DNA from: Arcobacteraceae bacterium | Lineage (GTDB): Bacteria > Campylobacterota > Campylobacteria > Campylobacterales > Arcobacteraceae | Direction of reading: 5' to 3' | Assembly (NCBI GenBank): GCA_048268245.1 | Contig: JBLWVX010000008.1 | Span: forward strand, 1-64,000 | DNA: 64,000 nucleotides | The notes under the pieces: model-generated | What the model was told of the DNA's origin: nothing | Databases searched by the model: none | What the model saw: the letters and a program-made list of their open reading frames with translations, nothing else | Shown: in pieces, positions 1 to 64,000 of the stretch | Layout: every line of letters begins with the position of its first letter | Position numbering within the stretch: position 1 is the stretch's first letter | Program-made: the position numbers and the translations under genes

Positions 1-1
1 C

Positions 2-1543
2 ATAAACCTTACTAGTAATATAAAAGCTAAGCATCATAAAAATGAACAAATACTTTTCTATAAAATACAAACCCAATCTAGTAAGCTTCTATCTTACTTA
101 TTATATGAATATTCAAAAAATAAACAGAACATACTAAATGTACATAAGAAAGTTCAAAACTATATAGAACAAAAAAATTCTCTTGTAAATCTTGATGATA
201 TTTATCAAGAGATAAATAAAGGTTTAGTTCATGAACCTTATAATATTTATATTACTGATGAAAATTTAAAAATTGTTAATACTACCTTCAAACCTGATTT
301 AGGGTTTGATTTGAGTTTTGCAAAAAAAGAATTTGATAAACATAAAAAAGAGAATGTTGTAGGTATCTCTGCTCCAGTATTTGAAACTTATTCAAAGAAC
401 TTTTTTAGTTTTACAGATGCTTATTTAAAAAATAGTTCAAGACTAATGCAAGTAAGTTATAAATATGACCAAACAAATACACTTCAAAAAGATATTAAAG
501 ATATCATAAATCAAAATGAAATTATAGCTGATAGTAATGCTTACATTGTATTTGAAGATGGATACGTTAGTGCCTTTATGTTTAAAGAGTTTGAATCAAA
601 AAAAATAAACAAAGAAGCTATTAAAAATACTATTTCAAAGGCAAAACAATTATCTTCTAAACTTAAAAATCTTGATTTACATATAGAAAAAGTTAATATT
701 GAGAATACAGAGTATAAAAACTATTATTTTAGACATGAAAATCCTATTTTTAAAGATGCAAAAATAGTTTATAGTGTTAAATTTAAACAAGAAAGTTTAA
801 ATAAAGAGATTAAAAACATAAATATATTAACTATCTTTTTAGTAACCATTTTTTTACTTTCTATTTATTTTTTATTAAAGATGAGAGATAAAGAATTATC
901 TTTAACTCAAAAGGACACTTTTATAAAATATTCAGTTCATGAAATAAAAACACCATTAAGTATAATTTCTTTAAACAATCAATTAAGAGAAAAAACTTTA
1001 GGTGAAGATAAATACACAAAAAAAATAAATAGTGCAATAAAAACCCTAAAGAACTCATATGAAGATATGTCATTTTTTATTTCGCAAGATTATATAGATT
1101 ACGACAGAGAAATAATTAATCTAAAAGAACTTCTAAAAAATAGAGTAGAATATTTTAATACAATTGCAATTGAACAAGGAAGAAAAATAACACTTAAAAT
1201 AAAAAATGATTTACTTTTAGATATTTCAAAGACCGAGATATCAAGACTTATAGATAACAATTTATCGAATGCAATAAAATATTCAAAAGTAAAATCAATT
1301 ATAAAAGTTGAACTTATAGAGAATAGTTTAAGATTTTCTACTCAAGGAAAAGGAATTCAAGATACAAAAGCAATTTTTGAAAAATATAGAAGATATGACA
1401 ACTCAATAGGTGGGCATGGTTTAGGATTAAGCATAGTAAAAGATGTAGCTTTAAAAAACAGTATATCTATAGATGTCTCATCAAAAAATGGTGAGAATAT
1501 ATTTGAATATACATTTAATTGCCACAGCGATGACATTTCATAA
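2..1543 (+). CDS. Sensor histidine kinase (5' end outside window)
   Basis: Frame of ORF 311..1543 is open back to base 2. TM segment, H-box HEIKTPL, N-box NNLSNAIKYS, G2 GHGLGL. Confidence 0.9.
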   Translation: MNLTSNIKAKHHKNEQILFYKIQTQSSKLLSYLLYEYSKNKQNILNVHKKVQNYIEQKNSLVNLDDIYQEINKGLVHEPYNIYITDENLKIVNTTFKPDLGFDLSFAKKEFDKHKKENVVGISAPVFETYSKNFFSFTDAYLKNSSRLMQVSYKYDQTNTLQKDIKDIINQNEIIADSNAYIVFEDGYVSAFMFKEFESKKINKEAIKNTISKAKQLSSKLKNLDLHIEKVNIENTEYKNYYFRHENPIFKDAKIVYSVKFKQESLNKEIKNINILTIFLVTIFLLSIYFLLKMRDKELSLTQKDTFIKYSVHEIKTPLSIISLNNQLREKTLGEDKYTKKINSAIKTLKNSYEDMSFFISQDYIDYDREIINLKELLKNRVEYFNTIAIEQGRKITLKIKNDLLLDISKTEISRLIDNNLSNAIKYSKVKSIIKVELIENSLRFSTQGKGIQDTKAIFEKYRRYDNSIGGHGLGLSIVKDVALKNSISIDVSSKNGENIFEYTFNCHSDDIS

Positions 1544-1552
1544 TTATATAAT
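1520..1552 (+). promoter_or_regulatory. Tandem-repeat regulator box plus -10 (variant half-sites)
   Basis: TGCCAC-AGCGA-TGACAT-N10-TATAAT just upstream of the response regulator at 1559. Confidence 0.5.
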
Positions 1553-1558
1553 TTAAAA

Positions 1559-2212
1559 ATGAAGATATTATTATTAGAAGATGATTATAGTTTAAATGAA
1601 GCTATAAAAGAAACTCTTGAAAGTCAAGATTATATAGTAGAAAGTTTTTATGATGGTCTTGAAGCTTACTCAAATATATCAAATAACTATGACTTATTTA
1701 TTTTAGATATAAACACACCATCTATTGAAGGTTTAGATATTTTATCTCACATAAAGTCAATCAATATAAACTCAAATGTAATCATGATTAGTGCTATTAT
1801 AGATATTTTAAAGATAAAAGAAGCCTATGATTTAGGATGTGATGACTATATAAAAAAACCTTTTGAAATAGAAGAACTTTTGTTTAAAGTTCAAAGATTA
1901 GAAAAATCAAGTCTAAACAAAAGTATTTTTAAAATTAACTCCTCAATGTACTTTTGTAGAAATAAAAAAGAGCTAATTATAGAAAATCAAAAATGTAAGC
2001 TAACAAAAAATGAAAAAAACTTCTTATACCTACTAATCTCAAATAAAAGTAATATTATAAATCATGAACAAATAGAAAACTTTGTTTATCAAGGGGAGTC
2101 AAAAAGCTCAGATGCTGTAAGAAGTATGGTTAAAAGACTAAGAAAGAAAATACCTTATGACTTAATAGAAAATGTTTTAGAAGAAGGGTATCAGTTAAAA
2201 GTTAAACTATAA
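1559..2212 (+). CDS. OmpR/PhoB-family response regulator
   Basis: MKILLLEDD receiver, D-phospho site, KPF, C-terminal winged helix (RLRKKI...GY). Confidence 0.93.
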   Translation: MKILLLEDDYSLNEAIKETLESQDYIVESFYDGLEAYSNISNNYDLFILDINTPSIEGLDILSHIKSININSNVIMISAIIDILKIKEAYDLGCDDYIKKPFEIEELLFKVQRLEKSSLNKSIFKINSSMYFCRNKKELIIENQKCKLTKNEKNFLYLLISNKSNIINHEQIENFVYQGESKSSDAVRSMVKRLRKKIPYDLIENVLEEGYQLKVKL

Positions 2213-2888
2213 CTTTTAATTGATATAACTCTTTTAAAGGTTCTTCTAAAACCTCTATAGCTTCATTTAAATCTATATCATTTTGTTTACAAAGTTTTTT
2301 AAGAGTTTTTTTGATTGATTCTTTCTTATTTAGATTTTTTAAAAGAGCATATAAAAACTCATTTACCTCTCTAAATAGTACCTCATCACTTGAAAAGTCG
2401 TAGTATATTACTGTAAAGTTTTCTCTTTTTTCTTCATAATTTGTATTTATAATATCATATTTAAATCTTTTGATTCTAGAGCTTTTACTTAAAGAGTATG
2501 AACTATCCCATGAAAACTCTTTTTGCTTTTTTACTTTATACTCTTTCATTAGAAGTTCTAACTCTATCCAGTCAAAATATAAAAGTTCATATAAATATTT
2601 TCTATCATGAAATAGTCTGTTTTTTTTCACCATTTTTCTATAATCATTTGCTATTTGCCAAACAAAAGGAGTTGAAGGTGGATTTTTCATAAATAAGTAC
2701 AGAGTCTCTTCTAACTCTTTTGCTGATATATATTTTAAAAAAAGAGGAAAGGTATTATTGATAATCTCTTCATATCTATAAAATACTAACTTTTGATAAA
2801 TACCAAAAGCATTTGAGCTTGGATTTTCTTTTTGATTAGAAATAATATCAAAAAATCTATCTTCTACATCTCTTTCTAATTTAGCCAT
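2202..2888 (-). CDS. DUF2063-family MNIO partner protein (HvfC/BufC-like)
   Basis: IYQKLVFYR...FP...YELLYFDWIELEL pattern; overlaps the DUF692 stop codon. Confidence 0.8.
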   Translation of the reverse strand: MAKLERDVEDRFFDIISNQKENPSSNAFGIYQKLVFYRYEEIINNTFPLFLKYISAKELEETLYLFMKNPPSTPFVWQIANDYRKMVKKNRLFHDRKYLYELLYFDWIELELLMKEYKVKKQKEFSWDSSYSLSKSSRIKRFKYDIINTNYEEKRENFTVIYYDFSSDEVLFREVNEFLYALLKNLNKKESIKKTLKKLCKQNDIDLNEAIEVLEEPLKELYQLKVIV

Positions 2889-3702
2889 TTCTAACTTCTT
2901 TACAAATCTTTCTCATTTGTTTATACTCACTTATTAACTCTTCTAAAGGAGGTATATTATTATCTCTCTCTATCATAACAGGAGCATCTACTTGCTTTAA
3001 AGTATAATCCAAAAGCTTCCATACACCCTTGTCTATTGGCATTCCATGAGAGTCTATCTTCATATTTGCTTCTTCATCAAAATAATGCCCTGCCATGTGC
3101 ATGTAAGCTACTTTACTTTTATCTATTTGATCTATAAATCTTCTTGCTTTAAAACCATGATTTACAGAGTTTACAAATACATTGTTTACATCAAGAAGCA
3201 TTTTAGCACCTGATTTCTCCATAACTTCGTTTATAAAATCAACTTCTGCCATTTCACTGTAAGGTACTAAATAATAAGTAGCATTTTCAAGTATCAAATT
3301 TCTTTGAATAATATCCTCAACCTCTTTTACCCTATCACTTATAACTTCAATCATTTTTTTAGTCATAGGAACAGGTAATAATTCATAGGATTGTTTATTA
3401 TCTAATGATGAAAAACTTAGATGTTCAGAATAGTATTCAATATTGTATCTATCTAAAAAAGTTTTGATCTGTTTGACAAACTTTTTATTTAGTTTGTCAA
3501 CAGACCCAATTGATAGAGATAAACCATGAGCTATAGTTGGTCTTTCAAAAACTGCTTGCTCAAAAGATTTTTCAAAAAGTTTTGGCATATGCATCCAGTT
3601 TTCAGGAGTTACTTCCCAAAAATCTGGTCTAAACTTTGTATCTTTTAAATCAAGCAGAAAATCGCTTCTAAGTCCTAAGCCACAGCCTTTTAAATTTATC
3701 AT
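2881..3702 (-). CDS. DUF692 multinuclear non-heme iron oxidase (MNIO, HvfB/BufB-like)
   Basis: GLGLR, EVTPENW, HGLSLSIGS, YSEHLSF, LILEN, LLDVNNVFVNSVNHG, HMAGH, IDSHG, IERD motifs. Confidence 0.95.
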   Translation of the reverse strand: MINLKGCGLGLRSDFLLDLKDTKFRPDFWEVTPENWMHMPKLFEKSFEQAVFERPTIAHGLSLSIGSVDKLNKKFVKQIKTFLDRYNIEYYSEHLSFSSLDNKQSYELLPVPMTKKMIEVISDRVKEVEDIIQRNLILENATYYLVPYSEMAEVDFINEVMEKSGAKMLLDVNNVFVNSVNHGFKARRFIDQIDKSKVAYMHMAGHYFDEEANMKIDSHGMPIDKGVWKLLDYTLKQVDAPVMIERDNNIPPLEELISEYKQMRKICKEVRNG

Positions 3703-3720
3703 CTAATCATCTTCTCCGTT

Positions 3721-4071
3721 TCATCCACATTTACCAGCGCCACAAGCACCAGTTGCTTTTTTCTCAGTTTTTTTCATGTCGCCACCACATTTTCCAGCTC
3801 CACAAGCACCTTTTTTCATATCTTTCTTCATGTCACTTTTCATGTCACCACCACATTTTCCAGCTCCACAAGCACCTTTTTTCATATCTTTCTTCATGTC
3901 GCTTTTCATGTCACCACCACATTTTCCAGCTCCACAAGCACCTTTCTTTTCCATTTTCTTAGTTTCACCACCACATTTTCCAGCTCCACAAGATCCACTT
4001 CCTGCAAACGCAGCAGATGTTGAAAGTGCTGCTCCTAGCATAATTCCTGCTAATTTCATTTTTTTACTCAT
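3721..4071 (-). CDS. Exported Cys-repeat RiPP precursor (HvfA/oxazolin-like KCG family)
   Basis: Sec-type signal ending AAFA; five G[S/A]CGAGKCG units (10 Cys) with Met/Lys/Asp linkers; directly upstream of DUF692. Confidence 0.88.
   Translation of the reverse strand: MSKKMKLAGIMLGAALSTSAAFAGSGSCGAGKCGGETKKMEKKGACGAGKCGGDMKSDMKKDMKKGACGAGKCGGDMKSDMKKDMKKGACGAGKCGGDMKKTEKKATGACGAGKCG
3724..3999 (-). repeat. Intragenic tandem repeat (66-bp/22-aa core unit)
   Basis: ccacattttccagctccacaag-type unit recurs five times (one copy slightly diverged); GACGAGKCGGDMKSDMKKDMKK occurs twice exactly. Confidence 0.95.
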
Positions 4072-4100
4072 TTCTTATCCTTTTATTTAAATTTAATTTT

Positions 4101-4679
4101 TTATTTTTCTACTGCTTGTACTTCTACTTGAATTTTTACATTCTCACCAACAGCTACACCACCAAGCTCTAAAGCTTTATTCCATTTTAGGTCATAATCA
4201 AATCTATTAATTTTACCCTCAAGAGTGAAACCAACTCTTGTATTTCCTTCAAAGTCTTTGATTGTTGCTAAATCATCAACTTCTAAAGTAACTGGTTTAG
4301 TAATACCTCTAATAGTTAAGTCTCCTTTCATTTCCCCTTCATCACCATCAGCTTTATATGATTTCATCACAAAAGTCATTTTAGGAAATTTTTCTGATAA
4401 GAAGAAGTCTTCACTTTTTAAGTGATTATCTCTTTTTACTATTCCTGTATCAACAGATGCTGTATCAACTGTTGCTTTAAAAGTATTAAAAGTTTTAGTT
4501 TTACTATCAAAATCTATTACTGCATCGTATTTCTTAAAATCACCCTTAACATTAGTAATCATTAAGTGTTTTACAGAAAAACCTACACTTGTATGAGAGC
4601 CATCTAAGTTATATGGTGTTGCAAATGCCACACCTGCTGTTAATACAGCTGTACCTAAAAGCTTACTAAAAAATCCCAT
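4101..4679 (-). CDS. yceI: YceI-family periplasmic lipid/polyisoprenoid-binding protein
   Basis: Signal peptide; HTSVGFSVKHL, RDNHLKSEDFF, GDLTIRGITKPV motifs. Confidence 0.92.
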   Translation of the reverse strand: MGFFSKLLGTAVLTAGVAFATPYNLDGSHTSVGFSVKHLMITNVKGDFKKYDAVIDFDSKTKTFNTFKATVDTASVDTGIVKRDNHLKSEDFFLSEKFPKMTFVMKSYKADGDEGEMKGDLTIRGITKPVTLEVDDLATIKDFEGNTRVGFTLEGKINRFDYDLKWNKALELGGVAVGENVKIQVEVQAVEK

Positions 4680-4720
4680 TTTGTCTCCTTTTATTAACCC
4701 TTATTTGTTTTGATAAAAGA

Positions 4721-4753
4721 ATTTTATATTTTTTTTGTGTAGTTAATGTTAAG
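4721..4753 (-). promoter_or_regulatory. Copper-island box plus -10 for the yceI-RiPP operon
   Basis: Minus strand CTTAAC-ATTAA-CTACAC-N10-TAAAAT; first half-site degenerate. Confidence 0.62.
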
Positions 4754-4783
4754 TAGTCACTAAACTTATAACTTTAGTGACTA
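4754..4783 (-). terminator. Hairpin at end of cusA
   Basis: tagtcactaaa / tttagtgacta 11-bp inverted repeat overlapping the cusA stop; no clear U tract. Confidence 0.5.
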
Positions 4784-7700
4784 ACTGTAATATCTTTTAA
4801 CTTATCACCTTTATAAATTGCATATATATAAAAAATCGCAGGAATAATGATAAGAGTTAATAAAGCTGAACTAACCATCCCACCTATCATTGGTGCTGCA
4901 ATTCTTTGCATAACTTCACTTCCTACTCCATCTATATACATAATAGGAATTAAACCACCTAAGATTGCAAATAATGTCATAAGTTTAGGTCTTAGCCTTA
5001 ATACTGCACCTTTATAAATACCATGGAATATATGCTCTTTTGTAAACTCAATTTGCTTTTTAACTAACTCATTCATAGCTTCATGTAAATAAACAAGCAT
5101 TACAATAGAAGTTTCAGCAGCAACCCCTAAAAGAGCTAGGAAACCAACTATTACAGCAATAGAGATATTAAAGTTTAGATAATCTAAATAGAATATCCCA
5201 CCTGTTAGTGCAAATGGCAATGTAAAAAATATTATTATGGTATAAGTAATATTTCTTAATGCAAAATATATCAAAATAAAAATAATCACAAACGTTAAAG
5301 GAATAATATAAGTAAGTCTTTTCATTGCTGACTCAAGATATTCACTTTGTCCTGCCCACTCAAGATAATACCCCTCAGGAAGCTTTATATCTTTTAATAT
5401 ACTAATAGCTTCATCTTTATACTGTTTTGATGAAATACCATTTTTTGGCGTGATATAAATAAAGTTTACATTTAAAGCCTTCTCTGATTTAATCACAGAT
5501 GGCCCTTCTTCATAATATAAATCTGCAAACATTTCTAAAGGTTGAAAACCTAGTTTTGTTTTAACTTGAAGATTTTTTAAAGCTGTAATATCTTCTCTTT
5601 GAGCTGTTTCATATCTTAGACTTATTGGATATCGCTCTAAACCATCAATAAAAGTTGAGATTTTACTTCCTGCAACTCCTAAACTTATAGTTGATAAAAT
5701 ATCATTTTTACTAATTCCATATCTTGATAAAAGCTCTTCTTTTACATTGATATTTAAATAATATCCAGAATTAATTTTATCAGTTGATACAGATAAAGTT
5801 TTATCAAAAGCTTTTAATTTTTGTTCTATTAATCCTGCTGTTTCTTCTAACTGCTCATGACCACTACCATAAAGTTTAATTCCAAGAGGTGTTCTAATAC
5901 CTGTTAAAAGCATATCAATTCTTCCTCTAATAGGGTATGTCCAAGAGTTAATAAGGCCTGCTATTCTTAGTTTTTCATCCATTTCTTGCATAAGTTTTTT
6001 ATATGTCATACCCTCACGCCATTGATCTTGAGGCTTAAAAGTAATAATAGTTTCAATCATTGCAAGTGGTGCTGGGTCTGTTGCACTATCAGCTCGACCT
6101 GCTTTTCCAAATACTGTATCAACTTCAGGAAAAGATTTGATAATTTTATCTGTTTTATTTGTAAGTTCCCTTGATAAATCAACTCCTATTCCATAAGGAG
6201 TTACAGGCATATACATAAAAGTTTGTTCATTCATCATTGGCATAAATTCCCAGTTTTGTTTTTTGTACACTGGGTATGCAGCTATTAGTGTTCCTATAAA
6301 ACCTAAAACTATTAAATATCTCATTCTAAGAGATGTTTTTAAGATAGGAGAATATAAAAGTGTAAAGAATCTATTTAAGATATTTTTATTCTCACTTAGT
6401 ATTTTTCCTTTTATTAAGAACACCATTAAAATAGGCACTAAAGTAATAGATAAAATAGCCCCTGCTATCATGGCAAAAGTTTTTGTAAATGCTAGTGGAG
6501 TAAATAATCTTCCCTCTTGTCCTGTTAAAGCAAATATTGGTAGGAAAGATACCACAACTAAAATAAGTGCGAAAAAGATTGGACGCCCTACTTGTTTTGC
6601 AGATTTTATTATAATCTCTACTCTCTCTTTATTAGAAATATTCTCTTTTCCTTGTAAATACTTGTGAGCATTTTCTACCATAACTATTGTTGCATCTACC
6701 ATTGCTCCAATAGCAATAGCAATACCACCTAAACTCATAATATTTGAACCCATTCCAAATAGTTTCATTAGTAAAAAAGTAATTAAAACAGTAATAGGTA
6801 AAGTAATGATAATAATCAATGCACTTCTAAAGTGGAATAAAAACAAGGCACTAACAATGATAACTATAATAGACTCTTCAATAAGAGTGTTTTTTAAAGT
6901 ATCAATAGCCTTATCAATAAGTGAAGACCTATCATAAGTTTCGACTACTTCAACACCCTCAACCTTTAAAGTTTCTAACTTTTTCTTTACGGCTTTTATT
7001 ACAGCATAAGGATTCTCTCCATATCTTACTACTACTATTCCACCAACTGTATCACCCTGTCCATTTAAATCAGCCATACCTCTTCTATTTGTAGAAGTTA
7101 TGTTTACATCAGCTATATCTTTTATTTTTAAAGGTGTACTATTTAAAGTTTTGATTGTAATATTTTCAATATCAACAACACTTTGTAAATAACCTTTGGC
7201 TTGAATCATATGCTCAAAACCATTTTCTAAAACTATTCTTCCACCTTTTTCATCATTATTTGAAGTAAGAGCTTTTTTTATTTCATCTACACTTAAATCA
7301 TATTGCACTAGTTTATCTTGGTTTAAAGTAATCTCATAGTTTTTTATAAAACCGCCAATTGAAGCTATTTCACTAACCCCATCAACACCTAAAAGTGCAT
7401 ATTTATAATAGTAATCTTGTAGAGTTCTTAACTCATCAAGAGATTTAGTATCTGATTTTAAAGCATACTCATAAGCCCAACCAACACCTGTAGCATCTGG
7501 ACCAATAGCTACATTTACACCAGTAGGGAATGTTCCTTGAAGTTGAGACAACTGCTCCAAAATTCTGTTTCTTGAATCATATAAATCAGTACCATCTTTA
7601 AAAATGATATAAATCAAAGCATTTTGAAAAGAACTCATTGCTCTTACTGTTTCAATATTTGGTAAACTCATAAGATTTGAAATCAAAGGATATGACACTT

Positions 7701-7890
7701 GTTCTTCAATAGTCTTAGGACTTTGTCCTGGCCATTTAACTTGTACAATTACCTGAGGTGGCGATAAATCAGGGATTGCATCAAGAGATGTATTTTTTAC
7801 TGCCCAAAAAGAAGCAAAACTTAAAACTATTACAGAAAACAATATTAAAAATTTATTTTTTATACTATATGAAATTATATTTTCAACCAT
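4774..7890 (-). CDS. cusA: CusA/CzcA heavy-metal efflux RND permease (Cu/Ag type)
   Basis: LDAIPDLS, GPDATGVGW, GIAIAIGAMVDA, DPAPLAMIET, RLRPKLMT motifs; 1038 aa. Confidence 0.95.
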   Translation of the reverse strand: MVENIISYSIKNKFLILFSVIVLSFASFWAVKNTSLDAIPDLSPPQVIVQVKWPGQSPKTIEEQVSYPLISNLMSLPNIETVRAMSSFQNALIYIIFKDGTDLYDSRNRILEQLSQLQGTFPTGVNVAIGPDATGVGWAYEYALKSDTKSLDELRTLQDYYYKYALLGVDGVSEIASIGGFIKNYEITLNQDKLVQYDLSVDEIKKALTSNNDEKGGRIVLENGFEHMIQAKGYLQSVVDIENITIKTLNSTPLKIKDIADVNITSTNRRGMADLNGQGDTVGGIVVVRYGENPYAVIKAVKKKLETLKVEGVEVVETYDRSSLIDKAIDTLKNTLIEESIIVIIVSALFLFHFRSALIIIITLPITVLITFLLMKLFGMGSNIMSLGGIAIAIGAMVDATIVMVENAHKYLQGKENISNKERVEIIIKSAKQVGRPIFFALILVVVSFLPIFALTGQEGRLFTPLAFTKTFAMIAGAILSITLVPILMVFLIKGKILSENKNILNRFFTLLYSPILKTSLRMRYLIVLGFIGTLIAAYPVYKKQNWEFMPMMNEQTFMYMPVTPYGIGVDLSRELTNKTDKIIKSFPEVDTVFGKAGRADSATDPAPLAMIETIITFKPQDQWREGMTYKKLMQEMDEKLRIAGLINSWTYPIRGRIDMLLTGIRTPLGIKLYGSGHEQLEETAGLIEQKLKAFDKTLSVSTDKINSGYYLNINVKEELLSRYGISKNDILSTISLGVAGSKISTFIDGLERYPISLRYETAQREDITALKNLQVKTKLGFQPLEMFADLYYEEGPSVIKSEKALNVNFIYITPKNGISSKQYKDEAISILKDIKLPEGYYLEWAGQSEYLESAMKRLTYIIPLTFVIIFILIYFALRNITYTIIIFFTLPFALTGGIFYLDYLNFNISIAVIVGFLALLGVAAETSIVMLVYLHEAMNELVKKQIEFTKEHIFHGIYKGAVLRLRPKLMTLFAILGGLIPIMYIDGVGSEVMQRIAAPMIGGMVSSALLTLIIIPAIFYIYAIYKGDKLKDITVSH

Positions 7891-7899
7891 GATATATTC

Positions 7900-8919
7900 C
7901 TACCATTCATCATCTGAATCAGAGTCATAAAGTGCATTTGTAATTGCATCTGAATCTAATAAGAATAATGCATTGTTTATTACCTCATCCCCTTCTTCTA
8001 AGCCATCAAGTATTTCGTACTTATAAGAAGACAGTCTTTTTGCTTCAACCTTTACAGGTTCAAACTCTTTTTTTGAAATAGGTTTAAATACATAATATTC
8101 ACTTCCTTTTGATAGAACTGCTGTTTTAGGAAGTGTGAGCATTGTTTTTTGTGTTGATTTTAATTTTACTGTTCCAAACATATTTGGATAAAGTTTTAAA
8201 TCCTTGTTATCAACTATAAATCTTACATCAATACTTTTATCTTTTTCATCAACATTTGGATAAATATAGTCAAGTTTTGTTTTAATAGGAGTAGCTAATC
8301 CATCTACATAAACTGAAGCTTCCATCTTATCTTTTAAAAACCCTAAATCTTTTTGATAAATATTTGCTATAAACCATAGTTTTTCTATATTTGCAAGTTG
8401 TAATAAAAGGTTACCTTTTTTGATGGCACCTTTATCATTTATATTTTTTTGTAAAACTATTGCATTTATAGGTGAGTACACTTTTACACCATTATATGAA
8501 AGTTTATTTCTTTTAATTTTCTCTAACTCTTTTTTATTTATATCTAAAGCTTTTAACTTTTCAAGAGTACTTAAGTAAAGGGGTTTATTAACTTTTTTTG
8601 CGATTTGCAACTCTTTTTGAATTGAGTAAATCTCATCTGAATAAACTTGAAAAAGCTCTTCGTTTTTATTTACTATCATAAAAGTTTTGTTTGCATTTAA
8701 ATTTGTAATATATCCATCAAATCTAGTAACCACATCATCTACTTTTGATTCATCAATTGCCATCTTTCCATAAAAGCTTTTTGTTATTGAAACCTCTTCT
8801 TGTTTTACTTTTACTGTTTTACGATTGAAAAGCTGTTCTACTTCTATAATTTTTGCATTTAAACTTGTAAAAATAAACAGTGATAAAAAAATCGCACTTT
8901 TAATATAATATTTTTGCAT
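7900..8919 (-). CDS. RND periplasmic adaptor (CusB/CzcB-like)
   Basis: Signal peptide, DYIYP, LYPNMF, GLEEGDEV, ALFLLDS; upstream of cusA. Confidence 0.9.
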   Translation of the reverse strand: MQKYYIKSAIFLSLFIFTSLNAKIIEVEQLFNRKTVKVKQEEVSITKSFYGKMAIDESKVDDVVTRFDGYITNLNANKTFMIVNKNEELFQVYSDEIYSIQKELQIAKKVNKPLYLSTLEKLKALDINKKELEKIKRNKLSYNGVKVYSPINAIVLQKNINDKGAIKKGNLLLQLANIEKLWFIANIYQKDLGFLKDKMEASVYVDGLATPIKTKLDYIYPNVDEKDKSIDVRFIVDNKDLKLYPNMFGTVKLKSTQKTMLTLPKTAVLSKGSEYYVFKPISKKEFEPVKVEAKRLSSYKYEILDGLEEGDEVINNALFLLDSDAITNALYDSDSDDEW

Positions 8920-8922
8920 TTA

Positions 8923-10119
8923 TTAGTCCTCTAAAGTATAGTATTTTGTTTTAGCATAGTTTGAAAAGTACTCAAACTTTTCATCAAGGGCTTTTATCTC
9001 AAATGAAATTAATTCATTTAAATTTTTAATTAAAGCTTCTGGCTTAACTTTTGAAAAACTATTATTGTTTTCAAGGTTTTTCTGTATCTTCTTTTTAAGT
9101 GGTAAAATTTGCTTTTTTATAAGTTTATAGTTTAAAAAAGCACTATTCGCACTATTAACATATGTTTTAAGTTCTGTTTGTAAAACTCTTTTTGTATCAT
9201 CAAGTTTTGAAGTGACTTTATTTGATTCAAACTTTGCTTTTAAAGAGTTCAATTTTTGAGTATTATTTATAGTTAAAGGTATATTGACAGAGATATTCGC
9301 ATAATCTTCAAACTTACTATCTCTATTAAAATAAGTCACATTTACTTTAATATCAGGTATTTGTTTTGCTTTTTCAAGCTTTGAAAGATAGATATATTTT
9401 TTTGATTTTATATACTCTTGTTTTAAAATTGGATGTTCATCACTATTCATATTTAAAACTAGCTTTTTTAACTTGTTTATATCATTTTGTGAAATTTCAT
9501 CTATTTTCATATAAGAAATTTGCTCTAGCTTTAAATATAAATTATCAATTAGATTCTTTAGTTTTTGTTTTTGAATTTCTACTTTAAAAAAAAGTACCTT
9601 CGCATCTATTACTTCATTTTGTGTAGTTTTTCCAAACTCATAAAGAGATTTAGATAAAAACTCTAATGTTTTGATATTTTTTTTATACTCATCAAGTAGT
9701 TTTAGTTTGTTTTCTAAAACTAGTATTGAGTAAGCTAACTCATAAATCTTTGCTTTTAGCTTTAACTTTTGATTTTCTAGTACTAGAGTTTTGATTTGCA
9801 TATCTTTTAAAGCTATTTTTTCTTTTATTTCCAATTTCCCATTTGTAGGAATAACTTGAGAAAGCCCAATAAAACTAGCCTGCATTGCTTCTTTATCTCT
9901 TTTAAAAGGCTCATCAAAATGAATATCATTAAATCCAAGACTAAGTACTGGATCACTCCATTTTGAAGCAAGTTTTATATTTTCATTCGCAACTTTAATA
10001 GAGTGATTTAAACTTCTTAAATCACTACTATTTTGTAAACTATTTGAAACAATTTCATCTATTGATACTGCAAAACTCAAAGATGTACATAGAGTTAATG
10101 TTAAAGCTAACTTTTTCAT
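8923..10119 (-). CDS. TolC-family outer membrane efflux protein (CrdB-like)
   Basis: Signal peptide, helical OEP repeats, position in the RND operon. Confidence 0.82.
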   Translation of the reverse strand: MKKLALTLTLCTSLSFAVSIDEIVSNSLQNSSDLRSLNHSIKVANENIKLASKWSDPVLSLGFNDIHFDEPFKRDKEAMQASFIGLSQVIPTNGKLEIKEKIALKDMQIKTLVLENQKLKLKAKIYELAYSILVLENKLKLLDEYKKNIKTLEFLSKSLYEFGKTTQNEVIDAKVLFFKVEIQKQKLKNLIDNLYLKLEQISYMKIDEISQNDINKLKKLVLNMNSDEHPILKQEYIKSKKYIYLSKLEKAKQIPDIKVNVTYFNRDSKFEDYANISVNIPLTINNTQKLNSLKAKFESNKVTSKLDDTKRVLQTELKTYVNSANSAFLNYKLIKKQILPLKKKIQKNLENNNSFSKVKPEALIKNLNELISFEIKALDEKFEYFSNYAKTKYYTLED

Positions 10120-10502
10120 TATATATTCACACTTCCTCTTAAAGTATAAACTTTTCCTTCTTTTGTTTTAAACTTAAGTTGATATTGCCATGTTCCACTC
10201 ATAGGAAAATTAATCATCATTTTATATTTTCCATTTATAAATTTTGCTTTATCCTTATATTCCATATATGGCATACCTGGCATTTCTGGCATAAAAAACT
10301 TTGATTTTACTTTTGCGTTTGTTACTGTTTGTCCATCTTTTAAAAGTTCTACAAAAAGATTATTGTCTCCTGCAACTAAAGATTTTTCAGATGTCATCTT
10401 TATAGTATAACCACCTTTTTCTCCTGTTTGAGAAACTGGTTCTGCACTTAAGATACCAACTGTAAATAACATTGCTACAATTACTTTGAAAATTGACTTC
10501 AT
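10119..10502 (-). CDS. crdA: CrdA-like (YtkA/FixH-fold) periplasmic copper-binding protein
   Basis: Signal peptide, MPEMPGMPYM motif, MSGTW; first gene of a crdA-crdB-czcB-czcA-type operon as in Helicobacter pylori. Confidence 0.78.
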   Translation of the reverse strand: MKSIFKVIVAMLFTVGILSAEPVSQTGEKGGYTIKMTSEKSLVAGDNNLFVELLKDGQTVTNAKVKSKFFMPEMPGMPYMEYKDKAKFINGKYKMMINFPMSGTWQYQLKFKTKEGKVYTLRGSVNI

Positions 10503-10529
10503 TTAAGACTCCTAATTTTTATTTTAGGA

Positions 10530-10562
10530 ATCTTAACTTTTTTATATGGAGTTTGTGTGTAG
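10530..10562 (-). promoter_or_regulatory. Copper-island box plus -10 for the crdA efflux operon
   Basis: Minus strand CTACAC-ACAAA-CTCCAT-N10-TAAGAT. Confidence 0.75.
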
Positions 10563-11711
10563 TTAAAACTTTAATTCAAAAGTAGTTGATTTTTGGTACT
10601 GCGAGCTTACATCTATTTTAATATTATAGTGTTTACAAATATCGCTTACTATATTTAAGCCTAATCCAAAACCACCTTGTTCATTTGTAGCTCTATAATA
10701 TCTGTTGAAAATATCATTTACTTTTTCTTTTTTTATTCCTATACCTGTATCTTTAATAGTTAAAATATTTTCATCTAAAGTAATATAAATTTTTCCTTTT
10801 ACTTTATTATATTTTATGGCATTTGAAATAAGATTATTTACAACTCTAATAAAGTCATCTTTATCAATTTCAAAATAAAAATCTTTTATATCTTTTTTTA
10901 TTTCAATTTTTTTCTTGCTTGATAATGGAATAAAATACTCCAATTGTTCTTCTATTAACTCTTTTAGATTATATTTTTTTATATCTCTATTTTTATCTTT
11001 ATTTTGTAAAAAAATATATGTTAAATCTTTATATATTTCAGATACTCTTTGGGCACTAAGTCTTATTCTTTCAATCTTTTTTTCATTTAAAGTTTTATCT
11101 TCAGTAGACATCATAATAGCACTAATAGGAGTATTTAATTCATGTGTAGTATCTTTTATAAAGTTATTTAACTTAACTCTTTCTTCTTTTATTGGTTTTA
11201 AAAAAAGCTTGCCAAGATAAAAGCCAACAAGACATATAAACAAATAAATAAAAGAAAAAAATACTAAAATATTTAGTTTTAAACTATCTATTTTTTCATG
11301 ATAAGAATTATCTTCAATAGCTAAAAAATAAACCCCTAAATGCCCAAAGGTTGAATCATCAACTAAAATTAAACTTTTTTTTGTTTCAATGACTTTTTTT
11401 TCTAAATTTAATTTTGTATTGAGATTACCAAAAATCTTTTTTTTGTTTTTATCATAAAAAGCTATTTTATAAGTTTTATTTTTTAAAAGATTAGAAGTAT
11501 CAAACTTACTATTTGACATGTGAGCTAAAGTAACTTTAGAAGATAATTTTGATAAGTTGTTTTGCATTCTCGATTTTGTTAAATCTAAATAAAGTCTTTG
11601 TTCATTCTGAAAATAAAAAAAAGCCAAAAATAAAATCAAAATCAAAGAAGAACCTAGAAATAGACCAACAAATCTATAATAAGTACTCTTTTCACTAGCT
11701 GTTAAATCTAT
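10563..11711 (-). CDS. crdS: Sensor histidine kinase, CrdS-like (start uncertain: TTG 11645 or ATA 11711)
   Basis: Two TMs, DTTHELNTPI H-box, NNLISNAIKYN, GFGLGL; frame is open to an ATA with GGAG upstream. Confidence 0.78.
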   Translation of the reverse strand: MDLTASEKSTYYRFVGLFLGSSLILILFLAFFYFQNEQRLYLDLTKSRMQNNLSKLSSKVTLAHMSNSKFDTSNLLKNKTYKIAFYDKNKKKIFGNLNTKLNLEKKVIETKKSLILVDDSTFGHLGVYFLAIEDNSYHEKIDSLKLNILVFFSFIYLFICLVGFYLGKLFLKPIKEERVKLNNFIKDTTHELNTPISAIMMSTEDKTLNEKKIERIRLSAQRVSEIYKDLTYIFLQNKDKNRDIKKYNLKELIEEQLEYFIPLSSKKKIEIKKDIKDFYFEIDKDDFIRVVNNLISNAIKYNKVKGKIYITLDENILTIKDTGIGIKKEKVNDIFNRYYRATNEQGGFGLGLNIVSDICKHYNIKIDVSSQYQKSTTFELKF

Positions 11712-12354
11712 AGCCTACTCCTCTAATATTTGAGATTAAATCCTCATTTAAAATTTTACGTAAATTTTTTATATATGTTCTTATTGTTGCAGGACTTGGA
11801 TTATCTTCATAAGCCCATACATTCATACTTAATTCATCTACACTTACAGCAACATTTTTTCTTTTCATTAAGTATAATAACACATCACACTCTTTTTGTC
11901 TAATGTGAATTTTTTCATTATCTTTTATTATTTCTAAATTATTTACATCTAATTTTATATTTTCACTAATTTCTAAAAGTTCATTAGGAGAAATATTATG
12001 AAGTCTACAAACATTTTTAATTCTTAAATCTAACTCTCTTAACTCAAAAGGTTTTTTAATATAATCATCACAACCCGTTTTAAAACCTTCTTCTACATCC
12101 TCTAATAAATTTGCAGATGTGATAAAAATTGTTGCAGTATTTATACTTTCATCTCTTAGGTGCTTTAATAATTCAAAACCATTTAAAGAAGGTACATTGA
12201 TATCAAATAATAATATATCATAGTTTTTAGAATAAATAAGTTCTAAAGCTTCATTTCCATCATAAGCACAGTCTACATCATGCCCTTTCTCTTCTAAATG
12301 TTCTTCTATTATCTCATTTAGTAATAAATCATCTTCTAATAATAATATTTTCAT
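11695..12354 (-). CDS. crdR: OmpR-family response regulator, CrdR-like
   Basis: Receiver plus winged helix with IRTYIKNLRK; coupled to the kinase upstream of crdA. Confidence 0.78.
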   Translation of the reverse strand: MKILLLEDDLLLNEIIEEHLEEKGHDVDCAYDGNEALELIYSKNYDILLFDINVPSLNGFELLKHLRDESINTATIFITSANLLEDVEEGFKTGCDDYIKKPFELRELDLRIKNVCRLHNISPNELLEISENIKLDVNNLEIIKDNEKIHIRQKECDVLLYLMKRKNVAVSVDELSMNVWAYEDNPSPATIRTYIKNLRKILNEDLISNIRGVGYRFNS

Positions 12355-12396
12355 ATAATTCCTTATGAAAATATTATAACATAAATATTTTTGTAT

Positions 12397-12422
12397 AAAG
12401 AGATTACTAAAGTAATCTCTTT
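12397..12422 (-). terminator. Probable intrinsic terminator after the porin gene
   Basis: aaagagattact / agtaatctcttt inverted repeat. Confidence 0.7.
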
Positions 12423-12426
12423 TAAT

Positions 12427-13623
12427 TTAGAACGAATAAATTAATCTTGTTCTTAGATCCGTTGCATCTTTAGAATCATCTTCATAATCTAAAATCGAAT
12501 AATCCAATTGAGCTTTTAATGAACTATTAAATTTATACTCTAAATTTAATGTAGTTTCATCTAAATCTGCATTAATTGAAGGTAAATCAAAACTTGAATA
12601 TCTTAGTTTTGTTTTTAAATCTGCAAACTTATAAGCAGCTCCAATTTGCCATGAATCTGCCCCAGCTTTAAATGCTTTTGAACCAGCTGTTTTAGTTGTA
12701 GCAGTATAATGAGCATAAGCTCCTTGACCAATTCCTCTAACTACATCATTATCATCATCTGTTGAAGTATATCCCGCAAATAATGAAACATCCGAAATAT
12801 TACCACCAATCTTGAATCCATACATTGAAGAATCATTAGATGATGCAGCATCATAATTTGTATTATAATATTGAGCAGCAATATAAGCAGGTCCTAAATC
12901 ATATTTAGCATCTGCATAAATCCCTACAGCAACATCAACTACATCTGCATATTGTGCTTGAATAGTTAGATTTGAAATAGAATTGTTCTTTAAATAAATT
13001 GTTCTAACACCATCATTACCAATTTTATAGAAATCACCTGGTTCACCTGTTCCATTTGAATCAAAGTTAACAAAAGAGTTATCACTATATGAAGACTTAT
13101 CAGTTCTTGTTTGATATTTTGTAATTAATCCTGCTACTAATGTTGTATCAGGAATATCACTATTAACTAATAAATATGCTTCAAAAGATTCTTTAATAAG
13201 TCTTGAACCTGAACCTGCTAATAAAGGCGTTTTTACATATTGTCTACCACCTTTAAATGTAGTATTGTTATACGTATATTGTAAGTAAGACTCTGATAAT
13301 ACAGATCCTTGTGCGTCCATACTTCCTGCAGTTTTACCATCTTCATCATCTAGACTTGTTACTTGAGAAGTTTGTAGTGTAGCACCTAACACTAATCCAT
13401 TATACGAATCTGTAACAAAATTTAAAGATCCTCCATTTGCCCAAATTGAACTATCATTTTTATTAGCGCCATCAAAATCTTGTGCAAAATAATATGACTT
13501 AAGTTCTCCTTTTAATTTTCCATTTGAAAATGCTTCTGAAATTGAATCAGCTGCGAATAACTGTGAACTTGAACTAAATACTGTTATTGCAGTAATTAAA
13601 CTTAATTTCATTATCTTTTTCAT
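12427..13623 (-). CDS. OprD-like outer membrane porin
   Basis: ATG 13623 with AGGAG SD, signal peptide, KGGRQ...TPL, beta-strand pattern, C-terminal YSF. Confidence 0.85.
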   Translation of the reverse strand: MKKIMKLSLITAITVFSSSSQLFAADSISEAFSNGKLKGELKSYYFAQDFDGANKNDSSIWANGGSLNFVTDSYNGLVLGATLQTSQVTSLDDEDGKTAGSMDAQGSVLSESYLQYTYNNTTFKGGRQYVKTPLLAGSGSRLIKESFEAYLLVNSDIPDTTLVAGLITKYQTRTDKSSYSDNSFVNFDSNGTGEPGDFYKIGNDGVRTIYLKNNSISNLTIQAQYADVVDVAVGIYADAKYDLGPAYIAAQYYNTNYDAASSNDSSMYGFKIGGNISDVSLFAGYTSTDDDNDVVRGIGQGAYAHYTATTKTAGSKAFKAGADSWQIGAAYKFADLKTKLRYSSFDLPSINADLDETTLNLEYKFNSSLKAQLDYSILDYEDDSKDATDLRTRLIYSF

Positions 13624-13660
13624 TTCTTCTCCTAATTTTATTAATTTACAAAACACTGGT

Positions 13661-13693
13661 AGTTTAACTCACAAAGATGTAGTTAACATGTAG
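13661..13693 (-). promoter_or_regulatory. Copper-island box plus -10 for the porin
   Basis: Minus strand CTACAT-GTTAA-CTACAT-N10-TAAACT. Confidence 0.75.
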
Positions 13694-13695
13694 TT

Positions 13696-13728
13696 TTACA
13701 CCTTGGTTCCATCTTTAAAATATATCAT
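13696..13728 (+). promoter_or_regulatory. Copper-island box plus -10 for the orphan regulator at 13756
   Basis: TTACAC-CTTGG-TTCCAT-N10-TATCAT, back-to-back with the porin box. Confidence 0.68.
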
Positions 13729-13755
13729 TCAATTAATATATAAGAAGGAATAAAA

Positions 13756-14409
13756 ATGAAAATACTATTATTAGAAGATGATATTATTCTTGCGGATTTA
13801 TTAAAAGAGTATTTAGAAAAACAATTTTATAGTGTAACTCATCTTTATTCAGGAGAAGAGGCTTTAGAAAAACTCTTTTTTAATAAATATGATTTATTAA
13901 TCTTTGATATAAATGTTCCTGATATAAATGGTTTAAAAGTTTTTGAAAATTTCTCAAATGAAGGATTTAACACACCAATTATTTTTATAAGTGCCTCTAC
14001 AGACTTTAAAGAATTTGAGAAAGCATATAAAATTGGTGCAAATGATTTTCTTAGAAAACCTTTTAAATTAGAAGAATTAAAACTTAGAATTGAATATATT
14101 CAAAAGAACCTTTTATCTTCTAAATTTTTCATTTTAAATGAAAATATTAAATTTGATTTTTATAATATGTGCTTAGAAAAAAAAGGAAAAAAAATAAAAC
14201 TTCCTAAAAAAGAAGCTGAGATAATTAAATATTTTTTAACAAATAGTAATAGAATTATCTCTATAAATGAATTAATAGTTAATATTTGGGATTACTCTAG
14301 TACTCCATCAATTGCTACAATTAGAACATATATAAAAAATATTAGAAAAAACCTTGAGTATGATTTTCTTGAAACGGCTAAAGGCTTAGGATATATATTC
14401 AAAATTTAA
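13756..14409 (+). CDS. Orphan OmpR-family response regulator (CrdR paralogue)
   Basis: MKILLLEDD, FDINVP, ATIRTYIKNIRK; no adjacent kinase. Confidence 0.9.
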   Translation: MKILLLEDDIILADLLKEYLEKQFYSVTHLYSGEEALEKLFFNKYDLLIFDINVPDINGLKVFENFSNEGFNTPIIFISASTDFKEFEKAYKIGANDFLRKPFKLEELKLRIEYIQKNLLSSKFFILNENIKFDFYNMCLEKKGKKIKLPKKEAEIIKYFLTNSNRIISINELIVNIWDYSSTPSIATIRTYIKNIRKNLEYDFLETAKGLGYIFKI

Positions 14410-14411
14410 AT

Positions 14412-14444
14412 CTACACGTTAACTACATTTAAAAAATATATACT
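14412..14444 (+). promoter_or_regulatory. Copper-island box plus -10 for the candidate sRNA
   Basis: CTACAC-GTTAA-CTACAT-N10-TATACT. Confidence 0.75.
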
Positions 14445-14449
14445 TCTTA

Positions 14450-14550
14450 AAAGTCAATTCTTGGCTTTATCATAATGCCGAAGTAAACTCCTAAATTTTC
14501 GAAATCTTTTAAAATGCGAACCTTATACCTTCTCTTCGGCATTATTTTTT
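14450..14550 (+). ncRNA. Candidate small regulatory RNA or structured leader
   Basis: 5' hairpin aagtcaa/ttggctt; perfect 12-bp stem 14472-14483/14534-14545 followed by a T tract; CU-rich loop AAACTCCT; own boxed promoter. Confidence 0.6.
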
Positions 14551-14581
14551 CCACACACAGTCCACATGATTTATATAAAAT
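14549..14581 (+). promoter_or_regulatory. Copper-island box plus -10 for SHOCT-regulator operon
   Basis: TTCCAC-ACACA-GTCCAC-N10-TAAAAT. Confidence 0.7.
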
Positions 14582-14607
14582 AGCATCAAATAAAATAAGG
14601 AGTTTCT

Positions 14608-14823
14608 ATGTTTTCATATATGGATATGAATATGACTATATTTCATGGTCTTACTATGTTTATATTTTGGTTTATTGTTTTTTTTATATTATTTTCATTA
14701 TTTAATAAAAAAGAAGACAAGAATAATTCTATAAATGAGATTTTAAAAAAGCGTTTTGCAAAAGGTGAAATTACAAAAAAGCAATATGAAGAAATTAAAG
14801 AAATACTAATTCAAGAGAGCTAA
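14608..14823 (+). CDS. SHOCT-domain small membrane protein
   Basis: AGGAG SD; Met/His N-terminus, one TM, EILKKRFAKGEITKKQYEE. Confidence 0.85.
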   Translation: MFSYMDMNMTIFHGLTMFIFWFIVFFILFSLFNKKEDKNNSINEILKKRFAKGEITKKQYEEIKEILIQES

Positions 14824-15492
14824 ATGAAAATTTTACTTTTAGAAGATGATATGATTTTAAATGAAATTGTTGAAGAGTTTTTGGTATCTTTAAATTATGA
14901 AGTAGTCTCAGTTTATGATGGCCAAGAAGCTCTTGAAATAATTTATGAAGAAAAGTTTGATCTTTTTTTATTTGATGTTAATGTACCAAATATTAATGGC
15001 TTTGATTTATTAAAAGAATTAAAAAAAGAAAATATAAATACAGCAATAATCTTTATTACTTCAAGAAGCTTGCCCGAGGATTTAAAAATTGGTTTTAGTT
15101 TAGGATGTGATGACTACCTAAGAAAACCTTTTGAATTAAGTGAACTTCAATTAAGAATAGAAAATATAGCTAGATTAAGACAAATAAATACTTATGGTTT
15201 AATTAAAATTGATGAAAATATTCAATACAATTCTCAATCAAAAACTATTATAAAAAATTCTAAAGAATATAATTTATCAAATATTGAATCAAAAATATTT
15301 GAATATATGCTAAAAAATAAAAATAGACCTTTATCAATTGATGAAATTTCTATTAATATATGGCTCTATGATGAAATACCAGAAACGACTACAATAAGAA
15401 CTTATATTAAAAATCTAAGAAAAAAATTAGAGAAAAATAGTATTACAACAATAAAAAATATTGGATATAAATTAAATATAAAAGTAGACTAG
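14824..15492 (+). CDS. Orphan OmpR-family response regulator (CrdR paralogue)
   Basis: Receiver plus winged helix, TIRTYIKNLRKK; no kinase follows. Confidence 0.9.
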   Translation: MKILLLEDDMILNEIVEEFLVSLNYEVVSVYDGQEALEIIYEEKFDLFLFDVNVPNINGFDLLKELKKENINTAIIFITSRSLPEDLKIGFSLGCDDYLRKPFELSELQLRIENIARLRQINTYGLIKIDENIQYNSQSKTIIKNSKEYNLSNIESKIFEYMLKNKNRPLSIDEISINIWLYDEIPETTTIRTYIKNLRKKLEKNSITTIKNIGYKLNIKVD

Positions 15493-15499
15493 GCTACTT

Positions 15500-17677
15500 T
15501 TATATTTTTTTAAGTTTTAGTCTTAGAGAGTTTAATACTACTGTAACAGAACTAAAACTCATAGCAATTCCTGCGTACATAGGACTTAACATTAATCCCC
15601 ATACTGGATATAAAACACCTGCAGCAAGTGGGATTCCAACAGCATTATAAATAAATGCCCAAAATAAATTTTGTTTAACTATTTTCATAGTTTCAACAGA
15701 TAAATTTAAACTTTTTATTATGGAATTTAATTCATTGTTGATTAAAATAATATCTCCCGCATCTTTACTTATATCAGAACCAGAGTTTAAAGTAATACCT
15801 ATATTAGCTTTTTTTATTGCTGGAGCATCATTTATACCATCACCAGCAAACATTACTATTGCATTTTTTTGTAGTTTCTCTATAATCTCATATTTTTCAG
15901 TAGGTATAACTTCACTATAAACTTTTTCAATTCCTAAATTATTTGCAATACTTAATGCAGTAGTTTTATTATCACCTGTTAATAATACAGGAGTAATTCC
16001 TCTATTTTTTAAACTTACAATTAATTGTTTTGCACCTACTTTTAGTTCATCAGCTAAAGAAAAAGACCCTATAGAAAGTTTATTTATTGCAGCTAAAATA
16101 ACTCCATTACCTTTTTCTAATTCTTCTAAATAAAACTCTTTATGTTTTTTATGTATTTCAACATTATTTTGCTCTAAAAGTTTTATATTTCCTATAAAGA
16201 TTTCATCATTTTTATAAAAAGCTTTCACTCCTTTTCCAGGTAAAACCTCTATATTTTCAATTTTTATATCTAAAGGTATTTTTTGATTATCTAAATACTT
16301 TACAACTGCTTTTGAAATAGGATGTTCACTATATTTTTCAAGGGAACCTAATAGTTTAAAATATTTTCCTTCTATATCTGTATTAACAACTGAAATTTCT
16401 CCTTTTGTTAATGTTCCTGTTTTATCAAAAACTGCATATTTTATTTCTTTAATTTGTTCTAATACTTCTGGGTTTTTGATTAAAATACCTTCTTTTGCTC
16501 CTCTACTAACAGAACTAACTATTGCTATTGGTGTTGCCAGTCCTAAAGCACAAGGACAAGATATGATTAAAACACTAATACTTGCAAGTATTGCATTTTG
16601 CACATTTCCTAATATTGCCCATATAATAAAAGTCAAAATAGAAGTTATAATTACTAAAGGAACAAAAACATTAGCAATTTTATCAGCAAATCTACTTATT
16701 GGTATTTGTTTACTTTGTGCATTTTTTAAAAGATCAATAATTTTAGATAAGGTTGTATCATTTGATTCTTTTAATACTTTTACTTTTAAAACACCATTTG
16801 TATTTAAAGTACCACTTAATAGTTCATCATTTTTTTCTTTATAAACAGGTAAAGATTCTCCTGTTATCATTGAAGCATCAATATTTGCTGAGCCTTCTAA
16901 TATCAAACCATCACAAGGAATTTTTTCTCCTGTTTTTACTAAAACTATATCATTAACTTTTAATTCTTTTATTAAAACTTGTTTTATGTCCTTTTCATTT
17001 AATACCAAATTTGCATATTGAGGTGCTAACTTCATCAAATTTTTCAAGAATGTACTAGCTTTTTGTTTGGAGTTTTCTTCTAAATATTTACCCAATAAAA
17101 CAAAACTAATAATGACAGCCGCACCATCAAAATATAAAAATCTTAAATTCTCAGGAAATAAAGAGGGAAAAAATACGACAAATGTCGAATAAAAATAAGC
17201 AGCACTTGTACCTAAAGCTACCAATACATTCATATCATAGTTATTATTTTTCACAGACTTATAAGAGAGTTTATAAAATCTAGCTCCTGTATAAAACTGA
17301 ACTATTGTAGCTATTAAAAATATTAAATAATTATTTGTAGGTTCATTAAATAAACTTGAAAAAGCAATGATAAATATAAGGATAGTTAAAGATATAGATA
17401 TAAAAAAGAGTTTTCTTAATTTTTTAAAAGCTATTAACTGTTCTTTTTCTAAGGCTTGAAGATTTTCCTCTACTTTATATCCAAGATCTTGTATTGAATT
17501 AATTAGTTTATTTTCATCAAATTTATTTTCATCAATCTCGAAGTAACCTTGGGAAGAAGCAAAACTTACCTTAGAAGAAATGACACCTTCTTGTTTATTT
17601 AAAAATTTTTCTATTCCATTAGAACAATTTACACATGTCATTCCTAAAATATTCAAATTTACTTTTTTTTTAGACAT
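15500..17677 (-). CDS. copA: Copper-translocating P1B-1 ATPase
   Basis: GMTCVNC HMA, TGES, CPCALGLATP, DKTGT, SEHP, GDGIND, YN and MSFSS Cu(I) motifs. Confidence 0.96.
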   Translation of the reverse strand: MSKKKVNLNILGMTCVNCSNGIEKFLNKQEGVISSKVSFASSQGYFEIDENKFDENKLINSIQDLGYKVEENLQALEKEQLIAFKKLRKLFFISISLTILIFIIAFSSLFNEPTNNYLIFLIATIVQFYTGARFYKLSYKSVKNNNYDMNVLVALGTSAAYFYSTFVVFFPSLFPENLRFLYFDGAAVIISFVLLGKYLEENSKQKASTFLKNLMKLAPQYANLVLNEKDIKQVLIKELKVNDIVLVKTGEKIPCDGLILEGSANIDASMITGESLPVYKEKNDELLSGTLNTNGVLKVKVLKESNDTTLSKIIDLLKNAQSKQIPISRFADKIANVFVPLVIITSILTFIIWAILGNVQNAILASISVLIISCPCALGLATPIAIVSSVSRGAKEGILIKNPEVLEQIKEIKYAVFDKTGTLTKGEISVVNTDIEGKYFKLLGSLEKYSEHPISKAVVKYLDNQKIPLDIKIENIEVLPGKGVKAFYKNDEIFIGNIKLLEQNNVEIHKKHKEFYLEELEKGNGVILAAINKLSIGSFSLADELKVGAKQLIVSLKNRGITPVLLTGDNKTTALSIANNLGIEKVYSEVIPTEKYEIIEKLQKNAIVMFAGDGINDAPAIKKANIGITLNSGSDISKDAGDIILINNELNSIIKSLNLSVETMKIVKQNLFWAFIYNAVGIPLAAGVLYPVWGLMLSPMYAGIAMSFSSVTVVLNSLRLKLKKI

Positions 17678-17705
17678 CTTATATCCTTATTAATTTCAAT
17701 ATTTG

Positions 17706-17909
17706 TTATTCTATAATTTCAAAATCTAATTCTTTCATTTCTTTTTTAAAAACCTCTTCTTGATTTTTATTTTCGATGTTCACAGAAACCTCTCTAGGTT
17801 CAACTTCTAAATTAACTTCTATTTCTCCAAAATTATTTTTTAAAGTACTTTTAATTAAATTAGCACAATTATTACATGAAATATTTCTTGCTTTATATAT
17901 TTTTTTCAT
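17706..17909 (-). CDS. HMA-domain copper chaperone (CopZ-like)
   Basis: ISCNNC motif, 67 aa, upstream of copA. Confidence 0.85.
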   Translation of the reverse strand: MKKIYKARNISCNNCANLIKSTLKNNFGEIEVNLEVEPREVSVNIENKNQEEVFKKEMKELDFEIIE

Positions 17910-17925
17910 TTAAAATCCTTTCATT

Positions 17926-17951
17926 ATCATGTCTCTTAATTGAGACATGAT
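17926..17951 (-). terminator. Hairpin between small secreted protein and copZ-like gene
   Basis: atcatgtctc / gagacatgat 10-bp inverted repeat. Confidence 0.55.
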
Positions 17952-17959
17952 TAATTTAT

Positions 17960-18163
17960 TTATCTATCTAAATTATCATCTGGATAGATTGTATCTAATA
18001 CACTTTGAGGAATTAAAGATTTTTCAACTTTCTTACTTTCACTTTTATGAAATTCTTTATGCATATTCATACATTTTTCTTTGCTCATATTATGACTATC
18101 ATTTGCATATAAACTTCCTGCTACTAAACCTAAAGCTAAAACTGATAATACTAACTTTTTCAT
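17960..18163 (-). CDS. Small secreted His/Met/Cys-containing protein
   Basis: AAGGA SD, signal peptide ending LYA, mature part SHNMSKEKCMNMHKEFH. Confidence 0.75.
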   Translation of the reverse strand: MKKLVLSVLALGLVAGSLYANDSHNMSKEKCMNMHKEFHKSESKKVEKSLIPQSVLDTIYPDDNLDR

Positions 18164-18192
18164 TATTTGTCCTTTATTTTTTGATTTAACGT

Positions 18193-18225
18193 ATTATAAA
18201 TAACAAAGATGGAAGCAATGTGGAA
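18193..18225 (-). promoter_or_regulatory. Copper-island box plus -10 for the small protein-copZ-copA unit
   Basis: Minus strand TTCCAC-ATTGC-TTCCAT-N10-TATAAT. Confidence 0.75.
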
Positions 18226-18349
18226 TATTAATCATAATTTTAAAAAAAAATAAATTATTTTTTTAGATTTATTTGTTTTATAACAATATTTATAACTAAA
18301 ACAAGGGTTTTTATTGGTATAATTTAACATAATGCAAGAAAGGATTAAT

Positions 18350-20761
18350 ATGGAAAAGAAATCTAGCTTTGGTAAAAAGCTTTTACTTCAAGTTTTAGGT
18401 GCAACAATACTTGTTTTTTCAATTACAATGTATTTTGTATCAAGCTATTCATATAAAACATCACAACAAGATGCAGAAAAATACTTACAAGAACTGTCAG
18501 GTAAACATGCAGAAAGTATTAAAGGTCAAATTGAGCAATCAATTACTGTTACAAGAGGTTTAGCTTCAAAATTTGAACAAGCAATCAATCATGATACAAG
18601 AATGAATGAAGAAGAAACTATTGAGTATTTCAAATCTATTTTAAATTACAATAAAAGTATTATTGGGGTTTGGTTTAAAGTCAAAGAAAAAGGACAATTC
18701 TTTGATGTTTTACCAGAAGGTCAAACAAAACAAGGTTATGATAAAACAGGTCAATTTAATCCTTATGTAGTTAGATCAAAAGATTCTTATGCAGTTGATA
18801 CAGGTTCAGTTTATAACGATGATTTAGAATGGATTAGAGGTCCTAGAGAAGCTGGTAAAACTTTTATCACTAAACCATATAAATATCCTGTTGATGGAGT
18901 AGAAGTTCTTATGACAACTATTGCTTTACCTATGTATAAAGATGGTGTATTCTTAGGAACTATTGGTGTTGATATTGTACTTGACACTTTTGCAAAAATG
19001 TCAAACTCTATAAAAGTTTTTGATACAGGATATACATTTTTACTTGATAATTATGGAATTATGTTAGGACATGGAAATAAAGATTATTTAGGAAAAGATA
19101 TATTAGATATTACTAATAATTCTCAAGACTATATAAATTTATTAGAAAACTCAAAACAAAACAAATCATACTCATTTACAAAAGTATCTGAAAATACTGG
19201 AAATGAATCTTTTTACTACTCTACACCTTTTGAATTAAAAGGAACTGGTAAGTATTGGAACTTTGTTGTAATGGCACCAACGACTGAGTATTTAGGAAAT
19301 GCTATTTTTATTAGAGATTTCTCAATAATTGCAAGTATAATTGGTCTTATTTTAATAGCTGGGGTTATTTATCTATCTGTTAGAAAATTAAATACAAATC
19401 TAAGTAGTATTTCAATTGGGCTTGAAGGTTTCTTCAAATACTTAAATAAAGAATCAACTACTACAAATGAAATTACTATAAAAAGTAATGATGAATTTGG
19501 TGTAATGGCTTATTCAATCAATACAAATATTGAAAAAATTAAAGCAAACATTGAACAAGACAATTCATTAATTGAAAATGTAAAAACTGTTGTAAATACT
19601 GTAAGTCAAGGTTATTTAGATAAAAGAATTATAAACTCAACGACTACAGAATCATTAAATGAATTAAAAGAGCTTTTAAACTCTATGCTTGATACACTTG
19701 AAAGCCTTGTTGGTCAAGATTTAAATAAAATCAGTGATGTATTAGGAAGTTATACAAATAGAGACTTTACAGCTAAACTTAACTCTTCAAACTGTGGTAA
19801 GATTGGTAATGAAATTATTGAAATGAATAGAATGATAACAGGAATGCTACAAGATAGTGAAGAAGATGGTATCTCATTACAAAATAGTTCAACTGAATTA
19901 ACTCAAAATGTAAGAACATTAAGTAACAATGCAACTTCACAAGCAAGTTCACTTGAACAAACAGCTGCTTCTATTGATGAAATTACTAGTAATATTGAAC
20001 AAACTAATCAAAAAGCTCAACAAATGCTTAGTATCTCAAATGAAACAAAATCATCTGCAGCTGAGGGACAAAATCTAGCAAACCAAACTGTAAAATCAAT
20101 GGATGAAATAAATGACACAGTTGTTGCCATCAACGATGCTATTTCTGTTATTGATCAAATTGCATTCCAAACAAATATCCTTTCACTTAATGCGGCTGTA
20201 GAAGCTGCAACTGCAGGTGAAGCAGGTAAAGGGTTTGCTGTTGTTGCACAAGAAGTAAGAAACCTTGCAAGTAGATCAGCTGAAGCTGCTAAAGAGATTA
20301 AAGATTTAGTTGAAACAGCTACTATAAAAGCAAATACTGGGAAAAGAATAAGTAGTAAAATGATTGAAGGGTTTAATCAACTAGATGAAAAGATTGTAGA
20401 AACAAGTAAACTAATTGATGATGTTACACATGCAGCAAATGAGCAAACAATAGGTATGACTCAAATTGCTGATGCAGTAGGACAATTAGATCAATTTACA
20501 CAACAAAATGCTGCAATTGCGGATAAAACAAACTCTATTGCTCAAGAAACAAATACAATTGCTCAAGAAGTAGTTGAAGCTGTAAATAAAAACAATTTTG
20601 ATGGAAAAGGCACAGCTAAAGTAAAACAACCTATTTTTGACTCATCAGCCATTGAAATAAAAGAAGTAAAACCAATTAAGGTTAAAAAAACTACTCCTTC
20701 AAATAATACAACAATAAAAAGTAATACAAATAGTTCAGATGATGAATGGGAAAGTTTCTAA
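18350..20761 (+). CDS. Methyl-accepting chemotaxis protein with dCache sensor
   Basis: Two TMs, Cache region (ITKPYKY, GTIGVD), [31 protein letters not shown]-terminal WESF; ATG 18350 with AAGGA SD. Confidence 0.95.
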
Positions 20762-20764
20762 AAT

Positions 20765-20801
20765 AAAAAAGCCTTAGATACAATCTATCTAAGGCTTTTT
20801 T
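20765..20801. terminator. Bidirectional intrinsic terminator
   Basis: aaaaaagccttagata / tatctaaggctttttt between convergent genes. Confidence 0.88.
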
Positions 20802-20820
20802 ATATAGTAAGAAAAAGTGA

Positions 20821-21087
20821 CTAGTATTGTCTTCTAGGTCTTTCTTCTCTTGGCTTAGCTTCATTAACTCTTAAAGTTCTACCTTGACAATCATTACCAT
20901 TTAATGCTTCAATTGCTTCACTTCCAGCTTGTGCTGTTTGCATTTCAACGAAACCAAAACCTTTTGATCTTCCAGTTTCTCTATCCATGATAACTTTTGC
21001 ACTTTTTACTTCGCCAAATTTAGCAAAAACTTCTTCTAAATCCTTATCTGCCATTTGGTATGACAGATTTCCAACATAAATGTTCAT
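20821..21087 (-). CDS. RRM RNA-binding protein
   Basis: IYVGNL (RNP2) and KGFGFVEM (RNP1). Confidence 0.95.
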   Translation of the reverse strand: MNIYVGNLSYQMADKDLEEVFAKFGEVKSAKVIMDRETGRSKGFGFVEMQTAQAGSEAIEALNGNDCQGRTLRVNEAKPREERPRRQY

Positions 21088-21155
21088 CTTAATTCTTCCT
21101 TTATTTAAGTATAAACATTATGCCCTATTATGAAATAATAATCAAGTAAAGAGAA

Positions 21156-22565
21156 CTACTCTTTTCCAAAATTTTGTGCTATTGCATTGTTTATTCTAGT
21201 TTTTACTTCATCAAATCCTAAAATTGCCATAATATCATATACAGAAGGAGCTTGTGTACCACCTGTTAAAGCAATTCTAATTGGTTGGAATAATTGAGGG
21301 AACTTTAAACCATTCTCTTCTATATAAGGTTTTGTTACAAGTTCATAATCAGGTGCTACATGTAAACTATCTTTATTTGCTTCTAATAAAGCTAAATAGT
21401 TTTCTAACATCTCAATTGTTCCCTCTTTTACAAACTTCTTAGAACCTTTTGCTTCATAAGATGAAGGAACTTGTACAATTTTATCAATTGCTTCTTTTAA
21501 CTCAATCAAAGTTTGAGCTCTCTCTTTTGATAAGTCTAATAGCATCTCTTTCTTATCATGACCTTCTAAATTACATCCAAAGTACTCTAATTCTTTTGCT
21601 AATCTATCATTTGATACGTTTTTAATATAATGAGCATTTAACCATAAAAGTTTTTCTGCATTATATGCTGATGCTGATTTATTAATATTATTGGGATCAA
21701 ATAGTTCTAACATTTCATCCATAGAGAAAATTTCTTGATCTCCATTTGACCATCCAAGTCTAACTAAAAAGTTTAGTAGTGCTTCTGGTAAATATCCATC
21801 TTCTTTATACTGCATAACATCCATAGCACCATCTCTTTTTGATAGTTTCTTACCTTGAGGGTTATTAATCATTGGCATATGATAAAATTTTGGTACATCA
21901 AAACCTAAAGCATTATAAATTACGATTTGTTTTGGAGTATTTGATACATGGTCATCACCTCTTAATACATCACTTATTCCCATCAAGTGATCATCAATAG
22001 CAACAACAAAGTTATAAATAGGCATACCATTACTTCTTGCAATTACAAAATCATCAACTTGAGAGGCATCAAAACTCATCTTTCCTTTTACACCGTCTTC
22101 AAATTCAATTTTTCCCTCTGTAGGAGCTTTAATTCTAATAACTGGTTCTACATCAGCAGGAATTTCAGGTAATACTTTACCTTCTTCTGGTCTCCATGTT
22201 CCATCATATCTAGGATTTTGCTTAGCTGCTTCTTGTTTTGCTCGCAAGGCATCTAGCTCATCTCTACTCATATAACATTTATATGCTTTACCCTCTTCTA
22301 ATAATTGAGCGATATATTTTTTGTAAATATCTATTCTTTTTGATTGATACTCTATTTCACAGTCACTTGGCATTCCAACCCACTCAAAAGCTTCTAAAAT
22401 AGCTCTTACTGCATCTTCATTATTTCTTGCATTATCTGTATCTTCAATTCTTAATTTAAACTCACCACCAGTTTTTTTAGCCCATAAATAGCTATATAAA
22501 GCTGTTCTTAGACCTCCAATATGTAAATATCCTGTTGGGCTTGGTGCAAATCTTGTAATTGCCAT
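21156..22565 (-). CDS. gltX: Glutamate--tRNA ligase
   Basis: RFAPSPTGYLHIGG, KLSKR. Confidence 0.97.
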   Translation of the reverse strand: MAITRFAPSPTGYLHIGGLRTALYSYLWAKKTGGEFKLRIEDTDNARNNEDAVRAILEAFEWVGMPSDCEIEYQSKRIDIYKKYIAQLLEEGKAYKCYMSRDELDALRAKQEAAKQNPRYDGTWRPEEGKVLPEIPADVEPVIRIKAPTEGKIEFEDGVKGKMSFDASQVDDFVIARSNGMPIYNFVVAIDDHLMGISDVLRGDDHVSNTPKQIVIYNALGFDVPKFYHMPMINNPQGKKLSKRDGAMDVMQYKEDGYLPEALLNFLVRLGWSNGDQEIFSMDEMLELFDPNNINKSASAYNAEKLLWLNAHYIKNVSNDRLAKELEYFGCNLEGHDKKEMLLDLSKERAQTLIELKEAIDKIVQVPSSYEAKGSKKFVKEGTIEMLENYLALLEANKDSLHVAPDYELVTKPYIEENGLKFPQLFQPIRIALTGGTQAPSVYDIMAILGFDEVKTRINNAIAQNFGKE

Positions 22566-22571
22566 TTTAAA

Positions 22572-22679
22572 TTAATTCTCCTCTTCTTTATCTTCTTTAT
22601 TACTTATATAAAAACCTATTGCTGAAACTACTACCACTACTACTATAAAAGTTAAAAGTGCTATCTCAAGTGTTGCCAT
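22572..22679 (-). CDS. 35-aa single-TM small protein (absent from ORF track)
   Basis: MATLEIALLTFIVVVVVVSAIGFYISNKEDKEEEN; AAGGA SD; overlaps the rlmN end and stops 6 nt before the gltX start. Confidence 0.7.
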   Translation of the reverse strand: MATLEIALLTFIVVVVVVSAIGFYISNKEDKEEEN

Positions 22680-23748
22680 TTGTTTCCTTTTCTTTTAACT
22701 GCCCACATGCAGCTGAAATATCAAGCCCCTTTGACTCTCTTATAGTACAAATAAGTCCCCTATCGTTTAAAAAGTCTTTGAATTTTATCATATCTTTTTC
22801 TTCTGGTCGCTGATATGTAGTTCCTGGATATGGATTAAAGTAAATTAAATTTACTTTTGCATGAATTCCATTTAATAAAACAAGTAGTTTTCTTGCTGCT
22901 TCAATAGAATCATTTTTACCTTTTATTACAAGATATTCAAACATAACTTTTTTTCTTGTATCAACTGGGAATTTTTTAACTGCATCAATAATTGAAGCAA
23001 TATTATAAGCTTTATTCATAGGAATAAGTTCACTTCTTAAGTCATCATCAACAGCATGTAAAGAAATAGCAAGTTGTATTCCTAAATCTTTTTCACCAAG
23101 TTTTTCAATTTTTGAAGCAATCCCTGATGTTGAAACTGTTTGTCTTCTTCTATTTATAGATAAACCATCTTCTTCTGAGAATATTTCAACAGCTTTAGTA
23201 AAGTTATTGAAATTATCAAGAGGTTCACCCATTCCCATATATACTATGTTTAAAGACTTATTTTCAGGAATATCATTATCTCTTTTGATATTTACAATTT
23301 GAGCTATATACTCTCCAACAGTAAGGTTTCTTACAAATCCACCTTTAGCTGTAAGACAGAAAGTACACCCTACTTTACATCCTACTTGTGAAGAAATACA
23401 AACTGTATACTGCTCACTTCTTTGGATATTTCCATCTTCATCAATTTTTTTCTTTTTCATTAAAAGAAGTACAGCCTCAACTGTATGACCATCTCTTAAT
23501 TTAAATAGATATTTAATACTTCCATCTCTACTTTGTTCTTTTTTTACAATTTCCATAATATCTATTGGATATTCATTTTGTAATGTTTGCTTTAAGTCAT
23601 TAGGAATATTTTTCATTTCATCATATGATGAAGCATAGTTTTTATATAACCAGTTATATACTTGTTTTGCTCTAAATGCTGGTTTTAAAGTCTCTTTTAA
23701 TTCATCTAAAGTAAAGTCATATATAGATGGTTCTGCAAATTTTGACAT
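22666..23748 (-). CDS. rlmN: 23S rRNA/tRNA m2A methyltransferase
   Basis: CISSQVGCKVGCTFC, MGMGEPL, AACGQL. Confidence 0.97.
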   Translation of the reverse strand: MSKFAEPSIYDFTLDELKETLKPAFRAKQVYNWLYKNYASSYDEMKNIPNDLKQTLQNEYPIDIMEIVKKEQSRDGSIKYLFKLRDGHTVEAVLLLMKKKKIDEDGNIQRSEQYTVCISSQVGCKVGCTFCLTAKGGFVRNLTVGEYIAQIVNIKRDNDIPENKSLNIVYMGMGEPLDNFNNFTKAVEIFSEEDGLSINRRRQTVSTSGIASKIEKLGEKDLGIQLAISLHAVDDDLRSELIPMNKAYNIASIIDAVKKFPVDTRKKVMFEYLVIKGKNDSIEAARKLLVLLNGIHAKVNLIYFNPYPGTTYQRPEEKDMIKFKDFLNDRGLICTIRESKGLDISAACGQLKEKETNGNT

Positions 23749-23759
23749 ATTTTCTACTC

Positions 23760-24296
23760 TTATTTTATAATTTGTTTTTCTACTAAATAATTAGTTAATT
23801 TTTCCATTGCTACCTTATGATTTTTCATAAAGTCTTCATGGGCATTTTTATCTGTAAAGTTAGTAACTGCAAAGATACCAGCAACAGGGATTTCAAACTG
23901 CTTTGCAACTTGAAGTACAGAGAAGTACTCCATGTTTTCAATACCAATACCATACTCTTTAAAGTTTTTTGTAAGTTCACTGTTTGTTGAAATATAGTTT
24001 GATGAGTTCACAATAGTATCATTTCTAGCAAACTTATTTTCTGATTCTAAAACATTATCTAAAGGAGTGTATGAACTATTTGTTAAAAAACTTAGTTCAA
24101 TATTTGAAGCTCTTTTAGATTCAACTATATCAAATATTTTATGCTCACCATACGAACCTGCACTTCCTATAAATAGTAAAAAATCAGGCTTATCAAATAA
24201 ACATTGTCTTGTAAGATTTATAGCAGACTCTACAAGCCCTACTCCAATTGGTGTTGCAAAAGGAAATACTTCATTTCTTCCAGCACATATAATCAT
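23760..24296 (-). CDS. Nucleoside phosphorylase/nucleosidase (PNP_UDP_1) family protein
   Basis: FIGSAGS, ENME, AVTN motifs. Confidence 0.75.
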   Translation of the reverse strand: MIICAGRNEVFPFATPIGVGLVESAINLTRQCLFDKPDFLLFIGSAGSYGEHKIFDIVESKRASNIELSFLTNSSYTPLDNVLESENKFARNDTIVNSSNYISTNSELTKNFKEYGIGIENMEYFSVLQVAKQFEIPVAGIFAVTNFTDKNAHEDFMKNHKVAMEKLTNYLVEKQIIK

Positions 24297-24983
24297 TTAT
24301 TTACACTCCATTAAAAAGTTTGGGTTTAAAGAAATAGTTTTATCACTATTTACAGGGGCTAAATCTGAAGCAGCTTTTGCACTCATTGGCATAGCTTCAC
24401 TTCTTAAAAAATTGTTTCTAGAAATATTGTTTATATTAATATTCTTTACTTCACAGTTTTTTAAAAGTTTTGTACTTAAAGTTTTACTATATTTACTTGC
24501 CCAAGTAATAACTTCTATTCTTAATAAATCAACTGATTTTTCATATAACTCTTCACTTATTTTCCAAGATAAGTTTGAAATATTTACTTTTACTTTTCTT
24601 GTATCAACTCTTTTCTTTAAAGCGATTAAGTCCTCAATAAATTTATTGATTTTTTTAGCATCAGTTGATTGAATTTCATACCTTAAAGTTCCCACATACC
24701 CCATAAACTCTTGTTTATTTTTATAGTATCTATATTTTGGGTTTAAAATATATGAACCATTTTTCTTAATAACACTATCATTATCTTTTATAAAATTGTT
24801 AAATCTATCTATATTATTATTTATAAAGTTTTCATCATCCCCTTCAACATTTACAGAAATAAATGTCTTTAACACATCAGGAGTTACTACACTTGAAAAC
24901 TTTTTATTAAAACTTATATCATATGCAAATAATTGTAATGGTAATAAAGTAAATATTGCTATTATCATCATTTTTCTTATCAT
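24297..24983 (-). CDS. SIMPL (DUF541)-like periplasmic protein
   Basis: Signal peptide, VVTPD, LNPKY..GY pattern. Confidence 0.6.
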   Translation of the reverse strand: MIRKMMIIAIFTLLPLQLFAYDISFNKKFSSVVTPDVLKTFISVNVEGDDENFINNNIDRFNNFIKDNDSVIKKNGSYILNPKYRYYKNKQEFMGYVGTLRYEIQSTDAKKINKFIEDLIALKKRVDTRKVKVNISNLSWKISEELYEKSVDLLRIEVITWASKYSKTLSTKLLKNCEVKNININNISRNNFLRSEAMPMSAKAASDLAPVNSDKTISLNPNFLMECK

Positions 24984-24985
24984 AA

Positions 24986-25747
24986 TTAAATCCTTACGGG
25001 AATATTGTTATCTCTTAAATATCTTTTTAAATCCATAATATCAATCTCTTTGAAATGGAAAATTGATGCAGCTAATGCAGCACTTGCTCCATGATCAAAA
25101 GCCTCTTTCATATGCTCCATAGTTCCAGCTCCACCACTTGCAATAACAGGAATATCAACTAATGATGATACTTGCTCTGTAATATTAAGCTCAAAGCCTG
25201 TTTTAGCTCCATCTGTGTCCATAGAAGTTAATAGGATTTCACCAGCTCCTCTATCGTAAACCTCTTTAGCCCATTGCAATGCGTCAATTCCAGTATCTTC
25301 TCTACCACCTTTTACAAAAACATGGTAAGAGCCATCTTCTACTTTCTTAACATCTATTGCAACTACAATACACTGAGAACCGAATCTCTTTGCACCTTCA
25401 TTGATAAAATCAGGGTTTGTAACAGCTGAAGAGTTGATTGAAACTTTATCACAACCAACATTTAAAAGTTTATAAATATCATCTAGTTTTCTAATCCCAC
25501 CACCAACTGTTAAGGGAATAAAAACCTCTTTTGCTACTTCTTTTACTATATCAACTATAGTTCCTCTATTTTCATGACTTGCTGTAATATCTAAAAATGT
25601 AATCTCATCAGCACCTTCATTGTTGTACCTTTTAGCTACTTCTACAGGATCACCCGCATCTCTTAAACCTACAAAGTTTACACCTTTTACTACTCTTCCG
25701 TTATCAACATCCAAACATGGTATTATTCTTTTTGCAAAATTACTCAA
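24986..25747 (-). CDS. hisF: Imidazole glycerol phosphate synthase cyclase subunit
   Basis: [10 protein letters not shown]...VVKGVNF; likely TTG start at 25747 with AAGGA SD. Confidence 0.97.
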
Positions 25748-25820
25748 ATAAATTCCTTTACTATAACTAGTAATTATCTTATCTAATTGTAAGTTAAAAA
25801 CAGATATACTCTTCGGAATA

Positions 25821-26615
25821 ATGGAAAAAGTAAAAGCAAAGAAAAAATACGGACAAAATTTTTTAATAGATTCATCGATTTTAGGAAAGATCATCCAATC
25901 GATGCCCAATAACAGTAATCACGTTGTAGAAATTGGGCCTGGATTAGGTGATTTGACTAAATACTTAGTCAAGTACAAAGATACAACTGCTTATGAAGTA
26001 GATACCGATCTAATTGGTATTTTAGAATCGAAATTTAAAGAGCAAATAGAGCAGGGGAAACTAAAACTGATCCACACTGACGTTTTAGAGGCTTGGGATA
26101 AGCAAGGAACCCTGTATGATGGTAAATATGACATGATTGCAAACTTGCCATACTATATTGCAACAAATATTATATTAAGAGCGTTAGAAGATAACAACTG
26201 TGAACATATCATGGTAATGATTCAAAAAGAGGTTGCTTTAAAATTTACTTCAAAAGTAAATGATAAAGAGTACTCATCTTTAGGGATTATAAGCGAGCTT
26301 TTATCAATTGAGTCAAGGATACTATTTGATGTACCTCCTGAATCATTTGATCCTCCACCAAAAGTTATGTCTTCTATACTTTATATAAAAAAAGATATGA
26401 GTAAATCTATTGATAAGGAATTTAAAAAGTTTTTAAAATCTTGTTTTACACAACCAAGAAAAAAGCTTTCAAAAAACCTATCATCAGTATTTGACAAACA
26501 AACTCTGTCTTCTATATATGAAGAGCTAGAAATAGATTCTAATATAAGACCTCATGAAGTTAGTTCATCTTTGTATAGCCAAATGTATACAAAGGTTAAA
26601 AATGGAAGAGACTAA
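25821..26615 (+). CDS. rsmA: 16S rRNA dimethyladenosine transferase
   Basis: [21 protein letters not shown]. Confidence 0.96.
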
Positions 26616-28545
26616 GCACGAAGAAACTAAGCACGAAGAAACTGTTGTAGCAAAAGAAGAAACTAAATCTGAAGAGAATACTTCAGAAGAAAACAAATCT
26701 GCTCCTAAAAATCAAGAAAAAAAAGAACAAAGAAAACCAAATCCACAAAATAAAAAAAGAAAACCTAGGCCAAAACAGCCATTAAAAGGTCAAGGATGGG
26801 TAAATGATCTTAAGAAAGCACATGCTATCAATGAAAAAATTCAAAAAGATAGATTAAATCCACACTATAAATTAAATCTAAATACTAGTGCCAAAGTTAG
26901 AATTACTCCACTTGGAGGATTAGGTGAAATTGGTGGTAATATGATGGTAATGGAGACTGATAAGTCTGCAATTATTATTGATGTTGGTATGAGTTTCCCT
27001 GATGATGATATGCATGGTGTTGATATTTTAATACCTGATTTTACTTACATTAGACAAATCAAAGATAAAATTGCTGGTATTGTTATTACTCACGGTCACG
27101 AAGATCATATTGGTGCAATGCCTTATTTATTTAAAGAAATGCAATTCCCTGTTTATGGAACATCATTACCATTAGAAATGATTGGTTCAAAATTTGATGA
27201 ACATAAAATGAGAGAACATAGAAAACTATTTAGAGCTATTCAAAAAAGAACACCTATCAAAATAGGGGACTTTGAAGTTGAGTGGATGCATATTACTCAC
27301 TCTATTATTGATTCGTCTGCTATTGCTGTTACAACTGAAGCTGGTACGATTATTCACACAGGTGACTTTAAAATTGACCACACTCCAATTGATGGATACC
27401 CAACTGACTTACATAGATTAGCTCATTATGGGGAGAAGGGTGTTTTATTATTAACATCTGATTCAACTAACTCTCATTCACCAGGTTTTACAAAAACTGA
27501 AAAAACTGTTGGACCAACATTTGAAAGAATTTTTGCAAGTGCAAAAGGAAGAGTTATTATGTCAACATTCTCTTCAAATATTCATAGAGTTTCTCAAGCA
27601 ATTGAAAAAGGTTTAAAATACAATAGAAAAATCTGTGTTATTGGAAGATCAATGGAGAAAAACCTTGATTTAGCAATGAGTTTAGGTTATATCAAATTCC
27701 CTAAAGATCAATTTATTGATCCACATGAAGTAAATAAATATAAAGATGATGAAGTACTAATTGTTACGACTGGTTCTCAGGGTGAATCAATGTCAGCACT
27801 TTATAGAATGGCTATTCACGAGCATAGACATATTAAGATTAAACCAACTGATCAAATTATTTTATCAGCAAAAGCAATTCCTGGAAATGAAGGAAGTGTA
27901 TCTGGTATCATTAATCACTTATTAAAAGCTGGTGCAAAAGTTGCTTATCAAGATTATGCAGATATTCACGTTTCAGGTCATGCTGCACAAGAAGAGCAAA
28001 AACTAATGCTAAGACTTGTTAAACCAAAATTCTTTATGCCAGTTCATGGTGAATATAATCATGCACTTAAACATGGTCAAACTGGTATTGACTGTGGTAT
28101 TTTAGAAAGAAACTTATATATTATGAGTGATGGTGAACAAGTAGAAGTATCACCTAAATATCTTAAGAAAGTAAAAACTGTTAAAACAGGTAAAGTTTAC
28201 ATTGATAACCAATTAAATCACAAAATTTCTGATGATATTGTAATTGATAGACAAACTATGGCAAACGAGGGTGTTGTTATGATTGTTGCACAAATCAATG
28301 AAAATGATAGAACTTTAGCACAAAAACCAAAAGTAGCTTCATTTGGTCTTGTTCCTGATAAACAAGATAGATTCTTTGCAAAAGAGATTGAAGACTTATT
28401 AAATACATTCTTAGTAAATGCTAAACCTGGTATCTTTAAAAATACTAGAGTTTTAGAAGATGAATTAAGAAAAGTAGTAAGAAAACACTGTATTAGAAAA
28501 TACAAAAAATATCCTATGATTGTTCCAACAGTATTTGTACAATAA
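26602..28545 (+). CDS. rnj: Ribonuclease J
   Basis: PLGGLGEIGGN, THGHEDHIG, HVSGHA, PVHGEY; ATG 26602. Confidence 0.96.
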   Translation: MEETKHEETKHEETVVAKEETKSEENTSEENKSAPKNQEKKEQRKPNPQNKKRKPRPKQPLKGQGWVNDLKKAHAINEKIQKDRLNPHYKLNLNTSAKVRITPLGGLGEIGGNMMVMETDKSAIIIDVGMSFPDDDMHGVDILIPDFTYIRQIKDKIAGIVITHGHEDHIGAMPYLFKEMQFPVYGTSLPLEMIGSKFDEHKMREHRKLFRAIQKRTPIKIGDFEVEWMHITHSIIDSSAIAVTTEAGTIIHTGDFKIDHTPIDGYPTDLHRLAHYGEKGVLLLTSDSTNSHSPGFTKTEKTVGPTFERIFASAKGRVIMSTFSSNIHRVSQAIEKGLKYNRKICVIGRSMEKNLDLAMSLGYIKFPKDQFIDPHEVNKYKDDEVLIVTTGSQGESMSALYRMAIHEHRHIKIKPTDQIILSAKAIPGNEGSVSGIINHLLKAGAKVAYQDYADIHVSGHAAQEEQKLMLRLVKPKFFMPVHGEYNHALKHGQTGIDCGILERNLYIMSDGEQVEVSPKYLKKVKTVKTGKVYIDNQLNHKISDDIVIDRQTMANEGVVMIVAQINENDRTLAQKPKVASFGLVPDKQDRFFAKEIEDLLNTFLVNAKPGIFKNTRVLEDELRKVVRKHCIRKYKKYPMIVPTVFVQ

Positions 28546-28565
28546 TAATTAAGGAGTAGGGCAAT

Positions 28566-29525
28566 ATGAATTTTAATGAGATTATTAAAGATGTTTTATT
28601 AACAGAAGCAAAAGAGATAGAAAAAGCAGCAGCTAATCTATCTTTTGATATCGATAAAGCTGTTGATATGATAGTTAACACTAAAGGTAAACTAATTGTT
28701 ACAGGTGTTGGGAAATCAGGCCTTGTAGGTTCAAAAATTGCTGCTACTCTTGCAAGTACAGGAACTTCATCATTCTTTTTACATCCAACTGAAGCTATGC
28801 ATGGAGATTTAGGAATGATAGGTGAGAATGACATCGTTCTTGGAATTTCATATAGTGGAGAGAGTGAAGAACTTGTACAAATTCTTCCTCATTTAAAAAG
28901 ATTTAATATTCCTTTAATTGCTATGGCAAAAAATGAAAACTCTACTTTAGCTAAGTACTCTGATATATTTATAAATATCAGTGTTGAAAAAGAAGCTTGT
29001 CCTCTTGATACAGCACCTACTTCGTCAACTACATTGACAATGGCAATGGGTGATGCCCTTGCAGTATGTCTTATGAAAAAAAGAGACTTTAAAAAAGAAG
29101 ACTTTGCATCATTCCACCCAGGTGGAAGCTTAGGGAAAAAACTTTTTGTAAAAGTTGATGATTTATTAAGAAAAGAGAATCTTCCTATAGTTTCACGTGA
29201 AACTAAACTAAAAGATGCAATTGTAGTTATGAGTGAAGGTAGACTTGGAAATGTTATTATTACAGACAATAACAAAGTAATTGGTTTATTAAGTGATGGT
29301 GACTTAAGAAGAGCCCTAATGAATGATAGTTTTAGTTTAGATTGTAATGTAGAAGATATTGCAACACTAAATCCTAGAACTTTAAAAAACAAGAACTTAT
29401 TAGCTAGTGATGCCTTATCTATTATAGAAGATTATAAAATCCAACTATTAGTAGTTACTCAAGAGAATGATGAGCTTGTAGGTGTATTACATATACATGA
29501 CCTAATTGAAGCAGGAATAAAATAA
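28566..29525 (+). CDS. kdsD: Arabinose-5-phosphate isomerase (KpsF/GutQ family)
   Basis: GVGKSG, EAMHGDLG, APTSST, FHPGG, CBS pair. Confidence 0.92.
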   Translation: MNFNEIIKDVLLTEAKEIEKAAANLSFDIDKAVDMIVNTKGKLIVTGVGKSGLVGSKIAATLASTGTSSFFLHPTEAMHGDLGMIGENDIVLGISYSGESEELVQILPHLKRFNIPLIAMAKNENSTLAKYSDIFINISVEKEACPLDTAPTSSTTLTMAMGDALAVCLMKKRDFKKEDFASFHPGGSLGKKLFVKVDDLLRKENLPIVSRETKLKDAIVVMSEGRLGNVIITDNNKVIGLLSDGDLRRALMNDSFSLDCNVEDIATLNPRTLKNKNLLASDALSIIEDYKIQLLVVTQENDELVGVLHIHDLIEAGIK

Positions 29526-30349
29526 TGAAAGAAAACAATAACTGGATTAGTACAAAAGAAGAATCTACTGAACCTGTAAGACTAAATAAATTTATATCTC
29601 ATAATAGTAACTTCTCAAGAAGAGAAGCTGATAAGCTAATAGAAGAGGGTAGAGTTAAAGTAAACGGTAAAGTAGTAAATAACTTAGCTACTAAAGTTTT
29701 ACCAAGTGATAAAGTACAAATTGGTAAACAAAATGTAAAACATGAAAAAGACAAATTAATCACAGCAATAGTTTACAATAAACCAAAAGGTGAAATTGTT
29801 TCAAAAAATGATCCTCAAGGAAGAAAAACTATATTTGATTCATTAGGAAAGAAATATAAGCACTTTTTACCTGTAGGTAGACTTGACTATGCCAGTGAAG
29901 GTTTATTGCTTTTGACAGACTCTGTAGAGGCTTTAAATGCACTAGTTCACTCTAATCTTGAAAGAGTTTATAAAATCAAAGTAAATGGTGAAATCAGTAA
30001 ACAAGTTGAAGATGCTATGCAAAATGGTTTAGAACTTGAAGATGCAACTGTTGGAGCACATAAAAATTCGAAAATTAAAGAAATGACTTTTAAACCATTT
30101 TTAGCTTATGATATTCAAAGAAATGAATCAAACTTTTCAAGAATCAAAGTAGTAATTAATGAAGGTAAAAACAGGGAATTAAGAAGATTCTTTGGACATT
30201 TTGGATTAGATGTTTTAGACTTAAAAAGATTAGAATTTGGTGGAGTATCGTTAAATAATTTACCAACAGGAAAATCTAGATTTTTAACAAGAGAAGAGTA
30301 TAGAAACCTAAGACACTTTTTAAACGAAGATGACAGATCTAGCAAATAA
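29525..30349 (+). CDS. rluB: RsuA/RluB-family rRNA pseudouridine synthase
   Basis: S4 domain, VGRLD, EGKNRELRR. Confidence 0.85.
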   Translation: MKENNNWISTKEESTEPVRLNKFISHNSNFSRREADKLIEEGRVKVNGKVVNNLATKVLPSDKVQIGKQNVKHEKDKLITAIVYNKPKGEIVSKNDPQGRKTIFDSLGKKYKHFLPVGRLDYASEGLLLLTDSVEALNALVHSNLERVYKIKVNGEISKQVEDAMQNGLELEDATVGAHKNSKIKEMTFKPFLAYDIQRNESNFSRIKVVINEGKNRELRRFFGHFGLDVLDLKRLEFGGVSLNNLPTGKSRFLTREEYRNLRHFLNEDDRSSK

Positions 30350-31514
30350 ACTAAGACCAACAAGTTTAGAAACTTTTGTTGGTCAATCTCATATAATTTC
30401 AAAAGACAAAGCCCTTTATAAACTTATAAAACAAAAAGATATACCCCACTTATTTTTTTATGGAAAACCAGGAACTGGAAAAACAACACTAGCAAAAATT
30501 ATTGCAAAAGAAATAAATACTGACTACTATTATTTCAATGCTACATCTATAAAGGTTGAAGACTTAAGAAAAGTATTTGATAGATATAAAAATGCTTTAA
30601 TAAAACCCTTAGTTTTTATAGATGAAGTACATAGATTATCAAAAAATCAACAAGAAGTTTTACTACCAATAATGGAAAACTATGATGCTATAATTATTGG
30701 TGCTAGTACAGAAAATCCATTTTTTACTCTAACAAATGCTATAAGGTCAAGATCTTTTCTTTATGAATTTAAAGCTTTTACAAAAATAGAAATGGAAAAA
30801 ATACTTTTCATAGCCACAGATGAAGTAGATATAAAACTATCAAATGAAGCTAAGGAGTATCTAATAGTCTCAAGTAGTGGTGATGCAAGAGCGATGTTGA
30901 CACTTTTAAATTTTTCATATAAAGTATCAAAAAATATTGATGTGTCTTTATTAAAAGAATTAAGAGAGAATGTAATAGGGGATGGGGTATCATCTTCTGA
31001 TACACATTATGACTTAGCAAGTGCTATGATAAAATCTATTAGAGGCTCAAATGTTGATGCAGCACTATACTACTTGGCAAGACTAATAAATGGAGGGGAG
31101 AGTGTAGACTTTATTACAAGAAGACTTGTGATATTTGCTAGTGAAGATATTGGAAATGCAAACCCAAATGCTTTAAATTTAGCAGTAAGTACTATGCATG
31201 CTTGTAATAAGATAGGTTATCCAGAATCAAGAATTATGTTAGGTCAATGTATTATATACCTAGCAAGCTCCCCTAAGTCAAATAGTGCATATAAAGCGAT
31301 AAATAAAGCCCTTAGTGAAGTTAAAAATGGTAGAATACTAGAAATACCAAAACATTTAGATTCACAGCATATAGGCTATAAATATCCTCATGATTATGGT
31401 GGTTATGTAGAACAACAGTATCTAGATAAACCTTTAGAATTATATGAGAGTTTAAATATAGGCTTTGAAAAAACCTTAAATGACTGGTTAGAAAAAATAA
31501 AAAATATAAAATAA
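30330..31514 (+). CDS. rarA: Replication-associated recombination protein A
   Basis: GKPGTGKTT, FIDEVHR, ASEDIGNA, KSNS. Confidence 0.95.
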   Translation: MTDLANKLRPTSLETFVGQSHIISKDKALYKLIKQKDIPHLFFYGKPGTGKTTLAKIIAKEINTDYYYFNATSIKVEDLRKVFDRYKNALIKPLVFIDEVHRLSKNQQEVLLPIMENYDAIIIGASTENPFFTLTNAIRSRSFLYEFKAFTKIEMEKILFIATDEVDIKLSNEAKEYLIVSSSGDARAMLTLLNFSYKVSKNIDVSLLKELRENVIGDGVSSSDTHYDLASAMIKSIRGSNVDAALYYLARLINGGESVDFITRRLVIFASEDIGNANPNALNLAVSTMHACNKIGYPESRIMLGQCIIYLASSPKSNSAYKAINKALSEVKNGRILEIPKHLDSQHIGYKYPHDYGGYVEQQYLDKPLELYESLNIGFEKTLNDWLEKIKNIK

Positions 31515-31525
31515 AAGGAATAGAT

Positions 31526-32041
31526 TTGGAATATTATACTTGGATACTTACTTTTCACGTTGTAGCATTTATGTCATGGATGGCAATGCTATTTTACCTT
31601 CCTAGACTTTTCGTTTATCATGTTGAAAACTATGAGAAAAAAGAGTTTGTTGAAATAGTAAAAATTCAAGAATTTAAAATCTATAAATATATAGGTGCTC
31701 CTGCAATGTGGGCAACTATTGCTAGTGGTGCACTAATGTTAGCACTTAATAGCTCAATTTTAAGTTCTGGTGGTTGGATGCATGCAAAACTAACTGTATT
31801 AGCTTTCTTAATTGTATACTCATTTTCATTAGAAAAATATAGAAAAGAACTAGCAACTGATACTTGTAAAAAAAGTGGCAAATTCTTTAGAATGTATAAT
31901 GAAATACCAACAATGCTAGCAATTTTGATTGTAGGTTATGTTATTACAAAATCAGTATCAGTAATCTTTACAGTAGCAACAATTGCTTTATTTGCCTTTG
32001 TAGGATATATGATAATGAAACCTAAAAAGGATAAAAACTAA
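31526..32041 (+). CDS. hemJ: Protoporphyrinogen oxidase HemJ
   Basis: FYLPRLFVYH, FFRMYNEIPT. Confidence 0.93.
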   Translation: MEYYTWILTFHVVAFMSWMAMLFYLPRLFVYHVENYEKKEFVEIVKIQEFKIYKYIGAPAMWATIASGALMLALNSSILSSGGWMHAKLTVLAFLIVYSFSLEKYRKELATDTCKKSGKFFRMYNEIPTMLAILIVGYVITKSVSVIFTVATIALFAFVGYMIMKPKKDKN

Positions 32042-33441
32042 TGTCTTTTGATAAATACTATGTATTAGATACAAATATCTTACTAGAAGATGCAAATAAC
32101 ATCTTTAAATTATCACAAGAGGGTACAAACCTTATTATACTTCCTGAAACAGTATTAGATGAAATTGATACTAAAAAAAGTGGATTTGACGAAATAAACT
32201 TTCAAGCAAGAGAGTTTGCTAGAATACTTGAAAACTCTAAAATCAACTTCTCGAAAAGTCAAAATGAATACAAAATCATAAGACTAACAATAAATGAAAA
32301 TACAAATATTGATGTAATTTCAAAAAATACTTATGATGTTAAAACTAATAGTACATCACTAAATATCATCAATGACAGAAAGATATTAGAAGTGGCAACT
32401 TTTGCCAAAGAGTATTATAAAAAAGACATAGAGTTTATATCACTTGATATAATGGCTAGAACAAGAGCTATATCACTTGATATAAAAACTGACTCATTAA
32501 CAGCTTCTGAAAAAGGGGAGTTTGATTATAGATTTGTTAAAGAGATTACAATAGACTTTAATCAACAAGAAGATCTAGATAATGAAGAAATTATAAAATT
32601 TGATAAAGAATATGAACCTCATAATTATTCATATTGCTTCAAAATAAAATCATCTGATCAAATAATATTAGCAACAATACAAAACAAAAGAATTAGACTT
32701 TTAGATGAAGGTGATGTAAGAAATCAAATAATAACACCTTTAAATAAAGAACAACTATTCTTTTCAAATGCATTATTAAACCACTTTTATAATGTACTAA
32801 TAGTTGAAGCAAAAGCAGGTTCAGGTAAAACTTTACTTGCATTAAGTGCAGCATTAAGACTTGTTAGGCAAAAGAACTATCAAAGAGTTATATATATAAG
32901 AAACTCTGTGGAATCACTTGATAAAGGTGAAGATGTAGGATACTTACCTGGACTTGAAGAAAAATTTAAAATTTATAATCATCCACTTATGGATAGTTTA
33001 GACTATATAATAAGAAGTGAATATAAAAAGAAAAAATCAAAAAAGAATCCAGAAAACATCCCAGAATTGGATGAAAATGAAGTAACTACAAGAATAGAGC
33101 AGATGATTAGTAACTATAGTATTGAAACTATGTGGGTAGGAGAAATGAGAGGTAGAACTTTATCTAATGCTTTTGTAATTATAGATGAAGCTCAAAATAT
33201 GTCTAATAAAACTATGCAAATGGTTCTATCTAGAATAGATAACTCTTGTAAAGTAGTTGTATTAGGTTCAAACAAACAGATTGATAACTTCTATGTAAAT
33301 AAATATACCAACTCACTAACCACTCTATTAAAGGCTACAAGACACGAAAATAGTTTAGTTAATACTTTTGCCATTAAATTAGAGAAAGTCCTTAGAGGGC
33401 CAATTACTGAATGGGCTGAGCAAATTTTTTCAAATAAATAA
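32041..33441 (+). CDS. PIN-PhoH (PhoH2/YlaK-like) protein
   Basis: N-terminal YVLDTN PIN domain; AGSGKT, GYLPG, RGRTL, IIDEAQN. Confidence 0.9.
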   Translation: MSFDKYYVLDTNILLEDANNIFKLSQEGTNLIILPETVLDEIDTKKSGFDEINFQAREFARILENSKINFSKSQNEYKIIRLTINENTNIDVISKNTYDVKTNSTSLNIINDRKILEVATFAKEYYKKDIEFISLDIMARTRAISLDIKTDSLTASEKGEFDYRFVKEITIDFNQQEDLDNEEIIKFDKEYEPHNYSYCFKIKSSDQIILATIQNKRIRLLDEGDVRNQIITPLNKEQLFFSNALLNHFYNVLIVEAKAGSGKTLLALSAALRLVRQKNYQRVIYIRNSVESLDKGEDVGYLPGLEEKFKIYNHPLMDSLDYIIRSEYKKKKSKKNPENIPELDENEVTTRIEQMISNYSIETMWVGEMRGRTLSNAFVIIDEAQNMSNKTMQMVLSRIDNSCKVVVLGSNKQIDNFYVNKYTNSLTTLLKATRHENSLVNTFAIKLEKVLRGPITEWAEQIFSNK

Positions 33442-33454
33442 AAATGTATAATAA

Positions 33455-33484
33455 AGTGTATTAAAAAACATAATTTAATACACT
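33455..33484 (+). terminator. Hairpin after PIN-PhoH gene
   Basis: agtgtattaaa / tttaatacact 11-bp inverted repeat. Confidence 0.5.
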
Positions 33485-33671
33485 CTATTTATCAATATAA
33501 TATATCTCCAATCTAAAATCTTTCACATCAAAATTCTTAAGCTTAGTATGACTTTTAAATCAAATATATATACATATATTTATTAGTTGAGCATTACTGT
33601 TACTATAGTTAAGTTAGTAGTCTAACTAATACCATTACAAAATAAAATTATAAAACTAATACTCTAATTTG

Positions 33672-33698
33672 TGTTATAATACATACTATAATATGTAT
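33672..33698 (+). promoter_or_regulatory. Extended -10 with overlapping inverted-repeat operator
   Basis: TGTTATAAT at 33672-33680; ATACATA-N6-TATGTAT at 33679-33698. Confidence 0.5.
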
Positions 33699-33708
33699 AG
33701 GAGTTATA

Positions 33709-34095
33709 ATGAACTTATTACAATACACATCAAAAGAGATGTTTTCATCTACAGAATTAATCAGAAAAAGTAAAATGATTTTTGATAAATTATCTGATGA
33801 AGAAATAGAAAAAGCAGTAATATTAAGAGATGGAAAGCCAAGTTTTATTCTTTTAGATTTTGATAAATATGAATCAATAATTGAAGAGTATGATAACTTA
33901 ATAAAAGAGAATAAGAAATTAAAAGAAAAAAAGAAAAATGAAACAACATCAAAAGATATAAATAAAAAAGAAGATGAGATTAGTAGTGATGAATTAGAAG
34001 AAGCACTAGCACAAATTGAGCAGTTAGATATATCATTAAATAAAAAAGATGAGTCTATAAAAAAACAAGAAGCACTTAAAGACTTTTGGGAATAA
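33709..34095 (+). CDS. Phd/YefM-like domain protein with acidic C-terminus
   Basis: FSSTELIRKSKMIFDKL...AVILRDGKPSFILLDFDKYE resembles the Phd/YefM N-domain (by eye). Confidence 0.55.
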   Translation: MNLLQYTSKEMFSSTELIRKSKMIFDKLSDEEIEKAVILRDGKPSFILLDFDKYESIIEEYDNLIKENKKLKEKKKNETTSKDINKKEDEISSDELEEALAQIEQLDISLNKKDESIKKQEALKDFWE

Positions 34096-34097
34096 AT

Positions 34098-35708
34098 ATG
34101 CAATATGATGTAATAGTTATTGGAGCAGGGGCTTCAGGTCTAACAGCTGCATTAAATGCAAAAAAAAATGGAGCAAAAGTAGCAGTTATAACAAAAACAC
34201 TTCCTACTCATTCTCAAACTGTACAAGCACAAGGTGGTATAAATGCTGTTTTATATGAAGACGATGATAGTATAGAACAACATGTAGATGATACTTATAA
34301 AGGATCATACAATATATCAAATAAGCAAAATATTCAATTCATGTGTGAAAATGCTAAAGATACTATTACCTGGCTTGATAGTATTGGTGTTCCATTTAAT
34401 AGAAATGAAAAAAATCAAATTGCTCAAAGAAAGTTTGGAGGAACAAAAAAAATACGAACTTGTTATAGTAGTGACTATACAGGCTTAAAGATAGTTCATA
34501 CACTTTATGATCAATGTATATCTAATGATATAAAGTTTTATAATGAGCATCAAGTACTAGAACTAATTGTATCTAAAAACCAATGTTATGGATGTATTGC
34601 TTATGATATAGTTGATGGTAAAGTTAAAGAATTTTTATCAACAAGTACTATACTAGCAACAGGTGGATATGCAGGTATATATAAAAATTATACAACAAAC
34701 TCTTTATCAACTACTGCTGATGGAATCGCAATTGCTTTTAAAGCAGGAGCAAATTTATCTAATATGGAATTTATTCAATTCCATCCAACAACATTAGAAA
34801 ATACAAATATTCTTATTAGTGAAAGTGCTAGAGGAGAGGGCGGTTTTTTACTAGATCAAAATGAAAAAAGATTTATTGATGAACTATCTACAAGAGATGA
34901 AATATCAAGAGAGATATTTAAGAGAACTGTAAAAGGTGAAAAAGTATATCTAGATTTAAGACATATTAAAAAAGAAAAACTTGAAGAATTAATTCCACAA
35001 GAAATGAGACTTGCAAGTGAGTTTTCAAATGTAGATATATCAAAAGAGCTTTTACCTATTACACCTGCAGCGCATTATTCAATGGGTGGAATCAAAACAG
35101 ATTTAAATACAAATACTTCTATAAAATCACTTTATGCTTGTGGAGAGTGTGCTCAAATTGATGTTCATGGTGCAAATAGACTAGGGGGCAACTCACTACT
35201 TGAAATAGTGACTTTTGGAAAAGTTGCAGGACTTAATGCAGCAAGAAATACAAATGACACATCAATAGATAAAGAAATCATAAATACATTTATAAATCAA
35301 AATAAATCGAAAATAAAGACTTTACTACAAAGAGATAAATCAAGTAAATCAATATATAAACTAAAAAATACCCTAGGGAATTCACTCTTTATAAAAGCAG
35401 GTTTATTTAGAAATGAAGAGACTTTATTGTCACTAAATAAAGAACTAAAGCTTATTGAAACTTCACTTGATACAGTTCATATTGAAGATAAATCAATTAT
35501 ATATAATAAAAATCTTGTAGAGTATTTTGAATTAGAAAACTCAGTTGCTATCTCTAAGATATTAGTATTTAGTGCTTTAAAAAGAAAAGAGAGTAGAGGC
35601 TCTCACTATAGAGAAGACTTTAATAAAGTAGATGAACTTTATGAGAAAGCTTCTATAGTTAGTAGAAAGAACAATGAATTAAAACTTACATTTGAGGATA
35701 TAAAATGA
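34098..35708 (+). CDS. SdhA/FrdA-family flavoprotein subunit
   Basis: GAGASG, AQGG, ATGG, QFHPT, ESARGEGG, HYSMGG, HGANRLGGNSL, ESRGSHYR; ATG 34098. Confidence 0.88.
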   Translation: MQYDVIVIGAGASGLTAALNAKKNGAKVAVITKTLPTHSQTVQAQGGINAVLYEDDDSIEQHVDDTYKGSYNISNKQNIQFMCENAKDTITWLDSIGVPFNRNEKNQIAQRKFGGTKKIRTCYSSDYTGLKIVHTLYDQCISNDIKFYNEHQVLELIVSKNQCYGCIAYDIVDGKVKEFLSTSTILATGGYAGIYKNYTTNSLSTTADGIAIAFKAGANLSNMEFIQFHPTTLENTNILISESARGEGGFLLDQNEKRFIDELSTRDEISREIFKRTVKGEKVYLDLRHIKKEKLEELIPQEMRLASEFSNVDISKELLPITPAAHYSMGGIKTDLNTNTSIKSLYACGECAQIDVHGANRLGGNSLLEIVTFGKVAGLNAARNTNDTSIDKEIINTFINQNKSKIKTLLQRDKSSKSIYKLKNTLGNSLFIKAGLFRNEETLLSLNKELKLIETSLDTVHIEDKSIIYNKNLVEYFELENSVAISKILVFSALKRKESRGSHYREDFNKVDELYEKASIVSRKNNELKLTFEDIK

Positions 35709-36436
35709 AGTTAAAAATAAATAGACTCAATAAAGATACAAATGACTTTAATACTTTTGAATTTGAAGTATCCCAAGAAAATCTTTTAAAAGCATTAGAA
35801 GAAATTAAAACAAATGATGACTCAACTTTAACATATAGATGTGGTTGTAAAAGTGGTGTTTGTGGTTCATGTACTGTGAGAGTAAATGGTGTAGAAAAAC
35901 TAGCTTGTAGAACAAATATAAAAGAGGGTGATTTAGTTGAACCTCTAAGAAATTCAAAAGTTATAAAAGATTTAGTTGTAGATGTTTCACATGAAACATT
36001 GCTAATTAAAAAAACAAATATAGGCATAAAAGAGTCATCTACTCTAAATATATCTCAATCAGATGTACTGAAAATAGATATACAAAGTAATTGTATTTTA
36101 TGTAATGCTTGTTATAGTTCTTGTCCAGTGTACGATATAAATAAAGAGTTCTTAGGACCATTTGCATTAACAAAAGCACTTAGATATGAAAATGATGTAA
36201 AGTCACAAAATGAAGAAATTATAAATAGTGTTCAAACAAATGCTATTTGGGATTGTACATTATGTAGTGCTTGTACATTTGTATGTCCACAAGGGATAGA
36301 CCCTAAAATGGATATTATGCAATTACAAAATATATCTTCACAAAAAGGATATACTAATCCTTATATGAATAGTTTTGATAATAGTATGGGATTTGACAGT
36401 AATAATTTTGGATTTGATCCAAATGGAAGCTTTTAA
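35705..36436 (+). CDS. SdhB/FrdB-family iron-sulfur subunit
   Basis: CKSGVCGSC...LAC [2Fe-2S]; CILCNACYSSCP and CTLCSACTFVCP. Confidence 0.9.
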   Translation: MKLKINRLNKDTNDFNTFEFEVSQENLLKALEEIKTNDDSTLTYRCGCKSGVCGSCTVRVNGVEKLACRTNIKEGDLVEPLRNSKVIKDLVVDVSHETLLIKKTNIGIKESSTLNISQSDVLKIDIQSNCILCNACYSSCPVYDINKEFLGPFALTKALRYENDVKSQNEEIINSVQTNAIWDCTLCSACTFVCPQGIDPKMDIMQLQNISSQKGYTNPYMNSFDNSMGFDSNNFGFDPNGSF

Positions 36437-36437
36437 T

Positions 36438-36465
36438 ATTTAAGAGCAGAAAACTGCTCTTAAAT
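36438..36465. terminator. Bidirectional terminator hairpin
   Basis: atttaagagcag / ctgctcttaaat between convergent genes. Confidence 0.75.
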
Positions 36466-36471
36466 TTAATA

Positions 36472-37539
36472 TTATAAATTATCTTTTAAATATAAATAAT
36501 CAGACATTTTAGTCCACTCTCTAGCTTTTTTCATATAAGCATCTTGTGAATCTAATACCTCTTTTAATAAAGGGCTTTTAGCTGACATCTCTTCTCTTAA
36601 CTCTTGATTTGCTTTTTTCATAGCATCCATAATCTCTTTTGGAAAAGTTTTAACTTTAATATTTGGTTGCTCTTTTTTCATCTTTGCCCATGCTGTTGCA
36701 TTCATATCATAGTTCTGAATGTACATGTCATAAGCACTAACTCTAATAGCAGTAGTTAAAATAATTTGTAAATCTTTTGGTAGTTTATTAAACTTTCTTT
36801 TATTTACTATAACTTGTAATTCTGATGCTGGCTCATGCCAACCTGTATAGTAATAAGGAGCAATTTTATGAAATCCCATATTTATATCCATTGATGGTCC
36901 TACCCACTCAAGTGCATCAATTGTATTTCTATCTAAAGCTGTATATAATTCACCTGGAGCTATGTTAGTAACTTGAATACCAAGTTTAGCCATAACTTCT
37001 CCTGCAAATCCTGGAATTCTCATCTTAAGACCTTTTAAATCTTCAAGTGTCCTAATCTCTTTTCTAAAGAAACCACCCATTTGAACACCTGTATTTCCAC
37101 CAGGGAAAGATAAGATATTATGTTTAGAGTAAACTTTTTGCATTAATTCTAAACCACCACCATAATAGAACCATGCATATTGTTCAGGTGCAGTTAAACC
37201 AAAAGGCATTGAAGTAAATGGTAAAGTGTTTATATCTTTACCTTTCCAATAGTAAGAAGCAGTATGACCCATGTCATATTGTCCACCTTTTACCATATCA
37301 AGAACACCTAAAGGTGCTTTATGTTTATTTGCTGAATCAACTTTAATAAGTAATCTTCCATTTGACATTTCATTTGCCATTTTAGATATGTTGTTTGCAG
37401 TATCAATAAGTGGAGTTGCAGTTTTACCCCATGTTGTAGCCATCTTTAATTTATAAACTTTCTCTTTTGCTTGTGCAGACATTGACATTGCAATAAGTAT
37501 TACAGATGTTACACCTAATTTTCCTATCATTTTTTTCAT
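36472..37539 (-). CDS. TRAP transporter substrate-binding protein (DctP/TakP-like)
   Basis: GNTGVQMGG, DLKGLKMRIPG, IDALEWVGP, YYTGWHEP. Confidence 0.92.
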   Translation of the reverse strand: MKKMIGKLGVTSVILIAMSMSAQAKEKVYKLKMATTWGKTATPLIDTANNISKMANEMSNGRLLIKVDSANKHKAPLGVLDMVKGGQYDMGHTASYYWKGKDINTLPFTSMPFGLTAPEQYAWFYYGGGLELMQKVYSKHNILSFPGGNTGVQMGGFFRKEIRTLEDLKGLKMRIPGFAGEVMAKLGIQVTNIAPGELYTALDRNTIDALEWVGPSMDINMGFHKIAPYYYTGWHEPASELQVIVNKRKFNKLPKDLQIILTTAIRVSAYDMYIQNYDMNATAWAKMKKEQPNIKVKTFPKEIMDAMKKANQELREEMSAKSPLLKEVLDSQDAYMKKAREWTKMSDYLYLKDNL

Positions 37540-37619
37540 AAATACTCCTATATATAAATTTTGTTTTGAATTATATATTTATAGCAGTATTATTTAGCTT
37601 ATGTGATAGTGTGAGTTAT

Positions 37620-38237
37620 TTATATGATACAGTCTTTTATTTTATTAGTTTTGTTCCAGTTGATAGTTTTAAATTCAGGCTCATCGTAAAACTCATTAAC
37701 ATAACCAAAACATAAGTATCCAATAAACTTATACTCTTTTTTATCTATATCAAGAATTTTATTTACTTTTTTTGGCTTTAAGATAGAAACCCATCCCATT
37801 CCAATATTCATAGCTCTTGCAGTTAGCCACATATTTAGAATTGCACAAACAACAGAATATTCTCCTGTTCTTTTCATATATGTTTGTCCTAATACATTGT
37901 TCTTAGGCTTTTTATAATATACAGCAATATTAATATTAGATTCTTTGATACCTTCAAGTTTTAAAGAGTTATATATAGGTCTGTCTTTAAATTTTGATTT
38001 ACTTTTATCAAAAGAGTTTTTAAAGTGTTTATATACTTTATCTTTTTGTTTATCATCAACAATAACAAATCTCCAAGGTTGAGAGTATCCAACAGATGGA
38101 GCATGTAATGCAGCATTTAAAATTCTATTTAGTTTTTTTTGTGAGATTTTTTTTGAAGTAAAACTATTGCCTCTAACATCTCGTCTAGAAGCAATAATTT
38201 TTTCAAGAGCTTTTAGCTCTTTTTTTGTAAAGTTCAT
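37620..38237 (-). CDS. bluB: 5,6-dimethylbenzimidazole synthase
   Basis: RRDVR, APSVGYSQPWRF, LKLEGIKE, GMGWVSI. Confidence 0.88.
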   Translation of the reverse strand: MNFTKKELKALEKIIASRRDVRGNSFTSKKISQKKLNRILNAALHAPSVGYSQPWRFVIVDDKQKDKVYKHFKNSFDKSKSKFKDRPIYNSLKLEGIKESNINIAVYYKKPKNNVLGQTYMKRTGEYSVVCAILNMWLTARAMNIGMGWVSILKPKKVNKILDIDKKEYKFIGYLCFGYVNEFYDEPEFKTINWNKTNKIKDCII

Positions 38238-38539
38238 TAAACAGTAAAATCGTGTAAGTCTTTAAATAAAAAGGCTTCAACAATTTCATCTATACTTTTT
38301 TGTGTTGGAGCAATTAAAGCAATAATTCCTTCATCCATAAAAGGCCATACATACTCTTTATCATTTATTACAACAACAGCATCAATCCACTCTAAAATAT
38401 CTTCTCTTCTATCATAAAATTCAACATCAGAAATTTTACCTTCATCTAAAGTAATAAAAGCCCATGCTTTATTCTCTTCAATAGATGCGATATTACATTC
38501 ATGTCTACTTTTATTATCAACAGGTATTAGTACTGTCAT
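38237..38539 (-). CDS. Hypothetical protein (possibly NifB/NifX-like fold)
   Basis: 100-aa ORF with GAGGA SD, coupled to bluB; fold is a guess. Confidence 0.55.
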   Translation of the reverse strand: MTVLIPVDNKSRHECNIASIEENKAWAFITLDEGKISDVEFYDRREDILEWIDAVVVINDKEYVWPFMDEGIIALIAPTQKSIDEIVEAFLFKDLHDFTV

Positions 38540-38587
38540 AAATCCTCTTTTCTTTTTTATATTCTTAGGATTTTACAATTTTTTATC

Positions 38588-40378
38588 TTAAGATAAAAAC
38601 TCTTTTTTATACCATAAAGAGAAAACAAACAATGAGTAAAGATGCTGTTTAAATTTTCTTTGTTTTGATAGCTCATAAATATGTTTTACATATTCATCAT
38701 TAAAAAGGTTTGTATGTTTATTTACATCAAGAATTGTTTCTAAAATCGAGTTTCCATACTCTTGATTTAGCCACTCATTAAAAGGAGAGTTAAAACCTTT
38801 TTTTGTTCTATTTATGATTTGTTTTGGTATATACGTTGAAGCAATTTTCTTTAATAAATATTTATTTGTATTTCCAACTTTAATATCTGATTGAATACTA
38901 AACATATAATTCACTAAATTAAAATCTAAAAATGGAGTTCGCACTTCCAAAGAGTTTCTCATAGAAATTCTATCAACCTTTGAAAGTAATCCTTCGCCTA
39001 ACCAAATTTTTAAATCAATATAACTCATCCAATCAACTGGATCTTTTTTTGCTTTCTCATTTTTAAAAGTTGGAACTTTTTTAAAAAGTCTCTTTTTTTG
39101 AATATCTGTATATATTTCCCCAAAAGAGTTATAAAGATTTTGTTTTTTAACAATTCTTCTTAGATACTCACTCTCTTTAGTATTGTTTTGCAGTGCACCA
39201 ATAATATCATCCAAAAATTCATTTTGATCATTTGATAGAGTTTTCTCAAAATCATAGTATTTTAAAAATTTTGCATAATTATCATAACCTAAAAAAATCT
39301 CATCACTACCTTCACCTGATAAAACAGTTTTTATTCCACTTTGATGAATCTTTTTAGTAAGAATATTCAAAGGAATTGCAGCAGAATCACCATGTGGCTC
39401 TTCTAAAGCTTCTAAACTATCTTCAAAATGCTCAATAAAGTCTTTTTTAGATATCTCAACTGGATTATGATTTGAACCTATATGTTCTGCTGTAATCTTT
39501 GCATAATCTAATTCACAATAGTTTTTATACTCATTGTATCCAACAGAAAAAGTATTTATTTTCTTCCCTGATATTTTTGTATATAAAGCAGATACAAGTG
39601 AGCTATCAATTCCACCACTTAAAAGTGAGGCAACTTCAACATCAGATGTTAGTCTTGATTCAACTGCATTAAATAAAAGCTCTTCAATCTTCTCTAAAGC
39701 CTCATTTTCGTCTTTTACTGCTTTATAAGTGTTTATCTTATAGAAACGCTTCTTTTTAAGCTGTGAGTCTTTATTTGGCTCATAAACCATATATGTTGCA
39801 GCATCAAGTTTAAAAATGTCTTGAAAGAAAGTATCTTCACCAAAAGATACAAAATATTGCATATATTTAGAAAGTGCTACTTTATTTAGTTTTGGTTTGG
39901 AATCAAGTAGATTTACAACAGATTTAATAGAAGAAGAAAAAATAAACTTTTTATCTTTAAAGTAATAGAAGAATGGTTTTTTTCCATATCTATCCCTAGC
40001 ACAAAAATATCTATTCTTTTTTATATCATAAAGTGTAAAAGAAAACATTCCATTTAGCTTATTTAAAAAATCAAATTCATATTTTTGATAAAGTCTTATT
40101 AAAACTTCACTATCACTTTTTGTTTTACATTCAAGCTGTTCATCAATAATTAATTGTTTATAATTGTAAATCTCACCATTGAAAACTAAAACTATATCAT
40201 CAAAAAACATAGGCTGATTAGCTTCTTGGTCTAAATCAATAATAGCAAGTCTTGTATGTCCAAACTCTTTATCTTCAATTTTTATTGAATTTTGATAATC
40301 TGGACCTCTATTATTTAACATTTTCAAAGAAGAAGCAAAATTTTCACTTATAAAATTTGTTCCTAAAATTCCACACAT
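38588..40378 (-). CDS. asnB: Asparagine synthase (glutamine-hydrolysing) family amidotransferase
   Basis: MCGI start at 40378, RGPD, LSGGIDSS, SGEGSDE, EVRTPFLD. Confidence 0.92.
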   Translation of the reverse strand: MCGILGTNFISENFASSLKMLNNRGPDYQNSIKIEDKEFGHTRLAIIDLDQEANQPMFFDDIVLVFNGEIYNYKQLIIDEQLECKTKSDSEVLIRLYQKYEFDFLNKLNGMFSFTLYDIKKNRYFCARDRYGKKPFFYYFKDKKFIFSSSIKSVVNLLDSKPKLNKVALSKYMQYFVSFGEDTFFQDIFKLDAATYMVYEPNKDSQLKKKRFYKINTYKAVKDENEALEKIEELLFNAVESRLTSDVEVASLLSGGIDSSLVSALYTKISGKKINTFSVGYNEYKNYCELDYAKITAEHIGSNHNPVEISKKDFIEHFEDSLEALEEPHGDSAAIPLNILTKKIHQSGIKTVLSGEGSDEIFLGYDNYAKFLKYYDFEKTLSNDQNEFLDDIIGALQNNTKESEYLRRIVKKQNLYNSFGEIYTDIQKKRLFKKVPTFKNEKAKKDPVDWMSYIDLKIWLGEGLLSKVDRISMRNSLEVRTPFLDFNLVNYMFSIQSDIKVGNTNKYLLKKIASTYIPKQIINRTKKGFNSPFNEWLNQEYGNSILETILDVNKHTNLFNDEYVKHIYELSKQRKFKQHLYSLFVFSLWYKKEFLS

Positions 40379-40379
40379 A

Positions 40380-41297
40380 TTACAATCCAAAAAAACTATT
40401 TATAATTAAAATATAAAAATACATTAAAGCAACAAAGAAAAACGAACTAACTAAAACAGAAAATGTTGTATCAATTGGTTTACAGTTATATAAAGCTGAT
40501 AAATTTACATTATTTACAGCAAGTGGTACTATTAACTCTAAAAAGATTATTGCTGAAACAAAAGGATCTATATTAAATAATAAAATAATATATAAACCAA
40601 TAATTGGTAAAATAACATGTTTAAATAAAGTAATATTTAGTGATAACTTCCAATTAGCAGTTTTTATTCTAACTTGAGACATAAATATTCCAAAGATTAC
40701 AAGCTGCATAACAATAGCTGCATAAGCACCCATAGTAAATACTTTATCAAAGTTATCACTTAATTCAAAGCCGTTATAGTTAAAAGTAAGAGCAGCAACA
40801 GCAAACCAAATAGCAGGTATTTTAAATATCTCTTTTAAAGCATCACTAAATTTAAATTTATCTCCTGCAAAGAAGTACACAGAGAAAATGTAAATAAAGA
40901 ATATATTTGCAATATTTAAAATAGAAGTATAAGGAACACTTGCCTCTCCAAATAAAGCAATACCTAAAGGAATACCAAGATTACCAGTATTTCCTACAAG
41001 GGCTGAAGCCATAAATATAGATTTATCTTGATAATTATTTCTAAAAAGCTTTAAAGAGTAAAAAAAAGCTATTCCCATAGTAATAAAAATGGCAATGAAA
41101 TATATAATTGGAGAGATAATAAACTCATCATTTATAGGTGCTCTAGTTAATCCCCAAAAAATTAGTATAGGTTGTAAAAAATACAAGTTTAAAATTACAA
41201 AACTTCTTTCATTCACTTCATTTTTAAAAATACGTTTAAAGGTAAAACCAATAAGAATAAAGATGTATATAGTTGCCACAGAGACTAATGCTTCGAT
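40380..41297 (-). CDS. AEC-family transporter (start uncertain: GTG 41279 or ATC 41297)
   Basis: About 10 TMs, GNTGNLGIPL. Confidence 0.85.
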   Translation of the reverse strand: MEALVSVATIYIFILIGFTFKRIFKNEVNERSFVILNLYFLQPILIFWGLTRAPINDEFIISPIIYFIAIFITMGIAFFYSLKLFRNNYQDKSIFMASALVGNTGNLGIPLGIALFGEASVPYTSILNIANIFFIYIFSVYFFAGDKFKFSDALKEIFKIPAIWFAVAALTFNYNGFELSDNFDKVFTMGAYAAIVMQLVIFGIFMSQVRIKTANWKLSLNITLFKHVILPIIGLYIILLFNIDPFVSAIIFLELIVPLAVNNVNLSALYNCKPIDTTFSVLVSSFFFVALMYFYILIINSFFGL

Positions 41298-41363
41298 AGT
41301 ATATCCTAAATTATTTTTTCGAATTTTATCATAATGTAATATAATCTTAGCTATATTTTCTAA

Positions 41364-41750
41364 ATGTATGAAAATTTAAAAAACAAAACGGTTTTATATA
41401 TTGAAGATGATAAATTTATTAGAGAACAAACTTCTTCTCTATTAAATGTTGTATTTGGAAATGTACATACTGCGGAAAATGGACAAGAAGGCCTTACTTT
41501 ATTTAAAGAACACTCAAGTAATATAGATGCTATTATTACTGATATAAATATGCCTATTCTAACAGGTATTCAAATGTGTAAGGAACTTAGAAGTTGTAGT
41601 AGTTTTGATACCCCAATTATTGGAGTATCAGCATATTCAGATGATGATAATATGCTAAATGAATCAAAAAACTTATTTACTTTGTATCTTAGAAAACCTA
41701 TTGAGATAAAAGATTTAATTGACTCAATTGAAGAGGTTATTACAGGATAA
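41364..41750 (+). CDS. Single-domain response regulator
   Basis: LYIEDD, ITDINMP, KP. Confidence 0.9.
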   Translation: MYENLKNKTVLYIEDDKFIREQTSSLLNVVFGNVHTAENGQEGLTLFKEHSSNIDAIITDINMPILTGIQMCKELRSCSSFDTPIIGVSAYSDDDNMLNESKNLFTLYLRKPIEIKDLIDSIEEVITG

Positions 41751-41754
41751 TAAA

Positions 41755-43335
41755 TTATCCCATAATACCTTTAATCATAAAGAAGATAGCAGCACTTAGC
41801 ATTGCAGCAGCTGGTACTGTAATAATCCAAGCAGCTACAATTTTCTTAACTGCATCTCTTTTTACATATTTTGTACTTTTTGCTTCTTTTACATCTTTTT
41901 TCTCTTGCTTAACAACTTCTTGTTTTTCTTCAATACCTTTGTATAATTCGACAATTCTCACATAATCAGATTTAGATTTTTTCTCAATAGCTTCTAATTC
42001 ATCTAACTCAGCTGTCATAGAGTCAAGCTCTTTTTTATGCTTTTTAAATTTCTTTCTTAATTGTTGAACAGCTCTTGTTTCATGGTTATCTAAATACTCT
42101 CTTAAGAAACCAACACCAAATACACCACCAACTGCAATATGAGTTGATGAAACAGGTAATCCTAATTGAGAAGCAATAATTACTGTAATAGCAGCAGCCA
42201 TAGCAATAGAAAATGCTCTCATTTGATCAAGTTCAGTAATCTCAGAACCAACAGTTTTAATAAGCTTAGGACCGAATAGGGCAAGACCAACAGCAATACC
42301 AAGAGCACCAACAGCCATAACCCAAAAAGGAATATCAACTTTAGAGTTAATACCATTACTCATAATTGCATCATTAATAGCAGCTAATGGTCCAATTGCA
42401 TTAGCAACATCATTTGCACCATGGGCAAAAGAAAGAAGTGCAGCAGCAAAAATTAAAGGAATTGTAAATAAACTATTTACAGAGGCTCTATCATTTTCTA
42501 ATTTATCAGAAGCTTTTGCAATCATTGGTTTTACTACAAAATAAACAATAGCAGCAATTATTAAACCAATAATTGAAGCTGTAATAAAATCTAATTTAAT
42601 GATTTTTTTAATTCCTTTTAGAATTAAGTAAGTAGAGAATGACCAAGTCATAATGGCTATTAAATAAGGAACAACAACTTTAGCAGAATTAATCATATCT
42701 TTTTTAAAGACTATTTTGCTCTTAATCAAATACAAGAACCCAGCTGCAATTAAACCTCCAAGAACTGGTGAAATAACCCAAGAAGCAGCAATTTTTCCCA
42801 TAGTTCCCCATGAAACAATAGCAAAACCAGCAGCAGCAATACCAGCACCCATTACTCCACCAACAATAGAGTGAGTAGTTGATACAGGAGCTCCAATAGA
42901 AGTAGCGAAGTTAAGCCATAAAGCAGCCGATAGTAACGCAGCTGTCATAGCCCAAATAAAGATTTGAGGATCAGCAATTAAAGCTGGATCAATAATACCT
43001 TTTTTAATTGTTTTTACAACATCTCCACCTGCAATAAAAGCACCCAGTGCTTCAAAAATTGCAGCTATTATGATAGCCCACATAAGTGTAAGTGCCTTAG
43101 AACCAACAGCAGGTCCTACGTTATTTGCAACATCATTTGCACCTATATTCATAGCCATATATGCACCAAATACAGCACCAATAATCAGAAATGAATTATT
43201 AGGAACATCTCCATGAGATGTGTAAGACCATAAGAATACTAATGCTACGAATAGCAATGCTAATGAAACTTTTGCAAAACCAGGAAGTGTCTTGTCAGTA
43301 GCTTTTTCAAGCTTGTTATATGTTTTAATGTCCAA
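41755..43335 (-). CDS. PiT-family inorganic phosphate transporter
   Basis: Two GANDVAN motifs, PVSTTH/PVSSTH; likely TTG start 43335. Confidence 0.92.
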   Translation of the reverse strand: MDIKTYNKLEKATDKTLPGFAKVSLALLFVALVFLWSYTSHGDVPNNSFLIIGAVFGAYMAMNIGANDVANNVGPAVGSKALTLMWAIIIAAIFEALGAFIAGGDVVKTIKKGIIDPALIADPQIFIWAMTAALLSAALWLNFATSIGAPVSTTHSIVGGVMGAGIAAAGFAIVSWGTMGKIAASWVISPVLGGLIAAGFLYLIKSKIVFKKDMINSAKVVVPYLIAIMTWSFSTYLILKGIKKIIKLDFITASIIGLIIAAIVYFVVKPMIAKASDKLENDRASVNSLFTIPLIFAAALLSFAHGANDVANAIGPLAAINDAIMSNGINSKVDIPFWVMAVGALGIAVGLALFGPKLIKTVGSEITELDQMRAFSIAMAAAITVIIASQLGLPVSSTHIAVGGVFGVGFLREYLDNHETRAVQQLRKKFKKHKKELDSMTAELDELEAIEKKSKSDYVRIVELYKGIEEKQEVVKQEKKDVKEAKSTKYVKRDAVKKIVAAWIITVPAAAMLSAAIFFMIKGIMG

Positions 43336-43594
43336 TGTAACCCTTTTAGAAACCATTTTGTAACTTAAATTTATTAATATTTTAATGGATAGTTCCTTAC
43401 TTATCATTTAAGAAAACTTAAAGTTATTATGACTAAAATACCTATATTACAGCATATCTCTATATTATATTCCTGATTTTTTTTCAAATTCTTTTTAAAT
43501 CTTATTTATTTAGTGTTATATCCAAATTTGACAAAAATATTTTTTTTATATATAATAGTCATATAATATAGATAAAATATATAAAGGAGATAAA

Positions 43595-43810
43595 ATGAGA
43601 GTAACAATTCTTTCTAAAAAAGATCTTCCAAATATCGAAAAAATACAAGATGAGTTTGATATTTTTAGAGTAGTAAAAGTAAAAACTAGAGAAAAGCTTG
43701 ATATGATTGAGTTTTTTAATAAAGATGGTGTATTTAGAGGTTTTGGTAAAGATACAAAAGCAGCTTATAAAAAAGCTAAGAAAGCTTTAAAAAGCTATTA
43801 TAATCAATAG
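43595..43810 (+). CDS. Hypothetical protein
   Basis: 71-aa ORF with AGGAG SD. Confidence 0.7.
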   Translation: MRVTILSKKDLPNIEKIQDEFDIFRVVKVKTREKLDMIEFFNKDGVFRGFGKDTKAAYKKAKKALKSYYNQ

Positions 43811-43819
43811 AAGAAGAGA

Positions 43820-45325
43820 TTAATCTCTTCTTCTATTTCTGCTTCCACCACTTGAGTTTCCACCTCTTGAACCTCTAGAGTCTCTATTTCTAGAATCTCT
43901 TCTTCCATTGTTTCCACCTCTTGAACCATTTCTTGATCCACCTCTGTGTCCACCTCTTGAGTTTCTATTTCCGCCTCTTTTATCAGAACCGCTACTATTT
44001 TTAGCTCTTTCAATTAATCTTTCAATATCATTTTCAGATTTACCTATCTTATTGTTACCTTTAACATAAGTAGACTCCGAAATCATTGAAGCTAATTTAA
44101 ATGCAATAGTTGAAATATCAAACTCTTCTTTTAAATCTTCAACAAGTTGTAAAGCATGATCTTTAACATCTTGGTTTGTAATCTTTTGTTTTAAATCAGT
44201 TACTTTTTTCTCTTTTACAGAAGAGATATTAGGAACTTGTTTACCTTCAAGTTTAGAACCTGTAGTTTTTTCAATTTTTTGAAGCATTCTAAATTCGTGT
44301 GGAGTTACAATTGAAACTGCCATACCTTCTTTTCCTGCTCTACCTGTTCTACCAATTCTATGTACATAAGACTCAGAATCAAATGGTAAATGGTAATTAA
44401 ATACGTGAGTTACATCACTTACATCAAGTCCTCTTGCAGCAACGTCTGTTGCAATTAAGATTTCTAATTTAGATGTTTTAAAAGCTCTAATAGCTTCTTC
44501 TCTTTGTCTTTGCTCCATATCACCATGAAGACCTTTAGCCATGTATCCTTGAGATACTAAAAATGTAGATAATCTATCAACTTCTTTTTTTGTTCTACAG
44601 AAAATGATTGATTTATCAGGGTTTTTAAAATCAAATAGTCTGATTAAAGCATCATCTCTTTCATGCTCATCAACTACGTAATATGTTTGAGTAATTTTTG
44701 AATTCGTTACTTCTTTTTTTGTAATAGTAATAAACTCAGGCTCAACTAAAATTGTTCTAGCTAAATTTTTAATTGCTGTAGGCATAGTAGCAGAGAAAAG
44801 AACTGTTTGTCTTGTTGCTGGCATAAAAGTGAAAATCTCTTTAATGTCGTCTAAGAATCCCATATCTAACATCTCATCAGCTTCATCTAAAACTACATAA
44901 GATGGTTTAATATCAATTTTCTTATCTCTTAATAAATCTAAAAATCTACCTGGTGTTGCAATAATTACACTTGCATTTGCAATGTGTTTTAATTGTCTTG
45001 AATATGATTGTCCACCATAAACAGTTGCTGTATTAATACCTAAAAATTTTCCAAACCTAAAAATTTCATCAGAAACTTGCATCGCAAGCTCTCTTGTTGG
45101 AACTATTATAACTGCTTCAACCGAACCATCACACTTGATCATATTTAATATTGGAAGACCAAAAGCAGCTGTCTTTCCAGTACCAGTTTGAGCTTGTCCT
45201 ACAATATCCTTACCGCTTAAAACAACAGGAATTGCTTTCTCTTGAATAGGACTTGGCTCTTGAAATCCAGCACTGTCTATCGCCTTTTGTAAATCTTCTT
45301 TTAAATTAAATTCGTTAAATGTCAT
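43820..45325 (-). CDS. DEAD-box RNA helicase
   Basis: AQTGTGKT, PTRELA, DEAD, SAT, HRIGRTGR, RGG-rich tail. Confidence 0.96.
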   Translation of the reverse strand: MTFNEFNLKEDLQKAIDSAGFQEPSPIQEKAIPVVLSGKDIVGQAQTGTGKTAAFGLPILNMIKCDGSVEAVIIVPTRELAMQVSDEIFRFGKFLGINTATVYGGQSYSRQLKHIANASVIIATPGRFLDLLRDKKIDIKPSYVVLDEADEMLDMGFLDDIKEIFTFMPATRQTVLFSATMPTAIKNLARTILVEPEFITITKKEVTNSKITQTYYVVDEHERDDALIRLFDFKNPDKSIIFCRTKKEVDRLSTFLVSQGYMAKGLHGDMEQRQREEAIRAFKTSKLEILIATDVAARGLDVSDVTHVFNYHLPFDSESYVHRIGRTGRAGKEGMAVSIVTPHEFRMLQKIEKTTGSKLEGKQVPNISSVKEKKVTDLKQKITNQDVKDHALQLVEDLKEEFDISTIAFKLASMISESTYVKGNNKIGKSENDIERLIERAKNSSGSDKRGGNRNSRGGHRGGSRNGSRGGNNGRRDSRNRDSRGSRGGNSSGGSRNRRRD

Positions 45326-45540
45326 TCGTTACCTTAGTATAATTTGTAAAATTGATACACAGGATTATATAGTTATCTTCTCAATAATTGAACATAAACA
45401 TTTGTACTAATGTGTTGTTTTTTGTGAGTAGGTCAGCTTATTATAATATTCTTTTCGTATAAAAGAATTAATAGGGTATATAAAATGTGTATAATTTGAA
45501 GTCATTATACTTAATTTTATATAAATTTAAGCTTTAAGGA

Positions 45541-45567
45541 TAAAAGAGGCTATTTTAGCCTCTTTTA
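45541..45567 (-). terminator. Intrinsic terminator after accC
   Basis: taaaagaggcta / tagcctctttta. Confidence 0.8.
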
Positions 45568-46920
45568 TTATAAATCTTCTAGGCTTTTGTAACCTTCAAG
45601 ATATTTAGTGTCATAGTTATTTGAAATAAAGTCTTCATTTTCCATCATTTTTTGGTGGAATGGAATAGTTGTTTTAATTCCTTCTACTTCAAACTCATTT
45701 AAAGCTCTTTTCATAATGTTAATAGCTTTATTTCTATCTCTTCCCCAAACAATTAGTTTACCAATCATTGAGTCGTAATATGGTGGTACTACATAACCAG
45801 CATATACATGAGAATCAACCCTTACATTTCTTCCACCTGGAACAAACCATTGTTTTACTTTTCCAGGACAAGGTAAGAATGAGTTTGGATCTTCAGCTGT
45901 AATTCTAACTTCAATAGAATGACCTCTGAACTTGATTTTTTCTTGAGGAGGTAACTCTTCACCTTCTGCAACTTTAATCATTAATTCAATAATGTCAATT
46001 CCTGATACCATTTCAGATACAGGGTGCTCAACTTGAAGTCTAGTATTCATTTCCATAAAGTAAATGTTTTGTTTATCATCTGCTAAAAATTCAAAAGTAC
46101 CAGCACCTTCATATTTTAGGTATTTAGTAGCTTTTACTGCAACATCATGTAAATGTGCTCTTGTTTCATCATTTAATAAAATTGCAGGTGATTCTTCAAT
46201 AACTTTTTGATGTCTTCTTTGTAATGAACAATCTCTCTCACCAATATGGATAGCGTTACCATGAGAATCTCCAACAACCTGAACTTCAATGTGTCTTGGG
46301 TTATTAATAAATCTCTCTAAATACATTGTACCATCACCAAATGCAGCTAATGCTTCTGAAGATGCAGCCATAAATAATTGATCGAATTCAGACTCTTCCA
46401 TGATAAGTCTCATTCCTCTACCACCACCACCAGCAGATGCTTTAGCCATAATAGGGTAACCAATCTCCTGTGCAGCTTTTCTAGCTTCTTCAAGTGTATG
46501 TACTGCACCATCAGAACCAGGAACTACAGGAACACCAGCTCTAATCATCTCTTCTTTTGCTTTAGATTTATCAGCCATTTTCTCCATTACATCAGTAGAA
46601 GGACCAATAAATTTAATACCATGTAGCTTACAAATTTCAACAAAGTCTTGGTTTTCAGATAAGAAACCATAACCTGGGAAGATTGCATCACATCCAGTCA
46701 TTTCTGCTGCTGTAATAATTGCAGGAATGTTTAAATATGAATCAGATGACTTAGCGCCACCAATACATACTGCTTCATCTGCATGCTTTAAATAAGAAGC
46801 ATTTTTATCTCCAGCAGAGTAAACAGCAACAGACTTTTTACCCATCTCTCTAATAGTTCTAATAGCTCTTTGAACTATTTCACCTCTATTAGCGATTAAT
46901 ATTTTTTTAATTTCTGCCAT
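45568..46920 (-). CDS. accC: Acetyl-CoA carboxylase biotin carboxylase
   Basis: ANRGEI, GGGGRGM, EMNTRLQVEH, YDSMIGKL. Confidence 0.96.
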   Translation of the reverse strand: MAEIKKILIANRGEIVQRAIRTIREMGKKSVAVYSAGDKNASYLKHADEAVCIGGAKSSDSYLNIPAIITAAEMTGCDAIFPGYGFLSENQDFVEICKLHGIKFIGPSTDVMEKMADKSKAKEEMIRAGVPVVPGSDGAVHTLEEARKAAQEIGYPIMAKASAGGGGRGMRLIMEESEFDQLFMAASSEALAAFGDGTMYLERFINNPRHIEVQVVGDSHGNAIHIGERDCSLQRRHQKVIEESPAILLNDETRAHLHDVAVKATKYLKYEGAGTFEFLADDKQNIYFMEMNTRLQVEHPVSEMVSGIDIIELMIKVAEGEELPPQEKIKFRGHSIEVRITAEDPNSFLPCPGKVKQWFVPGGRNVRVDSHVYAGYVVPPYYDSMIGKLIVWGRDRNKAINIMKRALNEFEVEGIKTTIPFHQKMMENEDFISNNYDTKYLEGYKSLEDL

Positions 46921-46932
46921 AATTAGCTCTTA

Positions 46933-47388
46933 TTATAATTTTTCAACAACAAAAATTGGCATATCATATTCAACAGGGTCACCGTCTTTTACTAATACTT
47001 CAACAATCTTACAATCAAACTCTGCTTCAACTTCATTCATAATTTTCATTGCTTCTAAGATACATAAAGTTTGACCTTTTTTAACAGTATCTCCAACTTT
47101 TACAAATGCTGGTGCTTCAGGAGATGGAGAAGCGTAGAAAGTTCCTACCATTGGTGATTTAATACTTTCACCTGCTAAAGCAGCAGCTGGTGTAGCTTGT
47201 GCTACAGGTGCTGCAACTGGTGCTGCAGGAGCAGCTTGTACTAATGCTGGCTCACTTGAAGTAACAATAGTACCAGATTCAAAACCTTTTTGCATAGCAA
47301 TTTCAAACTCACCTTCTTTTACTTTAAGTTTGTTAAGCTCACTCTTATCAAATACTCTTATTAGTTCTTTTATTTCTTTAAAATCCAT
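46933..47388 (-). CDS. accB: Biotin carboxyl carrier protein
   Basis: SPMVGTFY, EAMKIMN. Confidence 0.97.
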   Translation of the reverse strand: MDFKEIKELIRVFDKSELNKLKVKEGEFEIAMQKGFESGTIVTSSEPALVQAAPAAPVAAPVAQATPAAALAGESIKSPMVGTFYASPSPEAPAFVKVGDTVKKGQTLCILEAMKIMNEVEAEFDCKIVEVLVKDGDPVEYDMPIFVVEKL

Positions 47389-47559
47389 AATCAGCCTTTT
47401 AATTCGTCAAATTTTTTAGATATATTATCAAAAGTTAGATTATAACTAAATTTTTAACATATAATAAAAGCTTCCTTTAAGGAAAAAACTAATTTTTTTT
47501 ATAAATTTAATATTATTCAATTAAATTTGCTATAATTTAAAAAATTTTATAGGAATAAA

Positions 47560-48000
47560 ATGCTTAATGATCAAACATTTATAAATATAGCACATGAGAT
47601 TGCAAGTGCTTCAAAATGTGTATCTAAACAAGTTGGTGCAGTAATTGTAAAAGATGGAAGAATTCTATCAACTGGTTACAATGGTACTCCATCAGGATAT
47701 ACAAACTGTACTGACCACTGGAAAGGTGAATATACAAAAGATCATCACGACTGGTCTAAAACATATGAAATACATGCTGAAATGAATGCAATAATTTGGG
47801 CAGCAAGAAAAGGTATCAGTATTGAAGAGGCTACTATTTATGTAACATTAGAGCCGTGTAGTGAGTGTTCAAAAAACTTAATAGCTGCAGGTATTAAAAG
47901 AATAGTTTATGATAGAGCATATGAACATACAAATTCAGAAGTAGTGTCAAAGTTTATAAAAGACAATAATGTAGTAATAGAACAGGTACAGAAAAATTAG
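47560..48000 (+). CDS. dCMP deaminase family protein
   Basis: HAEMNA and PCSEC zinc motifs, TGYNG. Confidence 0.92.
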   Translation: MLNDQTFINIAHEIASASKCVSKQVGAVIVKDGRILSTGYNGTPSGYTNCTDHWKGEYTKDHHDWSKTYEIHAEMNAIIWAARKGISIEEATIYVTLEPCSECSKNLIAAGIKRIVYDRAYEHTNSEVVSKFIKDNNVVIEQVQKN

Positions 48001-48019
48001 TTTTAACAGAAAATACAAA

Positions 48020-48598
48020 ATTGGTAGTAAATATAACCATTCTTTCTATAATCATGTAATTAAAAAACATGGAATAAGTCATGAAGCAGTACACTGGCAA
48101 TCAAAATATACTCAATACAAAAGATTTGAGATTTTAACATCTTTTATAATTGATGACATAAAACAAAGTAGTATTGTAGATGCAGGTTGTGGCTTTGCAG
48201 AATTCTATATTTATCTTAAAAAAAACTCTTTAGAACCTAAAGAGTATATAGGTTTAGATATGGAAGAAGATATGATTAAACTTGCAAAAAAAAGACTTAA
48301 TCATTTAGATTTAAAAGTATCAAATATTCTAAAAGAAACCCTTTTAATAAAAGACTACTATATATGTAGTGGGGCATTAAATATTCTAACAAAAGAAGAA
48401 ACACTAATTTTTATAAGTAAATGTTTCAATAACTCAAGTAAAGGTTTTATTTTTAATTTTTTAAAAAAAGACACTCTTAACAATGTCGACTACAATGATA
48501 TTATCGAGTTTTGCAGGGAACTTCCATGTGAGATAAAAGTACAAAATGGTTACTTGGATAATGACATAAGTGTGTACTTAAAGAAATCACTTGACTAA
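48020..48598 (+). CDS. Class I SAM-dependent methyltransferase (start uncertain)
   Basis: Frame of ORF 48260 is open back to 47981 and carries VHWQS...QYKRF and IVDAGCGF upstream of the first ATG. Confidence 0.7.
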   Translation: MGSKYNHSFYNHVIKKHGISHEAVHWQSKYTQYKRFEILTSFIIDDIKQSSIVDAGCGFAEFYIYLKKNSLEPKEYIGLDMEEDMIKLAKKRLNHLDLKVSNILKETLLIKDYYICSGALNILTKEETLIFISKCFNNSSKGFIFNFLKKDTLNNVDYNDIIEFCRELPCEIKVQNGYLDNDISVYLKKSLD

Positions 48599-48619
48599 TT
48601 AGTTAAGTAAAACTCAAAA

Positions 48620-48652
48620 TATCATACATATTTCATACGCAAATTATAGAAT
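48620..48652 (+). promoter_or_regulatory. Tandem-repeat regulator box plus -10 for lutABC
   Basis: TATCAT-ACATA-TTTCAT-N10-TAGAAT (TCATAC repeated at 11-bp period). Confidence 0.6.
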
Positions 48653-48678
48653 TAGTCTATAACAACAAAGGAGTATGT

Positions 48679-49428
48679 ATGAAAGTTGGTCTATTTATTC
48701 CATGTTTTATGAATGAACTTTACCCAGACATTTGTAAAGCAACATATAAAGTATTAAAAAAACAAGGTTTAGAGATTGATTATCCAATAAATCAAACTTG
48801 CTGTGGTCAACCTATGGCAAACTCAGGATGTTCAAGAGATATAGAAACTTTAGCAAAACAATTCGTAAAAAACTTCAAAGACTATGACTATATAGTTGCC
48901 CCTAGTGGATCATGTGTTGCAATGGTAAAAGAACATTATACACCATTTTTCAATAATGACTCAGACTACAATAAAGTAAAAGCTTCTATTTATGAAGTAT
49001 GTGAATTTTTACATGATGTAATAGGTATTGAAAATCTGAAAATTGATGTAAGTTTTGCTCATAAAGTAGGTCTTCATAATTCATGTCATGGACACAGAGC
49101 TTTAAAACTTGGAACTGCAAGTGAACTTAATGTTCCTTATAACTCAAAATTAGAAAACATCTTAAATATAGTAAAAGACATTGAACTAGTTGAACTTAAA
49201 AGAAAAGATGAATGTTGTGGATTTGGTGGAACATTCTCAGTTGCCCAAGAAGATATATCAGTAGCAATGGGAAAAGATAGAATTAAAGATCATTTAGATT
49301 CAGATGCAAAAGTTATGACAGGTGCAGATATGTCATGCCTTATGCATATGGATGGACTAATAAATAGAAACAACTACCCAATAAAAGTAATGCATATTAC
49401 ACAAATTTTAGCAGGAGAAGAACTATGA
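48679..49428 (+). CDS. lutA: L-lactate utilisation protein A (CCG domains)
   Basis: QTCCGQP, PSGSC, HNSCH, CCGFGGTFS. Confidence 0.92.
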   Translation: MKVGLFIPCFMNELYPDICKATYKVLKKQGLEIDYPINQTCCGQPMANSGCSRDIETLAKQFVKNFKDYDYIVAPSGSCVAMVKEHYTPFFNNDSDYNKVKASIYEVCEFLHDVIGIENLKIDVSFAHKVGLHNSCHGHRALKLGTASELNVPYNSKLENILNIVKDIELVELKRKDECCGFGGTFSVAQEDISVAMGKDRIKDHLDSDAKVMTGADMSCLMHMDGLINRNNYPIKVMHITQILAGEEL

Positions 49429-50795
49429 GTACACATCCAGAGAATGCAAAAAAATTCGTAGCTAATGATGAGAGAATGCACTGGCATGATGAAGCTTTAT
49501 GGTTTGTAAGAGCAAAAAGAGATTTAGCTTCTAAATCTATTCCTGAATGGGAACAATTAAGAGAGTATGCAAGTCAAATAAAAACTCATACAATGGCAAA
49601 TCTTGATAAATATCTTTTAGAATTTGAAAAAAATGCAAATGCTAAAGGTATTAAAGTTCACTGGGCATCTGACGCTCAAGAGCACAATGAAATTGCATAC
49701 AGACTTCTAAAAGAAAAAGGCGTAAAAAAACTTGTAAAATCAAAATCGATGCTAACAGAAGAGTGTCATTTAAATCCTTTCTTAGAGCAAAGAGGAATCG
49801 AAGTAATTGATACAGACTTAGGTGAAAGAATTGTTCAATTAAGAAATGAACCACCTTCACATATTGTACTTCCTGCAATTCACTTAAAGAAAATGGATGT
49901 TTCAGATACATTCCATGAAAAATTAGGTACCCAAAAAGGAAATGATGATCCAACTTATTTAACAAGAGCTGCAAGAGCAAGTCTTAGAGAAGATTTCTTA
50001 ACAGCAGATGCAGGTATGACAGGAGTTAACTTTGCTATTGCAAATACAGGTGGAGTTGTTGTTTGTACCAACGAAGGGAATGCAGATATGGGTGCTTCAG
50101 TTCCAAAGTTACATATAGCTTCAATGGGAATGGAAAAAATCATTCCAAGATTAGAAGACTTATCAGTATTTACAAGATTACTTGCAAGAAGTGCAACAGG
50201 TCAGCCTATTACTTCATATACTTCACATTTCCATGCACCTATTGAGGGTGGAGAAATGCATATAATTATTGTAGATAATAAAAGAAGTGAATTTTTAAGT
50301 TCTTCAAAATACAAAAAAGCTCTAAACTGTATTAGATGTGGAGCATGTATGAATACTTGTCCTGTATATAGAAGAAGTGGAGGGCACTCTTATGAATATA
50401 CTATTCCTGGACCAATTGGTTCTATTTTAGGTGCAGTAAAAGAACCTGAAAAACATAGTAGTTTACCTTTTGCTTGTACATTATGTGGATCATGTTCTCA
50501 TGTTTGTCCTGCAAAAATTGATTTAGACTCTCAACTTTATGCAAGAAGACAAGACTTAAGTGAAATGAAACTTATAGATCCTAAGAAAAAAATGGCAATG
50601 AAAGTTACTGCATGGCTTATGAGTAAACCAAGTTTATTTAATCTAGCTGGAAAAATTGCAAGAAAAGTTGTTCCTAAACTTCCAAATTCACTTGTATACA
50701 ATAAATCAAATGTATGGGGAAGACAAAGAGACTTACCTAAAATGCCAGAGAAGAGCTTTAAAGAGATGTTTGAACAAGGAGAATTAGATGACTAG
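49425..50795 (+). CDS. lutB: L-lactate utilisation protein B (Fe-S)
   Basis: KSKSM, TDLGE, PSHIVLPAIH, CIRCGACMNTCP. Confidence 0.93.
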   Translation: MSTHPENAKKFVANDERMHWHDEALWFVRAKRDLASKSIPEWEQLREYASQIKTHTMANLDKYLLEFEKNANAKGIKVHWASDAQEHNEIAYRLLKEKGVKKLVKSKSMLTEECHLNPFLEQRGIEVIDTDLGERIVQLRNEPPSHIVLPAIHLKKMDVSDTFHEKLGTQKGNDDPTYLTRAARASLREDFLTADAGMTGVNFAIANTGGVVVCTNEGNADMGASVPKLHIASMGMEKIIPRLEDLSVFTRLLARSATGQPITSYTSHFHAPIEGGEMHIIIVDNKRSEFLSSSKYKKALNCIRCGACMNTCPVYRRSGGHSYEYTIPGPIGSILGAVKEPEKHSSLPFACTLCGSCSHVCPAKIDLDSQLYARRQDLSEMKLIDPKKKMAMKVTAWLMSKPSLFNLAGKIARKVVPKLPNSLVYNKSNVWGRQRDLPKMPEKSFKEMFEQGELDD

Positions 50796-51378
50796 TAAAG
50801 AAAAAATTTTAAATAGCATTAGAAAAAACAATGTAGTTGAAAATGTTGAACTTCCAAATTCATATGAAAACTTTGGTTTAACTTTTGAAGATAAGTTCGA
50901 AAAATTCTCTACTATGATTGAATCAGTAGGAGGAAAAGCCTTATTAATTGATAAAGCTGATTTAGAAAAAACAATAAGTGAACTTTATCCTGATGAAAAA
51001 ATAATAGCTTCAAATGTTGAAGGCTTATCATTAAAAAACTTTGATGCAAATGAAAAAGATGATGCTCATGAACTAAAAGATATTGATTTAGCAGTTGTAA
51101 AAGGCAATTTTGCAATAGCTGAAAATGGTGCTGTATGGATGAAAAATGAAGATAATAGACATAGAGCTTTATACTTTATAGCACAAAATATTGTAACAGT
51201 TTTAGACGAAAAAGATATTTTAAATAATATGCATGAAGCATATACTAAAATCAATTTTGAAGACAAAGGTTATGGTGTATTTATTTCAGGACCATCAAAA
51301 ACTGCTGATATTGAACAATCGTTGGTAATTGGTGCCCACGGACCTAAATCTGGATATGTAATTTTTACTAAATCTTGA
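50788..51378 (+). CDS. lutC: L-lactate utilisation protein C (LUD domain)
   Basis: ISGPSKTADIEQSLVIGAHGP. Confidence 0.93.
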   Translation: MTSKEKILNSIRKNNVVENVELPNSYENFGLTFEDKFEKFSTMIESVGGKALLIDKADLEKTISELYPDEKIIASNVEGLSLKNFDANEKDDAHELKDIDLAVVKGNFAIAENGAVWMKNEDNRHRALYFIAQNIVTVLDEKDILNNMHEAYTKINFEDKGYGVFISGPSKTADIEQSLVIGAHGPKSGYVIFTKS

Positions 51379-51405
51379 TATAATAGCCAAATAGAAGGGT
51401 CTTTA

Positions 51406-53598
51406 ATGAAAAAACTTATACTATTTAGCTTATTAATAATCAATTTTTTATATGCAAATAATACAAAAGAGGTGTTATTACTTCACTCATATCATAAAGG
51501 ATATATTTGGAGTGATGACATTTCAAAAACTATAGAACAAGCATTTTCAAAATACAAGAATATCGAACTTACTACAGTTTATATGGATACAAAACATGTA
51601 GCAGATCCAATTTACTTGGATAAACTAGCAGCTTTATATAAAGAGCAATTTAAAACAAGAAACTTTGATCTAATAATTGCTAGTGATAATAATGCTTTTG
51701 ATTTTACTATTAGATACCATGACTACCTTTTCAAAGACTTACCTGTACTTTTTTGTGGAATAAATAATTTTGATGAAGCATTACTTGATGAAAACAATAT
51801 GAAAAAGTATATGACAGGAGTAGTTGAGCAAGTAGATTTAGAAAAAAACTTTGAACTTATAAAAGATTTACACCCAAATATCAATAAACTTCTAATTATA
51901 AATGATAGATCAAAAACAGGTTTAGCGGTAAAAAGAGACCTAAGAAATATAATAAAGAAATATGAAAAACAGTTCAAAGTAGAGTATGTTGATAAAATGG
52001 AGATTGAAAATTTAAAAGATAAAGTCTCTAAACTAGGAAAAAATGATGTTATTTTGTTTGTTCTTTTATTTAAAGATACTACAGAAAAATACTTCACATA
52101 TAAACAAAGTTTTTTAGAGATAAAAGCAGTTAGTAATGTTCCTATATATGGACTTTGGGATTTTTATCTAAATTATGGGATTGTTGGGGGACTTTTAACA
52201 TCAGCAATTGCACAAGGAGAATCTGTATCAAGAATGGCTATAGATGTTTTAAATGGTAAAAAAATTAAAGATATTCCAGTTATAGATAAGTCTCCTAATA
52301 GATATATGTTTGATTATAATGAAGTTGAAAAATTTGACATCCAAATTGACAATTATTTAAGTGACTATATTTTAATAAATGAACCAAATGCTGTATATAG
52401 AAAGTTTATAAAGTTTATTGTTCTAGCTATTATTATAATCATGGTTTTAAGTATTATAGTTGTAGTTTTAAGAGCAAATATAAAAAGAAGAAAAAAACTA
52501 GAACTTGCATTATCAAATCAACTTGAATTTGACAAAGTACTGCTTGATACTATTCCAAATCCTATTTATTATAAAAATGTTGAAGGTAAATTTTTAGGTT
52601 GTAACCTAAGTTTTGCAAACTTAGTAAGCAAAGATAGAAATGAAATTATAGGAAAAAGTGCTTTTGACTTTTTCCCATATGAAGTTGCCTTAAAAAATAC
52701 AAATATTGACCAAGAGTTAATGCAAACTTTTAGTACAAGTACTTCTGAATTTACTTTTTATACTTCATCTAGTCATATGAAACATATCATTTTAAATAAA
52801 GCTGTTTATAAAAATATAGATGGAAGCGTAGGTGGAATTGTATGTATTATGGATGATATTACTGAAAGAGTTCAACAAAAACAGTTTTTAATCCAACAAA
52901 GTAAATTAGCTGAAATGGGTGATATGATTGCAGCAATTGCCCACCAATGGAATGAGCCATTAATAGAACTATCAGCACAAGTACAAGATATTCAAACTTC
53001 GTATCTTTTAAATGAACTAAAAGATACAGATGTAAAAGACTTTGTAAATGACTCAATGATTCAAATAAAATACATGTCAAAAACGCTAAGTGACTTTAGA
53101 AATTTCCTAAAACCATCAACAAAGAAAAAGCTATTCTCAATTTCAAAAGCTTTAAATGAAATAAATGAGATTATTGGAAAACAAATATTCTACTCAAATA
53201 TAAATATGTCATTTAACTACAAAAACAATAATGAAGAGCTTTTAATATATGGATATGAAAATGAGTTTAAACAAGTTTTATTAAATCTTATCAATAATTC
53301 AAAAAACAAAATTCTTGAAAAAAACAACCCTCACACACAAAAAGGAAATATTGATATAAATATTCAAAGGGATGATAATTATAATATAATAGAGATATGT
53401 GATGATGGTGGAGCCATTGAAGAAAAAATCATAAATTCAATTTTCCAACCTTATTTTACTACTAAAAAAGATGGTACAGGAATTGGTTTATATATGGCAA
53501 AAGTTATAATTGAAGACAAAATGAGAGGTTCTATTACAGTGAAAAATGACCATAATAATGTTATCTTTACAATAAAACTTCCCAATAAAAAGGTTTAA
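51406..53598 (+). CDS. Membrane sensor kinase with periplasmic substrate-binding-like and PAS domains
   Basis: LLLHSYHKGYIWSD periplasmic domain, TM, PAS, IAHQW H-box, GTGIGLY. Confidence 0.9.
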   Translation: MKKLILFSLLIINFLYANNTKEVLLLHSYHKGYIWSDDISKTIEQAFSKYKNIELTTVYMDTKHVADPIYLDKLAALYKEQFKTRNFDLIIASDNNAFDFTIRYHDYLFKDLPVLFCGINNFDEALLDENNMKKYMTGVVEQVDLEKNFELIKDLHPNINKLLIINDRSKTGLAVKRDLRNIIKKYEKQFKVEYVDKMEIENLKDKVSKLGKNDVILFVLLFKDTTEKYFTYKQSFLEIKAVSNVPIYGLWDFYLNYGIVGGLLTSAIAQGESVSRMAIDVLNGKKIKDIPVIDKSPNRYMFDYNEVEKFDIQIDNYLSDYILINEPNAVYRKFIKFIVLAIIIIMVLSIIVVVLRANIKRRKKLELALSNQLEFDKVLLDTIPNPIYYKNVEGKFLGCNLSFANLVSKDRNEIIGKSAFDFFPYEVALKNTNIDQELMQTFSTSTSEFTFYTSSSHMKHIILNKAVYKNIDGSVGGIVCIMDDITERVQQKQFLIQQSKLAEMGDMIAAIAHQWNEPLIELSAQVQDIQTSYLLNELKDTDVKDFVNDSMIQIKYMSKTLSDFRNFLKPSTKKKLFSISKALNEINEIIGKQIFYSNINMSFNYKNNNEELLIYGYENEFKQVLLNLINNSKNKILEKNNPHTQKGNIDINIQRDDNYNIIEICDDGGAIEEKIINSIFQPYFTTKKDGTGIGLYMAKVIIEDKMRGSITVKNDHNNVIFTIKLPNKKV

Positions 53599-53599
53599 A

Positions 53600-54241
53600 G
53601 TGAAAATTTTACTTTTAGAAGACAACAAAAAACTAAATGAAACAATAAAAAAAAGACTTAAACTTAAAGGTTATGCAGTTGAAGCATATACAGATGGAGC
53701 AGAAGTTTATGAAAAAATTACAGATGGATATAGCTGTTTTATCTTAGATATAAATGTTCCAAATGTTGATGGAATAAAAATCCTAAAAAGAATTAGAGAA
53801 TTTTATGAAACTATTCCTGTGATTATAATTTCAGCAAGTGTAGAACTAGATGTAATTAAGGAGTCTTATGACTTTGGATGTAATGATTATCTAAAAAAAC
53901 CTTTCTTTATAGATGAACTTGAAATAAAAATTGAGAAGTTATGTAACATTCAAGATGATTATTTACATTTTGACAAAGATTGTTATTTTGATTATAAATC
54001 CTCAACTGTTGTTATAGACAAGCAAGAGTATAGACTTACAAAAAAAGAAAGACTTTTAATGAACTTATTTTTAACTAAAAAAAATCAGGTTTTATCTTAT
54101 GAAAGTATTGAAAATTACGTATGGGAAGGAAGTTTTGCTTCTTTAGAGTCCATAAGAAGTTTAATAAGAAGACTAAGAAAAGTTCTTCAAAGAGACTATA
54201 TCCAAACAGTAGTAGATACGGGGTATATTTTTAAAACTTAA
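53600..54241 (+). CDS. OmpR-family response regulator
   Basis: GTG start, receiver plus winged helix. Confidence 0.92.
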   Translation: MKILLLEDNKKLNETIKKRLKLKGYAVEAYTDGAEVYEKITDGYSCFILDINVPNVDGIKILKRIREFYETIPVIIISASVELDVIKESYDFGCNDYLKKPFFIDELEIKIEKLCNIQDDYLHFDKDCYFDYKSSTVVIDKQEYRLTKKERLLMNLFLTKKNQVLSYESIENYVWEGSFASLESIRSLIRRLRKVLQRDYIQTVVDTGYIFKT

Positions 54242-54246
54242 ACTCT

Positions 54247-54765
54247 CTAAAGTCTCAAAGAGGCTTTCATTTGAGAATATAACTCTTCATATTCATCCTT
54301 ACTTAATACCCTTCCATGGGATAAAAAAAGAAGTTCCAAACTCTCTTGTTCTTTTCTAAAAGGCACTTGATAGTGTTTAAAATCATTTACTTTAAAATCA
54401 AATTTTTCATAAAACCTTAATCTTTTTTTACTAATTTCATCCCTTATCAACTCTATTTCTAAAACCACTTGTTTATTTCTATCTAATAAACTGTTCAAAA
54501 TTTTTGAACCATAAGACTTTCCTCTAAAGCCTGATTCAACGGCAAAGTGCTCAATAAATCTAAATTTATCAAAATCCCAATAAAATACTATTCCCACAAA
54601 ATCATTTTCATCTAAATAAGCATATGTTTTATACCTACTATCATTTTGAATTTGTTTTTGTTCATCTATATTTCTTCTCTCAATTTTGGGAAAAGAAGTT
54701 TCATAAAGTTCCCAAGCTTTATAAAATAAATCACTATTTTTTATATCCATAGCTACCAATGGCAT
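54247..54765 (-). CDS. GNAT-family acetyltransferase
   Basis: EHFAV...RGKSYGS, RLRFYEK. Confidence 0.85.
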   Translation of the reverse strand: MPLVAMDIKNSDLFYKAWELYETSFPKIERRNIDEQKQIQNDSRYKTYAYLDENDFVGIVFYWDFDKFRFIEHFAVESGFRGKSYGSKILNSLLDRNKQVVLEIELIRDEISKKRLRFYEKFDFKVNDFKHYQVPFRKEQESLELLFLSHGRVLSKDEYEELYSQMKASLRL

Positions 54766-54773
54766 TATAAGTC

Positions 54774-55418
54774 CTAACTATTATTTAATAATAGATAATA
54801 GCCTCTATTAGATGAAGCTTTAATTGTAAGAGGGATTTTTTTTCTTAATCTTCTAATTAATGTTCTTATTGCATCAATAGAAGCATACTCACCTTTCCAT
54901 ACATAGTTTTGAATATTCTCATAAGTAACTAGCTTATTTAAATTTATCGCAAAAAGATTTACAAGTAAACTTTCTTTCTCAGTTAAATTATTTCTCTTAT
55001 CATTTACTGTTAAAATACTCTCTTTAAAATTAAAGATGCAAGAGCCTAATATAATTTCATTACTTGGGATATTACATAATTTATCAATTTTTATTTCAAG
55101 TTCATCTATAAAAAAAGGTTTTTTTAGATAATCATTACATCCAAAGTCATAAGACTCCTTAATTACATCTAGTTCAACTGTAGATGAAATTATAATAACA
55201 GGGCAGCTCTCATAAAAGTCTCTAATTTTTTTTAATATTTTTATACCATCAACATTTGGAACATGAATATCTAAAAGAAAGCATGAATAGCCATTTGTTA
55301 TATTATCATAAGCCTCTTGTCCACATGTATAAGAGTGTACTTTATATCCTTTTAACTCTAGTTTTAGTTTGATTGTCTCATTTAAAGTTTCATTATCTTC
55401 TAAAAGTAATATTTTCAT
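54774..55418 (-). CDS. OmpR-family response regulator
   Basis: Close paralogue of 53600..54241. Confidence 0.92.
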   Translation of the reverse strand: MKILLLEDNETLNETIKLKLELKGYKVHSYTCGQEAYDNITNGYSCFLLDIHVPNVDGIKILKKIRDFYESCPVIIISSTVELDVIKESYDFGCNDYLKKPFFIDELEIKIDKLCNIPSNEIILGSCIFNFKESILTVNDKRNNLTEKESLLVNLFAINLNKLVTYENIQNYVWKGEYASIDAIRTLIRRLRKKIPLTIKASSNRGYYLLLNNS

Positions 55419-55426
55419 TTTATACC

Positions 55427-56530
55427 TTATTTGTGTGGAAGTTCTATAGAAAAGATTGCATGCTCACCATTATTTTTAGCAGAAACTTTTCCTGACATCT
55501 TATCTTCTATAATAGTTTTTACCATATATAAACCAAATCCTGTGCCATTTTCTTTTGTAGTAAAAAAAGGATCAAATATCTGTCCTATTATTTCATCTTT
55601 TATAGGTCCTGCATTATCCATAATTTCCATTACTGTTAAATCTTTTTTATTTCTTAACTTTATTGTAATAGTCCCTTCAAAATCACTGTTTTCATAGGCA
55701 GTTGTAATCTTATTTTTTGCATTATTTATAATATTTAATATAACTTGTTTTAATTGATTTTTGTAGCCAAATATTTTAAATTCTTCATTTTTATCATAAT
55801 CAAAATCAACTTTTATATTAAAATAAAAGATCTGTTTACCAACAATATCAAAAATCTCTAAAATTGCTTTTTTCAAGTCAAACTCTTTTTTAACAGTTGA
55901 AGGTTTTAAGAAATTTCTAAAATCACTTAATGTCTCTGACATATATTGAATAGGAATCATTGAATCAGAAACAAAATTAGAAACTTTTTCTTTATCTATT
56001 TGATTAGTAGAATAATAAAGTTCCATTTTCTGTACTTGAGCTGAAAGTTCAACCAATGGCTCATTCCATTGATGGGCTATTGAAGCAATCATCTCTCCCA
56101 TTTCAGCAAACTTACTTTGTTGTATCAAAATCTCTTTTTCTTTAATTCTTTGAGTTATATCTGTCATTATGCAAACAATACCTTTTACAACGCCTAATTT
56201 ATCTTGACAAACAGCTTTACTTAAATTGTAATATCTAACTTCCCCATCATCTTTTATAAAATGAACTTCATCTTCATAAGGTTGAAGTGTTTTCATTATT
56301 TCCTTATCAATTAATTTATTTCTATCTGCAGCACTTTTAGGAAAGAACTCATAAGCAGATTTGCCTATGATTTCTTTTTTGCATGTATTTGTAAGTTCTG
56401 AAAATCGAGTATTACATCTAATAAAATCACCCTTTACATCTTTATAATATATAGGGTTAGGTAAAGCATCCAATAAAACATCCTCAAAATTTAATTTCTT
56501 CTCTAAATCATAATAGTATTTCTTATTCAT
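55427..56530 (-). CDS. Cytoplasmic PAS histidine kinase
   Basis: No TM; PAS, IAHQWNEPL, GTGFGLY. Confidence 0.9.
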   Translation of the reverse strand: MNKKYYYDLEKKLNFEDVLLDALPNPIYYKDVKGDFIRCNTRFSELTNTCKKEIIGKSAYEFFPKSAADRNKLIDKEIMKTLQPYEDEVHFIKDDGEVRYYNLSKAVCQDKLGVVKGIVCIMTDITQRIKEKEILIQQSKFAEMGEMIASIAHQWNEPLVELSAQVQKMELYYSTNQIDKEKVSNFVSDSMIPIQYMSETLSDFRNFLKPSTVKKEFDLKKAILEIFDIVGKQIFYFNIKVDFDYDKNEEFKIFGYKNQLKQVILNIINNAKNKITTAYENSDFEGTITIKLRNKKDLTVMEIMDNAGPIKDEIIGQIFDPFFTTKENGTGFGLYMVKTIIEDKMSGKVSAKNNGEHAIFSIELPHK

Positions 56531-56576
56531 ATTTATTCCTATATAATTTATAAAAATTATATCATTATATATAAAA

Positions 56577-57773
56577 TTATTCTATGTTTTTAACTAAAAT
56601 TGCTGTTCCCATTCCTCCACCGATACATAATGAAGCTAATCCATACTCTAATTCTTGTTTTTTCATTTCATGTACTAATGAAACAATTATTCTATTAGCA
56701 CTAGCACCAACAGGGTGACCTAAAGCGATTCCACTACCATTAACATTAATTTTTTTCTGAAGTATCTCATCAGTTAAATTAACTTTTTCTTTTAATAACT
56801 CAAATACTCCTAAGATTTGTGATGCAAAAGCTTCATTGATTTCAATAAGATCAATTTCATCAATTGACATATTAGTCTTTTCTAATAGCTTTTCAATAGC
56901 ATATGCAGGACTAAGTCCCATAATAGATGGATCAATACCTACTTGTGATACATCAATAATTTCAACTAATGGTTTTAGATTATATTTTTTTACAGCCTCT
57001 TCTGAAGCAATTAAAGTAAAACTTGCTCCATCATTTATTCCAGAAGCATTACCAGCTGTAACAGTTCCATCTTTTTTAAATGCAGGTCTAAGTTTTTGTA
57101 GTTTCTCAAGCGAAGTATTTCTATTTATATACTCATCTTTATCAAAAATAATATCACCCTTTCTAGTTTTAACTGTTACAGGAGTAATCTCATCAACAAA
57201 TTTTTTTTCATCATCAGCTATTGCTGCTTTTTCTTGTGAAAATATTGCATATTCATCTTGCATTTCTCTTGTAATGTTAAATTTCTCAGCTATATTTTCA
57301 GCTGTTATTCCCATATGATAACCTTCAAAAGCATCAACTAAAGCATCACTCATTGAGTCAACAAGTTTACTATCACCTAAACTCATTCCTGCTCTTATTT
57401 TTGAAGAGACTAAAAAAGGTGCTGAAGACATATTTTCAACACCTCCTGCAATAATTACATCCTTTTCTCCTGCTTTTATTTCAGAAATTGCATTCATTAC
57501 AGCTTTCATTCCGGAACCACACAGCATATTAATAGAATATGCAACCGTAGATTTAGGTAAACCTCCATAAATTGATGCTTGTCTTCCAATACCTTGAGAA
57601 TGACCAGCTGATAAGATATTTCCAACTATAACCTCATCAACAATTGTGTTATCAATATCCTTTATTAGGTCTTTTATTACTTGTCCAGCTAAATCACCTG
57701 GCTTTACATCCTTTAAAGTTCCTAGAAAACTTCCAATTGCACTTCTTTTTGCTTCAACTATATATACTTTCAT
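56577..57773 (-). CDS. atoB: Acetyl-CoA C-acetyltransferase (thiolase)
   Basis: NMLCGSG, NEAFA, GHPVGAS, LCIGGGMG. Confidence 0.93.
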   Translation of the reverse strand: MKVYIVEAKRSAIGSFLGTLKDVKPGDLAGQVIKDLIKDIDNTIVDEVIVGNILSAGHSQGIGRQASIYGGLPKSTVAYSINMLCGSGMKAVMNAISEIKAGEKDVIIAGGVENMSSAPFLVSSKIRAGMSLGDSKLVDSMSDALVDAFEGYHMGITAENIAEKFNITREMQDEYAIFSQEKAAIADDEKKFVDEITPVTVKTRKGDIIFDKDEYINRNTSLEKLQKLRPAFKKDGTVTAGNASGINDGASFTLIASEEAVKKYNLKPLVEIIDVSQVGIDPSIMGLSPAYAIEKLLEKTNMSIDEIDLIEINEAFASQILGVFELLKEKVNLTDEILQKKINVNGSGIALGHPVGASANRIIVSLVHEMKKQELEYGLASLCIGGGMGTAILVKNIE

Positions 57774-57786
57774 TTATTTCCTTATA

Positions 57787-58422
57787 TTATTTTTTAAGAG
57801 CAACTTTATAAGTTGCAGGGGTAAGCTCTTTTATTTGCTCTAAAGATGTATCACCTATTAATTCTGTTAAATGTAGTTTTCCATCAATATATTCAAAAAC
57901 ACCTAATTCAGTAATAATCATATCTATCACGCTTTTTCCTGTAAGAGGTAATGTACACTCTTTAAGTATTTTAGGAAGTCCTTTTGCCGTATGCTGCATA
58001 GCTACAATAACTTTTTTTACACCACTTACTAAATCCATAGAGCCACCCATTCCTGGTACAAACTTCCCAGGAATATTCCAACTTGCTAAACTACCATTCT
58101 CATCTACTTCTAATGCTCCTAATACTGTAATATCAATATGTCCACCTCTTATAATTTCAAAAGATGTTGAAGAATCAAAAAAAACACCACCTGGTTTTAG
58201 ATTTACATGTGTTCCTCCTGCATCTATAACATCTATATCCTTATTGCTATCACTAGCCTTATCCCATACTCCAGCAAAACCATTTTCTGAATGTAAAACT
58301 ATTTTTACATCAGAAGGTATGTAGTTAGGTATTAAAGTAGGAAGTCCTATTCCAAGATTAATAAAATCACCATTACTAAACTCTTTTACAACTCTTTGTG
58401 CAATTATTTCTTTTGCTGACAT
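57787..58422 (-). CDS. atoA: 3-oxoacid/acetate CoA-transferase beta subunit
   Basis: NLGIGLP, SENG, GMGGSMDL. Confidence 0.88.
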   Translation of the reverse strand: MSAKEIIAQRVVKEFSNGDFINLGIGLPTLIPNYIPSDVKIVLHSENGFAGVWDKASDSNKDIDVIDAGGTHVNLKPGGVFFDSSTSFEIIRGGHIDITVLGALEVDENGSLASWNIPGKFVPGMGGSMDLVSGVKKVIVAMQHTAKGLPKILKECTLPLTGKSVIDMIITELGVFEYIDGKLHLTELIGDTSLEQIKELTPATYKVALKK

Positions 58423-58424
58423 TT

Positions 58425-59072
58425 TTATACCTTTACAATATGATTAATATATACAAATGGAGTATGTACAAAACTAGGATCTAGTTCTCCATCCTCAACT
58501 ATTTCTTCCACTTCTGCAATTGTTATTTTTGCTGCACCTGCCATAGGAACATTAAAGTTTCTTGTTGCACCTTTATATAATAAATTTCCTGCTTTGTCTG
58601 ATTTGTGGGCTTTTAAAATTGCCAAATCTACATGTATAGGCTTTTCTAATATATACTCTTGATCATCTACTGTAACAACATCTTTACCTTCTTGAACTAG
58701 GGTCCCTAAACCAGTTCTTGTTAAAACTCCTCCAAGTCCAGCAGCAGCTGATCTTAACCTTTCTGCTAATGTACCTTGTGGAACAAGTTCAACTTCAATA
58801 AATCCATCATTTACTTGTTGTTGAGTATCTTTATTTGTACCAATATGACTAGCCATTAGTTTGGATACCCTTTTATTTGTAATTAACTTGCCCACTCCTT
58901 CTCCCTCAAAGAAAGTGTCTGTAGCGACTAATGTTAAATCTTTAACATCTGTTTTTAAAATCTCATCAATAATATTATGAGCATTTCCACAGCCTAAAAA
59001 TCCACCAATGGAGATTGTCATACCATCTGTAAGAAATTTTCCAATTTCTCCTATTTCAATTTTCTTATCCAT
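58425..59072 (-). CDS. atoD: 3-oxoacid/acetate CoA-transferase alpha subunit
   Basis: GGFLGCG, PQGTLAERLR, GNL...RNFN. Confidence 0.88.
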   Translation of the reverse strand: MDKKIEIGEIGKFLTDGMTISIGGFLGCGNAHNIIDEILKTDVKDLTLVATDTFFEGEGVGKLITNKRVSKLMASHIGTNKDTQQQVNDGFIEVELVPQGTLAERLRSAAAGLGGVLTRTGLGTLVQEGKDVVTVDDQEYILEKPIHVDLAILKAHKSDKAGNLLYKGATRNFNVPMAGAAKITIAEVEEIVEDGELDPSFVHTPFVYINHIVKV

Positions 59073-59114
59073 TCTAGTATCCTTTTTTAAGTTAGATTAA
59101 TTACCTACAGTGAA

Positions 59115-59147
59115 AGTATATGAATAAATAATGATAAAATTATGGCA
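59115..59147 (-). promoter_or_regulatory. Tandem-repeat regulator box plus -10 for atoDAB
   Basis: Minus strand TGCCAT-AATTT-TATCAT-N10-TATACT. Confidence 0.55.
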
Positions 59148-59201
59148 ATGATAAAAGTAAAATATTAATTTATAAAATAAGTTTTGGATTAAAATTTTTA
59201 T

Positions 59202-59240
59202 AAAAACAATAGCTATGCGGAGACATTTCATAGCTATTGT
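59202..59240 (-). terminator. Intrinsic terminator of the acyl-CoA/ETF operon
   Basis: acaatagctatg / catagctattgt 12-bp stem, T tract on minus strand. Confidence 0.78.
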
Positions 59241-59253
59241 ATTAATTGTATTG

Positions 59254-59628
59254 TTAGATTTTTTTTAATATATTAAAGATATTATCAGGTATTTTTATAG
59301 CTTTATAGTCTTTTACATAGACTAACACTACTTTAAAAGAACAAATAAGTTCTGTATCCTTTAATATATCTTGCTTTAGTATCACCGAAGAGTTTTTTCT
59401 CTCCAGAATATGAGTCCGTATTTCTAATAAATCTCCTAAAAATGCAACTTGCACAAAGTCACAAATTATATTTCTTACTACAAAATGTTCTTTTTTTAAT
59501 TCATCATGGGAAGATAAACCTTCTTTAAAAAACACTTCAGACCTAGCTCTCTCACAAAACTTTATAAAGTTTGCATGATAGACAATTCCTGCGGCATCTG
59601 TATCTTCATAATATACTCTTACTTTCAT
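59254..59628 (-). CDS. YbgC/FadM-family acyl-CoA thioesterase
   Basis: RVYYEDTDAAGIVYHAN...ERAR. Confidence 0.92.
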   Translation of the reverse strand: MKVRVYYEDTDAAGIVYHANFIKFCERARSEVFFKEGLSSHDELKKEHFVVRNIICDFVQVAFLGDLLEIRTHILERKNSSVILKQDILKDTELICSFKVVLVYVKDYKAIKIPDNIFNILKKI

Positions 59629-59631
59629 ATC

Positions 59632-60054
59632 TTACTCTTTTACAACTGCTATTGTTAATCTTGAAGTACAAACTAATTTTCCACTTTCTTTATGACTGAT
59701 TTTAATATCCCATACTTGTGTACTTCTACCTATATGAATAGCACTAGCTATACCTTTTACTATTCCATCTTTTACTCCTTTTAAGTGATTTGCATTAATC
59801 TCTAAGCCAACTGCTGTAAAACCTTTTTTACAAGCCATAACAGCAGCTAAACTTCCCAATGTTTCAGCAAACAAAACTGATGCTCCACCATGTAATATTC
59901 CATGAATTTGATGGGTTTTTGAATTAACTGGCATTTCTCCTACTAAAGTATCATTTCCTATTTCAGTAAGTTTAATACCTAAATTCTCAATTGCTGTATT
60001 TTTACTCATAGCATTTAATTCATCTAAACTAAGCTCTTTATTCCAAATACTCAT
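59632..60054 (-). CDS. PaaI/MenI-like hotdog thioesterase
   Basis: HGILHGGAS...AETLGS, VGLEINANH. Confidence 0.9.
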   Translation of the reverse strand: MSIWNKELSLDELNAMSKNTAIENLGIKLTEIGNDTLVGEMPVNSKTHQIHGILHGGASVLFAETLGSLAAVMACKKGFTAVGLEINANHLKGVKDGIVKGIASAIHIGRSTQVWDIKISHKESGKLVCTSRLTIAVVKE

Positions 60055-60072
60055 AGTTTTCTCCTAGAAATC

Positions 60073-60930
60073 TTATTTCTTAGGGTAATCGTAAAACCCT
60101 TTACCTGACTTAACTCCATACCAACCAGCTTCAACATATTTAACTAATAAGGGAGAAGGACTATATTTAGGATTACCAAACCCTTCATGTAATACATTCA
60201 TAATAGCTAAGCAAGTATCAAGACCAATAAAATCAGCTAATGCTAAAGGTCCCATGGGATGTCCCATACCAAGTTTCATAGCAGTATCTATTGACTCAAC
60301 ATCACCTACACCTTCATATAAAGCACAAATAGCTTCATTTATCATAGGCATCAAAATACGATTTGCAATAAATGCAGGATAATCTTTTGAAGTTGCTACA
60401 GTTTTACCTAAAGACTGAGCAAATGTTTTTGTAGTTTCATACATTTCATCACTTGTAGCAATTCCAGGAATAAGTTCAACTAATTTCATAACTGGAACAG
60501 GATTCATAAAATGTAAACCTATAAATCTATCTGGTCTATTTGTTGCAGCAGCTAATTTAGTAATAGACATACTTGAAGTATTTGTAGATAATAAACAATC
60601 ATCTTTAATATGTTCTAATAAACCTTGAAATATTTTTATTTTTAAATCCAAGTTTTCTGTTGCAGCTTCTATAATAAGATCTGCACTATTTAATGTACTA
60701 GAATCTGTACCAGTAGATATTCTGTTTAATGAACTATTCATATCTTCTTGAGTAATTTTTCCTTTTTGTACTTGTCTACTAAGATTTTTATTAATAACTT
60801 CCATAGCCTTATCTAGTGCTTCTTGAGCAATATCAATTAAAATTACTTTATATCCTGACAGGGCACAAACATGAGCAATTCCATTACCCATTTGCCCAGA
60901 GCCTATAATTCCAACTTCTTTTATTTCCAT
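60073..60930 (-). CDS. 3-hydroxybutyryl-CoA dehydrogenase
   Basis: GSGQMGNGIA, NTSS, GLHFMNPVP, HPMGPL. Confidence 0.93.
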   Translation of the reverse strand: MEIKEVGIIGSGQMGNGIAHVCALSGYKVILIDIAQEALDKAMEVINKNLSRQVQKGKITQEDMNSSLNRISTGTDSSTLNSADLIIEAATENLDLKIKIFQGLLEHIKDDCLLSTNTSSMSITKLAAATNRPDRFIGLHFMNPVPVMKLVELIPGIATSDEMYETTKTFAQSLGKTVATSKDYPAFIANRILMPMINEAICALYEGVGDVESIDTAMKLGMGHPMGPLALADFIGLDTCLAIMNVLHEGFGNPKYSPSPLLVKYVEAGWYGVKSGKGFYDYPKK

Positions 60931-60960
60931 TTTTTTGCCTTTTATAAATTTTTATATTTT

Positions 60961-61602
60961 CTAACTATTTTCTAATATGAAAACAGTTTCAATAGCCTGA
61001 GATTTACGCTTTAATCCACTAGGGATATCAATATTTTCATTTAATAATGTAATCTCATAATAATCACTATAATGATGTTCTATTTCTGATAATGGTACAG
61101 AAAAAGGAGGTCCATTCATAATATTTTGATCATAGTCATAACTAATTAGTAATTGAGGTACAGCGTTTGTAATGTTTAACAAATGGCTTACATACTCTAT
61201 TCTCATTTCCAAAGGAAGAGCAACTAATGCCGCTCTATCATAAATAGCATCAATAGGTTTTAATATTTCAGCACTCATGTCAAAAAAATCTCCAACATAA
61301 ATATCAATATTTTTTGCTTTATATCTAATAAAGTTATTCTCTTTTGATATTGTAGGAGTAATATTCAACTCTTTAAAAAGTAGGTCAATTGCCTCTTTAT
61401 TTAACTCAATACCAACAAGATTGTAATCCTTTTTCAATAACCATGCTATGTCTAAAGTTTTACCACATAAAGGAAGAAATATACGCTTCTTTTTGGGTAG
61501 ATTTAATTTATGGAAATATTTAATTAACATAGGATTTACTTCTTTTATATGAAAAGCTATTTGATTTTTTTCCCATCTTTCATTCCAAAAATCTATATGC
61601 AC
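60961..61602 (-). CDS. Thiopurine S-methyltransferase family
   Basis: FWNERW, PLCGKTLD, YDRAALVAL, GPPFSV. Confidence 0.92.
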   Translation of the reverse strand: MHIDFWNERWEKNQIAFHIKEVNPMLIKYFHKLNLPKKKRIFLPLCGKTLDIAWLLKKDYNLVGIELNKEAIDLLFKELNITPTISKENNFIRYKAKNIDIYVGDFFDMSAEILKPIDAIYDRAALVALPLEMRIEYVSHLLNITNAVPQLLISYDYDQNIMNGPPFSVPLSEIEHHYSDYYEITLLNENIDIPSGLKRKSQAIETVFILENS

Positions 61603-61623
61603 GCTATATCTCCACTTTAATTT

Positions 61624-62535
61624 TTATGCTAATTTATTAGTTAATTCTGGTACAAATTGAAGTACATCTGCTACTACTAAAATATCAGCAACCTCATTTA
61701 TTGGAGCATCTTTATCTGTATTAACAGCAACAATAAATTCTGATTTTTTCATTCCTGCTAAATGTTGAATAGCTCCTGAAACTCCACAAGCTATATATAA
61801 TTTAGGTGAAACTGTTTGTCCTGTTGTTCCTACTTGGTGGCTTTGATCAACCCATGCATTATCAGCAACTGGTCTACTTGCACCCAATTCACCACCTAAT
61901 TTATCAGCTAGAGCTTGAATAATTGGAATATTATCTTTCTTCCCAACTCCACGACCAGCTGTTACAATAACTTCAGCTTTTGTTAAATCTAAACCTTTAG
62001 CTTCAGCTTCTTCATAAGCTACAAAGTTTACATTTGACGAAGCATCTGCTGACATATTTTCAATAGAAGGCATACCTTGAGGCTCAGAAAGAGGAGTGAA
62101 AGCTCCTGCTTGAATAGTAATAACTGTTTTATCCGTTTTCGATTTTAATTCTCTTCTTAGTTTTGAGTTACAAGAAGGAACAATAAAAGAGTTATCTTTA
62201 TAATCAATTACTTCTGTAAATTGTGTAGCTTTTAATGAAGTAGCAACTCTAGGCGCTAAATCCCAACCAAAAGAAGAGTGTATAAATACAATTAAATCTG
62301 GGTTCTCTTTTTCAACTACATCTAAAACTAATTGTTTATGTGCACTTGGGTTATACTCACCAAGAGTTTTAGCATCTGCTAAATAAAGTTTTCCATCAAA
62401 TTTTGGAATATCTTCTTCATAACCAACTGCTAACATCACTTTATCTGCTTCTAATTTATCCGCAAATCCTATTAATTCATATGTTACATCTAATAACTTA
62501 TTTTCTCTATACTCACCAACTAATAATATTTTCAT
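61624..62535 (-). CDS. etfA: Electron transfer flavoprotein alpha subunit
   Basis: GASRP, QVGTTG, GVSGAIQHLAGM. Confidence 0.94.
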   Translation of the reverse strand: MKILLVGEYRENKLLDVTYELIGFADKLEADKVMLAVGYEEDIPKFDGKLYLADAKTLGEYNPSAHKQLVLDVVEKENPDLIVFIHSSFGWDLAPRVATSLKATQFTEVIDYKDNSFIVPSCNSKLRRELKSKTDKTVITIQAGAFTPLSEPQGMPSIENMSADASSNVNFVAYEEAEAKGLDLTKAEVIVTAGRGVGKKDNIPIIQALADKLGGELGASRPVADNAWVDQSHQVGTTGQTVSPKLYIACGVSGAIQHLAGMKKSEFIVAVNTDKDAPINEVADILVVADVLQFVPELTNKLA

Positions 62536-62548
62536 AATACTTTCCTTT

Positions 62549-63316
62549 CTAAAGAACCGAAGTTTTTTCTTTTAATATTGCAATTAATTTATCTGCAAGC
62601 TCTGGAACATCACCTTCTAATACTAGACTACCACCACTTTTTTGTGGATAGTAAAAATTAAGTGTTTCATTTAAACTATCACCGCTTGATAACTCTAAAC
62701 TATCAATAGTTATTAATTCTTTCTTTTTTGCTTTCATAATATTTGGTAAAGTAGGGTATCTTGGAGTATTAAGTCCTAATTGACAAGTTAATACAACAGG
62801 AGTATCTACTTTGATAATAGATTTTAATCCACCTTCAAGCTCTCTTTTAACTGTAATACCATCAGAATATTCAAAGTCTGCAATTGTAGATACACAAGCG
62901 AAATTTAATAGTTCAGAAACAATAACACCAACTTGAGCAGAACCCCTATCTTGCGACTGCATTCCAGTAAAGATAATGTCAAAACTTTTATCTTTAGCAA
63001 AATCAGCAATTAAACTAGCAACTTGTGAAGAATCTTTTATATAAGACTCTTCATCTTCAATGTGAACAGCTCTATCACATCCCATTGCTAAAGCTTTTTT
63101 TAAAGCTTCTTTCACTCTTGCAGGTCCCACACATAAAACAGTAATGTCAACATCTGATAATTGTTCTTTTAATTGAACTGCTTGCTCAATAGCATATTCA
63201 TCATATTCATTAATACGATAAGCTAGATCATTTTCATCAAACCAATTATTTTGAGTATTTACTTTGAATTTTGATTCCATATCTGGAACTTGTTTAATAC
63301 ATACAAGTACTTTCAT
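62549..63316 (-). CDS. etfB: Electron transfer flavoprotein beta subunit
   Basis: VCIKQVPD, LAMGCD, NTPRYP. Confidence 0.94.
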   Translation of the reverse strand: MKVLVCIKQVPDMESKFKVNTQNNWFDENDLAYRINEYDEYAIEQAVQLKEQLSDVDITVLCVGPARVKEALKKALAMGCDRAVHIEDEESYIKDSSQVASLIADFAKDKSFDIIFTGMQSQDRGSAQVGVIVSELLNFACVSTIADFEYSDGITVKRELEGGLKSIIKVDTPVVLTCQLGLNTPRYPTLPNIMKAKKKELITIDSLELSSGDSLNETLNFYYPQKSGGSLVLEGDVPELADKLIAILKEKTSVL

Positions 63317-63331
63317 CTATATATCCTTTTA

Positions 63332-64000
63332 TTATTTTTTTAGTCTTTCAACTATAATTTCTGATAAATCTTTTACAACTAAACTATCTTCACACTCTGC
63401 CATTTTAATTCCATCTTCAAACATTGTAAGACAAAATGGACAGTTAGAGATTAGAGTAGGAGCTCCTGTTTCTTGAGCCATGTTAACTCTATCCACATTG
63501 ATTTTTTTATTTCCTAAATGCTCTTCTGCAAGGATTCTTCCTCCCCCAGCACCACAACAAGAAGTATCTTTTTTACTTTTTGCCATTTCAATGATATTTG
63601 CACCAGCTGAGTCTAAAAGTGATCTTGGTTCTAAATCAATATCATTGTGTCTTACTAAATAACAAGAGTCATGGTAAGTACAGTCAAACTCTTTTTCTTC
63701 CATTGGGATACGCTTTTCTTTTTCTAATCTATCTAGGAAAACTGTGTAATGTTCAACTTCTGTTTTTAAACCTAAATCCCTATAGTCTTTATTTAAAGTA
63801 TTAAAACAATGTGGACAAGTAGTTACAATTTTTAAAACATTATATTTATGAAGGTTTTCAATATTTTCTTTTGCTAACTCTTGATATAAATACTCATTAC
63901 CCATTTTACGAATAGGCTCACCACAACATTTTTCTTCTTTTCCTAAAATTCCTACTTTAATGCCAGAAGCATTACAAATTTCAACAAAATTTCTTGCAAT
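63332..64000 (-). CDS. CCG-domain Fe-S oxidoreductase (FadF/HdrD-like), 5' end outside window
   Basis: Frame is open to 64000; EEKCCG, TTCPHC, YHDSC, CCGAGGG, NCPFC. Confidence 0.85.
   Translation of the reverse strand: MARNFVEICNASGIKVGILGKEEKCCGEPIRKMGNEYLYQELAKENIENLHKYNVLKIVTTCPHCFNTLNKDYRDLGLKTEVEHYTVFLDRLEKEKRIPMEEKEFDCTYHDSCYLVRHNDIDLEPRSLLDSAGANIIEMAKSKKDTSCCGAGGGRILAEEHLGNKKINVDRVNMAQETGAPTLISNCPFCLTMFEDGIKMAECEDSLVVKDLSEIIVERLKK

Follow-up and report, generated by a model that had tools for sequence, protein, structure and literature searches.

A probable HvfABC/oxazolin-type RiPP module as the last part of a copper/silver efflux operon under apparent two-component control in an Arcobacteraceae bacterium

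Copper-binding peptides made by MNIO enzymes, the bufferins and oxazolin, were first described in 2024. In Haemophilus influenzae, HvfBC modifies the cysteines of the AEGKCGEGKCG repeats of HvfA, and the peptide competes with BCA for Cu(I) only once it has been modified; as far as the accessible part of that report goes, doxX holds in this operon the position taken by yceI in the locus described below (PMC11252979). The modification of HvfA, at first assigned as an oxazolone/thioamide, has since been reassigned to a 5-thiooxazole, according to the available portion of a preprint (bioRxiv 10.64898/2026.06.05.730506). In Caulobacter vibrioides, bufferins act in the periplasm to protect against copper, and the excerpted study describes DoxX as dispensable and often absent from known clusters; the buf2 cluster lacks DoxX, which is thus optional (PMC11626156). 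The Buf_EGKCG family has been surveyed mostly from Pseudomonadota, and YceI does not appear in the main text or in the two supplementary files of that survey that were at hand (PMC12452194). In the literature retrieved for EGKCG or thiooxazole together with Campylobacterota or Arcobacter, RiPP terms were absent among the matches listed.

The DNA analysed here (the window) is a stretch of 64,000 nucleotides from an Arcobacteraceae bacterium (GCA_048268245.1, JBLWVX010000008.1:1-64000). Directly downstream of cusA, four genes on the minus strand encode a YceI-family protein, a Cys-repeat precursor, an MNIO and its DUF2063 partner. The features of the surrounding island, in window positions, are:

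15500..17677: CopA P-type ATPase (domain search)
11695..12354, minus strand: response regulator of the OmpR family, heading the island (PF00072 and PF00486); its orthologues adjoin the cluster in relatives
10563..11645, minus strand: sensor histidine kinase, partner of the OmpR-family response regulator (HisKA and HATPase_c domains)
10558..10566, minus strand: TTAACTACA box preceding ytkA-cusCBA (exact match)
10119..10502, minus strand: YtkA-like protein, encoded first in the cus operon (PF13115, 80.1 bits)
8923..10119, minus strand: cusC-like outer-membrane factor (PF02321)
7900..8919, minus strand: cusB-like membrane fusion protein (PF16576, 142.3 bits)
4774..7890, minus strand: cusA/czcA heavy-metal RND pump (TIGR00914, 1006.5 bits against a cut-off of 701)
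4752..4786, minus strand: hairpin spanning the cusA stop codon, without a U tract (-13.7 kcal/mol, z = -2.59; not called as a terminator)
4736..4753, minus strand: direct-repeat box CTTAACA-TTAA-CTACACA with an 11-bp period, a putative response-regulator site conserved upstream of yceI orthologues
4721..4728, minus strand: TATAAAAT, a -10-like element 7 nt past the box (called from sequence; the arrangement recurs in relatives)
4101..4679, minus strand: yceI, exported YceI-family lipocalin of the copper-island orthogroup (PF04264, 150.3 bits)
3721..4071, minus strand: HvfA-like precursor of 116 aa (NF050137, 29.6 bits against a cut-off of 19.5)
2881..3702, minus strand: hvfB-like MNIO (DUF692) maturase (PF05114, 292.9 bits)
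2202..2888, minus strand: hvfC-like DUF2063/RRE partner (PF22106, 31.4 against a cut-off of 27)

The spacing of the unit is tight, with gaps of 94, 29 and 18 nt between genes and an 8-nt overlap of hvfB and hvfC, and all four reading frames (4/4) are intact and carry ribosome-binding sites. Domain searches revealed that, besides the response regulator-histidine kinase pair, ytkA and cusCBA, the island contains an OprD-like porin, two more response regulators and CopA. The pump components CusA, CusB and CusC are all present, and CusF (PF11604) had no match in the genome. An Rfam scan of positions 1500-11000 returned no family at its gathering score. These coordinates and domain hits bear out the earlier note, which had described a compact same-strand run from yceI through a Cys-repeat precursor and DUF692 to DUF2063 after cusA, placed inside a Cus/Cop island.

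The precursor is composed of a signal peptide ending in AFA, with G as the next residue, and five G[SA]CGAGKCG units separated by Met/Lys/Asp linkers. Judged by reading, the N-terminus, MSKKMKLAGIMLGAALSTSAAFA followed by GSG, has the basic N-region, hydrophobic core and AxA site of a Sec signal peptide, of which L7, A8, G9, L12, G13, A15, L16, A21 and A23 are invariant in 25/25 precursors. The Cys, Gly and Lys residues of the motif are likewise invariant in all 25, and the gene contains a 66-nt tandem repeat of 2.7 copies with 98% identity. With its five CGAGKCG units, the precursor passes the paired-motif model NF050137 (KCGExKCG_twice), while each motif pair opens with S/A-C-G and not K-C-G. 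Against the full-length HvfA model NF050188 it scored 21.4 bits, below the cut-off of 95; these two HvfA-family models were its only matches, and no Pfam family was hit. In four relatives' loci (L082, L085, L089 and L090), the precursor frame was not called by our ORF filter, though the motif is present in their genomes. At another relative's locus (L143), a PCu(A)C copper chaperone (PF04314, 130 bits) is fused to CGQGKCG repeats, an independent tie of the motif to copper.

The best NCBIfam match of the MNIO is the HvfB equivalog NF003818, at 318.9 bits against a cut-off of 360, and its closest solved structure is 3BWW (E = 3e-51). H59, H94, E139, D171, N174, H202, D217, H219 and E245 are invariant in 126/126 homologues, and H206 is preserved in 125/126; from work on MbnB, we take the invariant residues from H59 to E245 to be the iron ligands. 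The DUF2063 partner scored 25.9 bits against PF09836, just short of the cut-off of 27.2, and 72.2 bits against the HvfC model NF050145, whose cut-off is 142. The profile matches to NF050137, PF05114 and PF22106 support the proposed HvfA/oxazolin-type cluster of MNIO, DUF2063 protein and exported Cys-repeat precursor. Since all three proteins fall below the NCBIfam equivalog cut-offs, they appear to be divergent members of the HvfA, HvfB and HvfC families, and the exact chemistry could differ. The copper-ligand chemistry given in the earlier note needs updating to the 5-thiooxazole.

Upstream of yceI, the direct-repeat box is followed by the -10-like element, an arrangement shared by relatives, in whose loci the box lies 59-81 nt from the yceI start codon. 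CTACACA-N4-CTACACA, with up to two mismatches, occurs upstream of yceI in 50/57 orthologous loci, as compared to 0.02/57 expected from shuffled sequences. In the window, TTAACTACA has five exact copies, four of them in intergenic or promoter regions of the island. The candidate binders of the direct-repeat box are the island's four response regulators. A sigma-70 consensus scan did not call the yceI promoter, and a terminator consensus scan called none between cusA and hvfC; in both scans the numbers of matches were at chance level. In the 99.3%-complete genome, Sigma70_r4_2 (PF08281, the only sigma-factor profile to which this result refers) and DoxX (PF07681) had no match anywhere. The claimed island-wide two-component box therefore exists as a conserved, shared box of the response-regulator type, and the lack of DoxX and, as judged by PF08281, of an ECF sigma factor, both claimed for the window, extends to the whole genome. 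Control is apparently exerted by an OmpR-type two-component system, and not by an ECF sigma/anti-sigma pair.

We consider these observations best explained by a ytkA-cusCBA-yceI copper/silver efflux operon, regulated by a two-component system, to whose end an HvfABC/oxazolin-type (Buf_EGKCG) RiPP module has been appended, a reading that we put at roughly 80%. The cluster is a known kind of RiPP system in a different setting. By homology, HvfB and its RRE partner HvfC would, in the cytoplasm and with O2 and an iron cofactor, oxidise the ten cysteines of the five CGAGKCG units; the copper-binding heterocycle formed would, on the present assignment, be a 5-thiooxazole. Led by its Sec signal peptide, the product would then be exported to the periplasm, where it is predicted to bind Cu(I) alongside CusCBA. 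Given the box, the OmpR-type regulator of the island may drive transcription of yceI-hvfABC on copper, besides any read-through from cusA. Gene order, domains, conserved metal-ligand residues, the box with its -10-like element and the family-wide architecture are the sequence features that support this scheme.

An MNIO is carried by 67/184 Arcobacteraceae genomes, and 42 more bear the peptide motif without an MNIO, the PF05114 profile having been searched in 15 of these. Among 60 fetched MNIO loci, 46 are placed in a cus island, either after cusA or beside the two-component genes, 37 with yceI and 9 without; a further 6 belong to a distant clade with the response regulator and histidine kinase genes directly downstream, and 2 more lie after cusA. 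In the 37 loci, yceI is directly upstream of the precursor gene, 12 times after cusA and 24 times divergent from the two-component genes, and the architecture claimed for the window is thus conserved in Arcobacteraceae. Two loci (L141 and L142) have neither yceI nor an MNIO, and there the peptide gene comes immediately after cusA. In the YceI tree, MNIO-less and then peptide-less states are nested within MNIO-bearing ones. As 42 relatives keep the motif without an MNIO, the peptide can persist unmodified, and its retention seems not to depend on the maturase. About 40% of the motif-bearing Arcobacteraceae genomes (42/107) lack an MNIO, as compared to 67/2583 precursor-bearing genomes in the published survey (PMC12452194). 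MNIO-less Buf_EGKCG genomes are also recorded in the supplementary table of that survey, although this is a hint only, as many Arcobacteraceae rows in the portion at hand have out-of-place accessions.

A tentative extension of the module reading is that the Cus regulon of Arcobacteraceae permanently includes the exported Cys/Met-repeat peptide, in most cases along with YceI, and that this peptide works whether modified or not, with the MNIO and HvfC as an optional upgrade that converts oxidation-prone thiols into thiooxazole ligands; the peptide would then be a facultative RiPP. We regard this as possible, though doubtful.

Slightly less probable, in our view, is that the main role of the peptide is to hand periplasmic Cu(I)/Ag(I) on to CusCBA as a chaperone in place of CusF, and not to act as a storage buffer; the MNIO would then adjust how tightly the peptide binds metal or how well it withstands oxidation. 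The absence of CusF, the position of the peptide gene directly after cusA or cusA-yceI in many loci (including L141 and L142), and a box-bearing promoter region common to the peptide and the cus island are all consistent with this proposal. So are the Met-rich linkers of the peptide; known periplasmic Cu(I) sites are rich in Met. However, contact of the peptide with CusB or CusA is hypothetical, the peptide operon is apart from cusA in the 24 loci where it diverges from the two-component genes, and HvfA of H. influenzae, when unmodified, is no competitor of BCA for Cu(I) in the part of the study at hand (PMC11252979).

The place of YceI is the point at which the earlier note had to be revised. 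The protein has a full-length PF04264 domain (model positions 1-150 of 150) with a signal peptide, and its clade is separate from the two YceI paralogues of the genome (tree support 100). Its orthologues in relatives are 59-73% identical to it by BLASTP, and a published table in the consulted part of a study on A. butzleri places yceI_1 beside cusA (PMC12811638). In all 20 fetched loci that lack an MNIO, the orthologue lies after cusA or faces the two-component genes, the peptide being kept in 15 and yceI standing alone in 5. Conversely, yceI is missing from nine cus-island MNIO clusters of the same clade, eight of them directly after cusA and one facing the response regulator gene. Since the same orthologue occurs beside cusA or the two-component genes without an MNIO, YceI belongs to the copper island, and it is best read as a component of that island and not as a maturation factor. 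Under envelope or copper stress, it likely carries a lipid or isoprenoid-quinone ligand in the periplasm.

The note's phrase 'YceI in place of DoxX' can be kept in part. The cus/YceI-linked MNIOs form one derived clade within the DoxX-type Campylobacterales clusters; the YceI found at MNIO-less loci and missing from nine clusters does not fit a replacement. The conservation of yceI with the cluster, in turn, holds for the 37 MNIO loci and breaks down in the same nine clusters and the 20 MNIO-less loci. The absence of DoxX is in itself not special here, as DoxX is dispensable and often missing in known clusters.

We therefore find it improbable that YceI is a dedicated RiPP accessory that functionally replaces DoxX, for example in peptide handling, redox maintenance or delivery. 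Such a role would be in line with the position of yceI directly upstream of the precursor in two genomic contexts, which is also that of doxX in the available part of the H. influenzae report (PMC11252979), and with the fact that YceI and DoxX never occur together (YceI in 0/14 and DoxX in 10/14 clusters of other families). As the peptide follows yceI in 15/20 MNIO-less loci, YceI may be linked to the peptide, if not to the enzyme. Against an accessory role, the same orthogroup occurs without an MNIO in 20/20 fetched loci and without the peptide in five, and nine clusters of the same clade do without it. In the consulted portion of the Caulobacter study, moreover, DoxX was unneeded for modification or copper protection (PMC11626156), which may leave nothing for YceI to replace. 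A predicted YceI-peptide complex, which scored 0.00 with the fold of the partner itself uncertain, weighs on neither side as regards binding.

Two other accounts of YceI were rejected. A general linkage of YceI to MNIO clusters is at odds with its absence from the 14 clusters of other Campylobacterales families (BLASTP with the window YceI), and it was found in 0/49 Pseudomonadota loci with a purpose-built YceI HMM of uncalibrated sensitivity. Nor is the cus-linked YceI the usual YceI/cytochrome b561 pair; the paralogues adjoin MarR/LigB-like/pirin and panC/miaB-type genes, and no b561-type neighbour was among the Pfam matches of the eight ORFs next to them.

Finally, it is very improbable that the cluster is a decaying remnant, with hvfBC being lost family-wide and peptide and enzymes nonfunctional here: although the nesting in the YceI tree fits progressive loss, the four frames are intact, HvfB is 77-99% identical over the six genera of the cus-linked clade with invariant ligand residues, and the 98%-identical 66-nt repeat marks a recent expansion of the precursor.

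A RiPP system physically within an RND copper-efflux operon, apparently under two-component and not ECF-sigma control, makes the idea of a buffer beside the pump directly testable. Arcobacteraceae are a hotspot of precursors without a maturase, which allows a test of unmodified function; were the peptide indeed to work in both states, the 67 species genomes with the maturase and the 42 with the motif only would provide a natural comparison of what modification adds. The peptides of MNIO-less genomes also reveal an annotation pitfall, since they pass NF050137 and model-based annotation would give them its match name, 'modified RiPP metallophore'. YceI is recast from a RiPP accessory to a gene of the copper island; the literature searched makes no mention of this link.

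Among known systems, the hvf operon of H. influenzae (HvfX/DoxX-HvfA-HvfB-HvfC) shares with the window an exported precursor with paired xGKCG motifs spaced C-x4-C, which in the window passes the NCBIfam HvfA-family domain model, and, immediately after the precursor, an MNIO with a DUF2063/RRE partner. Both would also bind copper through heterocycles derived from Cys. The window differs in its G[SA]CGAGKCG motif with Met/Lys linkers, as compared to AEGKCGEGKCG, in three proteins that score below the equivalog cut-offs, in a genome without DoxX and in yceI at the upstream position. Its cluster also lies within a cusCBA operon that bears a two-component box; neither such a setting nor such a regulator is mentioned for hvf in the portions of the literature covered. 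With the Caulobacter bufferins (BufA1/A2, BufB, BufC and BufD, the last being DoxX), the window would share, by homology, a Sec-exported, MNIO-modified, periplasmic copper-binding RiPP; however, its precursor is not of the DUF2282 or Buf_6/12Cys type, as judged from the lack of a Pfam match, and the SigF/NrsF control of the bufferins contrasts with the apparent OmpR-type control of the window, in a genome without PF08281. The surveyed Buf_EGKCG/oxazolin family (PMC12452194) has the same core of RiPP, MNIO and DUF2063 with signal-peptide precursors, and DoxX in various combinations.

The operon resembles E. coli CusCFBA in its tripartite RND Cu(I)/Ag(I) pump, its two-component control and a small exported metal-binding protein, but a YtkA-like gene comes first, CusF is lacking and a Cys-repeat RiPP precursor follows cusA. 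As in the YceI/BcnA lipocalins, a full-length YceI domain follows a signal peptide. Unlike bcnA, as described in the accessible part of its report (PMC9113575), the window yceI has no adjacent cytochrome b561 partner, and its orthogroup is instead tied to cusA or the copper two-component genes.

The operon occupies exactly the span given for it in the earlier note, on the minus strand, and forms the end of a longer same-direction series.

Genes of the series and the pair converging on it, in window coordinates
11695-12354, minus: response regulator, head of the series
10563-11645, minus: histidine kinase
10119-10502, minus: YtkA-like gene
8923-10119, minus: cusC
7900-8919, minus: cusB
4774-7890, minus: cusA
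4101-4679, minus: yceI
3721-4071, minus: precursor (116 aa)
2881-3702, minus: MNIO/DUF692 gene
2202-2888, minus: DUF2063 gene, end of the series
2-2212, plus: second two-component pair, converging on the series end

The intergenic gaps read from the sequence are 94 nt (cusA-yceI), 29 nt (yceI-precursor) and 18 nt (precursor-MNIO), and the MNIO gene shares 8 nt with the DUF2063 gene. Further along the island are an OprD-like porin, two more response regulators and a CopA-type ATPase. Upstream of copA, two small minus-strand ORFs were noticed by eye (17706-17909 and 17960-18163), one of 67 aa with a CNNC motif, resembling a CopZ-type metal-binding protein, the other an exported 67-aa peptide containing His, Met and Cys.

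The MNIO, DUF2063 and Cys-repeat precursor families proposed for the cluster were all matched. The MNIO scores 292.9 bits against PF05114; its top NCBIfam match is the HvfB model (318.9, under the cut-off of 360), as compared to 249.6 for the BufB model, and its closest solved structure is 3BWW, a DUF692 protein. It retains all nine His/Asp/Glu/Asn positions that are invariant in 126 HvfB homologues, from Arcobacteraceae out to Pseudomonadota, and which we take to be the iron ligands. The DUF2063 partner passes PF22106 (31.4) and lies under the cut-off of the HvfC model (72.2 against 142). The precursor has no Pfam match; it passes the HvfA-family domain model NF050137 (29.6, cut-off 19.5) and fails the full-length HvfA equivalog (21.4 against 95). 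By eye, its signal peptide is typical, ending AFA/G, and five G[SA]CGAGKCG units are joined by Met/Lys/Asp linkers. A 66-nt tandem repeat in its gene (3771-3945, 2.7 copies) spans about 2.5 units, and since the copies are 98% identical, the number of Cys units has changed recently; the precursors of relatives have three to five. The genome, which is 99.3% complete, encodes one MNIO. The lack of DoxX and of an ECF sigma factor, claimed earlier for the window, extends to this whole genome, with no DoxX, no Sigma70_r4_2 match and no CusF.

An HvfB protein is present in 67 of 184 Arcobacteraceae species genomes (the window's own counted), in 13 of 22 genera. About 17 kb was fetched around 60 of these matches; G101, G136, G141, G144, G173 and G176 were omitted as lying at contig edges or on short contigs, and for G116 the weaker second match alone was fetched. 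The yceI-led order, yceI-precursor-hvfB-hvfC, was found in 37 of the 60 loci (12 after cusA, 24 divergent from the response regulator/histidine kinase pair, 1 other). Nine loci have the cluster without yceI, eight of them directly after cusA and one divergent from the pair. Thirteen belong to a distant clade (51-60% identity) without an adjacent yceI: five with doxX, two after cusA, and six followed by the regulator-kinase pair and then, where the contig reaches, ytkA-cusCB. The remaining locus holds an unrelated MNIO.

In a 401-genome sample of the phylum, 14 genomes of other families have an HvfB homologue; 10 of these clusters have doxX, placed either immediately 3' of hvfC or in front of the precursor, and a YceI orthologue is near none of the 14. 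Among 49 Pseudomonadota loci, our own uncalibrated HMMs detected YceI in none and DoxX in three. A quick maximum-likelihood tree of HvfB, with 10 Pseudomonadota rows as the root, places all 45 cus/YceI-linked enzymes in a single clade (support 100), which lies among DoxX-type or bare Campylobacterales clusters and has the yceI-less rows nested inside it. The cus/YceI-linked architecture thus has a single origin within Arcobacteraceae, followed by loss of yceI in one lineage.

The main added value of the survey is that the peptide, and YceI, are often retained without the maturase. With the window YceI as the query, orthologue-level matches (59-74% identity) were found in many HvfB-less Arcobacteraceae genomes, and 20 such loci were fetched. 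In twelve, an intact Cys-repeat peptide with a signal peptide comes after cusCBA-yceI, and next to it the same MatE gene that lies 3' of hvfC elsewhere; three have yceI-peptide divergent from the regulator-kinase pair, and five have yceI alone. One of the 20, G053, does have an MNIO elsewhere in its genome. In two more genomes the arrangement is cusA-peptide, with neither yceI nor hvfBC (L141, L142). A PF05114 search of 15 peptide-bearing HvfB-negative genomes detected no MNIO in 14, and a single distant, partial 50-bit match on a different contig in the fifteenth.

A degenerate DNA pattern for C-G-x-G-K-C-G matched 107 of the 184 genomes, the reversed control giving three matches in all. The motif occurs in 65 of 67 HvfB-positive genomes and, with the counts combined by hand, in 42 HvfB-negative ones, of which 39 match two or more times and 36 have a completeness of 90% or more. 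For comparison, Table 3 of the MNIO survey PMC12452194 counts 2583 genomes with Buf_EGKCG precursors, of which 67 have no MNIO; in its supplementary file 2, many Arcobacteraceae-labelled rows have protein accessions seemingly from other bacteria, and the copy examined may have a shifted taxon column. The five orphan peptides tested (L092, L097, L100, L102, L141) all pass NF050137, with 21-58 bits against 19.5, and model-based annotation would therefore call them modified RiPP metallophores although their genomes have no maturase gene.

The motif occurs at four loci of G053, a genome with one MNIO. At one of them (L143:7982-8578, minus), a PCu(A)C copper chaperone (PF04314, 130 bits) carries three C-terminal CGQGKCG units, a fusion that is a further clue tying the motif to copper. 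In G054, the yceI-linked peptide is directly followed, in tandem, by another exported peptide rich in Cys (L146:8336-8731); this second peptide has a lipoprotein-like signal (FAGC), CPxGxC-type units and then two CGAGKCG units, and matches no Pfam family.

A quick YceI tree, few of whose branches are strongly supported, sets the cus-linked YceIs as one clade apart from the two paralogues in the genome (support 100). The rows without an MNIO lie among rows that have one, and the yceI-only rows lie in turn among the MNIO-less ones; this order, whose direction rests on the paralogue root, fits a stepwise loss in which hvfBC went first and the peptide followed. Since a 13-row clade (support 88) comprises 10 peptide-only and 3 yceI-only species, the peptide-only state has endured through speciation. 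The accessible part of an A. butzleri transposon table (PMC12811638) also lists a yceI_1 flanked by cusA. Given the cus-linked clade, the MNIO-less and yceI-only rows and this A. butzleri gene, YceI is a copper-island gene. The earlier note, which had YceI replacing DoxX, identified the RiPP system and its setting correctly and over-read YceI, whose orthologue is kept in MNIO-less loci. No mention of YceI was found in the main text or two supplementary files of PMC12452194.

The island box claimed for the yceI promoter is indeed present. A hairpin right after the cusA stop codon (-13.7 kcal/mol, z = -2.6, without a U tract) is followed by CTTAACA-TTAA-CTACACA (4736-4753), seven A residues and TATAAAAT (4721-4728). 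OmpR/PhoB-type sites usually consist of an 11-bp direct repeat beside a -10 element. Of 57 loci, 50 carry CTACACA-N4-CTACACA, with up to two mismatches, at 59-81 nt upstream of yceI, where mononucleotide shuffles predict 0.02; the repeat occurs in both the after-cusA and the divergent contexts. The other seven include L060, L062, L033 and L059 (the last two with three mismatches) as well as L108-L110; these last belong to the five yceI-only loci, and they keep cusA-yceI, have lost the peptide and lack the box (4-6 mismatches). Five copies of the 9-mer TTAACTACA lie in the window, where 1.66 are expected, and four of the five are in island intergenic regions (4738, 10558, 13678, 14419). We infer from these sites that a regulator probably binds the direct-repeat box, with copper as the likely signal. 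The copy at 14419-14427 lies just 3' of a response-regulator gene; after it, a 71-aa membrane ORF (14608-14823, plus), with a C-terminus that looks SHOCT-like by eye, ends 1 nt before the next response-regulator gene.

The anatomy, conservation and box of the locus are established directly; its mechanism is proposed by analogy. According to the available text of PMC11252979, HvfB and HvfC oxidise each Cys of paired motifs (-4 Da each), and the modified peptide alone competes with BCA for Cu(I); in bioRxiv 10.64898/2026.06.05.730506, the current assignment of this modification is 5-thiooxazole. Here, up to ten precursor Cys would be modified in the cytoplasm, and the peptide would then be exported via Sec and bind periplasmic Cu(I), co-regulated with CusCBA. 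Bufferins provide periplasmic copper protection in Caulobacter, where DoxX is dispensable for both modification and protection, as described in the available text of PMC11626156. In architecture and regulation, the locus is a new variant of an already known type of RiPP.

Follow-up and report, generated by a model that had tools for sequence, protein, structure and literature searches.

In PhoB-controlled promoters with their pho boxes, and in class II activation by the OmpR family, two direct-repeat half-sites about 11 bp apart replace the -35 element and end about 10 bp before the -10 element. The PhoB-type regulator itself is a winged helix protein with a recognition helix and a wing. In the enterobacterial OmpR-MicF-ompF circuit, the regulator drives another porin gene together with an sRNA that is antisense to a major porin mRNA at its ribosome-binding region. 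The copper-responsive two-component systems CusRS and CopRS of Proteobacteria govern RND efflux and periplasmic copper proteins, and in Pseudomonas aeruginosa the copper system is also reported to lower the OprD porin, with Hfq being needed (PMC5083921). The gene order of the Helicobacter pylori crdA operon has been reported as well (PMC9696931), and binding of CrdR to the crdA promoter is described in a preprint as requiring two AC-rich motifs.

The window analyzed here is a 64,000-nt stretch from an Arcobacteraceae bacterium, a marine Arcobacter (GCA_048268245.1 JBLWVX010000008.1:1-64000). Its copper locus shares the gene order of the CrdRS/crdA-crdB-czcB-czcA system of H. pylori, a species of the same taxonomic order: each system has a kinase and an OmpR-type regulator standing over genes for a small secreted protein (crdA), an outer membrane factor, an adaptor and an RND pump, and here, too, this series lies next to the kinase-regulator pair. 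The Pfam content of the operon is YtkA-like, OEP, HlyD_D23/CusB and ACR_tran (CusA/CzcA), followed by the kinase and the response regulator RR1; the pump scores 1006.5 with TIGR00914 (cut-off 701), and the RiPP precursor of the yceI operon belongs to the HvfA family NF050137 of NCBIfam (29.6, cut-off 19.5). The likeness to H. pylori is one of gene order, and the Arcobacter system differs in that it has three paralogous regulators (RR1, RR2 and RR3) per kinase, at least ten box promoters with conserved subclasses, and boxes also at an HvfA-type RiPP operon, CopA, a porin, a thioredoxin and an sRNA. The predicted set of controlled functions resembles that of CusRS and CopRS; in contrast to these systems, the cut-offs of the respective subfamilies are not reached, the OprD-like porin carries a box and would be switched on, and the predicted decrease, via the sRNA, is in the Campylobacter-type MOMP. 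The result is a sequence-derived, testable map of the control of copper homeostasis for Arcobacteraceae; regulation in this family has hardly been studied by experiment, and our literature search found no paper on this subject. By the same map, a copper two-component system would govern metallophore operons of the HvfA/bufferin RiPP type.

The original prediction held that seven promoters of this locus share one tandem-repeat box at a fixed distance from the -10 element and that no such box precedes crdR (RR1). Read in the direction of transcription, the letters and positions of all seven sites match exactly (Table 1), and the interval between the porin stop codon and the RR1 ATG holds only a hairpin and an extended -10. 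Each of the seven promoters has the architecture hexamer-N5-hexamer-N10-TAnnnT, in which the hexamers repeat in tandem and in the same orientation every 11 bp within a box of 17 bp, as they do in the relatives of these sites, and the box is separated from TAnnnT by exactly 10 nt (7/7). A ribosome-binding site and an ATG follow 26-41 nt downstream of the -10 at six of the seven. The first hexamer of the yceI box is deviant. This geometry matches that of the pho boxes, whereas the hexamers, the signal and the regulon differ. The crdA boxes read CTMCAC-ACnnn-CTMCAY, and the AC-rich motifs of H. pylori, taken from a second-hand 16-nt string, can be aligned to the 11-bp register of the hexamers in an alignment of our own. 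We predict with high confidence that the boxes are operators of OmpR/PhoB-family regulators governing a copper regulon. The box is thus genuine, but as regulatory sites go it is fairly ordinary.

Table 1. Box promoters, genes and other features of the copper locus, and further box copies in the same genome
Feature	Position	Strand	Sequence or evidence
yceI box and -10	4721..4753	-	CTTAAC-attaa-CTACAC-N10-TAAAAT
crdA (YtkA-like) box and -10	10530..10562	-	CTACAC-acaaa-CTCCAT-N10-TAAGAT
OprD-like porin box and -10, class II	13661..13693	-	CTACAT-gttaa-CTACAT-N10-TAAACT
RR2 box and -10	13696..13728	+	TTACAC-cttgg-TTCCAT-N10-TATCAT
sRNA box and -10, class II	14412..14444	+	CTACAC-gttaa-CTACAT-N10-TATACT
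SHOCT-RR3 box and -10	14549..14581	+	TTCCAC-acaca-GTCCAC-N10-TAAAAT
Small secreted protein/cop box and -10	18193..18225	-	TTCCAC-attgc-TTCCAT-N10-TATAAT
Extended -10 (TGnTATAAT) of RR1-kinase operon, no box upstream	12373..12381	-	Sequence reading
Hairpin 3' of porin stop, ahead of RR1 -10	12397-12422		Sequence reading
yceI, hvfA-type RiPP precursor, MbnB/MNIO enzyme, DUF2063/NGO1945_C protein (operon)	2202..4679	-	Pfam, NCBIfam
crdA (YtkA), outer membrane factor, CusB-type adaptor, CusA/CzcA RND pump (operon)	4774..10502	-	Pfam
Histidine kinase (10563-11645) and response regulator RR1 (11695-12354)	10563..12354	-	Pfam
OprD-family porin, 398 aa	12427..13623	-	Start ATG at 13623
Response regulator RR2, no kinase adjoining	13756..14409	+	Pfam, tree
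Conserved sRNA, about 98 nt, predicted ends	14451..14548	+	5' hairpin, closing stem, then U run
SHOCT small membrane protein (14608-14823) and response regulator RR3 (14824-15492)	14608..15492	+	Pfam, tree
Small secreted Met/His-rich protein (17960-18163), CxxC CopZ-like (17706-17909), CopA P-type ATPase (15500-17677)	15500..18163	-	Pfam, sequence
Out-of-sample box, before SHOCT-DUF411	C5:4428		Same genome
Out-of-sample box, before 59-aa ORF, DUF2933, YHS/HMBD P-type ATPase	C5:3186		Same genome
Out-of-sample box, before periplasmic thioredoxin	C19:19054		Same genome

The frequency of the pattern was compared with 20 order-3 Markov simulations of the whole 2.68-Mb genome. YTMCAY-N5-BTMCAY-N10-TANNNT has 12 matches in the genome (1.6 +/- 1.4 in the simulations, maximum 5), six of them within the 13.8 kb from 4601 to 18400, where 0.008 are expected; a looser pattern that includes the yceI site yields 18 matches (8.7 +/- 1.9) and seven in the copper region (0.045). 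These patterns were built from the seven sites themselves, the independent test being conservation in other genomes. The 17-nt box without the -10 shows no genome-wide enrichment (32 matches against 37.1 +/- 6.1 simulated); the signal is the combination of box, exact spacing, -10 and location. The 10-nt spacing is found in 12 of the 32 strict boxes, compared to about 4% expected, and among these 12 matches with a -10, 10 are intergenic and eight lie ahead of copper genes, including two further copies ahead of copper operons on contig C5. The loose pattern also matches at least two other conserved box classes without a link to copper. One of these is a TACATAA type ahead of a gene for a Leu/Ile/Val-binding protein, and another has a T-rich spacer and lies ahead of RraA.

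Box and -10 recur in other genomes. In 12 of 20 regions around RR2 homologues, drawn from 18 genomes, we find 33 sites, which precede YtkA, YceI-MbnB, OprD porin, regulator, SHOCT-DUF411-cytochrome c and CopZ-CopA genes; in the other eight regions, no box is followed by a -10 after exactly 10 nt, and four of these have a box at another spacing. Over 25 genomes of the family, the pattern outnumbers its reversed version 104 to 37, and in whole genomes the counts are 12 to 0 (G000), 12 to 2 (G002) and 14 to 2 (G007). In other families of the order (G025, G028, G038), the box is found ahead of crdA, RND, multicopper oxidase, SHOCT and DoxX genes. Individual sites have counterparts: the yceI box is the same in G001 and G002 and occurs as variants in G005, G017 and G007; of eight crdA relatives identified by protein search, five have a matching site at -57 to -63 relative to the start codon, and three show one or two deviations as judged by eye; RR2 orthologues in G010 and G007 have similar boxes; related boxes are present at the SHOCT promoters of G002, G004 and G025 and on contig C5 of the same genome; and the small protein/cop class is also found in G002, G003, G007 (twice) and G010. 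A box with an ATTCA spacer, outside the class scheme, is located ahead of crdA in G016. The comparison supports the view that the box is a cis-element conserved across many genomes, where it goes together with copper genes and with one clade of OmpR-family regulators.

The three regulators each contain Response_reg and Trans_reg_C domains (Pfam) and form well-supported clades within one group, separate from the other OmpR-type regulators of the genome. The phospho-acceptor Asp and its partner residues are retained, and the recognition helix is near-identical across the clades, whereas the wing differs. With TIGR01387, the CusR/CopR/SilR family of heavy-metal regulators, RR1, RR2 and RR3 score 127.7, 86.3 and 99.6 bits, respectively, all below the cut-off of 279.2; they are also far below the NCBIfam PhoB cut-offs, and no CrdR model is among their NCBIfam matches. 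The kinase likewise does not reach the TIGR01386 cut-off (100.3 against 292.55). It is the only CrdS-like kinase of the genome, so that one kinase of this type is present for three regulators.

The boxes fall into at least three subclasses, spacer included, which are conserved among non-orthologous promoters; of the single shared box that had been proposed, it is the common architecture, conserved at copper genes, that holds. The clearest case is class II, CTACAY-GYTAA-CTACAT, represented here by the porin and sRNA boxes. Among 141 family genomes, it has 26 matches in 14 genomes and none for the reversed control, and of the 13 genomes that encode an RR2 orthologue (identity of 51% or more) 12 have it, against two of 128 without one, a 2x2 table that overstates significance because the genomes are related and not independent; if RR2 is taken to include the proteins of six genus g13 genomes, at 46-48% identity, the fraction becomes 12 of 19. 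Class II boxes usually adjoin the RR2 gene and, with the GYTAA spacer, occur at non-orthologous promoters, namely those of the porin (also in G002, G019 and G010), the sRNA, an RR3-type gene in G007 and a 103-aa ORF in G019. It could be that RR1 alone, as the partner of the kinase, binds all boxes, with RR2 and RR3 having other targets or being redundant and the subclasses tuning strength or reflecting descent of orthologous promoters. The near-identical recognition helix, by which all three regulators should read the same hexamer, and the presence of one kinase only are compatible with this, as is the blurred link between class III and RR3, the search pattern for class III boxes having also caught an unrelated class. 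The recurrence of class II at non-orthologous promoters and its distribution with RR2 argue against it, as does the absence of class II from G001, G003, G004 and G005, which have RR1 and no RR2, so that we consider control by RR1 alone unlikely. Assignment of the class II boxes to RR2 is the probable alternative. With distinct subclasses and one of them tracking RR2 alone, the network looks like a cascade or a partition and not like a flat regulon. Accordingly, only part of the proposed CrdR-like binding site that unites RiPP, efflux, porin and sRNA in one regulon is retained: a conserved copper-gene box with PhoB-type geometry links the HvfA-type RiPP operon, RND efflux, CopA, the porin, two regulator genes and a conserved sRNA, but the regulon is not a single flat one and the regulators remain under the TIGR01387 threshold. 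If the regulators do divide the boxes among them, this is a natural case of operator diversification in recently duplicated OmpR-family regulators, with the same helix, a different wing and a different spacer, which could show how paralogous regulators avoid cross-talk.

The promoters themselves indicate how the boxes might act. All seven lack a TGn extension, and the -10 hexamers of several are poor, in contrast to the TGnTATAAT of the box-free RR1 promoter; this pattern is a signature of dependence on an activator. Promoters of Campylobacterota are generally -35-independent, and a regulator bound at -39 to -23 could instead occlude RNA polymerase until relieved by copper. The weak -10 elements speak against such a repressor, as does the fixed 10-bp distance, which fits PhoB-type activation, and H. 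pylori CrdR is reported as an activator of crdA (PMC9696931; preprint); repression thus appears quite improbable. Still less credible is a -35 region for an alternative sigma factor of the ECF type, with no response regulator involved: the fixed distance to the -10 and an element common to a stress regulon would suit it, but the box is a 17-bp tandem direct repeat with an 11-bp period, the -10 is of the sigma-70 type TAnnnT, the boxes travel with OmpR-family regulator genes (class II with RR2), and Pfam annotation reveals no sigma or anti-sigma gene in the locus. Chance likeness of AT-rich promoters, for which only the lack of over-representation of the box alone could speak, is refuted by the genome statistics, by the conservation of box, spacing and -10 ahead of corresponding genes in other genera and families, and by the low reversed-pattern controls.

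Under activation by OmpR-family regulators, the mechanism that we infer from the sequence, including binding, activation, copper as the signal, the pairing of regulators with box classes and the effect of the sRNA, would be as follows. The kinase and RR1 would be expressed constitutively from their box-free promoter and would sense copper. The operators would be read by the small clade of paralogs RR1, RR2 and RR3, a phosphorylated dimer binding the two hexamers head to tail at about -39 to -23, 10 bp before a weak -10, and recruiting sigma-70 RNA polymerase in a PhoB-like manner. The predicted copper stress regulon includes the crdA-RND efflux, YceI-HvfABC metallophore and CopZ-CopA operons, a second P-type ATPase operon, SHOCT-DUF411, the OprD-like porin, a periplasmic thioredoxin, two of the regulators and one sRNA. 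RR1 might act on boxes with ACxxx spacers (crdA, yceI, SHOCT-RR3), RR3 probably on TTCCAY-RTTRC-TTCCAY boxes (cop operons, RR2), and RR2 on CTACAY-GYTAA-CTACAT boxes (OprD-like porin, sRNA). This full three-tier wiring is tentative. Equally doubtful as a whole is the extended scheme in which one copper kinase feeds three regulators with the same helix, diverged wings and their own spacer flavors, in a cascade from RR1 through RR3 to RR2, with RR2 operating a porin switch via the OprD-like porin and a previously undescribed sRNA that silences MOMP by bipartite pairing. For the OprD-like porin gene, metatranscriptome contigs cover the 5' end only; a GTG start at 13656 was rejected, as it falls within the promoter.

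The candidate sRNA combines its own box promoter with a closing stem and U run and a fold z-score of -4.35; it contains only a 3-codon ORF and has no match among Rfam families. Homologues are present in 10 of 141 genomes from four genera, and in G007 as identified by eye, and always adjoin RR2. The loop modules CUCCUAA, UUUCGAAAU and GCGAAC are antisense to the 5' UTR of MOMP, with extensive complementarity across the ribosome-binding region of this major porin mRNA. Among 3385 start regions, that of MOMP gives the best pairing with the sRNA (-29.5 kcal/mol; mean -10.3, sd 2.9; next -22.6), and the bipartite duplex reaches -36.5 compared to -17.6 +/- 3.5 in 500 shuffles. Conservation of the MOMP UTR element extends, however, to genomes in which the search detected no sRNA. 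By pairing with the 5' UTR and Shine-Dalgarno sequence, the sRNA should lower translation, and copper would thus exchange a general porin for a specific one; on balance, we favor repression of MOMP by the sRNA, by a narrow margin. The predicted layout, a regulator driving an sRNA antisense to a porin ribosome-binding site along with another porin gene, is that of OmpR-MicF-ompF, but the RNA is unrelated, the signal is copper, and the phylum is another one, not known to rely on Hfq. If the pairing is true, Campylobacterota would have an sRNA that silences a porin and is linked to metal stress, with possible consequences for outer-membrane permeability. For all 11 sRNA homologues, the duplexes with MOMP UTRs have energies of -31 to -52 kcal/mol, and one stem pair of the sRNA varies between U:A, C:G and U:G.

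All seven promoters of the original prediction carry the box exactly as described there, that is, a hexamer, 5 nt, a second hexamer, exactly 10 nt and TAnnnT, within an AT-rich window (28.2% G+C) that is C8:1-64000 of a 2.68-Mb genome in 57 contigs. A ribosome-binding site and an ATG follow the -10 element after 26-41 nt at six of these sites, and at the seventh, that of the candidate sRNA, the -10 element is followed by a non-coding stretch closing with a stem followed by a U run. The gene content assumed in the prediction is borne out by Pfam and NCBIfam: the window encodes YceI, an HvfA-family RiPP precursor, an MbnB-type enzyme and a DUF2063 protein; a YtkA-like protein ('crdA'), an outer membrane factor, a CusB-type adaptor and a CusA/CzcA pump; a histidine kinase together with the OmpR-family response regulator RR1; an OprD-family porin; a second regulator, RR2; a SHOCT protein with a third, RR3; and CopA, a CxxC protein and a small secreted protein. 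As also predicted, no box precedes RR1 and the kinase, which have a promoter of their own, TGnTATAAT. The TGn extension is absent from all seven box promoters, a pattern consistent with activator dependence of the latter, and the box has the geometry of PhoB-type class II activation. Within positions 13500-15000, the metatranscriptome contigs of three studies (100% identical) cover only the 5' end of the porin gene, reaching 13642, 13629 and 13616; none of them spans the porin promoter, with its predicted transcription start, and their ends do not fall at one shared position. In the four runs compared with this interval the sRNA has no coverage, so that these data are neutral with respect to it.

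Two further features were observed among these genes. A perfect 10-bp palindromic hairpin between the genes for the small secreted protein and a CopZ-like protein may be involved in attenuation or processing of the cop transcript. The SHOCT proteins have an N-terminus rich in Met (M-F-x-Y-M-D-M-N-M), a single membrane helix and a SHOCT domain on the cytoplasmic side; they are found repeatedly with RR3, DUF411 and cytochrome c across genera and may be small copper-binding membrane partners of regulators.

Locations of the features discussed in the text (plain numbers, window positions; C, contigs of the source genome; L, fetched regions)
Feature	Location	Strand
Kinase-regulator pair converging on the yceI-hvf operon	311-2212	+
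CrdS-like kinase	10563-11645	-
RR1	11695-12354	-
Porin transcription start (predicted)	~13652-13654	
RR2	13756-14409	+
Candidate sRNA	14451 to ~14548-14552	+
SHOCT protein, window	14608-14823	+
RR3	14824-15492	+
Palindromic hairpin	17926-17951	
SHOCT protein, L001	L001:4156-4371	-
Transposase fragments	L001:4973-5611	+
Strict match, SHOCT paralogue and DUF411 protein	C5:4428	
Strict match, second ATPase operon	C5:3186	
Looser match, thioredoxin	C19:19054	
Copper-type box of the thioredoxin gene	L002:3055-3087	
Thioredoxin	L002:3113-3481	+
TACATAA-type repeat	L003:4887-4919 = C21:36886-36918	-
T-rich-spacer repeat	L004:3078-3110 = C43:7077-7109	+
Porin promoter of G010	L040:9772-9800	-
MOMP 5' UTR	L081:3560-3685; loci L086, L090, L093, L107-L110, L115	
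Pairing site of the sRNA	L081:3629-3681	
MOMP gene	L081:3686-4795	

The genome has 12 matches to the strict pattern YTMCAY-N5-BTMCAY-N10-TANNNT against 1.6 +/- 1.4 (maximum 5) in 20 order-3 Markov simulations, and 6 of them fall in the 13.8-kb region of the finding, against an expectation of 0.008. Without its -10 element, the box is not enriched genome-wide (32 versus 37.1 +/- 6.1 in the Markov simulations), yet a -10 element lies at exactly 10 nt from 12 of these 32 boxes and, therefore, the signal is in the coupling of the two. Ten of the 12 strict matches are intergenic, and the two within coding sequences equal the number that chance predicts. Two matches that the original prediction did not include are located on another contig (C5), one upstream of a SHOCT paralogue and a DUF411 protein, the other upstream of a 59-aa ORF, a DUF2933 protein and a P-type ATPase with YHS and HMBD domains. 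Transposase fragments (two short ORFs with HTH_21 and an rve core) adjoin this second pair of copper operons, and the island might have been acquired. A looser match on contig C19 precedes a periplasmic thioredoxin gene with an in-frame TGA at the first Cys of the redox motif (W-TGA-G-S-C), a small hairpin 11 nt 3' of the TGA and a divergent SelO gene upstream; given that the genome encodes a tRNA-SeC (contig C15), the product is probably a selenocysteine thioredoxin.

The remaining two strict matches, both intergenic, precede the genes for a Leu/Ile/Val-binding protein and RraA and are members of other conserved box classes; since these two non-copper repeat classes are conserved in several genomes, the pattern as loosely written is not restricted to copper. 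The first, a TACATAA-type tandem repeat 10 nt from the -10 element before the gene of the Leu/Ile/Val-type periplasmic binding protein, is also present in G001, G002, G007, G013, G015, G017 and G024 and probably serves a different OmpR-family regulator as its operator. The second, TTACAC-ttttt-CTACAT with a third TAC one period further, precedes the RraA-like gene and is kept in G002, G003 and genus g6.

In a search of 41 related genomes for RR2, 20 regions of at most 20 kb were taken around the best homologues (18 genomes). The looser pattern with a -10 element was found at 33 sites in 12 of these regions, and no site with the exact spacing was detected in the other eight. Behind them lie YtkA/crdA with RND operons, YceI-MbnB operons, genes for OprD porins and for regulators, SHOCT-DUF411-cytochrome c and CopZ-CopA; one site, before a DUF520 gene, looks like a chance match. 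In whole-genome scans, matches to the pattern outnumber those to a reversed-pattern control 12 to 0 in the source genome, 12 to 2 in G002, 14 to 2 in G007 and 104 to 37 in the sum over 25 genomes of the family. Another 14 regions with 20 sites were picked from pattern matches for look-alike hexamers, so that the information lies solely in gene identity: the first gene encodes YtkA five times (G028, G025, G016, G015 and G023), an RND pump, DoxX or a small ORF without a Pfam family two times each, and SHOCT, a multicopper oxidase, YceI, an MsrAB-thioredoxin, a DsbA-like protein or a rhodanese followed by redoxins once each, with no ORF found four times. Of the box-carrying genomes, G025, G028 and G038 are from outside the family but within its order. 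Selection by protein, with the YtkA-like protein as query against the genome collection, gave eight crdA relatives, four of them on contigs of genomes already sampled; the pattern is present 57-63 nt upstream of the start codon in five, and the other three, as judged by eye, are one or two positions off. The porin promoter of G010 contains three tandem CTACAT hexamers at 11-bp spacing versus two in other genomes.

In a tree of 50 OmpR-type regulators, which comprises all those of the source genome and those in the fetched regions, the clades of RR1 (99/98), RR3 (100/97) and RR2 (100/100) are well supported and fall within one weakly supported group (85/53), with all other regulators of the source genome outside. 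In the alignment, the recognition helix is nearly identical across the three clades, the C-terminal wing is clade-specific and the phospho-acceptor residues are retained. RR1-RR3, the putative CrdR-like proteins of the prediction, score far under the cut-off of the NCBIfam heavy-metal regulator model and, therefore, are not filed as members of CusR/CopR. The source genome encodes a single CrdS-like kinase, whose orthologue adjoins RR2 in G019 and the porin in G010, where RR2 and RR3 are nearby and there is no RR1; this arrangement suggests that one kinase can serve several regulator paralogues. A further kinase-regulator pair in the window runs convergently towards the end of the yceI-hvf operon, and its regulator is outside the copper clade in the tree.

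With respect to the single shared box that had been proposed, the hexamer is indeed common to the promoters, but these divide into conserved flavours, spacer included: CTMCAC-ACnnn-(C/G)TMCAY at crdA, SHOCT and yceI; CTACAY-GYTAA-CTACAT (class II) at the porin and the sRNA; and TTMCAY-RTTRC-TTCCAY (class III) at the small protein/cop operon, the second ATPase operon and RR2. Class II is found at non-orthologous promoters, namely those of the porin, the sRNA, an RR3-type gene in G007 and a 103-aa ORF in G019; with the -10 element, it has 26 matches in 14 of 141 family genomes and none in the reversed control. An RR2 orthologue (at least 51% identity, E <= 4.8e-64) is present in 13 of the 141 genomes, and the class II box occurs in 12 of these, compared with 2 of the 128 genomes lacking RR2 (absent from 126), among related and hence non-independent genomes, although the 12 span six genera. 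The discordant genomes (one with RR2 and no box, two with the box and no RR2) are either fragmented or of 86-94% completeness. In genus g13, six genomes whose proteins have 46-48% identity were classed as non-RR2, the one in G017 falling in a different clade of the tree; counted as RR2, they change the proportion to 12/19. On the strength of this co-occurrence, class II is rather likely to be the RR2 operator. The class III pattern, in the form TTMCAY-NTTNN-YTMCAY-N10-TANNNT, retrieves from the 141 genomes mostly matches of the unrelated T-rich-spacer class.

The closest known system is CrdRS of H. pylori with crdA-crdB-czcBA. The respective reports describe copper-dependent activation (PMC9696931) and a requirement of phosphorylated CrdR for two AC-rich motifs (bioRxiv 10.64898/2026.06.29.735229); the crdA core, quoted second-hand in the latter, can be aligned to the same 11-bp register as the boxes here. 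Metal two-component systems of Pseudomonas are described as lowering a porin with the help of Hfq (PMC5083921), and HvfA and related metallophore RiPPs are tied to copper (PMC11252979, PMC12452194). No binding motif is described in PMC9927306, and our literature search found no paper on copper regulation or sRNAs in Arcobacter. Taken together, the comparative evidence makes it highly probable that the boxes are regulator operators of a copper regulon, as originally predicted, with the qualification that the boxes are subclassed and that the loose pattern extends beyond copper genes. Compared with the known systems, the additions are operator subclasses putatively matched to paralogous regulators and a candidate copper-linked sRNA predicted to be antisense to the mRNA of the major porin.

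The candidate sRNA, of about 100 nt, has a predicted fold of -20.6 kcal/mol (z-score -4.35); an Rfam scan of window positions 4000-19000 (E <= 1) yielded one chance match to a snoRNA and none for the sRNA. A covariance model built from three sequences identifies homologues in 10 of 141 genomes from 4 genera, and a shorter copy was recognized by eye in G007. At all 11 loci found with the model, an RR2-type gene is immediately upstream and a class II box with a -10 element precedes the sRNA; an RR3-type gene is downstream at 9 of the 11. The closing stem is retained, with one pair occurring as U:A, C:G and U:G. A weak 5' hairpin is present in single folds of 6 of 8 sequences. Judged by sequence comparison, the candidate sRNA is a conserved RNA family outside Rfam.

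Regulation by the sRNA of its own copper genes was considered and rejected, the start regions of crdA and of the OprD-family porin ranking only 364 and 550 among 3385 candidate translation start regions as pairing partners of the sRNA loop. The same comparison has one outlier, at -29.5 kcal/mol (next, -22.6; mean -10.3, sd 2.9), the start region of a porin of the Campylo_MOMP family (contig C2). The complete duplex, which is bipartite, spans UTR positions -57 to -5 with the Shine-Dalgarno sequence and has an energy of -36.5 kcal/mol versus -17.6 +/- 3.5 (minimum -28.5) for 500 shuffles. All 11 sRNA homologues pair with MOMP UTRs at -31 to -52 kcal/mol, compared with -17 to -28 kcal/mol for a non-MOMP site. 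Where a genome matches the 17-nt element exactly, the match stands in antisense at the sRNA gene and again at the ribosome-binding site of MOMP, with one extra place in G097, even though the MOMP proteins share only about 35% identity; in G090, G100, G131 and G052 no MOMP gene with an exact match was found. These comparisons suggest that the sRNA loop, antisense to the MOMP 5' UTR and Shine-Dalgarno sequence, could act in a copper-driven porin switch.

Orthologues of the MOMP gene were identified by protein search in 3 of 5 genomes (34-37% identity) and then located by the UTR motif. G001, G003, G004 and G005, where the sRNA was not found, conserve the UTR element to the same degree, so that its conservation is not explained by the sRNA, and the UTR is, by this comparison, under some further constraint. 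Over about 100 nt, the MOMP 5' UTR is near-invariant in three genera, the encoded proteins being about 35% identical.

Follow-up and report, generated by a model that had tools for sequence, protein, structure and literature searches.

A conserved candidate small RNA in a heavy-metal efflux island of the Arcobacteraceae, with complementarity to a porin leader encoded elsewhere

The element and its genetic surroundings

The window, a stretch of 64,000 nucleotides that forms positions 1 to 64,000 of contig JBLWVX010000008.1 from an Arcobacteraceae genome (here G000), carries between the genes for an OmpR-family response regulator (RR1) and a SHOCT membrane protein a short region that a sequence-only reading had proposed to encode a copper-regulon small RNA. 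Pfam searches showed that the genes around this element make up a heavy-metal efflux island (Table 1), and because of this content of efflux genes the label "copper" is a reasonable one; induction of the element by copper or another metal is what we infer from its neighbors. In the usual order of the locus, RR1 is followed by a direct repeat (box A), the RNA with its closing stem, a second repeat (box B) with its predicted promoter, the SHOCT gene, a gene for a 142-aa DUF411 protein, and the gene for a second response regulator (RR2). The DUF411 domain was found by Pfam in paralogous modules. The second copy of the element in G000, on contig C5 (4424-4544, minus strand), is followed by SHOCT and DUF411 genes.

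Table 1. Features of the efflux island and of the candidate sRNA element, in window coordinates
Feature	Position	Strand	Basis or remarks
ACR_tran pump	4774-7890	-	Pfam
CusB-type membrane-fusion protein	7900-8919	-	Pfam
OEP	8923-10119	-	Pfam
YtkA-like protein ("crdA" of the sequence-only reading)	10119-10502	-	Pfam
Histidine kinase	10563-11645	-	Pfam
Response regulator	11695-12354	-	Pfam
Island porin, 398 aa	12427-13623	-	Weak OprD/Porin_4 Pfam matches
Box A, second copy	13678-13693	-	CTACATGTTAACTACA; followed after 11 nt by the -10-like hexamer TAAACT; before the island porin gene
RR1, OmpR-family response regulator	13756-14409	+	Receiver and Trans_reg_C domains, Pfam
Box A	14412-14427	+	Direct repeat CTACACGTTAACTACA, also written CTACAcgttaaCTACA (sequence check); CTACA-N6-CTACA, 11-bp periodicity; occupies the -35 position of the sRNA promoter
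-10 hexamer TATACT	14439-14444	+	11 nt 3' of box A; TATAAT in most relatives
sRNA element	~14451-14550	+	Structure and conservation
5' hairpin	14450-14468	+	14450-14457 with 14461-14468; 8 bp, one G-U; from fold
Closing stem, 5' arm	14472-14483	+	ATAATGCCGAAG; from fold
Pairing block 1	14488-14511	+	CTCCTAAATTTTCGAAATCTTTTA; antisense to the SD region of a MOMP-family porin
Pairing block 2	14516-14521	+	GCGAAC; GCGCGAAC in most relatives; antisense to GTTCGC(GC) in the porin leader
Closing stem, 3' arm	14534-14545	+	CTTCGGCATTAT; from fold
U tract UUUUU	14546-14550	+	Putative intrinsic termination point
Box B with -10-like TATAAAAT	14551-14581	+	CCACAcacagtCCACA at 14551-14566, CCACA-N6-CCACA; conserved directly 3' of the stem
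SHOCT membrane protein	14608-14823	+	Pfam; first gene of the downstream operon
RR2, response regulator	14824-15492	+	Pfam; 42% identical to RR1
HMA-domain P-type ATPase	15500-17677	-	Pfam

The 16-mer CTACAYGTTAACTACA occurs twice in the whole 2.68-Mb genome, once before the sRNA and once before the island porin gene, and the spacing from box A to the -10 sequence is 11 nt at both promoters. Both fit the OmpR/PhoB-type layout, in which two direct-repeat half-sites with a periodicity of about 11 bp abut the -10 sequence and replace the -35. Box A was also found to precede the island porin gene in G002 and G085. RR1 is the presumed binder of box A, and most copies of the RNA have the end of a response-regulator gene immediately before them. 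The degenerate pattern YYACA-N6-YYACA was not enriched in the window, with 3 occurrences found against 2.3 expected.

The box, the -10 sequence, the 5' hairpin, the perfect 12-bp stem and the U tract described in the sequence-only reading were all confirmed by a sequence check and by folding. The two arms of the stem surround a loop of 50 nt. When 14440-14555 was folded as RNA, the minimum free energy (MFE) was -22.4 kcal/mol, whereas shuffled sequences averaged -9.2 (z = -5.8) and none of 200 was as stable, and the predicted fold consisted of the hairpin and the stem listed in Table 1. Block 1 is largely single-stranded in the MFE fold, in which UUCG (14498-14501) takes part in a small internal helix. 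The transcript is predicted to start near 14450-14452.

A generic scan for sigma-70 promoters and terminators called neither a promoter nor a canonical terminator at the element, the former because the promoter is without a -35 and the latter because the loop is too large for the scan's definition; a loop of 50 nt would be unusual in an intrinsic terminator. A cmscan search of positions 9000-18000 against Rfam, a check that had been suggested with the original proposal, returned at E values up to 10 only sub-threshold chance matches, none of which overlapped 14440-14555, so the element is unannotated in that database; neither MicF nor any other Rfam sRNA family gave a covariance-model match to it. 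Among six sequencing runs found, one was certain to be RNA and, as contigs, covered 14851-15065 only. Two DNA-type contigs (X3 and X4) span the element and carry changes at 14446, 14464, 14471 and 14548, with none within 14472-14547.

Conservation and distribution of the element

A covariance model built from 6 sequences detected 17 copies, spread over 13 of the 151 family genomes searched, and a second model (R2), built from those 17, added one further credible copy, in G007 of another genus. The total was 18 credible copies in 14 of the 151 genomes and 6 of 22 genera, as obtained with strict filters on sampled genomes in both searches, where "not found" is not equivalent to "absent." Weak R2 matches in G166 and G023 were excluded from this count; the one in G166 is a genuine MOMP leader read as its reverse complement. 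Genomes with a copy numbered 2 of the 6 scored in genus g1, 1 of 2 in g3, 6 of 11 in g6, 1 of 2 in g12, 2 of 5 in g15 and 2 of 8 in g17; two copies were present in G000 and in G085 and three in G190. Under strict filters, and again on sampled genomes, the model gave no match in 140 genomes representing 25 further families of the order. By BLAST, the intergenic region was 95-96% identical in a congener and 68-70% identical in two other genera. A loose sequence pattern run over a collection of named genomes matched at least 120 loci; among the 120 listed, 3 were AT-rich (GC below 0.36), in records titled Poseidonibacter ostreae, a Poseidonibacter sp. MAG and an Arcobacter sp. MAG.

In the alignment, box A, the -10 sequence, the stem and both loop blocks were invariant or nearly so, whereas the flanks varied. 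Both half-sites of box A were visible by eye in 17 of the 18 copies, with G000_C5 retaining the proximal one only. The conserved loop blocks read CTCCTAA..TTTCGAAAT and GCG(C)GAAC, and the spacers varied by indels of 1, 2 and 5 nt. The stem differed between relatives by paired changes, such as GCCGAAG/CTTCGGC to GTCGAAG/CTTCGAC. Across 15 distinct sequences, 98.6% of the stem cells were paired and 3 of 10 pairs had changed on both sides, in an alignment that was itself fitted to the model; when the stem partners were slid by 1 to 3 columns, pairing fell to 31-45%. The structure first proposed from a single sequence, for which a covariation analysis of homologues had been recommended, is thus conserved and carries compensatory changes. 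Single-sequence folds of most copies gave a 5' hairpin, of differing sequence, followed by the closing stem with its open loop.

No ORF was common to all copies on either strand. A small-protein reading was rejected on the grounds of the 1-, 2- and 5-nt indels in the conserved core and the lack of a shared open frame, and for the same reasons the element was counted as noncoding.

The stem starts 63 nt after the stop codon of RR1 and is followed by U's, an arrangement that a mere transcription terminator of RR1 would also produce. We consider this explanation very improbable: five copies (G000_C5, G187, G190_C43, G090 and G085b) have no co-directional regulator gene end within 70 nt upstream, and such a terminator has no need of two invariant blocks in a conserved loop of 50 nt, or of a conserved promoter lying after the stop codon and ahead of the stem.

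The genes on the other side of the element bear on the possibility, raised in the sequence-only reading, of an attenuator-like leader. According to this explanation the element would be a cis-acting 5' leader of the SHOCT-(DUF411)-RR2 operon, transcribed by read-through from box A, with the stem and U tract as a conditional terminator and the porin complementarity described below as a secondary matter. The SHOCT gene does lie directly downstream of the element in 11 of the 15 loci inspected, the U tracts are weaker and C-interrupted in most other genera, and the canonical terminator scan called no terminator. However, box B and its -10-like sequence, predicted to form a separate promoter for the SHOCT operon, are conserved between the stem and the SHOCT gene. 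The SHOCT gene therefore has a box of its own, as had been stated, but a different repeat from the box A of the sRNA. In addition, the element is retained in front of other genes (PNPOx-like in g15, a different gene in G110) and in G187 and G190_C43, where no same-strand ORF of at least 60 aa was found within ~1.5 kb downstream. These observations weaken the attenuator, which we regard as unlikely; a dual role, with read-through in addition to action in trans, is conceivable.

Complementarity to the leader of a MOMP-family porin

Block 1 was found to be antisense, at 23 of 24 positions, to G000:C2:108656-108679, which is the SD region of a porin gene and ends 5 nt before its ATG. This was the best non-self BLAST match of the RNA in G000, and BLAST across the family returned many matches of 22-24 nt to RNA positions 14488-14511. 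The target ORF encodes a protein of 369 aa with a Campylo_MOMP/Porin_4 match (Pfam E value of 1.3e-17), which by BLASTP is 22% identical to the island porin. Approximately 45 nt upstream of the SD, the leader carries GTTCGCGC, the complement of RNA block 2. The leader matched no Rfam family, and folding suggests that a conserved outer leader stem (CCGGA/UCCGG or UCGGA/UCCGA) may leave GUUCGCGC in an internal loop. The target leader is on contig C2 and the RNA genes are on C8 and C5, which rules out a cis-encoded antisense RNA.

When 4910 SD-preceded start regions of G000 were scanned with RNAduplex, the MOMP leader ranked first for the window copy (-36.5 kcal/mol against -27.4 for the next; mean -12.9, sd 3.7) and also for the C5 copy (-44.2 against -30.9 kcal/mol). 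The sequence-only reading had proposed feedback on crdA, the island porin and the SHOCT gene through anti-SD matches at 10508-10520, 13629-13639 and 14598-14605, respectively. These matches exist but are no better than background: the three start regions ranked 1681, 1825 and 3336 of the 4910, and all three were rejected as targets, their matches being generic anti-SD complementarity. The low rank of the SHOCT start region, together with the finding that the conserved blocks of the loop fit the MOMP leader and not the downstream gene, further disfavors the attenuator. Controls within this genome were less clear-cut. Three shuffles of the window loop gave best-in-genome energies of -32.0, -38.6 and -29.9 kcal/mol, one of which beats the real -36.5. 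Shuffling the 101-nt RNA 200 times gave 3 sequences that had, at some place in the genome, a match of at least 40.1 bits, the value observed for the real RNA. The statistics from the single genome are therefore moderate, and its pairing match, though suggestive, does not settle the matter alone.

The pairing was then compared across genomes. MOMP leaders were taken from 11 genomes, and 14 RNA copies were paired with the leader of their own genome, leaving out G191 (identical to G189) and G085b and G090 (both with the loop of G085a). All 14 own pairs had energies between -28.9 and -50.6 kcal/mol, with z values of -4.7 to -11.1 against 200 shuffles each, and the longest helices were 10-23 nt across 13 copies (the 14 without G182, which is identical to G019). 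In the energy matrix, own pairs were not uniformly better than cross-genome pairs, and since both the RNA and the leader are conserved, the agreement of own pairs is largely inherited.

More informative were the cases in which RNA and leader had changed together. In G110, both sides of block 2 are altered: the leader reads GGTCGCGC where the others have GTTCGCGC, and the RNA reads GCGCGACC where the others have GCGCGAAC. The two still form helices of 14 nt at block 2 and of 21 nt over the SD. In g17 the leader is without TTTCGAAATTTTAGGAG, the usual SD-proximal motif, and the RNA is without its antisense; instead the g17 RNA contains a perfect 15-nt complement of the ATG and the next 12 nt, plus an 11-nt helix at block 2. 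That exact 15-mer has three occurrences in G085, one at the start of the MOMP gene and one within each of its two sRNA genes. Between g1 and g6 the leader and the RNA differ in step, as UAAAAG/CUUUUA versus UAAAG/CUUUA. As the copies and their leaders are each related by descent, agreement among close genomes is not independent, and the differences in G110, in g17 and between g1 and g6 alone represent separate events. Complementarity to the start region of a gene located elsewhere, kept through evolution, is the mark of a trans-encoded sRNA and was observed here, with shuffle controls of moderate strength.

The leader motif, searched with up to 2 mismatches, was present in 80 of 184 family genomes and 12 of 22 genera, with the motif alone as the criterion. 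It was found in 41 of the 44 g10 genomes, in which no sRNA was found; second matches to the motif in g10 were considered as sRNA candidates and ruled out, being the 3' end of a protein-coding gene. In G188, G189 and G191 the sole match to the leader motif was the sRNA gene itself. Since the motif occurs in 80 of 184 genomes and the sRNA in 14 of 151, conservation of the leader is independent of this RNA, and the counts mark the porin leader as the older and more widespread of the two.

The likeness between the two raises the question of a nonfunctional, DNA-level relic, in which an inverted partial duplication of the porin leader would have been carried along with the module, or of a "leader mimic" on the minus strand with no plus-strand RNA. 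The element does resemble the MOMP leader read in reverse complement and shortened by an internal deletion, and the R2 match in G166 shows that the model scores the reverse complement of a real leader. The modules are moreover duplicated within genomes (two copies in G000 and G085, three in G190), and the C5 copy adjoins ORFs that are transposase-like by appearance. A relic would not be expected to retain an oriented box A and -10 sequence and a covarying stem across 6 genera, nor to track the lineage-specific leader changes of G110 and g17. A mimic on the minus strand is opposed by the lack of a U tract after the stem on that strand and by short open frames that are not conserved, with G187 having none of at least 18 codons. 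We consider these explanations improbable, even more so than the attenuator. None of the rival explanations accounts at once for a promoter in fixed orientation, a stem that covaries and an RNA that follows the leader through changes particular to single lineages.

A proposed porin switch and related systems

An unannotated, structured sRNA with a response-regulator box and an exposed C/U-rich loop, as originally proposed, remains the best reading of the element, which is conserved in 18 copies and 6 genera. With fair though not full confidence, we propose that ~14451-14550 on the plus strand encodes a trans-acting, Hfq-independent sRNA of ~100 nt that belongs to a new family and operates a porin switch. 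The OmpR-family regulator of the metal-resistance island, probably RR1, would bind CTACA-N6-CTACA in place of a -35 and activate two promoters, those of the island porin gene and of the sRNA. The RNA is predicted to fold into the 5' hairpin and a long-range stem of 9-12 bp around the 50-nt loop, most of which stays unpaired, and the transcript would end at the stem and U tract. The two loop blocks may then pair with the 5' leader of the Campylo_MOMP-family porin mRNA transcribed from another contig. Block 1 would cover the SD or, in g17, the start codon together with codons 2-5; block 2 would bind GUUCGCGC ~45 nt upstream, and the ribosome-binding site of the porin mRNA would be occluded. We suggest that repression would work by covering the SD or start codon because this is the established behavior of MicF-type RNAs as described in PMC7355843. 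Because the box is shared by the sRNA and the island porin gene, one signal would swap the general porin for the island porin; under metal stress of the Cu/Ag type, which the island genes suggest as the signal, the general porin would be turned off and the island porin turned on. The proposed logic is that of the porin switch formed by OmpR, MicF, OmpF and OmpC.

In that system micF and ompC are both under the control of an OmpR-type regulator. MicF, an sRNA encoded beside an alternative porin gene, pairs over the ribosome-binding site or start codon of the general porin mRNA and thereby prevents its translation (PMC7355843). The element is similar in that it adjoins a porin gene and is predicted to pair over the SD or start codon of a general porin, and in that one box precedes both the island porin gene and the sRNA, as OmpR serves both micF and ompC. 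It differs from MicF in having no sequence or structure homology to it (no Rfam match), in the absence of Hfq, and in its longer pairing, which involves two blocks. Furthermore, it sits in a metal-efflux island, so that the likely signal is metal rather than osmolarity, and its regulation is a prediction.

InvR of Salmonella is an island-encoded, Hfq-dependent sRNA that is controlled by SPI-1/HilD and represses the core porin OmpD. Like InvR, the element is an sRNA of an accessory cluster, presumably under that cluster's regulator, and is aimed at an abundant porin of the core genome. Unlike InvR, which depends on Hfq and to which it has no homology, it is part of a metal-resistance cluster that is present up to three times in a genome.

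A functional parallel is provided by CzcRS and CopRS of Pseudomonas aeruginosa, which sense Zn and Cu, lower the OprD porin and induce efflux, with a post-transcriptional layer that requires Hfq (PMC5083921). There the regulator acts on the oprD promoter too, and the abstract of that paper names no dedicated sRNA (PMC5083921). The element differs from it in the predicted presence of a dedicated antisense-type sRNA and in the absence of Hfq. A search of the window's own genome (99.28% complete) with PF17209 gave no Hfq match, with controls matching in 5 of 14 genomes, and this absence fits the long, two-site pairing. To our knowledge, Hfq is missing from the phylum, and clear targets are known for few of its sRNAs.

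Hfq-independent sRNAs with C/U-rich loops include RepG and NikS of Helicobacter pylori and sRNAs of Campylobacter jejuni, and NikS is regulated by metal. The element shares with RepG and NikS the phylum, the absence of Hfq and the C/U-rich loop. It is unlike them in having no homology to either, in its predicted pairing with a porin leader through helices of 15-23 nt and not with a G-repeat, and in that its model gave matches within one family only (0 of the 140 genomes searched outside it). In the titles and abstract openings covered by a full-text literature search, there was no sRNA controlling a porin in the Arcobacteraceae and no MOMP-targeting sRNA in Campylobacter; the intergenic regions of Arcobacter sp. 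L have been analyzed (PMC6429828). On balance we favor a new sRNA family, the trans-encoded base-pairing function of which is already well known.

The proposed porin switch, if confirmed, would link metal sensing to outer-membrane permeability through an RNA, and this permeability bears on metal uptake and perhaps on antibiotic uptake. It would also mean that the porin-switch logic of OmpR and MicF evolved independently, and would show how an sRNA can originate from the leader of its own target. With regard to this origin, a more speculative extension, which we offer tentatively and hold to be rather less probable than the sRNA itself, is that a duplicating module carries its own riboregulator, born from a captured, inverted piece of the porin leader, which silences the core porin while the module supplies the replacement, and which tracks changes in the leader, in one genus to the point of shifting its seed from the SD to the start codon. 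If true, this would be a natural and datable case of sRNA birth and of sRNA-target coevolution in a lineage without Hfq. The recognizable response-regulator box and the two-block interaction with the porin leader make a testable pair, for which the G110 and g17 variants are natural compensatory controls.

A diverged second copy of the proposed sRNA

A second, diverged copy of the proposed sRNA was located in the bacterium's own genome (G000), on contig C5, with a SHOCT gene and then a gene for a DUF411 protein downstream. The loop of this copy pairs with the 5' leader of the Campylo_MOMP-family porin mRNA, the proposed target, at -44.2 kcal/mol, better than the window copy, and this pairing ranked 1 of 4910 among the G000 start regions scanned with RNAduplex. 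Of box A, the CTACA-N6-CTACA direct repeat in the sRNA promoter, only the promoter-proximal half-site is recognisable at the C5 copy, and the ORFs immediately upstream look like a transposase. The tandem CTACAAAAAAA repeat on contig C3 may be weakly related to box A, or the resemblance may be due to chance.

Features located in the window and elsewhere in G000
Feature	Position	Strand	Remark
Second direct repeat with -10	window 14551-14581	+	CCACA-N5/6-YCCWCA
Second sRNA copy	G000 C5:4424-4544 (locus L067 1501-1621)	-	diverged
Tandem CTACAAAAAAA repeat	G000 C3:117361-117390	+	three CTACA half-sites, 11-bp spacing
MOMP-family porin gene 5' leader	G000 C2:108590-108684 (locus L010 about 1435-1529)		~90 nt
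88-aa protein	window 20821-21087	-	single RRM_1 RNA-recognition motif and nothing else; Pfam 1.8e-21

The porin leader and a possible origin of the sRNA

The porin leader was itself found to be conserved, with a layout in which an outer stem is followed by GUUCGCGCG and then AGAUUUCGAAAUUUUAGGAG, and its SD-proximal motif is carried by 80 of the 184 family genomes. Rfam holds no family for this leader, which may be a regulatory or stabilising element in its own right. In the genome of a relative from the same family (G166), R2, the second covariance model of the sRNA, gave 32 bits to a stretch that, read on the opposite strand, is a true MOMP leader with the start of its ORF (locus L208, G166:C189:28839-28950). 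This match hints that the sRNA originated as an inverted copy of the MOMP leader. Hfq was not found in G000, which encodes the 88-aa RRM_1 protein; this protein is a candidate for a general role in RNA binding or as a chaperone.

The SHOCT operon

The CCACA-type repeat comes directly after the sRNA stem and, together with its -10, is kept in several genera ahead of the SHOCT operon. G000 has five occurrences of the repeat, both SHOCT operons included. The repeat is probably the site of another response regulator, perhaps RR2 (14824-15492, +). In a contig from public sequencing run X4, representing a related strain 88-95% alike, 14617 is joined to 14785 with two other letters between, and therefore most of the SHOCT gene (14608-14823, +) is missing while the sRNA region is retained.
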